A stretch of 64,000 nucleotides of DNA from Eledone cirrhosa (GCA_964016885.1 OZ024748.1:46252001-46316000), one strand, 5' to 3'. Counted from the first letter of the stretch, positions 1 to 64,000 are shown. Numbers and translations are program-made. The notes: generated from the letters alone by a model not told the origin.

Positions 1-172
1 AGAGAAGGATTTTATCGAGGTATTTACGACCGTTTCAAAATAGTGACTCACTATTTTGAAAATTTGGACGTGAACAACTATTATAATTGAGTGGCTGCTA
101 TTTGCAGTATAGCAATATAAGGTTGCACTTACCAATGAAACGGTCGTAAATACCTGGATAAAATCCTTCTCT
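1..172. mobile_element. MITE with 37-bp terminal inverted repeats, possibly PIF/Harbinger (Tourist)-like
   Basis: 1-37 AGAGAAGGATTTTATCGAGGTATTTACGACCGTTTCA matches the reverse complement of 136-172 with one mismatch. Followed by TAA (173-175); the left flank lies outside the window, so the TSD cannot be confirmed. Confidence 0.7.
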
Positions 173-216
173 TAATGCTTACCTGTGTTTTCTCTTTTAT
201 ACTATATATATATCTA

Positions 217-901
217 TATAAAGAATTAGTATATCTACCAACATATTTATACAGAAGTATACTTATGCTAGCAAGATATAGGTTTTGTCTTAGTAACTTT
301 GTGGTTCAATACAAAAATGTAGAACAATTATATGAAAGACGTAAAATAAGAAAATTATAATAATTAACTTACTTACTTAAGTTTCACTCCAACTAATTAG
401 TTTCTGAAAGGGCATATACATAGTGTTCAAAACCATGGAGAATTCCTTTCTTCATCAGGGAGTCAATTCTCTGCTAACATCCCTGGCGATAGGCGGACAC
501 AGGGATCTCAAACAAAAATAATTCAGTGAATGGAAAAGAAGCAAGCGCGGACTAAATTTCAAGACACTGAAAATTTCACTGCCTTCCCGGTCAGTGGCAA
601 ATTCAAAAGAATCAATCACGCGACATCGAGGTTAATCAGTGAGGAGTGGGGTATTAAAAAGACAGTAGCCAAAATATTACTATGAATCATAGCAGTAATT
701 CAGGCAAATTTTGGCTCAACAAATAATTTGGAGATAATTATAAAGAATTAGTATATCTACCAACATATTTATACAGAAGTATACTTATGCTAGCAAGATA
801 TATGTTTTGTCTTAGTAACTTTGTGGTTCAAAACAAAAATGTAGAACAATTATATGAAAGACGAAAAATAAGAAAATTACAATAATTAACTTACTTACTT
901 A
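217..901. repeat. 163-bp direct repeat pair (217-379 and 739-901) flanking a 359-bp unique segment
   Basis: Both copies run TATAAAGAATTAGTATATCTACC...AATTAACTTACTTACTTA with about 4 substitutions; offset 522 bp. Confidence 0.9.
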
Positions 902-983
902 TTTACTCCAGTAAACTGTTGAGTGCTCTAAATCAGTTATAAACATTTATATTTGTCGGACTTCCAACAAATTAAATACCACT

Positions 984-989
<6 letters not shown>

Positions 990-1055
<66 letters not shown>
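990..1055. repeat. (TA)n microsatellite
   Basis: Direct reading. Confidence 0.98.
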
Positions 1056-1057
<2 letters not shown>

Positions 1058-1200
1058 CAAGTTTGTTTAGAAACAGAGAGCGAGTTTGAAAATAGAAATA
1101 GAAGCTTTCGCTGTATTTTTGGCAACAGAAATCTTAGCCTGATAGTGGGGCTTAGAACCCACTAAGACATGGAATATATATATAACAAAATGTAATACAG

Positions 1201-1294
1201 AAATGGCTTCTACAGACTAGAACCGTTTCATTGGAAGGAAATCATCTGGAAAGCCCTTCGAATAAAACATTTCTAGTTCTGTAGAAGCCATTTC
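1201..1294. repeat. Inverted repeat/hairpin with ~22-bp arms (AAATGGCTTCTACAGA-CTAGAA ... TTCTAGTTCTGTAGAAGCCATTT)
   Basis: Arms 1201-1222 and ~1271-1293 are reverse complements with a 1-nt indel; weaker pairing extends ~20 bp further out. Confidence 0.8.
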
Positions 1295-1376
1295 CATATT
1301 AAATGTTGTTGTATACACTCTACCAATGTAATGAGTACCTCACTTATTGTGGGTACCCCCGATTGAACCTGGGACT

Positions 1377-1379
<3 letters not shown>

Positions 1380-1438
<59 letters not shown>
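1380..1438. repeat. (TA)n microsatellite
   Basis: Direct reading. Confidence 0.98.
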
Positions 1439-1439
<1 letters not shown>

Positions 1440-2169
1440 CTTTTATAGAGGACAATATTACAGGAAATTTTGGTGGAATTGAGGTACAATTGTTTTGTTA
1501 GCCATTTCGCTTCACTGAGGCGAGGTTCTAGTTCGTCAGCCTACATTGTAATCCGTTGTAATGGTTGAGGTCTGTTTCTTCAAATATGGAAGAGTTCCAA
1601 ATGAGATGATGTAACACATATTCCTACATAGGGAGGGTGTAGTAGGATAATATATACATTAGAAAGTAAAAGCAAGGGGGGTAATTCTATAAGTTGTTAG
1701 AGAAATAAATATAGTTTGACTTTGATGAGTTAATAGATGATAAATATTGGAGAAACATGGTATCAAAATTGTGGAAAAGAAAGAGATAATGTTTGTAGAG
1801 TGCAATGTGATTAGATGGTATCAGTAGTCAGTGGATGATATCCATGGTATCCAGAGAATTTATCCTGGTGTGGATGGTATTTTTCAGTTCTTGAGTCTAC
1901 TTTTGTAAATGTGGCGGCAGCGATTTACGAAATCTTCCCTCGTGTTCAGACAGTATGTTGTGTATCTTTTACTTTTTGGTGTACCACCATCTTTCCTTTC
2001 TACTAATCCACCAAACTATTGTTCGTCGCTCTAACTGCTTCAGCTAATTTACCAACGTTTTATAAGAACCTTATTTATAATACCCCCACGTCACAGTTTC
2101 CGAGACTGTGGCGATTCTCCCTATGTTAACTTCCATAATGAAAAATATGTTTATTTTCAATATAGACAT

Positions 2170-2345
2170 AATTAAAAAAGAAGGGGAAATAAAGGGAAAG
2201 AAAGAATAAGGAAATATAGGAAAACAAATTATAGGAAAAAAAAGAGGAGAGAAAGAAAGCAGAAAAAGATCGGGTGAAGGGAGGAGATGGCAAGAGCTCT
2301 GATGTCGCAGATGAGAGAAGAGGGGTGAAGGAGGGAGGGTGATTG
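2170..2345. repeat. Purine-rich (GA/GGA) low-complexity tract
   Basis: Strongly A/G-biased plus strand. Confidence 0.6.
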
Positions 2346-2445
2346 GGCTTTGGGCCTAGGGCAACATCTCTCTTTTCGCTCTGAATTGGGTGAACAAACA
2401 AGCAACAAACGAAGGAATATATGAATATATAAATACGAAACTTAC

Positions 2446-2763
2446 CTCTGACGAGTTGAGGGTATCGCTAGGGTGGAGATCTCTCCATGTGGCAACCAAT
2501 GCCCACGTAGCGTGGAAATTCGAAATATTTAAGCAAAGTGAGATGTCGTTTAGAAAGACTCCTTCTTCTTTGGTGCGTTGACGCATCGGGGGCCACATTT
2601 CGTAGACGTCATAAAACACGGCACTAGACGAGCGTTTCCTGGTCACTCCGTCTGCCCAAAATGGTGCAATGATTACTTCGTCATCCTCACCGACTTCTTT
2701 CTTAGGTAGCTTGTTGATTTTATATCCATCTTGTTTTATTATCAGGAAACCATCGGTGTGAAT
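2446..2763 (-). CDS. Mucin gene exon: NIDO-type domain, IHTDGFLIIKQDGYKINKLPKKEVGEDDEVIIAPFWADGVTRKRSSSAVFYDVYEMW...NFHATWALVATWRDLHPSDTLNSSE
   Basis: Acceptor TTTCCTTTTGTTTAG (AG at 2765-2764) and donor GTAAGT (from 2445). 318 bp = 106 codons, phase 0/0. Contains the IAPFWAD and F.ATWALVATW motifs characteristic of NIDO-region proteins (nidogen, MUC4, SUSD2, alpha-tectorin). Overlaps track ORF 2356..2646(-). Confidence 0.92.
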
Positions 2764-2841
2764 CTAAACAAAAGGAAAGCAGAATTGATTTTCATTTAAC
2801 GTATCTGTATGTATGTGCTAGACAGAAAGCCTGTATTTTAA

Positions 2842-3855
2842 CCATTTAGCATTTAAACCGGCCGTATCTGGCCAGAATCATCTCACCCCTTTCTGTTCAA
2901 ACCGGTTGTAACCGGCCGCTCATACTGATGTTAAGGTTTTGTTCTCAAAATAAATAACATCAACATCATGTAGCTTAAATATTATGAGAGATATTATGTA
3001 AAATTAACACGAAAATACAATAGTATATATAGAGTAGTGTAGATGTTATGTGAGATATTATGTAAGATAAAGCCTTTACCATGAAAATACAATAGTATAT
3101 AGAGACTAATGTAAATGTTATGTGAGATAACTATGTAAGCTAAAGCCTTTACCATGAAAATACAATAGTATATATAGAGTAATGTAAATGTTATGTGAGA
3201 TAACTATGTAAGGTAAAGCCTTTACCATGAAAATACAATAGTATATAGAGAGTAATGTAAATGCTATGTGAGATAACTATGTAAGATAAAGCCTTTACCA
3301 GGAAAATACAATAGTATATAGAGAGTAATGTAAATGTTATGTGAGATAACTATGTAAGATAAAGCCTTTACCATGAAAATACAATAGTATATAGAGAGTA
3401 ATGTAAATGTTATGTGAGATAACTATGTAAGATAAAGCCTTTACCATGAAAATACAATAGTATATATAGAGTAATGTAAATGTTATGTGGGATAACTATG
3501 TAAGGTAAAGCCTTTACCATGAAAATACAATAGTATATATAGAGTAATGTAAATGTTATGTGGGATAACTATGTAAGGTAAAGCCTTTACCATGAAAATA
3601 CAATAGTATATATAGAGTAATGTAAATGTTATATGAGATAACTATGTAAGATAAAGCCTTTACCATGAAAATACAATAGTATATAGAGAGTAATGTAAAT
3701 GTTATGTGGGATAACTATGTAAGGTAAAGCCTTTACCATGAAAATACAATAGTATATATAGAGTAATGTAAATGTTATATGAGATAACTATGTAAGATAA
3801 AGCCTTTACCATGAAAATACAATAGTATATATAGAGTAATGTAAATGCTAAGGGG
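2842..3855. mobile_element. Non-autonomous piggyBac-like DNA transposon (TTAA target-site duplication, ~14-bp TIRs) carrying an internal minisatellite
   Basis: TTAA(2838-2841)-CCATTTAGCATTTA ... TAAATGCTAAGGGG-TTAA(3856-3859); TIRs match 12/14; CC...GG ends within TTAA are the piggyBac signature; no transposase ORF. Confidence 0.75.
2985..3848. repeat. 73-bp minisatellite, about 12 copies
   Basis: GCCTTTACC recurs at 3072, 3145, 3218, 3291, 3364, 3437, 3510, 3583, 3656, 3729 and 3802, plus a degenerate first unit. Confidence 0.95.
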
Positions 3856-4276
3856 TTAACATAGGAGTGAGATATCTTGCATAAGTGTACATCTTTTGGG
3901 GACAAGTTTTGGGGCAAGTTTATTCTTAACTCTTCGGAGTTCCAAAGGACCTTGATTTATATGGTTTGAACCGGGTCTGTCGCCTAGATGGGAGTAGGGG
4001 TCACTGGTTGACATTACCTAACTTCTTTACACTGACGTAGCCTCGGGTTTAGAAAACAGAATTTATAAAACGTGTCCTGAAATAAGGTCTCTCAACTCTT
4101 GACATTACTAACATGTTTTCACACAGGAACAAAGAATAAAAATCGAAGGTAAAAAGAGCCAAAACAATAAACGCGAAGCATTTTCTTCGAGGCTCTACAG
4201 ATTTTGTCAGTTCACCGCTTTCATTCTTTATGAATAGTGAAGCGCCCCCTTTCTTGTGCCGCCAAAAAATAATTGT

Positions 4277-4455
4277 TTCTACCTTTGGCACAAGGCCAGC
4301 AATTACTCAAGTACATTACTGGTAATTTATTTTATCGACTCCGTAAGGATGAAAGGGAAAGTTAACCTCGACGGGATTTGACCTCAGACCATAAAGGGAC
4401 GTAACTATGCTGGAAAGCATGGCGTCCGACCCTCTACCGATACTGCCAATTCACC
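4277..4455 (-). mobile_element. tRNA-derived SINE, resembling Octopus SINE families
   Basis: Minus strand starts GGTGAATTGGCAGTATCGGTAGAG (A-box-like) with a B-box-like GAGGTCAAATCCC. The body (plus CTGGTAATTTATTTTATCGACTCCGTAAGGATGAAAGGGAAAGTTAACCTCG) resembles, from memory, abundant octopod SINEs; not database-checked. Confidence 0.7.
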
Positions 4456-4513
4456 TGATAAAGAACAGATGGAAGAAGAGTAGGGAAGGAGAAAGTAGAG
4501 GCTTATCACTTAC

Positions 4514-4656
4514 CCAAATCCGTTTCCAAACAGTATCCTTTGATACCATAGCTGGGAACCCTACTTCACATATGATCGGGTCACTGATGACGTCATCACC
4601 TTTAATGAGCCTCTTAGACAGTCCGGCGTTGGTGGACGACCCATATGGTAAAAGTC
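4514..4656 (-). CDS. Mucin gene exon: start of NIDO-type domain, (R)LLPYGSSTNAGLSKRLIKGDDVISDPIICEVGFPAMVSKDTVWKRIW
   Basis: Polypyrimidine tract plus CAG acceptor (TTTCTCTCTTCTTCAACCAG, AG at 4658-4657) and GTAAGT donor (4513-4508). 143 bp = 2 nt + 47 codons, in frame with the phase-1 upstream donor. The LxPYG...GDD..S.PI...FP pattern is typical of the lead-in to NIDO domains. Confidence 0.88.
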
Positions 4657-4720
4657 CTGGTTGAAGAAGAGAGAAACAAAAAAATATAATACAAAAACAT
4701 TGCTTTACTGACCGAATAAG

Positions 4721-4722
<2 letters not shown>

Positions 4723-4788
<66 letters not shown>
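4723..4788. repeat. Compound (TA)n(TG)n microsatellite
   Basis: Direct reading. Confidence 0.97.
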
Positions 4789-5388
4789 CCGTGTCTAAGT
4801 GTTGAAAAATAATGCCAAATTCTGCTAACTATATCATATTTGAATTTACACATGTTTCATCCTTAATATAAGTGTTCCACAGAATTAAATAAGATATAAC
4901 TACCTGGAATACAACATTCCGTCCAATAATACATCATACCAGAGCATTGTTCACATTTTAAAGAAAGACTGCATCATACTAGGAACTAGTACTTATCACG
5001 AGAATCACAAATATAATTATTCACATAGGCTCCCAAAGAAAAGTTATTCACAGGGACCCCCAAACGAATAAGCACACATTATATGAATATTCTAATCATA
5101 GTTATAAGCAATATATCTTTTTTACACAATAAATTCAGTATGTGTGTGTGTGAATATAATCACACACACAAACAAATGTGTATATATATAAATATGCATG
5201 TGTGAAGTAAAAACATCTACACAATAATTCAAATAACACCACAGACTACAAAAAAATGGCGATGGAGAATAAAAAGCAAATGCCCAAGATACAGTTCGGA
5301 AACGGAGTGTGTAAGCAAAGGTCAGGAATAAATAGAGTACATTTCAAAGAACACACCTATATGAGCGAATATATAATTCTACACTTAC

Positions 5389-8300
5389 GGATTCTAGGAA
5401 AGGGAGTCGTTGTCTTCAGTACTTCTGTTGTAATAGTGGTGGGCACGGTTGTGGTTGTTATTGGTATAGTGGTTGTTATTGGTAATGTAGTGGTGGTTGT
5501 TGGTAGTGTAGAGGTGGTTGTTGGTAGTGTAGTGTTGGTAGTTGGTAGTGTAGTGGTTGTTCTTGGTAGTGTAGTGGTTGTTGTTGGTAGTGTAGTGTTG
5601 GTAGTTGGTACTGTAGTGGTTGCTGTCGGTAGTGTAGTGGTTGCTGTTGGTAGTGTAGTGGTGGTTGTTGGTAGTGTAGTGGTTGCTGTTGGTTGTGTAG
5701 TGGTTGTTGTTGGTAGTGTAGTGGCTGCTGTTGGTAGTGTAGTGGTTGTTGTTGGTAGTGTAGTGGTTGTTGTTGGTAGTGTAGTGGTGGTTGTTGGTAG
5801 TGTAGTGGTTGCTGTTGGTAGTGTAGTGGTTGTTGTTGGTAGTGTAGTGGTTGTTGTTGGTAGTGTAGTGGTTGTTGTTGATAGTGTAGTGGCTGCTGTT
5901 GGTAGTGTAGTGGTTGTTGTTGGTAGTGTAGTGGTTGTTGTTGGTAGTGTAGTGGTGGTTGTTGGTAGTGTAGTGGTTGCTGTTGGTAGTGTAGTGGTTG
6001 TTGTTGGTAGTGTAGTGGTTGTTGTTGATAGTGTAGTGGGTGCTGTTGGTAGTGTAGTGGTTGTTATTGGTAGTGTAGTGGTTGTTGTTGGTAGTGTAGT
6101 GGTTGTTGTTGGTATTGTAGTGGTTGTTGTTGGTAGTGTAGTGGTTATTGTTGTTGGTAGTGTAGTGGTTGTTGTTGGTAGTGTAGTTGTTGTTGTTGGT
6201 AGTGTAGTTGTTGTTATTGGTAGTGTAGTTGTTGTTGTTGGTAGTGTAGTGGTGGTTGTTGGTAGTGTAGTGGTTGTTGTTGGTAGTGTAGTGGTTGTTG
6301 TTGGTAGTGTAGTGGTTGTTGTTGGTAGTGTAGTGGTTGTTGTTGGTAGTGTAGTGGTTGTTGTTGGTAGTGTAGTGGTTGTTGTTGGTAGTGTAGTAGT
6401 TGTTGTTGGTAGTGTAGTGGTTGTTGTTGGTAGTGTAGTAGTTGTTGTTGGTAGTGTAGTGGTTGTTGTTGGTAGTGTAGTGGTGGTTGTTGGTAGTGTA
6501 GTGGTGGTTGTTGTTGGTAGTGTAGTGGTTGTTGTTGGTAGTGTAGTGGTTGTTGTTGGTAGTGTAGTGGTTGTTGTTGGTAGTGTAGTGGTTGTTGTTG
6601 TTGGTAGTGTAGTGGTTGTTGTTGGTAGTGTAGTGGTGGTTGTTGTTGTTAGTGTAGTGGTTGTTGTTGGTAGTGTAGTGGTTGTTGTTGGTAGTGTAGT
6701 GGTTGTTGTTGGTAGTGTAGTGGTTGTTGTTGGTAGTGTAGTGGTGGTTGTTGGTAGTGTAGTGGTTGTTGTTGGTAGTGTAGTGGTTGTTGTTGGTAGT
6801 GTAGTGGTTGTTGTTGGTAGTGTAGTGGTGGTTGTTGTTGGTAGTGTAGTGGTTGTTGTTGGTAGTATAGTGGTGGTTGTTGTTGGTAGTGTAGTGGTTG
6901 TTGTTGGTAGTGTAGTGGTTGTTGTTGGTAGTGTAGTGGTTGTTGTTGGTAGTGTAGTGGTTGTAGTTGGTAGTGTAGTGGTGGTTGTTGGTAGTGTAGT
7001 GGTTGTTGTTGGTAGTGTAGTGGTTGTTGTTGGTAGTGTAGTGGTTGTTGTTGGTAGTGTAGTGGTGGTTGTTGTTGGTAGTGTAGTGGTTGTTGTTGGT
7101 AGTGTAGTGGTTGTTGTTGGTAGTGTAGTGGTTGTAGTTGGTAGTGTAGTGGTGGTTGTTGGTAGTGTAGTGGTTGTTGTTGGTAGTGTAGTGGTTGTTG
7201 TTGGTAGTGTAGTGGTTGTTGTTGGTAGTGTAGTGGTTGTAGTTGGTAGTGTAGTGGTGGTTGTTGGTAGTGTAGTGGTTGTTGTTGGTAGTGTAGTGGT
7301 TGTTGTTGGTAGTGTAGTGGTTGTTGCTGTTGGTAGTGTAGTGGTTGTTGTTGGTAGTGTAGAGGTGGTTGTTGGTAGTGTAGTGTTGGTAGTTGGTAGT
7401 GTAGTGGTTGTTCTTGGTAGTGTAGTGGTTGTTGTTGGTAGTGTAGAGGTAGTTGTTAGTACTGTAGTGGTTGCTGTCGGTAGTGTAGTGGTGGTTGTTG
7501 GTAGTGTAGTGGTTGTTGTTGGTAGTGTAGAGGTAGTTGTTGGTAGTGTAGTGGTGGTTGTTGGTAGTGTAGTGGTTGTTGTTGGTAGTGTAGTGGTGGT
7601 TGTTGTTGGTAGTGTAGTGGTTGTTGTTGGTAGTGTAGTGGTTGTTGTTGGTAGTGTCGTGGTGGTTGTTGTTGGTAGTGTAGTGGTTGTTGTTGGTAGT
7701 GTAGTGGTTGTTGTTGGTAGTGTAGTGGTGGTTGTTGTTGGTAGTGTAGTGGTTGTTGTTGGTAGTGTAGTGGTTGTAGTTGGTAGTGTAGTGGTTGTTG
7801 TTGGTAGTGTAGTGGTTGTTGTTGGTAGTGTAGTGGTTGTTGTTGGTAGTGTAGTGGTTGTTGTTGGTAGTGTAGTGGTTGTTGTTGGTAGTGTAGTGGT
7901 TGCTGTTGGTAGTGTAGTGGTTGTTGTTGGTAGTGTAGTGGTGGTTGTTGTTGGTAGTGTAGTGGTTGTTGTTGGTAATGTAGTGGTTGTTGTTGGTAGT
8001 GTAGTGGTTGTTGTTGGTAGTGTAGTGGTTGCTGTTGGTAGTGTAGTGGTTGTTCTTGGTAGTGTAGTGGTTGTTGTTGGTAGTGTAGTGGTGGTTGTTG
8101 TTGGTAGTGTAGTGGTTGTTGTTGGTAGTGTAGTGGTTGTTGTGGGTAGTGTAGTGGTTGTTGTTGGTAGTGTAGTGGTTGTTGTTGGTAGTGTAGTGGT
8201 TGTAGTAGGTAGTGTAGTGGTGGTTGTTGGTAGTGTAGTGGTTGTTGTTGGTAGTGTAGTGGTTGTTGTTGGTAGTGTAGTGGTGGTTGTTGTTGGTAGT

Positions 8301-11300
8301 GTAGTGGTTGTTGTTGGTAGTGTAGTGGTTGTTGTTGGTAGTGTAGTGGTTGTAGTTGGTAGTGTAGTGGTGGTTGTTGGTAGTGTAGTGGTTGTTGTTG
8401 GTAGTGTAGTGGTTATTGTTGGTAGTGTAGTAGTTGTTGTTGTTGGTAGTGTAGTGGTTGTTGTTGGTAGTGTAGTGGTTGTTGTTGGTAGTGTAGTGGT
8501 CGTTGTTGGTAGTGTAGTGGTTGCTGTTGGTAGTGTAGTGGTTGTTGTTGGTAGTGTAGTGGTTGTTGTTGGTAGTGTAGTGGTTGTTGTTGTTGGTAGT
8601 GTAGTGGTTGTTGTTGGTAGTGTAGTAGTTGTTGTTGTTGGTAGTGTAGTGGTTGTTGTTGTTGGTAGTGTAGTGCTTGTTGTTGGTAGTGTTGTGGATG
8701 TTGTTGGTAGTGTAGAGGTAGTTGTTGTTAGTGTAGTTGTTGTTGTTGTTGGTAGTGTAGTGGTTGTTGTTGGTAGTGTAGTGGTTGTTGTTGGTAGTGT
8801 AGTGGTCGTTGTTGGTAGTGTAGTGGTTGCTGTTGGTAGTGTAGTGGTTGTTGTTGGTAGTGTAGTGGTTGTTGTTGGTAGTGTAGTGGTTGTTGTTGTT
8901 GGTAGTGTAGTGGTTGTTGTTGCTATTGTAGTGATTGTTGTTGGTAGTGTAGTGGTTGTTGGTAGTGTAGTGGTGGTTGCTGGTAGTGTAGAGGTTGTTG
9001 TTGGTAGTGTAGTGGTTGTTGTTGGTATTGTAGTGATTGTTGTTGGTAGTGTAGTGGTTGTTGGTAGTGTAGTGGTGGTTGTTGGTAGTGTAGTGGTTGT
9101 TGTTGGTAGTGTAGTGGTTGTTGGTAGTGTAGTGGTGGTTGTTGGTAGTGTAGTGGTTGTTGTTGGTAGTGTAGTGGTGGTTGTTGTTGGTAATGTAGTG
9201 GTTGTTGTTGGTAGTGTAGTGGTTGTTGTTGGTAGTGTAGGGGTTGTTATTGGTAGTGTAGTGGTGGTTGTTGGTAGTGTAGTGGTTGTTGTTGGTAGTG
9301 TAGAGGTTGTTGTTGGTATTGTAGTGGTTGTTTTTGGTAGTGTAGTGGTTGTTGTTGGTATTGTAGTGGTTGTTGTTGGTAGTGTAGTAGTGGTTGTTGG
9401 TAGTGTAGTGGTTGTTGTTAGTAGTGTAGTGGTTGTTGTTGGTAGTGTAGTGGTTGTTGTTGGTAGTGTAGTGGTGGTTGTTGGTAGTGTAGTGGTTGTT
9501 GTTGGTAGTGTAGTTGTTGTTGTTGGTAGTGTAGTGGTTGTTGTTGGTAGTGTAGTGGTTGTTGTTGGTAGTGTAGTGGTGGTTGTTGGTAGTGTAGAGT
9601 TTGTTGTTGGTAGTGTAGTGGTGGTTGTTGGTAGTGTAGTGGTGGTTGTTGGTAGTGTAGTGGTTGTTGTTGGTAGTGTAGTGGTGGTTGTTGGTAGTGT
9701 AGTGGTTGTTGGTAGTGTAGTCGTTGATGTCGGTAGTGTAGTGGTTGTTGTTGGTAGTGTAGAGGTTGTTGTTGGTAGTGTAGAGGTTGTTGTTGTTGGT
9801 AGTGTAGTGGTTGTTGTTGGTATTGTAGTGGTGGTTGTTGGTAGTGTAGTGGTTGTTGTTGGTAGTGTAGTGGTTGTTGGTAGTGTAGTGGTGGTTGTTG
9901 GTAGAGTAGTGGTTGTTGTTGGTAGTGTAGTGGTTGTTGGTAGTGTAGTGGTGGTTGTTGATAGTGTAGTGGTTGTTGTTGGTAGTGTAGTGGTTGTTGT
10001 TGGTAGTGTAGTGGTTGTTGTTGTTAGTGTAGTAGTGGTTGTTGGTAGTGTAGTGGTTGTTGTTGGTAGTGTAGTGGTTGTTGTTGGTAGAGTAGTGGTG
10101 GTTTTTGGTAGTGTAGTGGTTGTTGATGGTATTGTAGTGGTTGTTATTGGTAGTGAAGTGGTTGTTGTTGGTAGTGTAGTGGTTATTGTTGGTAGTGTAG
10201 TAGTTGTTGTTGTTGGTAGTGTAGTGGTTGTTGTTGGTAGTGTAGTGGTTGTTGTTGGTAGTGTAGTGGTCGTTGTTGGTAGTGTAGTGGTTGCTGTTGG
10301 TAGTGTAGTGGTTGTTGTTGGTAGTGTAGTGGTTGTTGTTGGTAGTGTAGTGGTTGTTGTTGTTGGTAGTGTAGTGGTTGTTGTTGGTAGTGTAGTAGTT
10401 GTTGTTGTTGGTAGTGTAGTGGTTGTTGTTGTTGGTAGTGTAGTGCTTGTTGTTGGTAGTGTTGTGGATGTTGTTGGTAGTGTAGAGGTAGTTGTTGTTA
10501 GTGTAGTTGTTGTTGTTGTTGGTAGTGTAGTGGTTGTTGTTGGTAGTGTAGTGGTTGTTGTTGGTAGTGTAGTGGTCGTTGTTGGTAGTGTAGTGGTTGC
10601 TGTTGGTAGTGTAGTGGTTGTTGTTGGTAGTGTAGTGGTTGTTGTTGGTAGTGTAGTGGTTGTTGTTGTTGGTAGTGTAGTGGTTGTTGTTGCTATTGTA
10701 GTGATTGTTGTTGGTAGTGTAGTGGTTGTTGGTAGTGTAGTGGTGGTTGCTGGTAGTGTAGAGGTTGTTGTTGGTAGTGTAGTGGTTGTTGTTGGTATTG
10801 TAGTGATTGTTGTTGGTAGTGTAGTGGTTGTTGGTAGTGTAGTGGTGGTTGTTGGTAGTGTAGTGGTTGTTGTTGGTAGTGTAGTGGTTGTTGGTAGTGT
10901 AGTGGTGGTTGTTGGTAGTGTAGTGGTTGTTGTTGGTAGTGTAGTGGTGGTTGTTGTTGGTAATGTAGTGGTTGTTGTTGGTAGTGTAGTGGTTGTTGTT
11001 GGTAGTGTAGTGGTTGTTATTGGTAGTGTAGTGGTGGTTGTTGGTAGTGTAGTGGTTGTTGTTGGTAGTGTAGAGGTTGTTGTTGGTATTGTAGTGGTTG
11101 TTTTTGGTAGTGTAGTGGTTGTTGTTGGTATTGTAGTGGTTGTTGTTGGTAGTGTAGTAGTGGTTGTTGGTAGTGTAGTGGTTGTTGTTAGTAGTGTAGT
11201 GGTTGTTGTTGGTAGTGTAGTGGTTGTTGTTGGTAGTGTAGTGGTGGTTGTTGGTAGTGTAGTGGTTGTTGTTGGTAGTGTAGTTGTTGTTGTTGGTAGT

Positions 11301-14300
11301 GTAGTGGTTGTTGTTGGTAGTGTAGTGGTTGTTGTTGGTAGTGTAGTGGTGGTTGTTGGTAGTGTAGAGTTTGTTGTTGGTAGTGTAGTGGTGGTTGTTG
11401 GTAGTGTAGTGGTGGTTGTTGGTAGTGTAGTGGTTGTTGTTGGTAGTGTAGTGGTGGTTGTTGGTAGTGTAGTGGTTGTTGGTAGTGTAGTCGTTGATGT
11501 CGGTAGTGTAGTGGTTGTTGTTGGTAGTGTAGAGGTTGTTGTTGGTAGTGTAGAGGTTGTTGTTGTTGGTAGTGTAGTGGTTGTTGTTGGTATTGTAGTG
11601 GTGGTTGTTGGTAGTGTAGTGGTTGTTGTTGGTAGTGTAGTGGTTGTTGGTAGTGTAGTGGTGGTTGTTGGTAGAGTAGTGGTTGTTGTTGGTAGTGTAG
11701 TGGTTGTTGGTAGTGTAGTGGTGGTTGTTGATAGTGTAGTGGTTGTTGTTGGTAGTGTAGTGGTTGTTGTTGGTAGTGTAGTGGTTGTTGTTGTTAGTGT
11801 AGTAGTGGTTGTTGGTAGTGTAGTGGTTGTTGTTGGTAGTGTAGTGGTTGTTGTTGGTAGAGTAGTGGTGGTTTTTGGTAGTGTAGTGGTTGTTGATGGT
11901 ATTGTAGTGGTTGTTATTGGTAGTGAAGTGGTTGTTGTTGGTAGTGTAGTGGTGGTTGTTGGTAGTGTAGTGGTGGTGTTTGGTAGTGTAGTGGTTGATG
12001 TTGGTAGTGTAGTGGTTGTTGTTGGTAGTGTAGTGGTTGTTGTTGGTAGTGTAGTGGTTGTTGTTGGTGGTGTAGTGGTCGTTGCTAGTACTGTACTGGT
12101 TGTTGGTAGTGTTGGTTCTGTTGTTGTTGGTAGTGTTGGTTCTGTTGTTGTTGGTGTTGGTTCTTTTGTTGTTGGTAGTGTTGGTTCTATTGTTGGTAGT
12201 GTTGGTTCTTTTGTTGTTGGTAGTGTTGTTTCTGTTGTTGTTGGTAGTGTTGGTTCTGTTGTTGTTATTGTTGTTGGTTCTGTTGTTGTTGTTGTTGCTG
12301 TTGGTAGTATTGGTTCTGTTGTTGTTGGTAGTGTTGGTTCTGTTGTTGGTAGTGTTGTTTCTGTTGTTGTTGGTAGTGTTGGTTCTGTTGTTGTTGTTGT
12401 TGTTGTTGTTGATTCTGTTGTTGTTGTTGTTGGTGGTAGTATTGGTTCTGTTGTTGTTGGTAGTGTTGGTTCAGTTGTTGGTAGTGTTGGTTCTGTTGTT
12501 GTTGGTAGTGCTGGTTCTGTTGTTGTTGGTAGTGTTGGTTCTGTTGTTGTTGGTAGTGTCGGTTCTGTTGTTGTTGGTCGTGTTGGTTCTGTGGTTGTTG
12601 GTAGTGTTGGTTCTGTTGTTGTTGGTAGTGCTGGTTCTGTTGTTGTTGGTAGTATTGTTCCTGTTGTTGTTGGTAGTGATTGTTCTATTGTTGTTGGTAG
12701 TGTTGTTTCTCTTGTTGTTGGTAGTGTTGGTTCTGTGGTTGTTGTTAGTGTTGGTTCTGTGGTTGTTGGTAGTGTTGGCTCAGTTGTTGTTGATAGTGTT
12801 GGTTCTGTTGTTGTTGGTAGTATTGTTCCTGTTGTTGTTGGTAGTGATTGTTCTATTGTTGTTGGTAGTTTTGTTTCTCTTGTTGTTGGTAGTGTTGGTT
12901 CTGTGGTTGTTGGTAGTGTTGGTTCTGTGGTTGTTGGTATTGTTTGTTCTGTTGTTGTTGGTAGTTTTGGTTCTGCTGTTGTTGGTACGGTTGGTTCTGT
13001 TGTTGCTGGTAGTGTTGGTTCTGTGGTTTTTGGTAGTGTTTGTTCTGTTGTTGTTGGTAGTGTTGGTTCTGTTGTTGTTGGTAGTGTTGGTTCTGCTGTT
13101 GTTGGTAGTGTTGGTTCTGTTGTTGTTGGTAGTGTTGGTTCTGTGGTTGTTGGTAGTGTTTGTTCTGTTGTTGTTGGTAGTGTTTGTTCTGTTGTTGTTG
13201 GTAGTGTTGGTAGTGTTGGTTCTGTTGTTGTTGTTAGTGTTGGTTCTGTGGTTGTTGGTAGTGTTTGTTCTGTTGTTGTTGTTGGTGGTGTTGGTTCTGT
13301 TGTTGTTGGTAGTGTTGGTTCTGTGGTTGTTGGTAGTGTTGGTTCTGTTGTTGTTGGTAGTGTTGGTTCTGTGGTTGTTGTTGGTGGTGTTGGTTCTGTT
13401 GTTGTTGGTAGTGTTGGTTCTGTGGTTGTTGGTAGTGATGGTTCTGTTGTTAGTAGTGTTGGTTCTGTTGTTGTTGGTAGTGTTGGTTCTGTTGTTGTTG
13501 GTAGTGATGGTTCTGTTGTTAGTAGTGTTGGTTCTGTTGTTGTTGGTAGTGTTGGTTCTGTGGTTGTTGGTAGTGTTGGTTCTGTTGTTGTTGGTAGTGT
13601 TGGTTCTGTGGTTGTTGGTAGTGTTGGTTCTGTTGTTGTTGGTAGCGTTGGTTCTGTGGTTGTTGGTAGTGTTGGTTCTGTTGTTGTTGGTAGTGTTGGT
13701 TCTGTTGTTGTTGGTAGTATTGGTTCTGTTGTTGTTGGTAGTGTTGGTTCTGTTGTTGTTGGTAGCGGTGGTTCTGTGGTTGTTGGTAGTGTTGGTTCTG
13801 TTGTTGTTGGTAGTGTTGGTTCTGTTGTTGTTGGTAGTGTTGGTTCTGTGGTTGTTGGTAGTGTTGGTTCTGTTGTTGTTGTTGGTAGTGTTGGTTCTGT
13901 TGTTGTTGGTAGTGTTGGTTCTGTTGTTGTTGGGAGTGTTGGTTCTGTTGTTGTTGGTAGTGTTGGTTCTGTTGTTGTTGTTGGTAGTGTTGGTTCTGTT
14001 GTTGTTGGTAGTGTTGGTTCTGTTGTTGTTGGTAGTGTTGGTTCTGTTGTTGTTGGGTGTGTTGGTTCTGTTGTTGTTGGTAGTGTTGGTTCTGTTGTTG
14101 TTGTTAGTGGTGTTGGTTCTGTTAGTGTTGGTAGTGTTGGTTCTTTTGTTGTTGTTGGTAGTGTTGGTTCTGTTGTTGTTGGTAGTGTTCGTTCTGTTGT
14201 TGTTGTTGGTAGTGTTGGTTCTGTTGTTATTGGTAGTGTTGGTTCTGTTGTTGTTGGTAGTGTTGGTTCTGTTGTTATTGTTGGTAGTGTTGTTGTTGGT

Positions 14301-17300
14301 AGTGTTGGTTCTGTTGTTGTTGTTGGTAGTGTTGGTTCTGTTGTTGTTGGTAGTGTTGGTTCTGTTGTTGTTGGGAGTGTTGGTTCTGTTGTTGTTGGTA
14401 GTGTTGCTTCTGTTGTTGTTGTTGGTAGTGTTGGTTCTGTTGTTGGTGGTAGTGTTGGTTCTGTTGTTGTTGGTAGTGTTGGTTCTGTTGTTGTTGGTAG
14501 TGTTGGTTCTGTTGTTGTGTTTGGTTGTGTTGGTTCTGTGGTTGTGTTTGGTAGTGTTGGTTCTGTGGTTGTTGGTAGTGTTGGTTCTGTTGCTGTTGTT
14601 GGTAGTGTTGGTTCTGTTGTTGTTGGTAGTGTTGGTTCTATTGTTGTTGGGAGTGTTGGTTCTGTTGTTGTTGGTAGTGTTGGTTCTGTTGTTGTTGTTG
14701 GTAGTGTTGGTTCTGTTGTTGTTGGTAGTGTTGGTTCTGTTGTTGTTGGTAGTGTTGGTTCTGTTGTTGTTGGGAGTGTTGGTTCTGTTGTTGTTGGTAG
14801 TGTTGGTTCTGTTGTTGCTGTTGGTGGTGTTGGTTCTGTTAGTGTTGGTAGTGTTGGTTCTTTTGTTGTTGTTGGTAATGTTGGTTCTGTTGTTGTTGGT
14901 AGTGTTCGTTCTGTTGTTGTTGTTGGTAGTGTTGGTTCTGTTGTTGTTGGTTGTGTTGGTTCTGTTGTTGTTGCTAGTGTTGGTTCTGTTGTTATTGGTA
15001 GTGTTGGTTCTGTTGTTGTTGGTAGTGTTGGTTCTGTTGTTATTGGTAGTGTTAGTTCTCTTGTTGTTCTTGGTAGTGTTGGTTCTGTTGTTGTTGGTAG
15101 TGTTGGTTCTGTTGTTGTTGGTAGTATTGGTTCTGTTGTTGTTGTTGGTAGTGTTGGTAGTGTTGTTGTTGGTAGTGTTGATTCTGTTCTTGTTGTTGGT
15201 AGTGTTGGTTCTGTTGTTGTTGGTAGTGTTGGTTCTGTTGTTGTTGGTAGTGTTGGTTCTGTTGTTGTTGGTAGTGTTTGTTCTGTTGTTGTTGGTAGTG
15301 TTTGTTCTGTTGTTGTTGGTAGTGTTGGTTCTGTTGTTGTTGGTAGTGTTGGTTCTTTTGATGTTGTTGATAGTGATGGTTCTGTTGTTGTTGGTAGTAT
15401 TGGTTCTGTTGTTGTTGTTAGTGGTGTTGGTTCTGTTAGTGTTGGTAGTGTTGGTTCTTTTGTTGTTGTTGGTAGTGTTGGTTCTGTTGTTGTTGGTGGT
15501 GTTCGTTCTGTTGTTGTTGTTGGTAGTGTTGGTTCTGTTGTTATTGGTAGTGTTGGTTCTGTTGTTGTTGGTAGTGTTGGTTCTGTTGTTATTGTTGTTG
15601 TTGGTAGTGTTGGTTCTGTTGTTGTTGTTGGTAGTGTTGGTTCTGTTGTTGTTGGTAGTGTTGGTTCTGCTGTTGTTGGGAGTGTTGGTTCTGTTGTTGT
15701 TGGTAGTGTTGCTTCTGTTGTTGTTGTTGGTAGTGTTGGTTCTGTTGTTGGTGGTAGTGTTGGTTCTGTTGTTGTTGGTAGTGTTGGTTCTCTTGTTGTT
15801 GTTGGTAGTGTTGGTTCTGTTGTTGTGTTTGGTTGTGTTGGTTCTGTGGTTGTGTTTGGTAGTGTTGGTTCTGTGGTTGTTGGTAGTGTTGGTTCTGTTG
15901 CTGTTGTTGGTAGTGTTGGTTCTGTTGTTGTTGGTAGTGTTGGTTCTGTGGTTGTTGGTAGTGTTGGTTCTGTTGCTGTTGTTGGTAGTGTTGGTTCTGT
16001 TGTTGTTGGTAGTGTTGGTTCTGTTGTTGTTGGGAGTGTTGGTTCTGTTGTTGTTGGTAGTGTTGGTTCTGTTGTTGTTGGGAGTGTTGGTTCTGTTGTT
16101 GTTGGTAGTGTTGGTTCTGTTGTTGTTGTTGGTGGTGTTGGTTCTGTTAGTGTTGGTAGTGTTGGTTCTTTTGTTGTTGTTGGTAATGTTGGTTCTGTTG
16201 TTGTTGGTAGTGTTCGTTCTGTTGTTGTTGTTGGTAGTGTTGGTTCTGTTGTTGTTGGTTGTGTTGGTTCTGTTGTTGTTGGTTGTGTTGGTTCTGTTGT
16301 TGTTGCTAGTGTTGGTTCTGTTGTTATTGGTAGTGTTGGTTCTGTTGTTGTTGGTAGTGTTGGTTCTGTTGTTATTGGTAGTGTTAGTTCTCTTGTTGTT
16401 GTTGGTAGTGTTGGTTCTGTTGTTCTTGGTAGTGTTGGTTCTGTTGTTGTTGGTAGTATTGGTTCTGTTGTTATTGGTAGTGTTTGTTCTGTTGTTGTTG
16501 TTGGTAGTGTTGGTAGTGTTGTTGTTGGTAGTGTTGGTTCTGTTCTTGTTGTTGGTAGTGTTGGTTCTGTTGTTGTTGGTAGTGTTGGTTCTGTTGTTGT
16601 TGGTAGTGTTGGTTCTGTTGTTGTTGGTTGTGTTTGTTCTGTTGTTGTTGGTAGTGTTTGTTCTGTTGTTGTTGGTAGTGTTGGTTCTGTTGTTGTTGGT
16701 AGTGTTGGTTCTTTTGATGTTGTTGATAGTGATGGTTCTGTTGTTGTTGTTAGTGTTGGATCTGCTGCTGTTGTTGGTACTGTTGGTTCTGTTGTAGTAG
16801 GTAGTGATGGTTCTGTTGTTGTTTGTAGTGTTGGTTTTGCTGTTGTTGTTGGTAGTGTTGGTTCTGTTCTTGTTGTTGGTAGTTGTGGTTCTGTTGTTGT
16901 TGTTAGTGTTGGTTCTATTGTTGTTGGTAATGTTGGTTCTGTTGTTGTTGGTAGTGTTGGTTCTGTTGTTGTTGGTAGGATTGGTTCTGTTGTTATTGGT
17001 AGTGTTGGTTCTGTTGTTGTTGTTGGTAGTATTGGTAGTGTTGTTGTTGGTAGTGTTGGTTCTGTTCTTGTTGTTGGTAGTGTTGGTTCTGTTGTTGTTG
17101 GTAGTGTTGGTTCTGTTGTTGTTGGTAGTGTTGGTTCTGTTGTTGTTGGTAGTGTTTGTTCTGTTGTTGTTGGTAGTGTTGCTTCTGTTGTTATTGGTAG
17201 TGTTGTTTCTTTTGATGTTGTTGATAGTGATGGTTCTGTTGTTGTTGTTAGTGTTGGATCTGCTGTTGTTGTTGGTAGTTTTGCTTCTGTTGTAGTATGT

Positions 17301-20300
17301 AGTGATGGTTCTGTTGTTGTTGGTAGTGTTGGTTTTGCTGTTGTTGTTGGTAGTGTTGGTTCTGTTGTTGTTGTTGGTAGTTGTGGTTCTGGTGTTGTTG
17401 TTAGTGTTGGTTCTATTGTTGTTGGTAATGTTGGTTCTGTTGTTGTTGGTAGTGTTGGTTCTGTTGTTGTTGGGAGTGTTGGTTCCGTTGTTGTTGGTAG
17501 TGTTGCTTCTGTTGTTGTTGTTGGTAGTGTTGGTTCTGTTGTTGGTGGTAGTGTTGGTTCTGTTGTTGTTGTTGGTAGTGTTGGTTCTGTTGTTGTGTTT
17601 GGTTGTGTTGGTTCTGTGGTTGTGTTTGGTAGTGTTGGTTCTGTGGTTGTTGGTAGTGTTGGTTCTGTTGCTGTTGTTGGTAGTGTTGGTTCTGTTGTTG
17701 TTGGTAGTGTTGGTTCTGTTGTTGTTGGGAGTGTTGGTTCTGTTGTTGTTGGTAGTGTTGGTTCTGTTGTTGTTGTTGGTAGTGTTGGTTCTGTTGTTGT
17801 TGGTAGTGTTGGTTCTGTTGTTGTTGGTAGTGTTGGTTCTGTTGTTGTTGGGAGTGTTGGTTCTGTTGTTGTTGGTAGTGTTGGTTCTGTTGTTGTTGTT
17901 GGTGGTGTTGGTTCTGTTAGTGTTGGTAGTGTTGGTTCTTTTGTTGTTGTTGGTAATGTTGGTTCTGTTGTTGTTGGTAGTGTTCGTTCTGTTGTTGTTG
18001 TTGGTAGTGTTGGTTCTGTTGTTGTTGGTTGTGTTGGTTCTGTTGTTGTTGCTAGTGTTGGTTCTGTTGTTATTGGTAGTGTTGGTTCTGTTGTTGTTGG
18101 TAGTGTTGGTTCTGTTGTTGTTGTTGGTAGTTGTGGTTCTGGTGTTGTTGTTAGTGTTGGTTCTATTGTTGTTGGTAATGTTGGTTCTGTTGTTGTTGGT
18201 AGTGTAGGTTCTGTTGTTGTTGGTAGTGTTGGTTCTGTTGTTGTTGGTAGTGTTGGTTCTGTTGTTGTTGGTATTGTTGGTTCTGTTGTTGTTAGTATTG
18301 TTGGTTCTGTTGTTGCTAATGTTGTTTCTGTTGTTGTTTGTAGTGTTGGTTCTGTTGTTGTTGGTAGTGTTGGTTCTGTTGTTGTTGTTGGTAGCGTTGG
18401 TTCTGTTGTTGTAGGTAGTGTTGGTTCTGTTGTTGTTGGTAGTGTTGGTTCTGTTTTTGTTGGGAGTGTTGGTTCTGTTTTTGTTGGTATTGATGGTTCT
18501 GTTGTTGTTGGTAGTGTTGGTTCTGTTGTTGTTGGTAGTGTTGGTTCTGTTGTTGTTGGTAGTGATTGTTCTATTGTTGTTGGTATTGTTGTTTCTGTTG
18601 TTGTTGGTAGTGCTGGTTTTGTTGTTGTTTGTAGTGTTGGTTCTGTTGTTGTTGTTGGTAGTGTTGGCTCTGTTGTTATGGGTAGTGTTGGCTCTGTTGT
18701 TGTTGGTAGTGATGGTTCTGTTGTTGTTGTTGGTAGTGTTGGTTCTGTTGTTGTTGTTGGTAGCTTTGGTTCTGTTATTGGTAGTGTTGGTTCTGTTGTT
18801 GTTGTTAGTGTTGGTTCTGCTGATGTTGTTAGTGGTGGTTCTGTTGTTGTTGGTAGTGTTGGTTCTGTTTTTGTGGGTAGTGTTGGTTCTGTTGTTGTTG
18901 GTAATGATGGTTCTGTTGTTGTTGGTAGTGTTGGTTCTGCTGATGTTGTTAGTGGTGGTTCTGTTGTTGTTGGTAGTGTTGGTTCTGTTCTTGTTTGTAG
19001 TGTTGGTTCTGTTGTTGTTGGTAATGATGGTTCTGTTGTTGTTGGTAGTGTTGGTTCTGTTGTTGTTGTTGGTAGTATTGGTTCTGTTGTTGTTGGTAGT
19101 TTTGGATCTGTTGTTGTTGTTAGTGTTGGTTCTGTCGTTGTTGGTAGTGTTTGTTCTGTTGTTGTTGGAAGTGTTGGTTCTGTTGTTGTTGGTAGTGTTG
19201 GTTCTGTTGTTGTTGGTAGTGTTGGTTCTGTTGTTGTTGGTAGTGTTGGTTCTGTTGTTGTTGGTAGTGTTGGTTCTGTTGTTGTTGTTGGTAGTGTTGG
19301 TTCTGTTGTTGTTGGTAGTGTTTGTTCTGTTGTTGTTGGAAGTGTTGGTTCTGTTGTTGTTGGTAGTGTTGGTTCTGTTGTTGTTGGTAGTGTTGGTTCT
19401 GTTGTTGTTGGTAGTGTTTGTTCTGTTGTTGTTGGTAGTGATGGTTCTGTTGTTGGTGGTAGTGTTGGTTCTGTTGTTGTTGGTAGTGTTGGTTCTGTTG
19501 TTGTTGGTAGTGTTTGTTCTGTTGTTGTTGGTAGTGATGGTTCTGTTGTTGTTGGTAGTGTTGGTTCTGTTGTTGTTGGTAGTGTTGGTTCTGTTGTTGT
19601 TGTTGGTAGTGTTGGTTCTGTTGTTGTTGGTAGTGTTTGTTCTGTTGTTGTTGGAAGTGTTGGTTCTGTTGTTGTTGGTAGTGTTGGTTCTGTTGTTGTT
19701 GGTAGTGTTGGTTCTGTTGTTGTTGGTAGTGCTGGTTCTGTTGTTGTTGGTAGTGTTGGTTCTGTTGTTGTTGGTAGTGCTGGTTCTGTTGTTGTTGGTA
19801 GTGTTGGTTCTGTTGTTGTTGGTCGTGTTGGTTCTGTTGTTGTTAGTAGTGTTGGTTCTGTTGTTGTTGGTAGTGTTGGTTCTGTTGTTGTTGGTAGTGT
19901 TGGTTCTGTTGTTGTTGGTAGTGTTGGTTCTGTTGTTGTTGTTGGTAGTGTTGGTTCTGTTGTTGTTGTTGGTAGTGTTGGTTCTGTTGTTGTTGCTAGT
20001 GTTGGTTCTGTTGTTGTTAGTAGTATTGGTTCTGTTGTTGTTGGTAGTGTTGGTTCTGTTTTTGTTGGTAGTGTTGGTTCTGTTGTTGTTGGTAGTTTTG
20101 TTTCTGTTGTTGTTGTTGGTAGTGTTGGTTCTGTTGTTGTTGTTGGTAGTGTTGGTTCTGTTGTTGTTGGTAGTGTTGGTTCTGTTGTTGTTGGTAGTGT
20201 TGGTTCTGTTGTTGTTGGTAGTGTTGGTTCTGTTGTTGTTGTTGGTAGTGTTGGTTCTGTTGTTGTTGGTAGTGTTGGTTCTGATGTTGTTGGTAGTGTT

Positions 20301-23300
20301 GGTCCTGTTGTTGTTGGTAGTGTTGGTTCTGTTGTTGTTGGTAGTGATGGTTCTGTTGTTGTTGGTAGTGTTGGTTCTGTTGTTGTTGTTGGTAGTGTTG
20401 GTTCTGTTGTTGTTGTTGTTGGTAGTGTTGGTTCTGTTGTTGTTGTTGGTGTCGGTTCTGTTGTTGTTGGTATTGTTGGTTTTGTTGTTGTTGGTAGTGT
20501 TGGTTCTGTTGTTGTTGGTAGTGTTGGTTCTGTTGTTGTTGGTAGTTTTGGTTCTGTTGTTGTTGGTAGTGTAGGTTCTGTTGTTGTTAGTTGTGTTGGT
20601 TCTGTTGTTGTTGGTAGTGTTGGTCCTGTTGTTGTTGGTAGTGTTGGTTCTGTTGTTATTGTTGGTAGTGTTGGTTCCGTTGTTGTTGGTAATGTAGGTT
20701 CTGTTGTGGTTGGTAGTATTGGTTCTGTTGTTGTTGGTAGTGTTGGTTCTGTTGTTGTTGGTAGAGTTGGTTCTGTTTTTGTTGGTAGTGTTGGTTCTGT
20801 TGTTGTTGTTGGTAGTGTTGGTTCTGCTGTTGTTGTTGGTAGTGTTGGTTCTGCTGTTGTTGTTGGTAGTTTTGGTTCTGTTGTTGTTGGTAGTGTTGGT
20901 TCTGTTGTTGGTAGTGTTGGTTCTGTTGTTGTTGGTAGTGATGTTTCTGTTGTTGTTGGTAGTGTTGGTTCTGTTGTTGTTGGTAGTGTTTGTTCTGTTG
21001 TTGTTGGTAGTGTTGGTTCTGTTGGTGTTGGTAGTGTTTGTTCTGTTGTTGTGGGTAGTGTTGGTTCTGTTGTTGTTGGTAGTGTTTGTTCTGTTGTTGT
21101 TGGTAGTGTTGGTTCTGTTGTAGTTGGTAGTGTTGGTTCTGTTGTTGTTGTTGTTAGTGTTGGTTCTGTTGTTGTTGTAGGTAATGATGTTTCTGTTGTT
21201 GTTGGTAGTGTTGGTTCTGTTGTTGTTGTTGGTAGTGTTGGTTCTGTTGTTGTTGGTAGTGTTGGTTCTGTTGTTGTTGGTAGTGTTGGTTCTGTTGTTG
21301 TTGGTAGTGTTGGTTCTGTTGTTGTTGGTAGTGTTGGTTCTGTTGTTGTTGTTGGTAGTGTTGGTTCTGTTGTTGTTGTTGGTAGTGTTGGTTCTGTTGT
21401 TGTTGGTAGTGTTGGTTCTGTTGTTGTTGGTAGTGTTGGTTCTGTTGTTGTTGTTGGTAGTGTTGGTCCTGTTGTTGGTAGTGTTGGTTCTGTTGTTGTT
21501 GGTAGTGATGTTTCTGTTGTTGTTGTTGGTAGTGATGGTTCTGTTGTTGTTGGTAGTGTTGGTTCTGCTGTTGTTGTTGGTAGTGTTGGTTCTTCTGTTG
21601 TTGTTGGTAGAGTAGGTTCTGTTGTTGTTGGTAGTGTTGGTTCTGTTGTTGTTGGTAGTTTTGGTTCTGTTGTTGTTGGTAGTGTTGGTTCTATTGTTGT
21701 TGTTGGTAGTGTTGGTTCTGTTGGTGTTGGTAGAGTAGGTTCGGTTGTTGTTGGTAGTGTTGGTTCTGCTGTTGTTGTTGGTAGAGTAGGTTCTGTTGTT
21801 GTTGGTAGTGTAGGTTCTGTTGTTGTTGTTAGTGTTGGTTCTGTTGTTGTTGGTATTGTTGGTTCTGTTGTTGTTGGTAGTGTTGGTTCTATTGTTGTTG
21901 TTGGTAGTGTTGGTTCTGTTGTTGTTGGTAGTGTTGGTTCTGTTGTTGTTGGTATTGTTGGTTCTGTTGTTGTTGGTAGTGTATGTTCTGTTGTTGTTGG
22001 TAGTGTTGGTTCTGTTGTTTTTGGTAGTGTTAGGTCTGTTGTTGTTGGTAGTGTTGGTTCTGTTGTTGTTGTCGGTAGTATTGGTTCTGTTGTTGTTGGT
22101 AGTGTTGGTTCTGTTGTTGTTGTTGGTAGTGTTGGTTCTGTTGTTGTTGGTAGTATTGGTTCTGTTGTTGTTGGTAGTGTTGGTTCTGTTGTTGTTGGTA
22201 GTGTTGGTTCTGTTGTTGTTGGTAGTGTTGGTTCTGTTGTTGTTGGTAATGTTGGTTCTATTGTTTTTGGTAGTGTTGGTTCTGTTGTTGTTGGTAGTGT
22301 TGGTTCTGTTGTTGTTGGTAGTGTTGGTTCTGTTGTTGTAGGTAGTGTTGGTTCTGTTGTTGTTGTAGGTAGTGATGTTTCTGTTGTTGTTGGTAGTGTT
22401 GGTTCTGTTGTTGTTGGTAGTGTTGGTTCTGTTGTTGTTGGTAGTATTGGTTCTGTTGTTATTGGTAGTGTTGGTTCTGTTGTTGTTGTAGGTAGTGATG
22501 TTTCTGTTGTTGTTGGTAGTGTTGGTTCTGTTCTTGTTGTTGGTAGTGTTGGTTCTGTTGTTGTTGGTAGTGTTGGTTCTGTTGTTGTTGGTAGTTTAGG
22601 TTCTGTTCTTGTTGTTGGTAATGTTGGTTCTGTTGTTGTTGGTAGTGTTGGCTCTGTTGTTGTTGGTAGTGTTGGTTCTGTTGTTGTTGGTAGTATTGGT
22701 TCTGTTGTTGTTGGTAGTGTTGGTTCTGTTGTTGTTGTAGGTAGTGATGTTTCTGTTGTTGTTGTTAGTGTTGGTTCTGTTTTTGTTGTTGGTAGTGTTG
22801 GTTCTGTTGTTGTTGGTAGTGTTGGTTCTGTAGTTGTTGGTAGTGTTGGCTCTGTTGTTGTTGGTAGTGTTGGTTCTGTTGTTGTTGGTAGTGTTGGTTC
22901 TGTAGTTGGTAGTGTTGTTTCTGTAGTTGTTGGTAGTGTTGGTCCTGTTGTTGGTAGTGTTGGTTCTGTTGTTGTTGGTAGTGTTGGCTCTGTTGTTGGT
23001 AGAGTTGGTTCTGTAGTTGTTGGTAGTTTTGGCTCTGTTGTTGTTGGTAGTGTTGGTTCTATTGTTGTTGGTAGTGTTGGTTCTGTTGTTGGTAGAGTTG
23101 GTTCTGTTGTTGTTGGTAGTGTTGGTTCTGTTGTTGTTGGTAGTGTTGGTTCTGTTGTTGTTGGTAGTGTTGGTTCTGTTGTTGGTAGAGTTGGTTCTGT
23201 TGTTGTTGGTAGTGCTTGTTCTGTTGTTGTTGGTAGTGTTGGTTCTGTTGTTGTTGGTAGTGTTGGCTCTGTTGTTGTTGGTAGTGTTGGTTCTGTGGTT

Positions 23301-26300
23301 GTTGGTAGTGTTGGCTCTGTAGTTATTGGTAGTGTTGGCTCTGTTGTTGTTGGTAGTGTTGGTTCTGTAGTTGTTGGTAGTGTTGGCTCTGTTGTTGTTG
23401 GTAGTGTTGCTTCTGTAGTTGTTTGTAGTGTTGGCTCTGTTGTTGTTGGTAGTATTGGTTCTGTTGTTGTTGGTAGTGTTGGCTCTGTTGTTGTTGGTAG
23501 TGTTGGTCCTGTTGTTGTTGGTAGTGCTGGTTCTGTTGTTGTTGGTAGTGTAGGTTCTGTAGTTGTTGGTAGTGTTGGCTCTGTTGTTGTTGGTAGTGTT
23601 GGCTCTGTTGTTGTTGGTAGTGTTGGTTCTGTAGTTGTTGGTAGTGTAGGTTCTGTTGTTGTTGGTAGTGTTGGTTCTGTTGTTGTTGTTGGTAGTTTAG
23701 GTTCTGTTGTTGTTGCTCGTGTTGGTTCTGTTGTTGTTGGTAGTGTTGGTGCTGTTGTTGTTGGTAGTCTTGGCTCTGTTGTTGTTGGTAGTGTTGGTTC
23801 TGTTGTTGTTGGTAGTGCTGGTTCTTTTGTTGTTGGTAGTGTAGGTTCTGTAGTTGTTGGTAGTGTTGGCTCTGTTGTTGTTGGTAGTGTTGGTTCTGTA
23901 GTTGTTGTTAGTGTTGGCTCTGTTGTTGTTGGTAGTGTTGGTTCTGTTGTTGTTGGTAGTGCTGGTTCTGTTGTTGTTGGTAGTGTTGGTTCTGTAGTTG
24001 TTGGTAGTGTTGGCTCTGTTGTTGTTGGTAATGTTGGTTCTGTTGTTGTTGGTAGTGCTGGTTCTGTTGTTGTTGGTAGTGTTGGCTCTGTTGTTGTTGG
24101 TAGTGCTGGTTCTGTTGTTGTTGGTAGTGTTGGTTCTGTAGTTGTTGGTGGTGTTGGTTCTGTTGTTGTTGTTAGTGTTGGTTCTGTTGTTGTTGTTAGT
24201 GTTGGTTCTGTTGTTGTTGGTAGTGCTGTTTCTGTTGTTGTTAGTAGTGTTGGCTCTGTTGTTGTTGGTAGTGTTGGTTCTGTTGTTGTTGGTAGTTTTG
24301 GTTCTGTAGTTGTTGGTAGTGTTGGTTCTGTTGTTGTTGGTAGTGTTGGTTCTGTTGCTGTTGGGAGTGTTGGTTCTGTTGTTGTTGGTAGTGTTGGCTC
24401 TGTTGTTGTTGGTAGTGTTGGTTCTGTTGTTGTTGGTAGTGTTGGTTCTGTAGTTGTTGGTAGTGTTGGTTCTGTTGTTGTTGGTAGTGTTGGTTCTGTT
24501 GTTGTTGGTAGTGTTGGTTCTGTTGTTGTTGGTAGTGTTGGTTCTGTTGTTGTTGTTAGTGTTGGTTCTGTTGTTGTTGGTAGTGTTGGTTCTGTTGTTG
24601 TTGGTAGTGTTGGTTCTGTTGTTGTTGGTAGTGTTGGTTCTGTTGTTGTTGGTATTGTTGGTTCTGTTGTTGTTGGTAGTGTTGGTTCTATTGTTGTTGT
24701 TGGTAGTGTTGGTAGTGTTGGTTCTGTTGTTGTTGGTATTGTTGGTTCTGTTGTTGTTGGTAGTGTAGGTTCTGTTGTTGTTGGTAGTGTTGGTTCTGTT
24801 GTTTTTGGTAGTGTTAGGTCTGTTGTTGTTGGTAGTGTTGGTTCTGTTGTTGTTGTCGGTAGTATTGGTTCTGTTGTTGTTGGTAGTGTTGGTTCTGTTG
24901 TTGTTGTTGGTAGTGTTGGTTCTGTTGTTGTTGGTAGTATTGGTTCTGTTGTTGTTGGTAGTGTTGGTTCTGTTGTTGTTGGTAGTATTGGTTCTGTTGT
25001 TATTGGTAGTGTTGGTTCTGTTGTTGTTGTGGGTAGTGATGTTTCAGTTGTTGTTTGTAGTGTTGGTGCTGTTGTTGTTGGTAGTGCTGGTTCTGTTGTT
25101 GTTGTAGGTAGTGATGTTTCTGTTGTTCTTGGTAGTGTTGGTTCTGTAGTTGTTGTTAGTGTTGGCTCTGTTGTTGTTGGTAGTGTTGGTTCTGTTGTTG
25201 TTGGTAGTGTTGGTTCTGTTGTTGTTGGCAGTGTTGGTTCTGTTGTTGTTGTAGGTAGTGATGTTTCTGTTGTTGTTGATAGTGTTGGTTCTGTTCTTGT
25301 TGTTGGTAATGTTGGTTCTGTTGTTGTTGGTAGTGTTGGCTCTGTTGTTGTTGGTAGTGTTGGTTCTGTTGTTGTTGGTAGTGTTGGTTCTGTTGTTGTT
25401 GTAGGTAGTGATGTTTCTGTTGTTGTTGATAGTGTTGGTTCTGTTTTTGTTGTTGGTAGTGTTGGTTCTGTTGTTGTTGGTAGTGTTGCTTCTGTAGTTG
25501 TTGGTAGTGTTGGCTCTGTTGTTGTTGGTAGTGTTGGTTCTGTTGTTGTTGGTAGTGTTGGTTCTGTAGTTGGTAGTGTTGTTTCTGTAGTTGTTGGTAG
25601 TGTTGGTTCTGTTGTTGTTGGTAGTGTTGGTTCTGTTGTTGTTGGTAGTGTAGGTTCTGTTGTTGTTGGTAGTGTTGGCTCTGTTGTTGGTAGTGTTGGT
25701 TCTGTTGTTGTTGGTAGTGTAGGTTCTGTTGTTGTTGGTAGTGTTGGCTCTGTTGTTGGTAGTGTTGGTTCTGTAGTTGTTGGTAGTGTTGGCTCTGTTG
25801 TTGGTAGTGTTGGCTCTGTTGTTGTTGGTAGTGTTGGCTCTGTTGTTGGTAGTGTTGGCTCTGTTGTTGTTGGTAGTGTTGGTTCTGTTGTTGTTGGTAG
25901 TGTTGGCTCTGTTGTTGGTAGTGTTGGTTCTGTTGTTGTTGGTAGTGTAGGTTCTGTTGTTGTTGATAGTGTTGGTTCTGTTGTTGTTGGTAGTGTTGGC
26001 TCTGTTGTTGGTAGTGTTGGTTCTGTTGTTGTTGGTAGTGTAGGTTCTGTTGTTGTTGGTAGTGTTGGTTCTGTTGTTGTTGGTAGTGTTGGCTCTGTTG
26101 TTGGTAGTGTTGGTTCTGTTGTTGTTGGTAGTGTTGGTTCTGTAGTTGTTGGTAGTGTTGGCTCTGTTGTTGGTAGTGTTGGCTCTGTTGTTGTTGGTAG
26201 TGTTGGTTCTGTTGTTGTTGGTAGTGTTGGTTCTGTTGTTGTTGGTAGTGTTGGTTCTGTTGTTGTTGGTAGTGTTGGTAGTGTTGTTGGTAGTGTTGGT

Positions 26301-29300
26301 TCTGTTGTTGTTGGTAGTGTTGGTTCTGTTGTTGGTAGTGTTGGTTCTGTTGTTGTTGGTAGTGTAGGTTCTGTTGTTGTTGATAGTGTTGGTTCTGTTG
26401 TTGTTGGTAGTGTTGGCTCTGTTGTTGGTAGTGTTGGTTCTGTTGTTGTTGGTAGTGTAGGTTCTGTTGTTGTTGGTAGTGTTGGTTCTGTTGTTGTTGG
26501 TAGTGTTGGCTCTGTTGTTGGTAGTGTTGGTTCTGTTGTTGTTGGTAGTGTTGGCTCTGTTGTTGGTAGTGTTGGTTCTGTAGTTGTTGGTAGTGTTGGC
26601 TCTGTTGTTGGTAGTGTTGGCTCTGTTGTTGTTGGTAGTGTTGGCTCTGTTGTTGGTAGTGTTGGCTCTGTTGTTGTTGGTAGTGTTGGTTCTGTTGTTG
26701 GTAGTGTTGGTTCTGTTGTTGTTGGTAGTGTTGGCTCTGTTGTTGGTAGTGTTGGTTCTGTAGTTGTTGGTAGTGTTGGCTCTGTTGTTGGTAGTGTTGG
26801 CTCTGTTGTTGTTGGTAGTGTAGGTTCTGTTGTTGGTAGTGTTGGTTCTGTTGTTGTTGGTAGTGTAGGTTCTGTTGTTGTTGGTAGTGTTGGCTCTGTT
26901 GTTGGTAGTGTTGGTTCTGTAGTTGTTGGTAGTGTTGGCTCTGTTGTTGGTAGTGTTGGCTCTGTTGTTGTTGGTAGTGTTGGTTCTGTTGTTGGTAGAG
27001 TTGGCTCTGTTGTTGTTGGTAGTGTTGGCTCTGTTGTTGGTAGTGTTGGCTCTGTTGTTGGTAGTGTTGGTTCTGTTGTTGGTAGTGTTGGTTCTGTAGT
27101 TGTTGGTAGTGTTGGCTCTGTTGTTGGTAGTGTTGGTTCTGTTGTTGGTAGTGTTGGTTCTGTAGTTGTTGGTAGTGTTGGCTCTGTTGTTGGTAGTGTT
27201 GGCTCTGTTGTTGTTGGTAGTGTTGGCTCTGTTGTTGGTAGTGTTGGCTCTGTTGTTGGTAGTGTTGGTTCTGTTGTTGGTAGTGTTGGTTCTGTAGTTG
27301 TTGGTAGTGTTGGCTCTGTTGTTGGTAGTGTTGGCTCTGTTGTTGTTGGTAGTGTTGGCTCTGTTGTTGGTAGTGTTGGCTCTGTTGTTGTTGGTAGTGT
27401 TGGTTCTGTTGTTGGTAGAGTTGGCTCTGTTGTTGTTGGTAGTGTTGGTTCTGTTGTTGTTGTTGGTAATGTTGGTTCTGTTGTTGTTGTTGGTAATGTT
27501 GGTTCTGTTGTTGTTGGTAGTGTTGGTTCTGTAGTTGGTAGTGTTGTTTCTGTAGTTGTTGGTAGTGTTGGTCCTGTTGTTGGTAGTGTTGGTTCTGTAG
27601 TTGTTGGTAGTGTTGGTTCTGTTGTTGTTGGTAGTGTTGGTTCTGTTGTTGGTAGTGTTGGTTCTGTTGTTGGTAGTGTTGGTTCTGTAGTTGTTGGTAG
27701 TGTTGGCTCTGTTGTTGTTGGTAGTGTTGGCTCTGTTGTTGGTAGTGTTGGTTCTGTTGTTGGTAGTGTTGGTTCTGTAGTTGTTGGTAGTGTTGGCTCT
27801 GTTGTTGGTAGTGTTGGCTCTGTTGTTGTTGGTAGTGTTGGCTCTGTTGTTGGTAGTGTTGGCTCTGTTGTTGTTGGTAGTGTTGGTTCTGTTGTTGGTA
27901 GAGTTGGCTCTGTTGTTGTTGGTAGTGTTGGTTCTGTTGTTGTTGTTGGTAATGTTGGTTCTGTTGTTGTTGTTGGTAGTGTTGGCTCTGTTGTTGTTGG
28001 TAGTGTTGGTTCTGTTGTTGGTAGAGTTGGTTCTGTTGTTGTTGGTAGTGTTGGCTCTGTTGTTGGTAGTGTTGGTTCTGTTGTTGGTAGAGTTGGCTCT
28101 GTTGTTGTTGGTAGTGTTGGTTCTGTTGTTGTTGTTGGTAATGTTGGTTCTGTTGTTGTTGGTAGTGTTGGCTCTGTCGTTGTTGGTAGTGTTGGTTCTG
28201 TAGTTGGTAGTGTTGTTTCTGTAGTTGTTGGTAGTGTTGGTTCTGTAGTTGTTGGTAGTGTTGGTTCTGTTGTTGTTGGTAGTGTTGGTTCTGTTGTTGT
28301 TGGTAGTGTTGGTTCTGTTGTTGTTGGTAGTGTTGGCTCTGTAGTTGTTGGTAGTGTTGGTTCTGTTGTTGTTGGTAGTGTTGGTTCTGTTGTTGTTGGT
28401 AGTGTTTGTTCTGTAGTTGTTGGTAGTGTTGGTTCTGTTGTTGTTGGTAGTGTTGGTTCTGTTGTTGTTGGTAGTGTTGGTTCTGTTGTTGTTGGTAGTG
28501 TTGGTTCTGTTGTTGTTGGTAGTGTTGGTTCTGTTGTTGTTGGTAGTGTTGGTTCTGTTGTTGTTGGTAGTGTTGGTTCTGTTGTTGTTGGTAGTGTTGG
28601 TTCTGTTGTTGTTGGTAGTGTTGGCTCTGTAGTTGTTGGTAGTGTTGGCTCTGTTGTTGTTGGTAGTGTTGGCTCTGTAGTTGTTGGTAGTGTTGGTTCT
28701 GTTGTTGTTGGTAGTGTTGGCTCTGTAGTTGTTGGTAGTGTTGGCTCTGTTGTTGTTGGTAGTGTTGGTTCTGTTGTTGTTGGTAGTGTTGGTTCTGTTG
28801 TTGTTGGTAGTGTTGGTTCTGTTGTTGTTGGTAGTGTTGGTTCTGTTGTTGTTGGTAGTGTTGGCTCTGTAGTTGTTGGTAGTGTTGGCTCTGTTGTTGT
28901 TGGTAGTGTTGGCTCTGTAGTTGTTGGTAGTGTTGGTTCTGTTGTTGTTGGTAGTGTTGGTTCTGTTGTTGTTGGTAGTGTTGGTTCTGTTGTTGTTGGT
29001 AGTGTTGGTTCTGTTGTTGTTGGTAGTGTTGGTTCTGTTGTTGTTGGTAGTGTTGGTTCTGTTGTTGTTGGTAGTGTTGGTTCTGTTGTTGTTGGTAGTG
29101 TTGGCTCTGTAGTTGTTGGTAGTGTTGGCTCTGTTGTTGTTGGTAGTGTTGGTTCTGTTGTTGTTGGTAGTGTTGGTTCTGTTGTTGTTGGTAGTGTTGG
29201 TTCTGTTGTTGTTGGTAGTGTTGGTTCTGTTGTTGTTGGTAGTGTTGGTTCTGTTGTTGTTGGTAGTGTTGGTTCTGTTGTTGTTGGTAGTGTTGGCTCT

Positions 29301-32300
29301 GTAGTTGTTGGTAGTGTTGGCTCTGTAGTTGTTGGTAATGTTGGTTCTGTTGTTGTTGGTAGTGTTGGTTCTGTTGTTGTTGGTAGTGTTGGTTCTGTAG
29401 TTGTTGGTAGTGTTGGCTCTGTAGTTGTTGGTAGTGTTGGCTCTGTTGTTGTTGGTAGTGTTGGTTCTGTTGTTGTTGGTAGTGTTGGCTCTGTTGTTGT
29501 TGGTAGTGTTGGCTCTGTAGTTATTGGTAGTGTTGGCTCTGTTGTTGTTGGTAGTGTTGGTTCTGTAGTTGTTGGTAGTGTTGGCTCTGTTGTTGTTGGT
29601 AGTGTTGGTTCTGTAGTTGTTGGTAGTGTTGGCTCTGTTGTTGTTGGTAGTGTTGGTTCTGTTGTTGTTGTTGGTAATGTTGGTTCTGTTGTTGTTGGTA
29701 GTGTTGGTTCTGTAGTTGTTGGTAGTGTTGGCTCTGTAGTTATTGGTAGTGTTGGCTCTGTTGTTGTTGGTAGTGTTGGTTCTGTAGTTGTTGGTAGTGT
29801 TGGCTCTGTTGTTGTTGGTAGTGTTGGTTCTGTAGTTGTTGGTAGTGTTGGCTCTGTTGTTGTTGGTAGTGTTGGTTCTGTTGTTGTTGTTGGTGTTGGT
29901 TCTGTTGTTGTTGGTAGTGTTGGCTCTGTTGTTGTTGGTAGTGTTGGTTCTGTAGTTGGTAGTGTTGTTTCTGTAGTTGTTGGTAGTGTTGGTTCTGTTG
30001 TTGTTGGTAGTGTTGGCTCTGTAGTTGTTGGTAGTGTTGGCTCTGTTGTTGTTGGTAGTGTTGGCTCTGTTGTTGTTGGTAGTGTTGGCTCTGTTGTTGT
30101 TGGTAGTGTTGGTTCTGTTGTTGTTGGTAGTGTTGGCTCTGTTGTTGTTGGTAGTGTTGGTTCTGTTGTTGTTGGTAGTATTGGTTCTGTAGTTGTTGGT
30201 AGTGTTGGTTCTGTTGTTGGTAGAGTTGGTTCTGTAGTTGTTGGTAGTGTTGGCTCTGTTGTTGTTGGTAGTGTTGGTTCTGTTGTTGTTGTTGGTGTTG
30301 GTTCTGTTGTTGTTGGTAGTGTTGGTTCTGTAGTTGTTGGTAGTGTTGGCTCTGTAGTTGTTGGTAGTGTTGGTTCTGTAGTTGTTGGTAGTGTTGGCTC
30401 TGTTGTTGTTGGTAATGTTGGTTCTGTTGTTGTTGTTGGTGTTGGTTCTGTTGTTGTTGGTAGTGTTGGTTCTGTAGTTGTTGGTAGTGTTGGCTCTGTA
30501 GTTGTTGGTAGTGTTGGTTCTGTAGTTGTTGGTAGTGTTGGCTCTGTTGTTGTTGGTAGTGTTGGTTCTGTTGTTGTTGTTGGTGTTGGTTCTGTTGTTG
30601 TTGGTAGTGTTGGTTCTGTAGTTGTTGGTAGTGTTGGCTCTGTAGTTGTTGGTAGTGTTGGTTCTGTAGTTGTTGGTAGTGTTGGCTCTGTTGTTGTTGG
30701 TAGTGTTGGCTCTGTAGTTGTTGGTAGTGTTGGCTCTGTTGTTGTTGGTAGTGCTGGTTCTGTAGTTGTTGGTAGTGTTGGCTCTGTTGTTGTTGGTAGT
30801 GTTGGCTCTGTTGTTGTTGGTAGTGTTGGTGCTGTTGTTGTTGGTAGTGTTGGTTCTGTAGTTGTTGGTAGTGTTGGTTCTGTTGTTGTTGGTAGTGCTG
30901 GTTCTGTTGTTGTTGGTAGTGTTGGTTCTGTTGTTGTTGGTAGTGTTGGTTCTGTTGTTGTTGGTAGTGTTGGTTCTGTTGTTGTTGGTAGTGTTGGTTC
31001 TGTTGTTGTTGGTAGTGTTGGTTCTGTTGTTGTTGGTAGTGTAGGTTCTGTTGTTGTTGGTAGTGTTGGTTCTGTTGTTGTTGGTAGTGTAGGTTCTGTT
31101 GTTGTTGGTAGTGTTGGTTCTGTTGTTATTGGTAGTGTTGGTTCTGTTGTTGTTGGTAGTATTGGTTCTGTTGTTGTTGGTAGTGTTGGTTCTGTTGTTG
31201 TTGGTAGTGTAGGTTCTGTTGTTGTTGGTAGTGTTGGTTCTGTTGTTGTTGGTAGTGTAGGTTCTGTTGTTGTTGGTAGTGTTGGTTCTGTTGTTATTGG
31301 TAGTGTTGGTTCTGTTGTTGTTGTAGGTAGTGATGTTTCTGTTGTTGTTGGTAGTGTTGGTTCTGTAGTTGTTGGTAGTGTTGGCTCTGTTGTTGTTGGT
31401 AGTGTTGGTTCTGTTGTTGTTGGTAGTGTTGGTTCTGTTGTTGTTGGTAGTGTTGGTTCTGTTGTTGTTGTAGGTAGTGATGTTTCTGTTGTTGTTGATA
31501 GTGTTGGTTCTGTTCTTGTTGTTGGTAATGTTGGTTCTGTTGTTGTTGGTAGTGTTGGCTCTGTTGTTGTTGGTAGTGTTGGTTCTGTTGTTGTTGTAGG
31601 TAGTGATGTTTCTGTTGTTGTTGGTAGTGTTGGTTCTGTTTTTGTTGTTGGTACTGTTGGTTCTGTTGTTGTTGGTAGTGTTGGTTCTGTAGTTGTTGGT
31701 AGTGTTGGCTCTGTCGTTGTTGGTAGTGTTGGTTCTGTTGTTGTTGGTAGTGTTGGTTCTGTAGTTGGTAGTGTTGTTTCTGTAGTTGTTGGTAGTGTTG
31801 GTCCTGTTGTTGGTAGTGTTGGTTCTGTTGTTGTTGGTAGTGTTGGCTCTGTTGTTGGTAGTGTTGGTTCTGTAGTTGTTGGTAGTGTTGGTTCTGTTGT
31901 TGGTAGAGTTGGTTCTGTAGTTGTTGGTAGTGTTGGCTCTGTTGTTGTTGGTAGTGTTGGTTCTGTTGTTGTTGGTAGTGTTGGCTCTGTAGTTATTTGT
32001 AGTGTTGGCTCTGTTGTTGTTGGTAGTGTTGGCTCTGTAGTTATTGGTAGTGTTGGCTCTGTTGTTGTTGGTAGTGTTGGTTCTGTAGTTGTTGGTAGTG
32101 TTGGCTCTGTTGTTGTTGGTAGTGTTGGTTCTGTAGTTGTTGGTAGTGTTGGCTCTGTTGTTGTTGGTAGTATTGGTTCTGTAGTTGTTGGTAGTGTTGG
32201 TTCTGTTGTTGGTAGAGTTGGTTCTGTAGTTGTTGGTAGTGTTGGCTCTGTTGTTGTTGGTAGTGCTGGTTCTGTAGTTGTTGGTAGTGTTGGCTCTGTT

Positions 32301-35300
32301 GTTGTTGGAGGTGTTGGCTCTGTTGTTGTTGGTAGTGTTGGTGCTGTTGTTGTTGGTAGTGTTGGCTCTGTTGTTGTTGGTAGTGTTGGCTCTGTTGTTG
32401 TTGGTAGTGTTGGTTCTGTAGTTGTTGTTAGTGTTGGCTCTGTTGTTGTTGGTAGTGTTGGTTCTGTTGTTGTTGGTAGTGCTGGTTCTGTTGTTGTTGT
32501 TAGTGTTGGCTCTGTTGTTGTTGGTAGTGTTGGTGCTGTTGTTGTTGGTAGTGTTGGTTCTGTTGTTGTTGGTAGTGTTGGCTCTGTTGTTGTTGGTAGT
32601 GTTGGTTCTGTAGTTGTTGTTAGTGTTGGCTCTGTTGTTGTTGGTAGTGTTGGTTCTGTTGTTGTTGGTAGTGCTGGTTCTGTTGTTGTTGGTAGTGTTG
32701 GTTCTGTAGTTGTTGGTAGTGTTGGCTCTGTTGTTGTTGGTACTGTTGGTTCTGTTGTTGATGGTAGTGCTGGTTCTGTTGTTGTTGGTAGTGTTGGCTC
32801 TGTTGTTGTTGGTAGTGCTGGTTCTGTTGTTGTTGGTAGTGTTGGTTCTGTAGTTGTTGGTGGTGTTGGTTCTGTTGTTGTTGTTAGTGTTGGTTCTGTT
32901 GTTGTTGGTAGTGTTGGTTCTGTTGTTGATGGTAGTGCTGTTTCTGTTGTTGTTAGTAGTGTTGGCTCTGTTGTTGTTGGTAGTGTTGGTTCTGTTGTTG
33001 TTGGTAGTTTTGGTTCTGTAGATGTTGGTAGTGTTGGTTCTGTTGTTGTTGGTAGTGTTGGTTCTGTTGCTGTTGGTAGTGTTGGTTCTGTTGTTGTTGG
33101 TAGTGTTGACTCTGTTGTTGTTGGTAGTGTTGGTTCTGTTGTTGTTGGTAGTGTTGGTTCTGTAGGTGTTGGTAGTGTTGGTTCTGTTGTTGTTGATAGT
33201 GTTGGTTCTGTTGTTGTTGGTAGTGTTGGTTCTGTTGTTGTTGGTAGTGTTGGTTCTGTTGTTGTTGGTAGTGTTGGTTCTGTTGTTTTTGTTAGTGTTG
33301 GTTCTGTTGTTGTTGGTAGTGTTGGTTCTGTTGTTGTTGGTAGTGTTGGTTCTGTTGTTGTTAGTAGTGTTGGTTCTGTTGTTGTTGGTAGTGTTGGTTC
33401 TGTTGTTGTTGGTAGTGTTGGTTCTGTTGTTGTTGGTAGTGTTGGTTCTGTTGTTCTTGGTAGTGCTGGTTCTGTTGTTGTTGGTAGTGTTGGTTCTGTT
33501 GTTGTTGGTAGTGTTGGTTCTGTTGTTGTTGGTAGTGTTGGTTCTGTTGTTGTTGGTAGTGCTTGTTCTGTTGTTGTTGGTAGTGTTGGTTCTGTTGTTG
33601 TTGGTAGTGTTGGTTCTGTTGTTGTTGGTAGTGTTGGTTCTGTTGTTGTTGGTAGTGTTGGTTCTGTTGTTGTTGGTAGTGCTTGTTCTGTTGTTGTTGG
33701 TAGTGTTGGTTCTGTTGTTGTTGGTAGTGTTGGTTCTGTTGTTGTTGGTAGTGTTGGTTCTGTTGTTGTTGGTAGTGTTGGTTCTGTTGTTGTTGGTAGT
33801 GCTGGTTCTGTTGTTGTTGGTAGTGTTGGTTCTGTAGTTGTTGGTAGTGTTGGTTCTGTTGTTGTTGGTAGTGTTGGTTCTGTAGTTGTTGGTAGTGTTG
33901 GTTCTGTAGTTGTTGGTAGTGTTGGTTCTGTTGTTGTTGGTAGTGTTGGTTCTGTTGTTGTTGGTAGTGTTGGCTCTGTTGTTGTTGGTAGTGTTGGTTC
34001 TGTTGTTGTTGGTAGTGTTGGTTCTGTAGTTGTTGGTAGTGTTGGTTCTGTTGTTGTTTGTAGTGTTGGTTCTTTAGTTGTTGGTAGTGTTGGTTCTGTT
34101 GTTGTTGGTAGTGTTGGTTCTGTTGTTGTTGGTAGTGTTGGTTCTGTTGTTGTTGGTAGTGTTGTTTCTGTAGTTGATGGTAGTTTTGGTTCTGTTGTTG
34201 TTGGTAGTGTTGGTTCTGTTGTTGTTGGTAGTGTTGGCTCAGTTGTTGTTGGTAGTGATGGTTCTATTGTTGTTGGTAGTGTTGGTTCTGTGGTTGTTGG
34301 TAGTGTTGGTTCTGTAGCTGTTTTTGGTAGTGTTGGTTCTGTAGTTGTTTGTAATGTTGGTTCTTTTGTTGTTGTCGGTAGTGTTGGTTCTGTTTTTGTT
34401 GTTGGTAGTGTTGGTTCTGTTGTTGTTGTTGGTAGTGTTGGTTCTGTTGTTGTTGGTAGTGTTGGCTCTGTTGTTGTTGGTAGTGTTGGTTCTGTTGTTG
34501 TTGGTACTGTTGGTTCTGTTGTTGTTGGTATTGTTGGTTCTTTTGTTGTTGTTGGTAGTGTTGGTTCAGCTGTTGTTGTTGGTAGTGTTGGTTCTGTTGT
34601 TGTTGGTAGTGTTGGTTCTGCTGTTGTTGTTGGTAGTGTTGGTTCTGTTGTTGTTGGTAGTGTTGGTTCTGTTGTTGTCGGTAGTGTTGGTTCTGTTGTT
34701 GTTGGTAGTATTGGTTCTGTTGTTGTTGTTGGTAGTTGTGGTTCTGTTGTTGTTGGTAGTGTTGGTTCTATTGTTGTTGGTAATGTTGGTTCTGTTGTTG
34801 TGGGTAGTGTGGATTCTGTTGTTGTTGGTAGTGTTGGTTCTGTTGTTGTTGTAGGTAGTGTTGGTTCTGTTGTTGTTGGAAGTGATGGTTCTGTTGTTGT
34901 TGGTAGTGTTGGTTCTGTTGTTGGTAGTGCTGCTTCAGTTGTTGGTGTTGGTAGTGTTGGTTCTGTTGTTGTTGGAAGTGATGGTTCTGTTGTTGTTGGT
35001 AGTGTTGGTTCCGTTGTTGTTGGTAGTGTTGGTTCCGTTGTTGTTGGTAGTGTTGGTTCTGTTGTTGTTGGTAGTGTTGGTTCTGTTGTTGTTGGTAGTG
35101 CTGCTTCTGTTGTGGGTGTTGGTAGTGTTGGTTCCGTTGTTGTTGGAAGTGATGGTTCTGTTGTTGTTGGTAGTGTTGGTTCTGTTGTTGTTGGTAGTGT
35201 TGGTTCTATTGTTGTTGGTAATGTTGGTTCTATTGTTGTTGGTAGTGATGGTTCTGTTGTTGTTGGTAGTGTTGGTTCTGTTGTTGTTGGTAGTGTTGGT

Positions 35301-38300
35301 TCTGTTGTTCTTGGTAGTGCTGCTTCTGTTGTTGGTGTTGGTAGTGTTGGTTCCGTTGTTGTTGGAAGTGATGGTTCTGTTGTTGTTGGTAGTGTTGGTT
35401 CTGTTGTTGTTGGTAGTGTTGGTTCTGTTGTTGTTGGTAGTGCTGCTTCTGTTGTTGGTGTTGGTAGTGTTCGTTCTGTTGTTGTTGGAAGTGATGGTTC
35501 TGTTGTTGTTGGAAGTGATGGTTCTCTTGTTCTTGGTAGTGTTGCTTCTGTTGTTGTTGGAAGTGATGGTTCTGTTGTTGTTGGTAGTGTTGGTTCTGTT
35601 GTTGTTGGTAGTGCTGCTTCTGTTGTTGGTGTTGGTAGTGTTCGTTCTGTTGTTGTTGGAAGTGATGGTTCTGTTGTTGTTGGAAGTGATGGTTCTCTTG
35701 TTCTTGGTAGTGTTGCTTCTGTTGTTGTTGGAAGTGATGGTTCTGTTGTTGTTGGTAGTGTTGGTTCTGTTGTTGTTTGTAGTGCTGCTTCTGTTGTTGG
35801 TGTTGGTATTGTTGGTTCCGTTGTTGTTGGTAGTGATGGTTCTGTTGTTGTTGGTAGTGTTGGTTCTGTTGTTGTTGGTAGTGCTGCTTCTGTTGTTGGT
35901 GTTGGTAGTGTTGGTTCTGTTGTTGTTGGAAGTGATGGTTCTGTTGTTGTTGGTAGTGTTGGTTCTGTTGTTGTTGGTAGTGTTAGTTCAGTTGTTGTTG
36001 GTAGTGTTGGTTCTGTTGTTGTTGGTAGTGCTGCTTCTGTTGTTGGTGTTGGTAGTGTTGGTTCTGTTGTTGTTGGAAGTGATGGTTCAGTTGTTGTTGG
36101 TAGTGTTGGTTCTGTTGTCGTTGGTAGTGTTGGTTCTGTTGCTGTTGGTAGTGCTGCTTCTGATGTTGGTGTTGGTAGTGTTGGTTCTGTTGTTGTTGGA
36201 AGTGATGGTTCTGTTGTTGTTGGTAGTGTTGGTTCTGTTGTTGTTGGTAGTGTTGGTTCTGTTGTTGTTGTAGGTAGTGTTGGTTCTTTTGTTGTTGGAA
36301 GTGATGGTTCTGTTGTTTTTGGAAGTGATGGTTCTGTTGTTGGAAGTGATGGTTCTGTTGTTGTTGGTAGTGTTGCTTCTGTTGTTGTTGGTAGTGTGGG
36401 TTCTGTTGTTGTTGGTAGTGTTGGTTCTGTTGTTGTTCGTAGTGTTGTTTCTGTTGTTGTTGGTAGTGTTGGTTTTGTTGTTGTTGTTGGTAGTGTTGGT
36501 TCTGTTGTTGTTGGTAGTGTTGGTTCTGTTGTTGTTGGTAGTGTTGGTTCTGTTGTTGTTGGTAGTGTTGGTTCTATTGTTGTTGATAGTGTTGGTTCTT
36601 TTATTGTAGGTAGTGTTGGTTCTGTTGTTGTTGGTCGTGTTGGTTCTGTTGTTGTTGGTAGTGTAGGTTCTGTTGTTGTTGGTCGTGTTGGTTCTGTTGT
36701 TGTTGTTAGTGATGGTTCTATTGTTGTTGGTAGTGTTGGTTCTTTTATTGTAGGTAGTGTTGGTTCTGTTGTTGTTGGTCGTGTTGGGTCTGTTGTTGTT
36801 GGTAGTGTAGGTTCTGTTGTTGTTGGTAGTGTTGGTTCTATTGTTGTTGGTCGTGTTGGTTCTGTTGTTGTTGGTAGTGCTGGTTCTATTGTTGTTGGTA
36901 GTGTTGGTTCTGTTGTTGTTGGTAGTGTTGGTTCTGTTGTTGTTGGTAGTGTTGGTTCTGTTGTTGTTGGTAGTGTAGGTTCTGTTGTTGTTGGTAGTGT
37001 TGGTTCTGTTGTTGTTGGTAGTGTTGGTTCTGTTGTTGTTTGTAGTGATGGTTCTATTGTTGTTGGTAGTGTTGGTTCTGTTGTTGTTGGTAGTGTAGGT
37101 TCTGTTGTTGTTTGTAGTGATGGTTCTATTGTTGTTAGTAGTGTTGGTTCTGTTGTTGTTGGTCGTGTTGGTTCTGTTGTTGTTGGTGGTGTAGGTTCTG
37201 TTGTTGTTGGTAGTGTTGGTTCTGTTGTTGTTGGTAGTGTTGGTTCTGTTGTTGTTTGTAGTGATGGTTCTATTGTTGTTGGTAGTGTTGGTTCTGTTGT
37301 TGTTGGTCGTGTTGGTTCTGTTGTTGTTGGTAGTGTTGGTTCTGTTGTTGTTGGTAGTGTTGGTTCTGTTGTTGTTGGTAGTGTTGGTTCTGTTGTTGTT
37401 TGTAGTGTAGGTTCTGTTGTTGTTGGTAGTGTTGGTTCTATTGTTGTTGGTAGTGTTGGTTCTGTTGTTGTTGGTAGTGTAGGTTCTGTTGTTGTTTGTA
37501 GTGATGGTTCTATTGTTGTTGGTAGTGTTGGTTCTGTTGTTGTTGGTCGTGTTGGTTCTGTTGTTGTTGGTGGTGTAGGTTCTGTTGTTGTTGGTAGTGT
37601 TGGTTCTGTTGTTGTTGGTAGTGTTGGTTCTGTTGTTGTTGGTAGTGTTGGTTCTGTTGTTGTTGGTAGTGTTGGTTCTGTTGTTGTTGGTAGTGTTGGT
37701 TCTGTTGTTGTTGGTAGTGTAGGTTCTGTTGTTGTTGGTAGTGTTGGTTCTATTGTTGTTGGTCGTGTTGGTTCTGTTGTTGTTGGTAGTGTTGGTTCTG
37801 TTGTTGTTGGCAGTGTAGGTTCTGTGGCTGTTGTTCGTCGTGTTGGTTCTGTTGTTGTTGGTAGTGATGGTTCTATTGTTGTTGGTAGTGTTGTTTCTGT
37901 TGTTGTTTGTAGTGATGGTTCTGTTGTTGTTGGTAGTGTTGGTTCTGTTGTTGTTGGTAGTGTTGGTTCTGTTGTTGTTGGTAGTGTTGGTTCTGTTGTT
38001 GTTCGTAGTGTAGGTTCTGTTGTTGTTGTTGGTAGTGTAGGTTCTGTTGTTGTTGTTGGTAGTGTTGGTTCTGTTGTTGTAGGTAGTGTTGATTCTGTTG
38101 TTGATGGCAGTGTAGGTTCTGTTGTTGTTTGTAGTGATGGTTCTATTGTTGTTGGTAGTGTTGGTTCTGTTGTTGTTTGTAGTGATGGTTCTGTTGTTGT
38201 TGGTAGTGTTGGTTCTGTTGTTGTTGGTAGTGTTGGTTCTGTTGTTGTTGGTAGTGTTGGTTCTGTTGTTGTTGGTAGTGTTGGTTCTGTTGTTGTTGGT

Positions 38301-41300
38301 AGTGTTGGTTCTATTGTTGTTGGTAGTATTGGTTCTGTTGTTGTTGGTAGTGTTGGTTCTGTTGTTGTTGGTAGTGTAGGTTCTGTTGTTGTTGTTGGTA
38401 GTGCAGGTTCTGTTGTTGTTGTTGGTAGTGTTGGTTCTATTGTTGTTGGTAGTGTTGGTTCTTTTGTTGTAGGTAGTGTTGGTTCTGTTGTTGTTTGTAG
38501 TGATGGTTCTATTGTTGTTGGTCGTGTTGGTTCTGTTGTTGTTGGTAGTGTTGGTTCTTTTGTTGTAGGTAGTGTTGGTTCTGTTGTTGTCGTTGGTAGT
38601 GTTGGTTCTGTTGTTGTTGGTAGTGTTGGTTCTTTTGTTGTAGGTAGTGTTGGTTCTGTTGTTGTTTGTAGAGATGGTTCTATTGTTGTTGGTAGTGTTG
38701 CTTCTGTTTTTGTTGGTAGTGTTGGTTCTGTTGTTGTTCGTAGTGTTGGTTCTGTTGTTGTTGGTAGTGTTGGTTCTTTTGTTGTAGGTAGTGTTGGTTC
38801 TGATGTTGTTGTTGGTAGTGTTGGTTCTGTTGTTGTTGGTAGTGTTGGTTCTGTTGTTGTAGGTAGTGATGGTTCTATTGTTGTAGGTAGTGTTGGTTCT
38901 GTTGTTGTTGGTAGTGTTGCTTCTGTTGTTGTTGGTAGTGTTGGTTCTTTTATTGTATGTAGTGTTGGTTCTTTTGTTGTTGGTAGTGTTGGTTCTGTTG
39001 TTGTTGGTAGTGTTGGTTCTGTTGTTGTTGTTGGTAGTGTTGGTTCTGTTGTTGTTGGTAGTGTTGGTTCTGTTGTTGTTGGTAGTGTAGGTTCTGTTGT
39101 TGTTGTTGGTAGTGTTGGTTCTGTTGTTGTAGGTAGTGTTGGTTCTGTTGTTGTTGGTAGTGTAGGTTCTGTTGTTGTTGTTGGTAGTGCAGGTTCTGTT
39201 GTTGTTGTTGGTAGTGTTGGTTCTGTTGTTGTTGGTAGTGTTGGTTCTTTTGTTGTTGTTGGTACTGTTGGTTCTGTTGTTGTTGGTAGTGTTGGTTCTT
39301 TTGTTGTAGGTAGTGTTGGTTCTTTTGTTGTTGGTAGTGTTGGTTCTGTTGTTGTTGGTAGTGTTGGTTCTGTTGTTGTTGTTGGTAGTGTTGGTTCTGT
39401 TGTTGTTGGTAGTGTTGGTCCTTTTGTTGTAGGTAGTGTTGGTTCTTTTGTTGTTGGTAGTGTTGGTTCTGTTGTTGTTGGTAGTGTTGGTTCTGTAGTT
39501 GTTGGTAGTGTTGGTTCTGTTGTTGTTGATAGTGTTGGTTCTGTTGTTGTTGGTAGTGTTGGTTCTATTGTTGTTGGTAGTGTTGTTTCTGTAGTTGATG
39601 GTAGTGTTGGTTCTGTTGTTGTTGGTAGTGTTGGTTCTGTTGTTGTTGGTAGTGTTGGCTCTGTTGTTGTTGGTAGTGATGGTTTTGTACTTGTTGGTAG
39701 TGTTGGTTCTGTTGTTGTTGTCGGTAGTGTTGGTTCTGTTGTTGTTGGTAGTGTTGGTTCTGTTGTTGTTGTTGGTAGTGTTGGTCCTGTTGTTGTTGGT
39801 AGCGTTGGTTCTGTTGTTGTTGGTAGTGTAGGTTCTGTTGTTGTTGTTGGAAGTGTTGGTTCTGTTGTTGTAGGTAGTGTTGATTCTGTTGTTGTTGGTA
39901 GTGTAGGTTCTGTTGTTGTAGTTAGTGTTGATTCTGTTGTTGTTGGTAGTGATGGTTCTGTTGTTGTTGGTAGTGTAGGTACGGTTATTGTATTTTGTAG
40001 TGTTGGTTCTGTTGTTGTTGGTAGTGTTGGATCTGTTGTTGTTGGTAGTGTAGGTTCTGTTGTTGTTGGTAGTGTTGGTTCTGTTGTTGTTGGTAGTGTT
40101 GGTTCTGTTGTTGTTGTTGGTAGTGTTGGTTCTGTTGTTGTTGGTAGTGTTGGTTCTGTTGTTGTTGGTAGTGTTGGTTCTGTTGTTGTTGGTAGTGTAG
40201 GTTCTGTTGTTGTTGTTGGTTCTGTTGTTGTTGTTGGTAGTGTTGGTTCTGTTGCTGTTGTTGTTAGTGTTGGTTCTGTTGTTGTTGGTAGTGTTGGTTC
40301 TGTTGTTGTTGGTAGTGTTGGTTCTGTTGTTGTTGGTAGTGTTGGTTCTGTTGTTGTTGGTTGTGTAGATTCTGTTGTTGTTGGTAGTGTAGGTTCTGTT
40401 GTTGTTTTTGGTAGTGTTGGTTCTGTTGTTGTTGGTAGTGTTGGTTCTGTTGTTGTTGGTAGTCTGGGTTCTGTTGTTGTTGGTAGTGTTGGTTCTGTTG
40501 TTGTTGGTAGTGTTGGTTCTGTTGTTGTTGTTGGTAGTGTTGGTTCTGTTGTTGTTGGTAGTGTTGGTTCTGTTGTTGTTGTTGGTAGTGTTGGTTCTGT
40601 TGTTGTTTTTAGTGTTGGTTCTGTTGTTGTTGGTAGTGTTGGTTCTGTTGTTGTTGGTAGTGTTGGTTCTGTTGTTGTTGGTAGTGTTGGTTCTGTTGTT
40701 GTTGGAAGTGTTGGTTCTGCTGTTGTTGTTGGTAGTGTTGGTTCTGTTGTTGTTGGTAGTGTTGGTTCTGTTGTTGTTGGTAGTGTTGGTTCTGTTGTTG
40801 TTGGTAGTGTTGGTTCTGTTGTTGTTGTTGGTAGTGTTGGTTCTGTTGTTGTTGGTAGTGTAGGTTCTGTTGTTGTTGTTGGTAGTGTTGGTTCTGTTGT
40901 TGTTGGTAGTGTTGGTTCTGTTGTTGTTGGTAGTGTTGGTTCTGTTGTTGTTGTTGTCGGTAGTGTTGGTTCTGTTGTTGTTGGCAGTGTTGGTTCTGAT
41001 GTTGTTGGTAGTGTTGGTTCTGTTGTTGTTGGTAGTGATGGTTCTATTGTTGTTGGTAGTGTTGGTTCTGTTGTTGTTGTTGGTAGTGTTGGTTCTGTTG
41101 TTGTTGGTAGTGTTGGTTCTGTTGTTGTTGTTGGTAGTGTTTGTTCTGTTGTTGTAGGTAGTGTTGGTTCTGTTGTTGTTGGTAGTGTAGGTTCTGTTGT
41201 TGTTGATAGTGTTGGTTCGGTTGTTGTTGGTAGTGTTAGTTCTGTTGTTGGTAGTATACGTTCTGTTGTTGTTGTTGGTAGTGTTGGTTCTGTTGTTGTT

Positions 41301-44300
41301 GGTAGTGTAGGTTCTGTTGTTGTTGGTAGGATTGGTTCTGTTGTTGTTGGTAGTGTTGGTTCTGTTGTTGGTAGTGTTGGTTCTGTTGTTGTTGGTAGTG
41401 TAGGTTCTATTGTTGTTGTTGGTAGTGTTGGTTCTGTTGTTGTTGGGAGTGTTGGTTCTGTTGTTGTTGGTAGTGTTGCTTCTGTTGTTGTTGTTGGTAG
41501 TGTTGGTTCTGTTGTTGTTGGTAGTGTTGGTTCTGTTGTTGTTGGTAGTGTTGGTTCTGTTGTTGTGTTTGGTTGTGTTGGTTCTGTGGTTGTGTTTGGT
41601 AGTGTTGGTTCTGTTGTTGTTGGTAGTGTTGGTTCTGTTGTTGTGTTTGGTTGTGTTGGTTCTGTGGCTGTGTTTGGTAGTGTTGGTTCTGTGGTTGTTG
41701 GTAGTGTTGGTTCTGTTGCTGTTGTTGGTAGTGTTGGTTCTGTTGTTGTTGGTAGTGTTGGTTCTGTTGTTGTTGGTAGTGTTGGTTCTGTTGTTGTGTT
41801 TGGTTGTGTTGGTTCTGTGGTTGTGTTTGGTAGTGTTGGTTCTGTGGTTGTTGGTAGTGTTGGTTCTGTTGCTGTTGTTGGTAGTGTTGGTTCTGTTGTT
41901 GTTGGTAGTGTTGGTTCTGTTGTTGTTGGGAGTGTTGGTTCTGTTGTTGTTGGTAGTGTTGGTTCTGTTGTTGTTGTTGGTAGTGTTGGTTCTGTTGTTG
42001 TTGGTAGTGTTGGTTCTGTTGTTGTTGGTAGTGTTGGTTCTGTTGTTGTTGGGAGTGTTGGTTCTGTTGTTGTTGGTAGTGTTGGTTCTGTTGTTGCTGT
42101 TGGTGGTGTTGGTTCTGTTAGTGTTGGTAGTGTTGGTTCTTTTGTTGTTGTTGGTAATGTTGGTTCTGTTGTTGTTGCTAGTGTTGGTTCTGTTGTTATT
42201 GGTAGTGTTGGTTCTGTTGTTGTTGGTAGTGTTGGTTCTGTTGTTATTGGTAGTGTTAGTTCTCTTGTTGTTGTTGGTAGTGTTGGTTCTGTTGTTGTTG
42301 GTAGTGTTGGTTCTGCTGTTGTTGTTGGTAGTGTTGGTTCTGTTGTTGTTGTTGGTAGTGTTGGTTCTGTTGTTGTTGGGAGTGTTGGTTCTGTTGTTGT
42401 TGGTAGTGTTGGTTCTGTTGTTGTTGTTGGTAGTGTTGGTTCTGTTGTTGTTGGTAGCGTTGGTTCTGTTGTTGTTGGTAGTGTTGGTTCTGTTGTTGTT
42501 GGTAGTGTAGGTTCTGTTGTTGTTTTTGGTTCTGTTGTTGTTGTTGGTAGTGTTGGTTCTGTTGCTGTTGTTGTTAGTGTTGGTTCTGTTGTTGTTGGTA
42601 GTGTTGGTTCTGTTGTTGTTGGTAGTGTTGGTTCTGTTGTTGTTGGTAGTGTTGGTTCTGTTGTTGTTGGTTGTGTAGATTCTGTTGTTGTTGGTAGTGT
42701 AGGTTCTGTTGTTGTTTTTGGTAGTGTTGGTTCTGTTGTTGTTGGTAGTGTTGGTTCTGTTGTTGTTGGTAGTCTGGGTTCTGTTGTTGTTGGTAGTGTT
42801 GGTTCTGTTGTTGTTGGTAGTGTTGGTTCTGTTGTTGTTGTTGGTAGTGTTGGTTCTGTTGTTGTTGGTAGTGTTGGTTCTGTTGTTGTTGTTGGTAGTG
42901 TTGGTTCTGTTGTTGTTTTTAGTGTTGGTTCTGTTGTTGTTGGTAGTGTTGGTTCTGTTGTTGTTGGTAGTGTTGGTTCTGTTGTTGTTGGTAGTGTTGG
43001 TTCTGTTGTTGTTGGAAGTGTTGGTTCTGCTGTTGTTGTTGGTAGTGTTGGTTCTGTTGTTGTTGGTAGTGTTGGTCCTGTTGTTGTTGGTAGTGTTGGT
43101 TCTGTTGTTGTTGGTAGTGTTGGTTCTGTTGTTGTTGTTGGTAGTGTTGGTTCTGTTGTTGTTGGTAGTGTAGGTTCTGTTGTTGTTGTTGATAGTGTTG
43201 GTTCTGTTGTTGTTGGTAGTGTTGGTTCTGTTGTTGTTGGCAGTGTTGGTTCTGATGTTGTTGGTAGTGTTGGTTCTGTTGTTGTTGGTAGTGATGGTTC
43301 TATTGTTGTTGGTAGTGTTGGTTCTGTTGTTGTTGTTGGTAGTGTTGGTTCTGTTGTTGTTGGTAGTGTTGGTTCTGTTGTTGTTGTTGGTAGTGTTTGT
43401 TCTGTTGTTGTAGGTAGTGTTGGTTCTGTTGTTGTTGGTAGTGTAGGTTCTGTTGTTGTTGATAGTGTTGGTTCGGTTGTTGTTGGTAGTGTTAGTTCTG
43501 TTGTTGGTAGTATACGTTCTGTTGTTGTTGTTGGTAGTGTTGGTTCTGTTGTTGTTGGTAGTGTAGGTTCTGTTGTTGTTGGTAGGATTGGTTCTGTTGT
43601 TGTTGGTAGTGTTGGTTCTGTTGTTGGTAGTATTGGTTCTGTTGTTGTTGGTAGTGTAGGTTCTATTGTTGTTGTTGGTAGTGTTGGTTCTGTTGTTGTT
43701 GGTAGTGTTGGTTCTGTTGTTGTTGTTGGTAGTGTTGGTTCTGTTGTTGTTGTTGGTACTGTTGGTTCGGTTGTTGTTGGTAGTGTTGGTTCTGTTGTTG
43801 TTGGTAGTGTTGGTTCTGTTGTTGTTGTTGGTAGTGTTGGTTCGATTGTTGTTGGTAGCGTTGGTTCTGTTGTTGTTGGTAGTGTTGGTTCTGTTGTTGT
43901 TGGTAGTGTTGGTTCTGTTGTTGTTGGTAGTGTAGGTTCTGTTGTTGTTGGTAGTGTTGGTTCTGTTGTTGTTGTTGGTAGTGTTGGTTCGGTTGTTGTT
44001 GGTAGTGTTGGTTCTGTTGTTGTTGTTAGTGTTGGTTCTGTTGTTGTTGGTAGTGTTGGTTCTGCTGTTGTTGTTGGTAGTGTTGGTTCTGTTGTTGTTG
44101 TTGGTAGTGTTGGTTCTGTTGTTGTTGGTAGTGTTGGTTCTGTTGTTGTTGGTAGTGTAGGTTCTGTTGTTGTTGTTGGTAGTGTTGGTTCTGTTGTTGT
44201 TGGTAGTGTTGGTTCTGTTGTTGTTGGTAGTGTTGGTTCTGTTGTTGTTGTTGATAGTGTTGGTTCTGTTGTTGTTGGTAGTGTTGGTTCTGTTGTTGTT

Positions 44301-45978
44301 GGTAGTGTAGGTTCTGTTGTTGTTGGTAGTGTTGGTTCTGTTGTTGTTGGTAGTGTTGGTTCTGTTGTTGTTGGTAGTGCTGCCTCTGTTGTTGGTGTTG
44401 GTAGTGTTGGTTCTGTTGTTGTTGGTAGTGTTGGTTCTGTTGTTGTTGGTAGTGTTGGTTCTGTTGTTGTTGGTAGTGTTGGTTCTGTTCTTGTTGGTAG
44501 TGTAGGTTCTGTTGTTGTTGTTGGTAGTGTTGGTTCTGTGGTTGTTGGTAGTGTTGGTTCTGTTGTTGTTGGTAGTGTTGGTTCTGTTGTTGTTGTTGAT
44601 ATTTTAGGTTCTGTTGTTGTTGTTGGTAGTGTTGGTTCTGTTGTTGTTGTTGGTAGTGTTGGTTCTGTTGTTGTTGGTAGTGTAGGTTCTGTGGTTGTTG
44701 TTGGTAGTGTAGGTTCTGTTGTTGTTGGTAGTGTTGGTTCTGTGGTTGTTGGTAGTGTTGGTTCTGTTGTTGTTGGTAGCGTAGGTTCTGTTGTTGTTGG
44801 AAGTGTAGGTTCTGTTGTTGTTGTTGTTAGTGTAGGTTCTGTTGTTGTTGGTAGTGTTGGTTCTGTTGTTGTTGGTAGTGTTGGTTCTGTTGTTGGTGGT
44901 AGTGTTGGTTCTGTTGTTGTTGTTGGTAGTGTTGGTTCTGTTGTTGTTGGTAGTGTTGGTTCTGTTGTTGTTGGTAGTGTAGGTTCTGTGGCTGTTGTTG
45001 GTAGTGTTGGTTCTGTTGTTGTTGGTAGTGTTGGTTCTATTGTTGTTGGTAGTGTAGGTTCTGTTGTTGTTGTTGGTAGTGTTGGTTCTGTTGTTGTTGG
45101 TAGTGTAGGTTCTGTTGTTGTTGGTAGTGTAGGTTCTGTTGTTGTTTTTGGTAGTGTTGGTTCTGTTGTTGTTGGTAGTGTTGGTTCTGTTGTTGTTGGT
45201 AGTGTTGGTTCTGTTGTTGTTGGTAGTGTTGGTTCTGTTGTTGTTGGTAGTGTTGGTTCTGTTGTTGTTGTTGGTAGTGTTGGTTCTGTTGTTGTTGGTA
45301 GTGTTGGTTCTGTTGTTGTTGTTGGTAGTGTTGGTTCTGTTGTTGTTTTTAGTGTTGTTTCTGTTGTTGTTGGTAGTGTTGGTTCTGTTGTTGTTGGTAG
45401 TGTTGGTTCTGTTGTTGTTGGTAGTGTTGGTTCTGTTGTTGTTGGTAGTGTTGATTCTGCTGTTGTTGTTGGTAGTGTTGGTTCTGTTGTTGTTGGTAGT
45501 GTTGGTTCTGTTGTTGTTGGTAGTGTTGGTTCTGTTGTTGTTGGTAGTGTTGGTTCTGTTGTTGTTGTTGGTAGTGTTGGTTCTGTTGTTGTTGGTAGTG
45601 TAGGTTCTGTTGTTGTTGTTGGTAGTGTTGGTTCTGTTGTTGTTGGTAGTGTTGGTTCTGTTGTTGTTGGTAGTGTTGGTTCTGTTGTTGTTGTTGTTGG
45701 TAGTGTTGGTTCTGTTGTTGTTGGTAGTGTTGGTTCTGTTGTTGTTGGTAGTGTTGGTTCTGTTGTTGTTGGTATTGATGGTTCTATTGTTGTTGGTAGT
45801 GTTGGTGCTGTTGTTGTTGTTGGTAGTGTTGGTTCTGTTGTTGTTGGTAGTGTTGGTTCTGTTTTTGTTGTTGGTAGTGTTTGTTCTGTTGTTTTAGGTA
45901 TTGTTGGTTTTGTTGTTGTTGGTAGTGTAGGTTCTGTTGTTGTTGATGGTGTTGGTTCTGTTGTTGTTGGTAGTGTTG
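5389..45978 (-). CDS. Giant mucin-like gene, Thr/Pro tandem-repeat coding region, 3' part: ~34 kb (TTTEPTLP)n then ~6.6 kb (LPTTTTT)n, ending ...TTITTEVLKTTTPFPRI at a splice donor
   Basis: Absent from the ORF track, apparently because it lacks a usable in-frame start codon. A stop in this minus frame would need a TAx/CAx codon (Y, H, Q or stop) in the overlapping plus ORF 5256..46199, and none is visible after its first ~45 aa. Ends at plus-strand ACTTAC 5383-5388 (= GTAAGT donor), phase 1, matching the next exon. Confidence 0.9.
5460..12090 (-). repeat. Coding minisatellite, 21-bp unit (+/-3 bp) encoding LPTTTTT, about 310 units
   Basis: Visible periodicity; same unit as 52245-64000. Confidence 0.95.
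12100..45978 (-). repeat. Coding minisatellite, 24-bp unit (plus GGTAGTGTTGGTTCTGTTGTTGTT, +/-3 bp) encoding TTTEPTLP, about 1400 units
   Basis: Reverse complement ACA ACA ACA GAA CCA ACA CTA CCA; visible periodicity; copy number estimated as length/24. Confidence 0.95.
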
Positions 45979-46178
45979 NNNNNNNNNNNNNNNNNNNNNN
46001 NNNNNNNNNNNNNNNNNNNNNNNNNNNNNNNNNNNNNNNNNNNNNNNNNNNNNNNNNNNNNNNNNNNNNNNNNNNNNNNNNNNNNNNNNNNNNNNNNNNN
46101 NNNNNNNNNNNNNNNNNNNNNNNNNNNNNNNNNNNNNNNNNNNNNNNNNNNNNNNNNNNNNNNNNNNNNNNNNNNNNN
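45979..46178. other. Assembly gap (200 N) inside the mucin repeat region
   Basis: Run of exactly 200 N; the round length suggests a placeholder, and it produces an apparent frameshift between the two coding segments. Confidence 0.99.
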
Positions 46179-49100
46179 TGTAGTGGTTGTTGTTGGTAGT
46201 GTAGTGGTTGTTGTTGGTAGTGTAGAGGTTGTTGTTGGTAGTGTAGTGGTTGTTGTTTGTAGTGAAGTGGTTGTTGCTGGTAGTGTAGTGGTTGTTGTTT
46301 GTTGTGTAGTGGTTGTTGCTGGTAGTGTAGTGGTTGTTGTTGGTAGTGTAGTGGTTGTTGTTTGTAGTGTAGTGGTTGTTGTTGGTAGTGTAGTGGTTGT
46401 TGTTGGTAGTGTAGCGGTTGTTGTTGGTAGTGTACTTGTTGTTGTTGGTAGTGTACTGGTTGTTGTTGGTAGTGTAGTGGTTGTTGTTCGTTGTTTAGTG
46501 GTTGTTGCTGGTAGTGTAGTGGTTGGTGTTGGTAGTGCAGTGGTGGTTGTTGGTAGTGTAGTGGTGGTTGTTGGTAGTGCAGTGGTTGTTGTTGGTAGTG
46601 TAGTGGTTGTTGTTGGTTGTGTAGTGGTGGTTGTTGGTTGTGTAGTGTTTGTTGTTGGTAGTGTAGCGGTTGTTGTTGGTAGTGTAGTGTTTGTTGTTGG
46701 TAGTGTAGTGGTTGTTGTTGGTAGTGTAGCGGTTGTTGTTGGTAGTGTACTGGTTGTTGTTGGTAGTGTAGTGGTTGTTGTTGGTTGTGTAGTGGTTGAT
46801 GCTGGTAGTGTAGTGGTTGTTGCTGGTAGTATAGTGGTGGTTGTTGGTAGTGTAGTGGTGGTTGTTGGTAGTGTAGTGGTTGTTGTTGGTAGTGTAGTTG
46901 TTGTTGTTGGTTGTGTAGTGGTGGTTGTTGGTTGTGTAGTGTTTGTTGGTAGTGTAGTGGTTGTTGTTGGTTGTTTAGTGTTTGTTGCTGGTAGTGTAGT
47001 GGTTGTTGTTGGTAGTGTAGTGGTTGTTGTTGGTAGTGTAGTGGTTGTTGTTGGTTGTGTAGTTGTTGTTGTTGGTTGTGTAGTGTTTGTTGGTAGTGTA
47101 GTGGTTGTTGTTGGTAGTGTAGTGGTGGTTGTTGGTAGTGTAGTGGTTGTTGTTGGTAGTGTAGTGGTTGTTGTTGGTTGTGTAGTGGTGGTTGTTGGTT
47201 GTGTAGTGTTTGTTGGTAGTGTAGTGGTTGTTGTTGGTAGTGTAGTGGTGGTTGTTGGTAGTGTAGTGGTGGTTGTTGGTTGTGTAGTGTTTGTTGGTAG
47301 TGTAGTGGTTGTTGTTGGTAGTATAGTGGTGGTTGTTGGTAGCGTAGTGGTTGATGTTGGTAGTGTAGTGGTGGTTGTTGGTAGTGTAGTGGTTGTTGTT
47401 GGTAGTGTAGTGGTTGTTGTTGGTAGTGTAGTGGTGGTTGTTGGTAGTGTAGTGGTTGTTGTTGGTATTGTAGTGGTGGTTGTTGGTAGTGAAGTGGTGG
47501 TTGTTGGTAGAGTAGTGGTTGTTGTTGGTAGTGTAGTGCTTGTTGTTGGTTGCATAGTGTTTGTTGGTAGTGTAGAGGTGGTTGTTGGTTGTGTAGTGGT
47601 GGTTGTTGGTTGCGTAGTGTTTGTTGGTAGTGTAGTGTTTGTTGTTGGTAGTGTAGTGGTTGTTGGTAGTGTAGTGGTTGTTGTTGGTAGTGTAGTGGTG
47701 GTTGTTGGTAGTGTAGTGGTTGTTGTTGGTAGTGTAGTGGTTGTTGCTGTTTGTGTAGTGTTTGTTGGTAGTGTAGTGGTTGTTGTTGGTTGTGTAGTGG
47801 TGGTTGTTGTTTGTGTAGTGTTTGTTGGTAGTGTAGTGGTTGTTGTTGGTTGTGTAGTGTTTGTTGGTAGTGTAGTGGTTGTTGTTGGTATTGTAGTGGT
47901 TGTTGTTGGTAGTGTAGTGGTGGTTGTTGGTAGTGTAGTGGTTGTTGTTGGTAGTGTAGTGGTGGTTGTTGGTTGTGTAGTGGTGGTTGTTGGTGGTGTA
48001 GTGTTTGTTGGTAGTGTAGTGGTTGTTGTTGGTAGTGTAGTGGTTGTTGGTAGTGTAGTGGTTGTTGTTGGTAGTGTAGTAGTTGTTGTTGGTAGTGTAG
48101 TGGTGGTTGTTGCTAGTGTAGTGGTTGTTGTTGGTTGTGTAGTGGTGGTTGTTGGTTGTGTAGTGTTTGTTGGTAGTGTAGTGGTTGTTGTTGGTTGTGT
48201 AGTGGTGGTTGTTGGTTGTGTAGTGTTTGTTGGTAGTGTATTGGTTTTTGTTGGTAGTGTAGTGGTTGTTGTTGGTAGTGTAGTGTTTGTTGGTAGTGTA
48301 GTGGTTGTTGTTGGTAGTGTAGTGGTGGTTGTTGGTTGTGTAGTGTTTGTTGGTAGTGTAGTGGTTGTTGTTCGTAGTGTAGTGGTTGTTGTTGGTTGTG
48401 TAGTGGTGGTTGTTGGTTGTGTAGTGTTTGTTGATAGTGTAGTGGTTGTTGTTGGTAGTATAGTGGTTGTTGTTGGTAGTGTAGTGGTGGTTGTTGGTTG
48501 TGTAGTGGTTGTTGTTGGTAGTGTAGTGGTTGCTGTTGGTTGCGTAGTGTTTGTTGGTAGTGTAGTGGTTGTTGTTGGTAGTGTAGTGGTTGTTGTTGGT
48601 AGTGTAGTGGTTGTTGTTGGTTGTGTAGTGTTTGTTGGTAGTGTAGTGGTTGTTGTTGGTAGTGTAGTGGTTGATGTTGGTTGTGTAGTGTTTGTTGGTA
48701 GTGTAGTGGTTGTTGTTGGTTGTATAGTGGTGGTTGTTGGTTGTGTAGTGTTTGTTGGTAGTGTAGTGGTTGTTGTTGGTTGTGTAGTGTTTGTTGGTAG
48801 TGTATTGGTTGTTGTTGGTAGTGTAGTGGTGGTTGTTGGTAGGGTAGTGTTTGTTGGTAGTGTAGTGGTTGTTGTTGTTAGTGTAGTGGTTGTTGTTGTT
48901 AGTGTAGTGTTTGTTGGTAGTGTAGTGGTTGTTGTTGGTTGTGTAGTGGTGGTTGTTGGTTGTGTAGTATTTGTTGGTAGTGTAGAGGTTGTTGTTGGTA
49001 GTGTAGTGGTTGTTGTTGGTTGTGTAGTGGTGGTTGTTGGTTGTGTAGTATTTGTTGGTAGTGTAGTGGTTGTTGTTGGTAGTGTAGTGGTGGTTGTTGG

Positions 49101-51190
49101 TAGTGTAGTGGTTGTTGTTGGTAGTGTAGTGGTGGTTGTTGGTTGCGTAGTGTTTGTTGGTAGTGTAGTGGTTGTTGTTGGTATTATAGTGGTTGTTGTT
49201 GGTAGTGTAGTGGTGGTTGTTGGTAGTGTAGTGGTTATTGTTGGTAGTGTAGTGGTGGTTGTTGGTAGTGTAGTAGTGGTTGTTGGTAGGGTAGTGGTTG
49301 ATGGTAGTGTAGTGGTTGTTGTTGGTAGTGTAGTGGTGCTTGTTGGTAGTGTAGTGGTTGTTTTTGGTAGTGTATTGGTGGTTGTTGGTTGTGTAGTGTT
49401 TGTTGGTAGTGTAGTGGTTGTTGTTGGTAGTGTAGTGGTTGATGGTAGTGTAGTGGTTGTTGTTGGTAGTGTAGTGGTGGTTGTTGGTAGTGTAGTGGTG
49501 GTTGTTGGTAGTGTAGTGGTTGTTGTTGGTAGTGTAGTGGTTGTTGTTGGTTGTGTAGTGGTGGTTGTTGGTTGTGTAGTGTTTGTTGGTAGTGTAGTGG
49601 TTGTTGTTGGTTGTGTAGTGGTTGTGGTTGGTAGTGTAGTGGTGGTTGTTGCTAGTGTAGTGGTTGTTGTTGGTAGTGTAGTGGTTGTTGTTGGTTGTGT
49701 AGTGTATGTTGGTAGTGTAGTGGTTGTTGTTGGTAGTGTAGTGGTGGTTGTTGGTAGTGTAGTGGTGGTTGTTGGTAGTGTAGTGGTGGTTGTTGGTAGT
49801 GTAGTGGTTGTTGTTGGTAGTGTAGTGGTTGATGTTGGTAGTGTAGTGGTTGTTGTTGGTAGTGTAGTGGTTGTTGTTGGTTGTGTAGTTGTGGGTGTTG
49901 GTAGTGTAGTGGTTGTTGTTGGTAGTGTAGTGGTTGTTGTTGGTATTGTAGTGGTTGTTGTTGGTAGTGTAGTTGTGGTTGTTGGTAGTGTAGTGGTTGT
50001 TGTTGGTAGTGTAGTGGTGGTTGTTGGTAGTGTAGTGGTGGTTGTTGGTAGTGTAGTGGTTGTTGTTGGTAGTGTAGTGGTTGTTGTTGGTAGTGTAGTG
50101 GTTGTAGTTGGTAGTGTAGTGCTTGTTGTTGGTAGTGTAGTGGTGGTTGTTGGTAGTGTAGTGGTTGTTGTTGGTTGTGTAGTTGTGGTTGTTGTTAGTG
50201 TAGTGGTTGTTGTTGGTAGTGTAGTGGTTGTTGTTGGTTGTGTAGTGATTGTTGTTGGTTGTGTAGTGGTGGTTGTTGGAAGTGTAGTGGTTGTTGTTGG
50301 TAGTGTAGTGGTTGTTGTTGATAGTGTAGTAGTTGTTGTTGGTAGTGTAGTGTTTGTTGGTAGTGTAGTGGTTGTTGTTGGTAGCGTAGTGGTTGTTGTT
50401 GGTAGTGTAGTGGTTGTTGTTCGTAGTGTAGTGGTTGTTGTTGGTACTGTAGTGGTTGTTGTTGGTAGTGTAGTTGTGGTTGTTGGTAGTGTAGTGGTTG
50501 TAGTTGGTAGTGTAGTGGTTGATGTTGGTAGTGTAGTGGTTGTTGTTGGTAGTGTATTGGTTGTTGTTGGTTGTATAGTTGTGGTTGTTGGTAGTGTAGT
50601 GGTTGTTGTTGGTAGTGTAGTAGTTGTTGTTGGTATTGTAGTGGTTGTTGTTGGTAGTGTAGTTGTGGTTGTTGGTAGTGTAGTGGTGGTTGTTGGTAGT
50701 GTAGTGGTTGTTGTTGGTAGTGTAGTGATTGTTGTTGGTTGTGTAGTTGTGGTTGTTGGTAGTGTAGTGTTTGTTGTTGGTAGTGTAGTGGTTGTTGTTG
50801 GTAGTGTAGTGATTGTTGTTGGTTGTGTAGTGGTTGTTGTTGGTAGTATAGTGGTGGTTGTTGGTTGTGTAGTGGTTGTTGTTGGTTGTGTAGTTGTGGT
50901 TGTTGGTAGTGTAATTGTTGTTGTTGATTGTGTAGTGGTTGTTGTTGGTTGTGTAGTGGTTGTTGTTGGTAGTGTAGTGGTTGTTGTTGGTAGTGTAGTG
51001 GTTGTTGTTGGTTGTGTAGTTGTTGTTGTTGGTAGTGTAGTGGTTGTTGTTGGTAGTGTAGTGGTTGTTGTTGGTTGTGTAGTGGTTGTTGTTGGTAGTG
51101 TAGTTGTAGTTGTTGGTAGTGTAGTTGTTGTTGTTGGTTGTGTAGTGGTTGTTGTTGGTTGTGTAGTTGTGGTTGTTGGTAGTGTAGTGG
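46179..51190 (-). repeat. Coding minisatellite, 21/18-bp units encoding LPTTTTT, QPTTTTT and LPTNTT
   Basis: Visible in the sequence and in the translation of track ORF 45894..54116. Confidence 0.95.
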
Positions 51191-54100
51191 TTGTAGGTGG
51201 GAGTGTAGTTCTTGATAGTGTAGCGGTCTTTGTTGGTATTCTAGTGGTTGTTGTTGGTACTTCAGTTTTTGTTGGTGGTGTTGTGGTTGTTGTTGGTTGT
51301 GTAGAGATTGTTTTTTGTAGTGTAGTGTCTGTTGTTGTTGCTACTCTACTGGTTGTTGTTGGTACTTTAGTTGTTGTAGCTTTGGTTGTTTTCATTTGTA
51401 ATATGCTTGATCTGGTTCCTTTTGTTGTTACTGTTGGTTGCGTAGTCTCTATTGCCCGATCCTTGGACTCTCGTGTTATTCTAGGAGATACAGTAATCTC
51501 TCCTAATTCTGTCGCTAGCATTTCTTTTATTGTGTTTTTGTTCGAAGTATAGTCTAGTGTACTAACTTCGGTCTCTGGGGGCAAACTGTGGGGTCTCGTT
51601 GTGTCGAATATGGGATATATTGTAGTGATATGATTTTGTTCTACATTAGTGGCATCCCTTGTGTGTGTCATTGTTTCTACTGATGGTGCTGACATTAACT
51701 CTTTCATTTTATTTGTAGACCAGGGTCTAGTTATGGCTTTATAAGTTGCTGATATTGTGGGATTTGTTTTAGTATCGCCTATATTTGTCATTTCTTTATT
51801 AGTCTGTGTTTTCCCATCACTCGGAGGTAAACTATAAATATTTGTTGTTATTTCTAATGCTTTTGGGGATGTTTTATCTAGTGGCCGATCTGTTGTCAAT
51901 GTTTTCCCATTGGTATATGAGTATAAGTTTGTAGTTGTGGGAAAAGTATGATCTGTTAATATATCCCTCTTTGAAGCCATCGAAGAAGATAGTTCATATT
52001 TTGTCTGCTGCATTGTACTATCAGTTGTATATAGATGATTAATATTAGATGTTGTTGTGTTAGAGTCAAGACGAGGGAGGGCAGAGGTAGCAGTGGTAGT
52101 GTTTAATTTAAATGAGGTAGATTTACTTGTGACTGATACATTTAATGGAGGAGGTTGGGTAGTGGTAGATATAACATTAGATAAATTAGTGAGATGGAGA
52201 TTAGATGTCATAAGAGGGGAAGAGCTAGTAGTTAATTTGTGGGTAAGTGTAGCGGTTGTTGTTATTGTAGTGGTTGTTGTTGGTAGTATAGTGGTTGTTG
52301 TTGGTAGTGTAGTGGTGGTTGTTCTTATTGTAGTGGTTGTTGTTGGTATTGTAGTGGTGGTTGTTGGTAGTGTAGTGGTTGTTGTTGGTAGAGTAGTGGT
52401 TGTTGTTGGTAGAGTAGTGGTTGTTGTTGGTAGAGTAGTGGTTGTTGTTGGTAGAGTAGTGGTTGTTGTTGGTATTGTAGTGGTGGTTGTTGGTAGTGTA
52501 GTGGTTGTTGTTGGTAGTGTAGTGGTGGTTGTTGGTAGTGTAGTGGTTGTTGTTGGTAGTGTAGTGGTGGTTGTTGGTAGTGTAGTGGTGGTTGTTCTTA
52601 TTGTAGTGGTTGTTGGTAGAGTAGTGGTTGTTGTTGGTAGTGTAGTGGTGGTTGTTGGTAGTGTAGTGGTTGTTGTTGGTAGTGTAGTGGTGGTTGTTCT
52701 TATTGTAGTGGTTGTTGTTGGTATTGTAGTGGTGGTTGTTGGTAGTGTAGTGGTTGTTGTTGGTAGTGTAGTGGTGGTTGTTGGTAGTGTAGTGGTTGTT
52801 GTTGGTAGAGTAGTGGTTGTTGTTGGTAGTGTAGTGGTTGTTGTTGGTAGTGTAGTGGTGGTTGTTTGTAGTGTAGTGGTGGTGGCTGGTAGTGTAGTGG
52901 TGGTTGTTGGTAGTGTAGTGGTTGATGTTGGTAGTGTAGTGGTGGTTGTTGGTAGTGTAGTAGTTGTTGTTGGTAGTGTAGTGGTGGTTGTTGGTAGTGT
53001 ACTGGTTGTTGTTGGTAGTGTAGTAGTTGTTGTTGGTAGTGTAGTGGTGGTTGTTGGTAGTTTAGTTGTTGTTGTTGGTAGTGTAGTTGTGGTTGTTGGT
53101 AATTTAGTGGTTGTTGTTGGTAGTGTAGAGGAGGTTGTTGGTAGTGTAGTGGTTGTTGTTGGTAGTGTAGTGGTTGTTGTTGGTAGTGTAGTGGTTGTTG
53201 TTGGTAGTGTAGTGGTTGTAGTTGGTAGTGTAGTGGTTGTTGTTGGTAGTGTAGTGGTTGTAGTTGGTAGTGTAGTGGTTGTTGTTGGTAGTGTAGTGGT
53301 TGTAGTTGGTAGTGTAGTGGTTGTTGTTGGTAGTGTAGTGGTTGTAGTTGGTAGTGTAGTGGTTGTTGTTGGTAGAGTAGTGGTGGTTGTTGGTAGTGTA
53401 GTGGTTGTTGTTGGTAGTGTAGTGGTTGTAGTTGGTAGTGTAGTGGTGGTTGTTGGTAGTGTAGTGGTTGGTGTTGGTAGTGTAGTGGTGGTTGTCGGTA
53501 GTGTAGTGGTTGTAGTTGGTAGTGTAGTGGTTGTTGTTGGTAGTGTAGTGGTTGTTGTTGGTAGTGTAGTGGTTGTTGTTGGTAGTGTAGTGGTGGTTGT
53601 TGGTAGTGTAGTGGTTGTTGTTGGTAGTGTAGTGGTGGTTGTTGGTAGTGTAGTGGTTGTTGTTGGTAGTGTAGTGGTTGTTGTTGGTAGTGTAGTGGTT
53701 GTTGTTGGTAGTGTAGTGGTTGTTGTTGGTATTGTAGTGGTTGTTGTTGGTAGTGTAGTGGTGGTTGTTGGTAGTGTAATGGTTGTTGTTGGTAGTGTAG
53801 TGGTTGTTGTTGGTAGTGTAGTGGTTGTTGTTGTTAGTGTAGTGGTTGTTGTTGGTAGTGTAGTGGTTGTTGTTGGTAGTGTAGTAGTTGTTGTTGGTAT
53901 TGTAGTGGTTGTTGTTGGTAGTGTAGTGGTGGTTGTTGGTAGTGTAGTGGTTGTTGTTGGTAGTGTAGTGGTTGTTGTTGGTAGTGTAGTGGTTGTTGTT
54001 GGTAGTGTAGCGTTGGTAGTTGGTAGTGTAGTGGTTGTTGTTGGTATTGTAGTGGTTGTTGTTGGTAGTGTAGTGGTTGTTGTTGGTAGTGTAGTGGTTG

Positions 54101-57100
54101 TTGTTGGTAGTGTCATGGTGGTTGTTGGTAGTGTAGTGGTTGTTGTGGGTAGTGTAGTGGTTGTTGTTGGTAGTGTAGTGGTTGTTGTTGGTAGTGTAGT
54201 GGTTGTTGTTGGTAGTGTAGTGGTTGTAGTTGGTAGTATAGTGGTTGTTGTTGGTAGTGTAGTGGTTGTTGTTGGTAGTGTAGTGGTTGTTGTTGGTAGT
54301 GTAGTGATTGTTGTTGGTAGTGTAGTGGTTGTAGTTGGTAGTGTCGTGGTGGTTGTTGGTAGTGTCGTGGTGGTTGTTGGTAGTGTAGTGGTTGTTGTTG
54401 GTAGTATAGTGGTTGTTGTTGGTAGTGTAGTGGTTGTTGTTGGTAGTGTAGTGGTGGTTGTTCGTAGTGTAGTGGTTGTTGTTGGTAGTGTAGTTGTGGT
54501 TGTTGGTAGTGTAGTGGTTGTTGTTGGTAGTGTAGTGGTTGTTGTTGGTAGTGTAGTGGTTGTTGTTGGTAGTGTAGTGGTTGTTGTTGGTAGTGTAGTG
54601 GTTGTTGTTGGTATTGTAGTGGTTGTTGTTGGTAGTGTAGTGGTGGTTGTTGGTAGTGTAGTGGTTGTTGTTGGTAGTGTAGTGGTTGTTGTTGGTAGTG
54701 TAGTGGTTGTTGTTGGTATTGTAGTGGTTGTTGTTGGTAGTGTAGTGGTGGTTGTTGGTAGTGTAGTGGTGGTTGTTGGTAGTGTAGTGGTGGTTGTTGG
54801 TAGTGTAGTGGTGGTTGTTGGTAGTGTAGTGGTGGTTGTTGGTAGTGTAGTGGTTGTTGTTGGTAGTGTAGTGGATGTTGTTGTTGGTAGTGTAGTGGTT
54901 GTTGTTGGTAGTGTAGTGGTTGTTGTTGGTATTGTAGTGGTTGTTGTTGGTAGTGTAGTGGTTGTTGTTGGTAGTGTAGTGGTGGTTGTTGGTAGTGTAG
55001 TGGTTGTTGTTGGTAGTGTAGTGGTGGTTGTTGGTAGTGTAGTGGTTGTTGTTGGTAGTGTAGTGGATGTTGTTGTTGTTGGTAGTGTAGTGGTTGTTGT
55101 TGGTAGCGTAGTGGTTGTTGTTGGTATTGTAGTGGTTGTTGTTGGTAGTGTAGTGGTTGTTGTTGGTAGTGTAGTGGTGGTTGTTGGTAGTGTAGTGCTT
55201 GTTGTTGGTAGTGTAGTGGTGGTTGTTGGTAGTGTAGTGGTTGCTGTTGGTATTGTAGTGGTGGTTGTTGGTAGTGTAGTGGTTGTTGGTAGTGTAGTGG
55301 TTGTTGTTGCTAGTGTAGTGTTTGTTGTTGGTAGTGTAGTGGTTGTTGTTGGTAGTGTAGTGGTTGTAGTTTGTAGTGTAGTGGTTGTTGTTGGTAGTGT
55401 AGTGGTTGTTGTTGGTAGTGTAGTGGTGGTTGTTGGTAGTGTAGTGGTTGTTGTTGGTAGCGTAGTGGTTGTAGTTGGTAGTGTCGTGGTGGTTGTTGGT
55501 AGGGTAGTGGTTGTTGTTGGTAGTGTAGTGGTTGTAGTTGGTAGAGTCGTGGTGGTTGTTGGTAGTGTAGTGGTTGTTGTTGGTAGTGTAGAGGATGTTG
55601 TTGGTAGTGTAGTGGTTTTTGTTGGTAGTGTAGTGGTTGTAGTCGGTAGTGTCGTGGTGGTTGTTGGTAGTGTAGTGGTTGTTGTTGGTAGTGTAGTGGT
55701 TGTTGTTGGTAGTGTAGTGGTTGTAGTTGGTAGTGTCGTGGTGGTTGTTGGTAGTGTAGTGGTGGTTGTTGGTAGTGTAGTGGTTGTTGTTGGTAGAGTA
55801 GTGGTGGTTGTTGGTAGTGTAGTGGTTGTTGTTGGTAGTGTAGTGGTGGTTGTTGGTAGTGTAGTGGTTGTTGTTGGTAGTGTAGTGGTTGTTGTTGGTA
55901 GTATAGTGGTTGTTTTTGGTAGTGTAGTGGTTGTTGTTGGTAGTGTAGTGGTTGTTGTTGGTAGTGTAGTGGTTGTTGTTGGTAGTGTAGTGGTTGTTGT
56001 TGGTATTGTAGTGGTTGTTGTTGGTAGTGTAGTGGTGGTTGTTGGTAGTGTAGTGGTTGTTGTTGGTAGTGTAGTGGTTGTTGTTGGTAGTGTAGTGGTT
56101 GTTGTTGGTATTGTAGTGGTTGTTGTTGGTAGTGTAGTGGTTGTTGTTGGTATTGTAGTGGTTGTTGTTGGTAGTGTCGTGGTGGTTGTTGGTAGTGTAG
56201 TGGTTGTTGTTGGTAGTGTAGTGGTGGTTGTTGGTAGTGTAGTGGTTGTTGTTGGTAGTGTAGTGGTTGTTGTTGGTAGTGTAGTGGTTGTTGTTGGTAG
56301 TGTAGTGGTTGTTGTTGGTAGTGTAGTGGTTGTTGTTGGTATTGTAGTGGTTGTTGTTGGTAGTGTAGTGGTGGTTGTTGGTAGTGTAGTGGTTGTTGTT
56401 GGTAGTGTAGTGGTTGTTGTTGGTAGTGTAGTGGTTGTTGTTGGTATTGTAGTGGTTGTTGTTGGTAGTGTAGTGGTGGTTGTTGGTAGTGTAGTGGTTG
56501 TTGTTGGTAGTGTAGTGGTGGTTGTTGGTAGTGTAGTGGTGGTTGTTGGTAGTGTAGTGGTGGTTGTTGGTAGTGTAGTGGTTGTTGTTGGTAGTGTAGT
56601 GGATGTTGTTGTTGGTAGTGTAGTGGTTGTTGTTGGTAGTGTAGTGGTTGTTGTTGGTATTGTAGTGGTTGTTGTTGGTAGTGTAGTGGTTGTTGTTGGT
56701 AGTGTAGTGGTGGTTGTTGGTAGTGTAGTGGTTGTTGTTGGTAGTGTAGTGGTGGTTGTTGGTAGTGTAGTGGTTGTTGTTGGTAGTGTAGTGGATGTTG
56801 TTGTTGTTGGTAGTGTAGTGGTTGTTGTTGGTAGCGTAGTGGTTGTTGTTGGTATTGTAGTGGTTGTTGTTGGTAGTGTAGTGGTTGTTGTTGGTAGTGT
56901 AGTGGTGGTTGTTGGTAGTGTAGTGCTTGTTGTTGGTAGTGTAGTGGTGGTTGTTGGTAGTGTAGTGGTTGCTGTTGGTATTGTAGTGGTGGTTGTTGGT
57001 AGTGTAGTGGTTGTTGGTAGTGTAGTGGTTGTTGTTGCTAGTGTAGTGTTTGTTGTTGGTAGTGTAGTGGTTGTTGTTGGTAGTGTAGTGGTTGTAGTTT

Positions 57101-60100
57101 GTAGTGTAGTGGTTGTTGTTGGTAGTGTAGTGGTTGTTGTTGGTAGTGTAGTGGTGGTTGTTGGTAGTGTAGTGGTTGTTGTTGGTAGCGTAGTGGTTGT
57201 AGTTGGTAGTGTCGTGGTGGTTGTTGGTAGGGTAGTGGTTGTTGTTGGTAGTGTAGTGGTTGTAGTTGGTAGAGTCGTGGTGGTTGTTGGTAGTGTAGTG
57301 GTTGTTGTTGGTAGTGTAGAGGATGTTGTTGGTAGTGTAGTGGTTTTTGTTGGTAGTGTAGTGGTTGTAGTCGGTAGTGTCGTGGTGGTTGTTGGTAGTG
57401 TAGTGGTTGTTGTTGGTAGTGTAGTGGTTGTTGTTGGTAGTGTAGTGGTTGTAGTTGGTAGTGTCGTGGTGGTTGTTGGTAGGGTAGTGGTTGTTGTTGG
57501 TAGTGTAGTGGTTGTAGTTGGTAGAGTCGTGGTGGTTGTTGGTAGTGTAGTGGTTGTTGTTGGTAGTGTAGAGGATGTTGTTGGTAGTGTAGTGGTTTTT
57601 GTTGGTAGTGTAGTGGTTGTAGTCGGTAGTGTCGTGGTGGTTGTTGGTAGTGTAGTGGTTGTTGTTGGTAGTGTAGTGGTTGTTGTTGGTAGTGTAGTGG
57701 TTGTAGTTGGTAGTGTCGTGGTGGTTGTTGGTAGTGTAGTGGTGGTTGTTGGTAGTGTAGTGGTTGTTGTTGGTAGTGTAGTGGTGGTTGTTGGTAGTGT
57801 AGTGGTTGTTGTTGGTAGTGTAGTGGTGGTTGTTGGTAGTGTAGTGGTTGTTGTTGGTAGTGTAGTGGTTGTTGTTGGTAGTATAGTGGTTGTTTTTGGC
57901 AGTGTAGTGGTTGTTGTTGGTAGTGTAGTGGTTGTTGTTGGTAGTGTAGTGGTTGTTGTTGGTAGTGTAGTGGTTGTTGTTGGTATTGTAGTGGTTGTTG
58001 TTGGTAGTGTAGTGGTGGTTGTTGGTAGTGTAGTGGTTGTTGTTGGTAGTGTAGTGGTTGTTGTTGGTAGTGTAGTGGTTGTTGTTGGTATTGTAGTGGT
58101 TGTTGTTGGTAGTGTAGTGGTTGTTGTTGGTATTGTAGTGGTTGTTGTTGGTAGTGTCGTGGTGGTTGTTGGTAGTGTAGTGGTTGTTGTTGGTAGTGTA
58201 GTGGTGGTTGTTGGTAGTGTAGTGGTTGTTGTTGGTAGTGTAGTGGTGGTTGTTGGTAGTGTAGTGGTTGTTGTTGGTAGTGTAGTGGTGGTTGTTGGTA
58301 GTGTAGTGGTTGTTGTTGGTAGTGTAGTGGTTGTTGTTGGTAGTGTAGTGGTTGTTGTTGGTAGTGTAGTGGTTGTTGTTGGTAGTGTAGTGGTTGTTGT
58401 TGGTATTGTAGTGGTTGTTGTTGGTAGTGTAGTGGTGGTTGTTGGTAGTGTAGTGGTTGTTGTTGGTAGTGTAGTGGTTGTTGTTGGTAGTGTAGTGGTT
58501 GTTGTTGGTATTGTAGTGGTTGTTGTTGGTAGTGTAGTGGTGGTTGTTGGTAGTGTAGTGGTTGTTGTTGGTAGTGTAGTGGTGGTTGTTGGTAGTGTAG
58601 TGGTGGTTGTTGGTAGTGTAGTGGTGGTTGTTGGTAGTGTAGTGGTTGTTGTTGGTAGTGTAGTGGATGTTGTTGTTGGTAGTGTAGTGGTTGTTGTTGG
58701 TAGTGTAGTGGTTGTTGTTGGTATTGTAGTGGTTGTTGTTGGTAGTGTAGTGGTTGTTGTTGGTAGTGTAGTGGTGGTTGTTGGTAGTGTAGTGGTTGTT
58801 GTTGGTAGTGTAGTGGTGGTTGTTGGTAGTGTAGTGGTTGTTGTTGGTAGTGTAGTGGATGTTGTTGTTGTTGGTAGTGTAGTGGTTGTTGTTGGTAGCG
58901 TAGTGGTTGTTGTTGGTATTGTAGTGGTTGTTGTTGGTAGTGTAGTGGTTGTTGTTGGTAGTGTAGTGGTGGTTGTTGGTAGTGTAGTGCTTGTTGTTGG
59001 TAGTGTAGTGGTGGTTGTTGGTAGTGTAGTGGTTGCTGTTGGTATTGTAGTGGTGGTTGTTGGTAGTGTAGTGGTTGTTGGTAGTGTAGTGGTTGTTGTT
59101 GCTAGTGTAGTGTTTGTTGTTGGTAGTGTAGTGGTTGTTGTTGGTAGTGTAGTGGTTGTAGTTTGTAGTGTAGTGGTTGTTGTTGGTAGTGTAGTGGTTG
59201 TTGTTGGTAGTGTAGTGGTGGTTGTTGGTAGTGTAGTGGTTGTTGTTGGTAGCGTAGTGGTTGTAGTTGGTAGTGTCGTGGTGGTTGTTGGTAGGGTAGT
59301 GGTTGTTGTTGGTAGTGTAGTGGTTGTAGTTGGTAGAGTCGTGGTGGTTGTTGGTAGTGTAGTGGTTGTTGTTGGTAGTGTAGAGGATGTTGTTGGTAGT
59401 GTAGTGGTTTTTGTTGGTAGTGTAGTGGTTGTAGTCGGTAGTGTCGTGGTGGTTGTTGGTAGTGTAGTGGTTGTTGTTGGTAGTGTAGTGGTTGTTGTTG
59501 GTAGTGTAGTGGTTGTAGTTGGTAGTGTCGTGGTGGTTGTTGGTAGGGTAGTGGTTGTTGTTGGTAGTGTAGTGGTTGTAGTTGGTAGAGTCGTGGTGGT
59601 TGTTGGTAGTGTAGTGGTTGTTGTTGGTAGTGTAGAGGATGTTGTTGGTAGTGTAGTGGTTTTTGTTGGTAGTGTAGTGGTTGTAGTCGGTAGTGTCGTG
59701 GTGGTTGTTGGTAGTGTAGTGGTTGTTGTTGGTAGTGTAGTGGTTGTTGTTGGTAGTGTAGTGGTGGTTGTTGGTAGTGTAGTGGTTGTTGTTGGTAATG
59801 TAGTGGTGGTTGTTGGTAGTGTAGTGGTTGTTGTTGGTAGTGTAGTGGATGTTGTTGTTGGTAGTGTAGTGGTTGTAGTTGGTAGTGTAGTGGTTGTTGT
59901 TGGTAGTGAAGTGATGGTTGTTGGTAGTGTAGTGGTTGTTGTTGGTAGTGTAGAGGTTGTTGTTGGTAGTGTAATGGTTGTTGTTGGTAGTGTAGTGGTT
60001 GTTGTTGGTAGTGTAGTGCTGTTTGTTGGTAGTGCAGTTGTGGTTGTTGGTAGTGTAGTGGTTGTTGTTGGTAATGTAGTGGTTGTTGTTGGTAGTGTAG

Positions 60101-63100
60101 TTGTTGTTGTTGGTAGTGTAGTGGTTATAGTTGGTAGTGTAGTGGTTGTTGTTGGTAGTGTAGTGGTTGTTGTTGGTAGTGTAGTGGTTGTTGCTGGTAG
60201 TGTAGTGGTTGTTGTTAGTAATGTAGTGGTTGTAGTTGGTAGTGTAGTGGTTGTTGTTGGTAGTGTAGTGGTGGTTGTTGGTAGTGTAGTGGTTGTTGTT
60301 GGTCGTGTAGTGGAGGTTGTTGGTAGTGTAGGTGTTGTTGTTGGTAGTGTAGTGGTTGTTGTTGGTAGTGTAGTGGTTGTAGTTGGTAGTGTAGTGGTTG
60401 TTGTTGGTAGTGTAGTAGTTGTAGTTGGTAGTGTAGTGGTTGTTGTTGTTCGTGTAGTGGTTGTTGTTGGTAGTGTAGTGGTTGTTGTTGGTAGTGTAGT
60501 GGTGGTTGTTGGTAGTGTAGTGGTTGTTGTTGGTCGTGTAGTGGTGGTTGTTGGTAGTGTAGGTGTTGTTGTTGGTAGTGTAGTGGTTGTTGTTGGTAGT
60601 GTAGGTGTTGTTGTTGGTAGTGTAGTGGTTGTAGTTGGTAGTGTAGTGGTTGTTGTTGGTAGTGTAGTGGTGGTTGTTGGTAGTGTAGTGGTTGTTGTTG
60701 GTAGTGTAGTGGTGGTTGTTGGTAGTGTAGTGGTTGTTGTTGGTAGTGTAGTTGTGGTTGTTGGTAGTGTAGTGGTGGTTGTTGGTAGTGTAGTGGTGGT
60801 TGTTGTTAGTGTAGTGGTAGTTGTTGGTAGTGTAGTGGTTGTTATTGGTTGTGCAGTTGTGGTTGTTGGTAATGTAGTGGTGGTGGTTGGTAGTGTAGTG
60901 GTGGTTGTTGGTAGAGTAGTGGTTGTTGTTGGTAGTGTAGTGGTTGTAGTTGGTAGTGTAGTGGTTGTTGTTGGTAGTGTAGTGGTGGTTGTTGGTAGTG
61001 TAGTGCTTGTAGTTGGTAGTGTAGTGGTTGTTGTTGGTAGTGTAGTGGTGGTTGTTGGTAGTGTAGTGGTTGCTGTTGGTAGTGTAGAGGTTGTTGTTGG
61101 TAGTGTAGTGGTTGTTGTTGGTAGTGTAGTGGTTGTTGTTGGTAGTGTAGTGCTGTTTGTTGGTAGTGCAGTTGTGGTTGTTGGTAGTGTAGTGGTTGTA
61201 GTTGGTAGTGTAGTGGTTGTTGTTGGTAGTGTAGTGGTTGTTGTTGGTAGTGTAGTGGTGGTTGTTGGTAGTGTAGTGGTTGTTGTTGGTAGTGTAGTGG
61301 ATGTTGTTGTTGGTAGTGTAGTGGTGGTTGTTGGTAGTGTAGTGGTTGTTGTTGGTAGTGTAGTGGTTGTTGTTGGTAGTGTAGTGGTTGTAGTTGGTAG
61401 TGTAGTGGTTGTTGTTGGTAGTGTATTTGTGGTTGTTGGTAGTGTAGTGGTTGTTGTTGGTAGTGTAGTGGTGGTTGTTGGTAGTGTAGTGGTGGTTGTT
61501 GGTAGTGTAGTGCTGGTTGTTGGTAGTGTAGTGGTTGTTGTTGGTAGTGTAGTCGTGGTTGTTGGTAGTGTAGTGGTTGTTGTTGGTAGTGTAGTGGTTG
61601 TTGTTGGTAGTGTAGTGGTTGTTGTTGGTAGTGTAGTGGTTGTAGTTGGTAGTGTAGTGGTTGTTGTTGGTAGTGTAGTGGTGGTTGTTGGTAGTGTAGT
61701 GGTTGTTGTTGGTCGTGTAGTGGTGGTTGTTGGTAGTGTAGGTGTTTTTGTTGGTAGTGTAGTGGTTGTTGTTGGTAGTGTAGTGGTTGTTGTTGGTAGT
61801 GTAGTGGTTGTAGTTGGTAGTGTCGTGGTGGTTGTTGGTAGTGTAGTGGTTGTTGTTGGTAGTGTAGTGGTTGTTGTTGGTAGTGTAGTGGTTGTTGTTG
61901 GTAGTGTAGTGGTTGTTGTTGGTAGTGTAGTGGTTGTTGTTGGTAGTGTAGTGGTGGTTGTTGGTAGTGTAGTGGTTGTTGTTGGTAGTGTAGTTGTGGT
62001 TGTTGGTAGTGTAGTGGTTGTTGTTGGTAGTGTAGTGGTGGTTGTTGGTAGTGTAGTTGTTGTTGCTGGTAGTGTAGTGGTTGTTGTTAGTAATGTAGTG
62101 GTTGTAGTTGGTAGTGTAGTGGTTGTTGTTGGTAGTGTAGTGGTGGTTGTTGGTAGTGTAGTGGTTGTTGTTGGTCGTGTAGTGGTGGTTGTTGGTAGTG
62201 TAGGTGTTGTTGTTGGTAGTGTAGTGGTTGTTGTTGGTAGTGTAGTGGTTGTAGTTGGTAGTGTAGTGGTTGTTGTTGGTAGTGTAGTAGTTGTAGTTGG
62301 TAGTGTAGTGGTTGTTGTTGTTCGTGTAGTGGTTGTTGTTGGTAGTGTAGTGGTTGTTGTTGGTAGTGTAGTGGTGGTTGTTGGTAGTGTAGTGGTTGTT
62401 GTTGGTCGTGTAGTGGTGGTTGTTGGTAGTGTAGGTGTTGTTGTTGGTAGTGTAGTGGTTGTTGTTGGTAGTGTAGGTGTTGTTGTTGGTAGTGTAGTGG
62501 TTGTAGTTGGTAGTGTAGTGGTTGTTGTTGGTAGTGTAGTGGTGGTTGTTGGTAGTGTAGTGGTTGGTGTTGTTGGTAGTGTAGTGGTTGTTGTTGGTAG
62601 TTTAGTGGTGGTTGTTGGTAGTGTAGTGGTTGTTGTTGGTAGTGTAGTGGTTGTTGTTGGTAGTGTAGTGGTGGTTGTTGGTAGTGTAGTGGTTGTTGTT
62701 GGTAATGTAGTGGTGGTTGTTGGTAGTGTAGTGGTTGTTGTTGGTAGTGTAGTGGATGTTGTTGTTGGTAGTGTAGTGGTTGTAATTGGTAGTGTAGTGG
62801 TTGTTGTTGGTAGTGAAGTGATGGTTGTTGGTAGTGTAGTGGTTGTTGTTGGTAGTGTAGAGGTTGTTGTTGGTAGTGTAATGGTTGTTGTTGGTAGTGT
62901 AGTGGTTGTTGTTGGTAGTGTAGTGCTGTTTGTTGGTAGTGCAGTTGTGGTTGTTGGTAGTGTAGTGGTTGTAGTTGGTAGTGTAGTAGTTGTAGTTGGT
63001 AGTGTAGTGGTTGTTGTTGGTAGTGTAGTGGTGGTTGTTGGTAGTGTAGTGGTTGTTGTTGGAAGTGTAGTGGTGGTTGTTGGTAGTGTAGTGGTTGTTG

Positions 63101-64000
63101 TTGGTAGTGTAGTGGTTGTTGTTGGTAGTGTAGTGGTTGTTGTTGGTAGTGTAGTGGTTGTAGTTGGTAGTGTAGTGGTTGTTGTTGGTAGTGTAGTGGT
63201 GGTAGTTGGTAGTGTAGTGGTTGTTGTTGGTAGTGTAGTGGTTGTTGTTGGTAGTGTAGTGGTGGTTGTTGGTAGTGTAGTGGTTGTTGTTGGTAGTGTA
63301 GTTGTGGTTGTTGGTAGTGTAGTGGTTGTTGTTGGTAGTGTAGTGGTTGTTGCTGGTAGTGTAGTGGTTGTTGTTAGTAATGTAGTGGTTTTAGTTGGTA
63401 GTGTAGTGGTTGTTGTTGGTAGTGTAGTGGTGGTTGTTGGTAGTGTAGTGGTTGTTGTTGGTCGTGTAGTGGTGGTTGTTGGTAGTGTAGGTGTTGTTGT
63501 TGGTAGTGTAGTGGTTGTTGTTGGTAGTGTAGTGGTTGTAGTTGGTAGTGTAGTGGTTGTTGTTGGTAGTGTAGTAGTTGTAGTTGGTAGTGTAGTGGTT
63601 GTTGTTGTTCGTGTAGTGGTTGTTGTTGGTAGTGTAGTGGTTGTTGTTGGTAGTGTAGTGGTGGTTGTTGGTAGTGTAGTGGTTGTTGTTGGTCGTGTAG
63701 TGGTGGTTGTTGGTAGTGTAGGTGTTGTTGTTGGTAGTGTAGTGGTTGTTGTTGGTAGTGTAGGTGTTGTTGTTGGTAGTGTAGTGGTTGTAGTTGGTAG
63801 TGTAGTGGTTGTTGTTGGTAGTGTAGTGGTGGTTGTTGGTAGTGTAGTGGTTGTTGTTGGTAGTGTAGTGGTGGTTGTTGGTAGTGTAGTAGTTGTTGTT
63901 GGTAGTGTAGTTGTGGTTGTTGGTAGTGTAGTGGTGGTTGTTGGTAGTGTAGTGGTGGTTGTTGTTAGTGTAGTGGTAGTTGTTGGTAGTGTAGTGGTTG
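46179..64000 (-). CDS. Giant mucin-like gene, Thr/Pro tandem-repeat coding region, 5' part (partial; starts beyond window end): (LPTTTTT)n, unique spacer, (LPTNTTQPTTTTT)-rich block
   Basis: Track ORF 45894..54116(-) is Thr/Pro-rich and reads through a ~350-aa non-repetitive spacer (~51190-52245). The same frame appears to stay open from 54116 to the window edge (no in-frame stop seen by eye), so the Met at 54116 is internal. The antisense Val frame stops inside the spacer (51552) whereas this frame does not. Confidence 0.9.
52245..64000 (-). repeat. Coding minisatellite, 21-bp unit (plus GGTAGTGTAGTGGTTGTTGTT) encoding LPTTTTT, about 560 units
   Basis: 21-bp periodicity directly visible; copy number estimated as length/21. 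Confidence 0.95.

Follow-up and report, generated by a model that had tools for sequence, protein, structure and literature searches.

The locus considered here raises the question of whether a long threonine-rich repeat in the genome of the octopus Eledone cirrhosa is part of a gene and, if so, to which protein family that gene belongs and how long its repeat exon is. The stretch of DNA analysed (the window) comprises 64,000 nucleotides; positions without a prefix are counted from its first letter, and all features lie on its minus strand. We consider it probable that the locus is an intact, spliced member of the mucin-4-like family, which is animal-wide, and that it encodes what is likely a membrane-anchored mucin with a very long sugar-coated stalk, for which a single exon likely codes; this exon has a length of at least 82 kb and probably close to 135 kb. 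This reading starts from an exon chain, open frames, a GDPH motif and a transmembrane stretch seen directly at the locus, and from one sequencing run in which the repeat exon is joined to the pre-NIDO exon by splicing.

The repeat exon ends at position 5389 with a phase-1 donor (GTAAGT), and is followed by a GT-AG intron of 732 bp (4657..5388, phase 1), a pre-NIDO exon of 143 nt (4514..4656, phase 1 to 0, LLPYG...KRIW), a second GT-AG intron of 1,750 bp (2764..4513, phase 0) and a first NIDO exon of 318 nt (2446..2763, phase 0 to 0), after which the gene leaves the window through a further intron (1..2445) and goes on leftward for about 130 kb. The second intron is based on the sequence and on Octopus bimaculoides models with the same join. 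The letters C|GA form a split Arg codon, and Arg plus 47 plus 106 residues give a stop-free peptide of 154 aa. Compared with the O. bimaculoides protein P0003, the pre-NIDO exon is 83% identical and the first NIDO exon 78%. The latter, which has a single match across the genome, is recognized by the Pfam NIDO profile (PF06119, E 4.1e-8; 33.9 bits against a cut-off of 25), while the 47-aa pre-NIDO exon gave no Pfam match when searched alone. The preliminary description of the window had reported consistent phases, GT-AG introns of these two lengths and a NIDO domain, all of which are borne out by these exons.

The 732-bp joint can also be seen in reads. In run X4, one contig of depth 3, from one study, omits exactly 732 bases at the 5389/4656 joint (the short side being 38 letters), covers the pre-NIDO exon and reaches the last ~200 bases of the giant exon. 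The type of this run is not on record, and we take it to be RNA because it covers exons and almost no intron; run X1, from which the skipping joint is absent, appears genomic because its intron cover is even. The run listing for the NIDO exon has four rows, none on record as RNA. Cover in X4 is blank over the signal exon and the 5' unique part, which counts neither way. The O. bimaculoides model A0A0L8G4Q7 has the identical join (TTPFPRIK, then LLPFG) and, together with the X4 joint, agrees with the earlier proposal that the repeat exon is spliced to the NIDO exons. Two other origins were considered and rejected: a processed copy as the source of the joint, by the lack of the joint in X1 and the single genomic locus, and a non-coding satellite, by the signal exon, the splice sites and the stop-free unique parts.

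Beyond the window on both sides, the gene order is signal exon, giant Thr-repeat exon, NIDO, putative AMOP, vWD (GDPH), C8, about 16 EGF modules, two SEA-like units and a transmembrane segment. The signal-peptide exon (58 nt, phase 1, ATG at 88439) lies upstream of the giant exon, with which it is in phase, and encodes MILRYLDKTSLLLTCILTNVLIIPKSYA, assessed as a signal peptide by eye; a signal peptide and a PTS-rich region thus stand ahead of NIDO, the 3' joint being the one seen in X4. To the left of the window lie a second NIDO exon (C8:46248943-46249150; Pfam NIDO E 8.5e-9, likewise over the cut-off) and, joined to it directly, two AMOP-type exons, one of which reaches 15 bits against a Pfam cut-off of 25 (E 0.028), with fitting position and Cys pattern; bird and chimaera MUC4 are likewise without a Pfam AMOP match at E 0.001. 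The vWD domain opens with GDPH (C8:46244193-46244450; VWD E 5e-4, 20.9 bits for the first exon alone, cut-off 22.9) and is followed by a MUC4-type C8 domain (C8-3_MUC4 E 2.9e-10, 39.7 bits against 25). Then come 14 in-phase EGF exons, a SEA-like unit, a 662-nt Ser/Thr exon, the second SEA-like unit, a short Cys module and a phase-compatible exon with one hydrophobic, transmembrane stretch (C8:46122525-46122654). The KNTFQAVLVTDG exon and the AMOP-type, GDPH-bearing vWD, EGF and transmembrane exons that had been predicted for the left flank were therefore all found there. No exon linking the first SEA-like unit (end phase 1) to the 662-nt exon (start phase 2) was found at the locus, and the frame is preserved if the 662-nt exon is skipped; nor was the last exon of the C-terminal tail found at the locus.

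The SEA-like units are assigned with more caution. Three single exons gave no match to Pfam SEA, and a profile built from 86 SEA-like segments scored the two units at 6.6 and 1.6 bits, under the best of 1,000 shuffles (8.5); a profile-profile comparison returned SEA at a probability of 12.8% (P 0.002). The top Atlas matches for the units are SEA at 0.77-0.78, which serves as a lead only, and a single-sequence fold gave two helices at a pTM of 0.34, too poor for use. A PDB search with the O. bimaculoides orthologue returned EGF matches alone (14 sequences).

The giant exon itself is an open frame of at least 82,000 bases, lying on either side of a scaffold gap of 200 N (45979..46178, or C8:46297979-46298178), with a different repeat type on each side. 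Its upper part (46179..64000, continuing beyond the window to 87499, or G000:C8:46339499) begins at a phase-1 acceptor, TAATACAG, and comprises 41,321 nt, or 13,773 codons with 0 stops. It opens with ~2.4 kb of unique Ser/Thr-rich coding sequence, in which the three frames hold 0, 48 and 64 stops, and consists mainly of neutral TTTTTLP units, with TTTTTQP/TNTT variants close to the gap. Embedded in it, in frame with the flanking repeats, is a unique non-repetitive coding island (51260..52260) with 0 in-frame stops (28 and 26 in the other frames) and a full-length match, genome-wide, at its own locus only. The lower part (5389..45978; 40,590 nt, 13,529 codons, 0 stops) has acidic TTTEPTLP units from 45978 to about 12300, then TTTTTLP units and a short unique tail that ends in TTPFPRI at the donor used in X4. 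Stops in the other frames number 117-161 (upper) and 14-160 (lower), the longest frame among 50 local shuffles was 541 codons, and 2,703 of 2,707 anchor spacings are divisible by 3. Frame retention is weaker evidence in the repeat than in the two unique stretches, because ACA-like triplet repeats keep frame by slippage alone. The repeat unit is without counterpart even in O. bimaculoides.

Within the gap, a candidate filling is the unplaced contig G000:C1368, whose 53,445 nt form one frame from end to end (17,815 codons, 0 stops, 0 N). At its start the contig has the same block type as the scaffold above the gap, and at its end the same as the scaffold below. In a comparison of rare 36-mers, the scaffold bin closest to its first bins is the last of the upper part (21-29%), and its final bin agrees with the first of the lower part (42%). 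Of four repeat-variant patterns, three are confined to the C8 scaffold and C1368, and the fourth to C8. Its longest exact matches to the two halves are 215 and 172 bp. Donor-like and acceptor-like sites are few throughout (3 and 1 in the upper part, 0 and 0 in both C1368 and the lower part, against 123 and 38 in a 27-kb intronic control), PTS residues make up 74-80% of the exon, and Thr and Ser number 16,200 in the scaffolded part and 26,425 with C1368. Judging from these comparisons, C1368 likely fills the gap, at least in part; if it does, the exon would measure at least 135,356 bases and the predicted protein ~47,000 aa, longer than titin and above PKZILLA-1. The full claim, namely that C1368 fills the gap, that splicing keeps the exon of 135,356 bases or more in one piece and that its translation gives a ~47,000-aa membrane mucin, which would be the largest coding exon and the longest protein described in an animal, is put forward tentatively, as a little short of an even chance.

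Since C1368 has no exact overlap with the gap edges, its position there is inferred, and the stretch still missing could contain an intron. Local alignment of its ends with the gap edges found no exact overlap with either, the end-to-end identities being 93.6% and 95.3%, and this fits an alternative that we rate as unlikely, in which the gene is the same but either C1368 is a divergent other-haplotype copy that partly overlaps the scaffold or an intron lies in the gap; there would then be one exon of ~99 kb or more (an estimate for the worst case of overlap) or two exons of at least 41 kb. A higher-order unit of ~2.3-2.5 kb that recurs where C1368 ends and where the lower half begins speaks for the same view, as does the fact that mucin alleles may differ by tens of kb, MUC12 having a range of 55 kb in the accessible text of PMC13345508. 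However, the rare 36-mer matrix lacks the parallel stripe expected of a duplicate (0-4% there), and the junction identities are not above those of neighbouring blocks inside one contig (93.4-96.3%). Moreover, a block switch occurs on C1368 alone, so part of C1368 must lie in the gap, and the gap edges have no nearby splice-like sites, which counts against a hidden intron. That the array was inflated by simple-repeat mis-assembly and the true exon is much shorter we hold to be very improbable: only 41% of 60-mers are unique, and the gap and the unplaced contig indicate that the assembler had difficulty here, but the longest exact internal duplicate is 447 bp, similarity falls with distance along the array, and 135 kb run without a frameshift.

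A giant exon that is real DNA might still be mostly skipped or cut short in RNA, yielding a ~1,900-aa protein like the MUC4/Y splice form, which arises by exon-2 skipping. Because both ends of the exon are in phase 1, a direct joint between the signal and pre-NIDO exons would keep the frame; the RefSeq model XP_052830075 is without the repeat, and 18 poly(A) hexamers occur across the upper part, C1368 and the lower part. Yet the sole observed joint uses the repeat exon's donor, and neither unique stretch has a stop in the reading frame, which argues against skipping because selection for an open frame needs translation; we regard this outcome as distinctly unlikely. Largely refuted, and most improbable of all, is an origin from a Mesh/SUSD2-type junction protein that independently acquired a mucin repeat in octopus. 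NIDO, vWD and probably AMOP are common to that group and this gene, and the repeat unit unmatched in O. bimaculoides would suit a separate acquisition, but the AU test rejects a grouping with Mesh (p 1.8e-7), the orthologue P0003 lacks TIG and Sushi domains, the same genome has a separate Mesh/SUSD2-type gene on C7, and at least 100 PTS residues ahead of NIDO are found in 30 of 163 homologues and in 0 of 12 scored Mesh/SUSD2 rows.

The mucin-4-like assignment is placed within a tree of 35 rows, in which 27 rows on the MUC4 side, including this gene, are split from 8 on the Mesh/SUSD2 side with support of 100/99. Octopus and vertebrate genes stand on each side, and insect, coral and human rows are absent; the tree was built under LG+G4 with no mixture model, a 157-row tree had been inspected before the 35-row subset and AU groups were picked, and P0136 and the C6:100.7 Mb paralogue, both under half filled, were left out. 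The gene is 76% identical to P0003 over 1,371 columns (the O. bimaculoides models, 76-81% identical, represent its orthologue), and chiton P0006 is the next relative (94/93). An exclusive sisterhood with vertebrate MUC4 is rejected (AU p 0.0075), and the genome holds at least six EGF-type paralogues. By sequence comparison, then, the gene is a deep homolog of MUC4 and not a one-to-one orthologue; of the two origins offered in the preliminary description, deep homology holds and independent mucinisation falls away.

Mesh and SUSD2 share NIDO, a GDPH-bearing vWD, C8 and, probably, AMOP with the octopus gene, and differ in having TIG (between NIDO and AMOP) and Sushi domains and in lacking both PTS and EGF arrays (Lingula Mesh). 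Vertebrate MUC4, as far as the accessible portions of the sources go, is alike in its signal exon 1, in a large exon 2 whose tandem repeat comes after a unique start (2.8 kb in human MUC4, about 2.4 kb here), in its NIDO, GDPH-bearing vWD, EGF and transmembrane segments and, probably, in its AMOP (PMC2360313, PMC5354666). It is unlike in its 16-aa repeat unit, against Thr units of 7-8 aa, in the three EGF modules and no SEA of mammalian MUC4, against about 16 EGF modules and two SEA-like units, and in exon size, the longest human allele described in the available part of PMC13345508 having 27,843 bp against 82 to 135 kb. Invertebrate mucin-4-like proteins (coral, anemone, O. bimaculoides XP_052830075 and A0A0L8G4Q7, chiton P0006, Trichoplax RDD42220 and Argonauta GAB1599636) have what is probably the same NIDO-AMOP-vWD core, EGF arrays and a variable PTS region, some with a C-terminal SEA and transmembrane segment. 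Such genes are known in corals and anemones, according to the accessible text (PMC4890752, PMC9080433), and the annotation is also present in O. vulgaris. A MUC4-like architecture in an invertebrate is thus correct as described, though not a surprise: such genes are already in print, and the new part is the size of the repeat exon, which the preliminary description had overlooked. In the open-access literature we came across no description of an octopus gene or exon of this kind. The longest pre-NIDO PTS stretch among the 163 homologues is 1,829 aa, compared with 27,302 to 45,117 aa here, a contrast that may be overstated because database models are often truncated at giant exons.

In four paralogues NIDO is preceded by a Thr/Ser exon of phase 1-1, with lengths of 165, 1,671, 5,727 and 128,751 nt. 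The last (G000:C6) also resembles the present gene in its phase 1-0 pre-NIDO exon, NIDO, probable AMOP, GDPH-bearing vWD, EGF and transmembrane segments; its gap-free exon is a many-type repeat mosaic with 35% PTS, 859 N-glycan sequons and 438 donor-like sites, whereas the C8 exon is nearly pure Thr/Pro with 3 donor-like sites. The two giant exons fall in different subclades, so their expansions were likely independent.

By analogy with MUC4 biology, the signal peptide would direct the chain to the secretory path, and O-glycosylation of Thr and Ser would turn the stalk into a bottle-brush some 7 to 11 micrometres long, reckoned at 0.25 nm per residue. Self-cleavage at GDPH may then leave a stalk-NIDO-AMOP subunit held on a vWD-EGF-SEA-TM anchor, with the stalk, zoned neutral, acidic and neutral, forming a thick lubricating, anti-adhesive coat on epithelium and perhaps being shed into mucus. 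The A/C-rich sense strand would offer almost no cryptic splice or polyadenylation sites, so that the repeat may lengthen by whole codons with the exon unbroken. Skin, mucus or egg coat, the sites proposed in the preliminary description, would be candidates. A 'mucin-4-like' protein is listed in the accessible part of an octopus skin-mucus proteome and could be any paralogue (PMC11431876).

As size benchmarks, the accessible texts give MUC12, with up to 23,080 aa and the largest human coding exon (PMC13345508), and PKZILLA-1, with 45,212 aa over 17 exons (bioRxiv 2024.01.29.577497); these have population or proteomic support, whereas the octopus protein is a prediction. Bacterial proteins of up to 85,804 aa have been predicted (bioRxiv 2023.11.21.568195, available portion), so any record is limited to animals or eukaryotes. 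Annotation loses such exons, as in the RefSeq orthologue, whose model opens with the pre-NIDO exon, and parts of them stay unplaced in assemblies. In an older survey (PMC4948705, accessible text), Xenopus was the deepest-branching animal credited with a Muc4-like protein, and later work described cnidarian Muc4-like proteins, the available portions leaving the Mesh/SUSD2 split aside (PMC4890752, PMC9080433). In our tree, MUC4 represents the vertebrates within an old family with EGF modules, including a Trichoplax member, that split from Mesh/SUSD2 before the protostome-deuterostome divergence. Within one octopus genome the exons in this phase 1-1 position range in length from 165 nt to 129-135 kb, a natural series for studying the definition, export and translation of giant exons. 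The gene is therefore a concrete candidate for the upper limit of animal exon and protein length and, if C1368 fills the gap, two different mucin-4-like genes of this octopus would have passed 120 kb, each on its own and by a different sequence strategy.

The exon chain, its open frames and motifs, and a single spliced joint are established for this gene. A Thr-rich repeat on the minus strand occupies position 5451 through the right edge of the window (G000:C8:46252001-46316000 in a 3.0-Gb genome; coordinates outside it continue the same scale), and the exon carrying it ends at base 5389 with a GTAAGT donor. The pre-NIDO exon (4656-4514) and the first NIDO exon (2763-2446), both on the minus strand, follow introns of 732 and 1,750 bp, the sizes given in the preliminary description; the reading frame proposed there is open across the repeat-exon end and both exons, and the suggested NIDO relationship was borne out by domain search (E 4.1e-8 for 2763-2446). 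In sequencing run X4, one contig at depth 3 omits exactly the 732-bp intron, and the genomic-type run X1 has no such contig; X4, whose run type is unrecorded, is taken as RNA from cover confined to exons. In the older Octopus bimaculoides model, A0A0L8G4Q7, the pre-NIDO exon also follows a Thr-rich stretch, with the join at the identical point. The 1,750-bp intron holds a 73-bp minisatellite (3004-3847; 11.6 copies, 95% matches), and a direct duplication of about 150 bp (approximately 220-380 and 743-900, by eye) also lies in an intron.

From its acceptor at 87499 to the donor at 5389, the giant exon spans 82,111 bases, of which 200 are the N of a scaffold gap (45979-46178). The gene's frame contains no stops in 13,773 codons above the gap or in 13,529 below it (remaining frames: 117-161 and 14-160, respectively), and the longest open frame in 50 local shuffles was 541 codons. 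To the right of the window the repeat continues to about 85,100, followed by 2.4 kb of unique coding sequence up to the acceptor, upstream of which lies a 58-nt signal exon (88439-88382, minus strand). Because triplet-like repeats stay in frame by slippage, unique stretches are better coding evidence than the repeat; the 5' unique stretch (0/48/64 stops per frame) and a unique island inside the exon (51260-52260; 0/28/26) are each open in the gene's frame only. A makes up about half of the sense strand and C about 40%; donor-like sites number 3 and acceptor-like sites 1, versus 123 and 38 in 27 kb of the gene's own introns. Repeat units read TTTTTLP above the gap, TTTEPTLP below it and TTTTTLP again in the last 7 kb, and the largest exact duplicate inside the exon is 447 bp.

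A genome search with the flank of the island recovered an unplaced contig (G000:C1368:1-53445, minus strand) that is Thr-rich, free of N and open in one frame from end to end (17,815 codons), and which, judged by its sequence, quite probably fills the scaffold gap. It begins with the variant units that close the upper half, and at about 31.5 kb these give way to the acidic type with which the lower half opens. In rare 36-mers (3-kb bins), the opening bins of the contig match the final bin of the upper half at 21-29%, and its closing bin matches the initial bin of the lower half at 42%. Three of four diagnostic repeat patterns were confined, in a genome search, to C8 (the window's contig) and C1368, and the fourth to C8. 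If C1368 were an overlapping allele, the giant exon would in the worst case have about 99 kb; the stripe expected in the rare 36-mer bins from a duplicate of the lower half was not seen (values there 0-4%), and end-to-end identities of the contig to the gap edges were 93.6% and 95.3%, with 93.4-96.3% between neighbouring blocks within contigs (four controls). With C1368 placed in the gap, the scaffold halves and the contig make 135,356 bases (45,117 codons) and other exons add 5,774 bases; the predicted protein would then have about 47,000 residues, a minimum if still more is missing, as against about 29,000 from the scaffold alone.

The downstream exons predicted to lie left of the window (second NIDO, AMOP-type, GDPH vWD, EGF and transmembrane) were found there in phase. 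The chain starts with the second NIDO exon, two AMOP-type exons and a vWD domain beginning GDPH, and continues with a MUC4-type C8 domain, an Ig-like stretch and about 16 EGF modules spread over 14 exons. The 3' portion comprises two three-exon SEA-like units (likeness by position) with a 662-nt Ser/Thr exon between them (phase 2 to 1; G000:C8:46141311-46141972), a short Cys module and a transmembrane exon; a search at the locus for an upstream partner of the Ser/Thr exon found none. With single exons as Pfam queries, NIDO and the C8 domain scored above cut-off, and vWD and AMOP below. Over 1,371 columns the gene model matches O. bimaculoides XP_052830075 at 76% identity, which marks the animal as an octopod. 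That newer model begins at the pre-NIDO exon, without signal and repeat exons, and both O. bimaculoides models stray at the C-terminus and lack the transmembrane segment; the repeat tails of the two species are unlike save for the final TTPFPRI.

A search of 1.84 billion representative proteins gave 257 proteins below E 1e-30, 150 of them among the matches listed. Among 163 core-bearing homologues, 148 keep GDPH and 30 have at least 100 PTS residues before NIDO (maximum 1,829). Trees were built with FastTree (157 rows) and IQ-TREE (35 rows without insect, cnidarian or human sequences; subset and tested groups picked after the first tree, root assumed). Both separated a Mesh/SUSD2 side from a side whose members bear EGF modules. 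In IQ-TREE, where this split has 100/99 support, the former has 8 rows, among them a caecilian SUSD2 and an octopus gene on C7, and the latter 27: vertebrate MUC4 (lamprey to gopher), proteins of echinoderms, amphioxus, Trichoplax, nemerteans and molluscs, and this gene. The placement is in keeping with the deep homolog envisaged earlier. Grouping this gene with Mesh was rejected (p 1.8e-7), as was an exclusive sisterhood with vertebrate MUC4 (p 0.0075). On the split and both rejected groupings, this gene is a deep homolog, and its family underwent separate expansions from lineage to lineage.

This genome holds at least six EGF-type members of the mucin-4-like family, and in four paralogues besides this gene NIDO is preceded by a Thr/Ser exon of phase 1-1, with lengths of 165, 1,671, 5,727 and 128,751 nt. 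The largest is gap-free (G000:C6:95772572-95901322; 42,916 codons, 0 stops) and precedes NIDO-AMOP-vWD(GDPH)-EGF-TM in a predicted protein of about 43,900 residues. The expansions on C6 and C8 look independent because their tree neighbours differ, nemertean proteins for the former and a chiton protein for this gene. A tandem paralogue (G000:C8:45977000-46026000) lies on the same strand about 100 kb downstream; a search before its NIDO found no repeat exon beyond the 165-nt Thr-rich one, its tail alternates duplicated EGF exons, and its nearest relative is Argonauta GAB1599636. The tandem pair of mucin-4-like genes at G000:C4:350123000-350252000, whose repeat exons (5,727 and 1,671 nt) are both phase 1-1, is orthologous to O. 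vulgaris 'mucin-4-like' CAI9724667/CAI9724672. At G000:C6:100643244-100657231, at least 11 EGF exons repeat the same peptide at a spacing of 1,398-1,399 bp, and a further NIDO-AMOP gene lies downstream of them at 100.71 Mb. The Mesh/SUSD2-type gene at G000:C7:6232000-6337000 (NIDO, TIG-like, AMOP, vWD, Sushi-like) serves as an in-genome outgroup. Further NIDO-bearing loci lie at C28:97.6-97.7 Mb, C4:259.02 Mb and C21:8.556 Mb, the last with neither vWD nor a long PTS frame within 70 kb.

The MUC4-like architecture remarked on in the preliminary description is real but not novel, because published work on corals and anemones already describes mucin4-like genes that carry NIDO-AMOP-vWD and in some cases SEA (PMC4890752, PMC9080433). 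The new feature here is size. The longest human MUC4 allele has 27,843 bp, versus 82,111 bases here with the gap included, and MUC12, which holds the largest human exon, has up to 23,080 residues (PMC13345508); PKZILLA-1 has 45,212 residues (bioRxiv 2024.01.29.577497), and predicted bacterial proteins reach 85,804 (bioRxiv 2023.11.21.568195). Searches of an open-access library turned up no account of an octopus exon of such size. This is a real gene of a known family, and an extreme variant of it.

At 0.25 nm per residue, the predicted chain would form a stalk 7 to 11 micrometres long on its membrane anchor. The predicted length of MUC4 is 2.12 micrometres (PMC2360313, PMC5354666). In vertebrates, SRSF3 promotes inclusion of C-rich large exons, as cited in PMC9825244, which itself doubts universality; similar inclusion of this C-rich exon may be taken as a lead only. 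By analogy with MUC4, the chain would be secreted, O-glycosylated at 16,200 to 26,425 Thr/Ser and cleaved at GDPH (PMC2360313, PMC5354666). Skin mucus of O. vulgaris contains a mucin-4-like protein (PMC11431876). The product of this gene, if it behaves as MUC4 does, may act as a lubricating barrier with a sheddable stalk (PMC2360313, PMC5354666).
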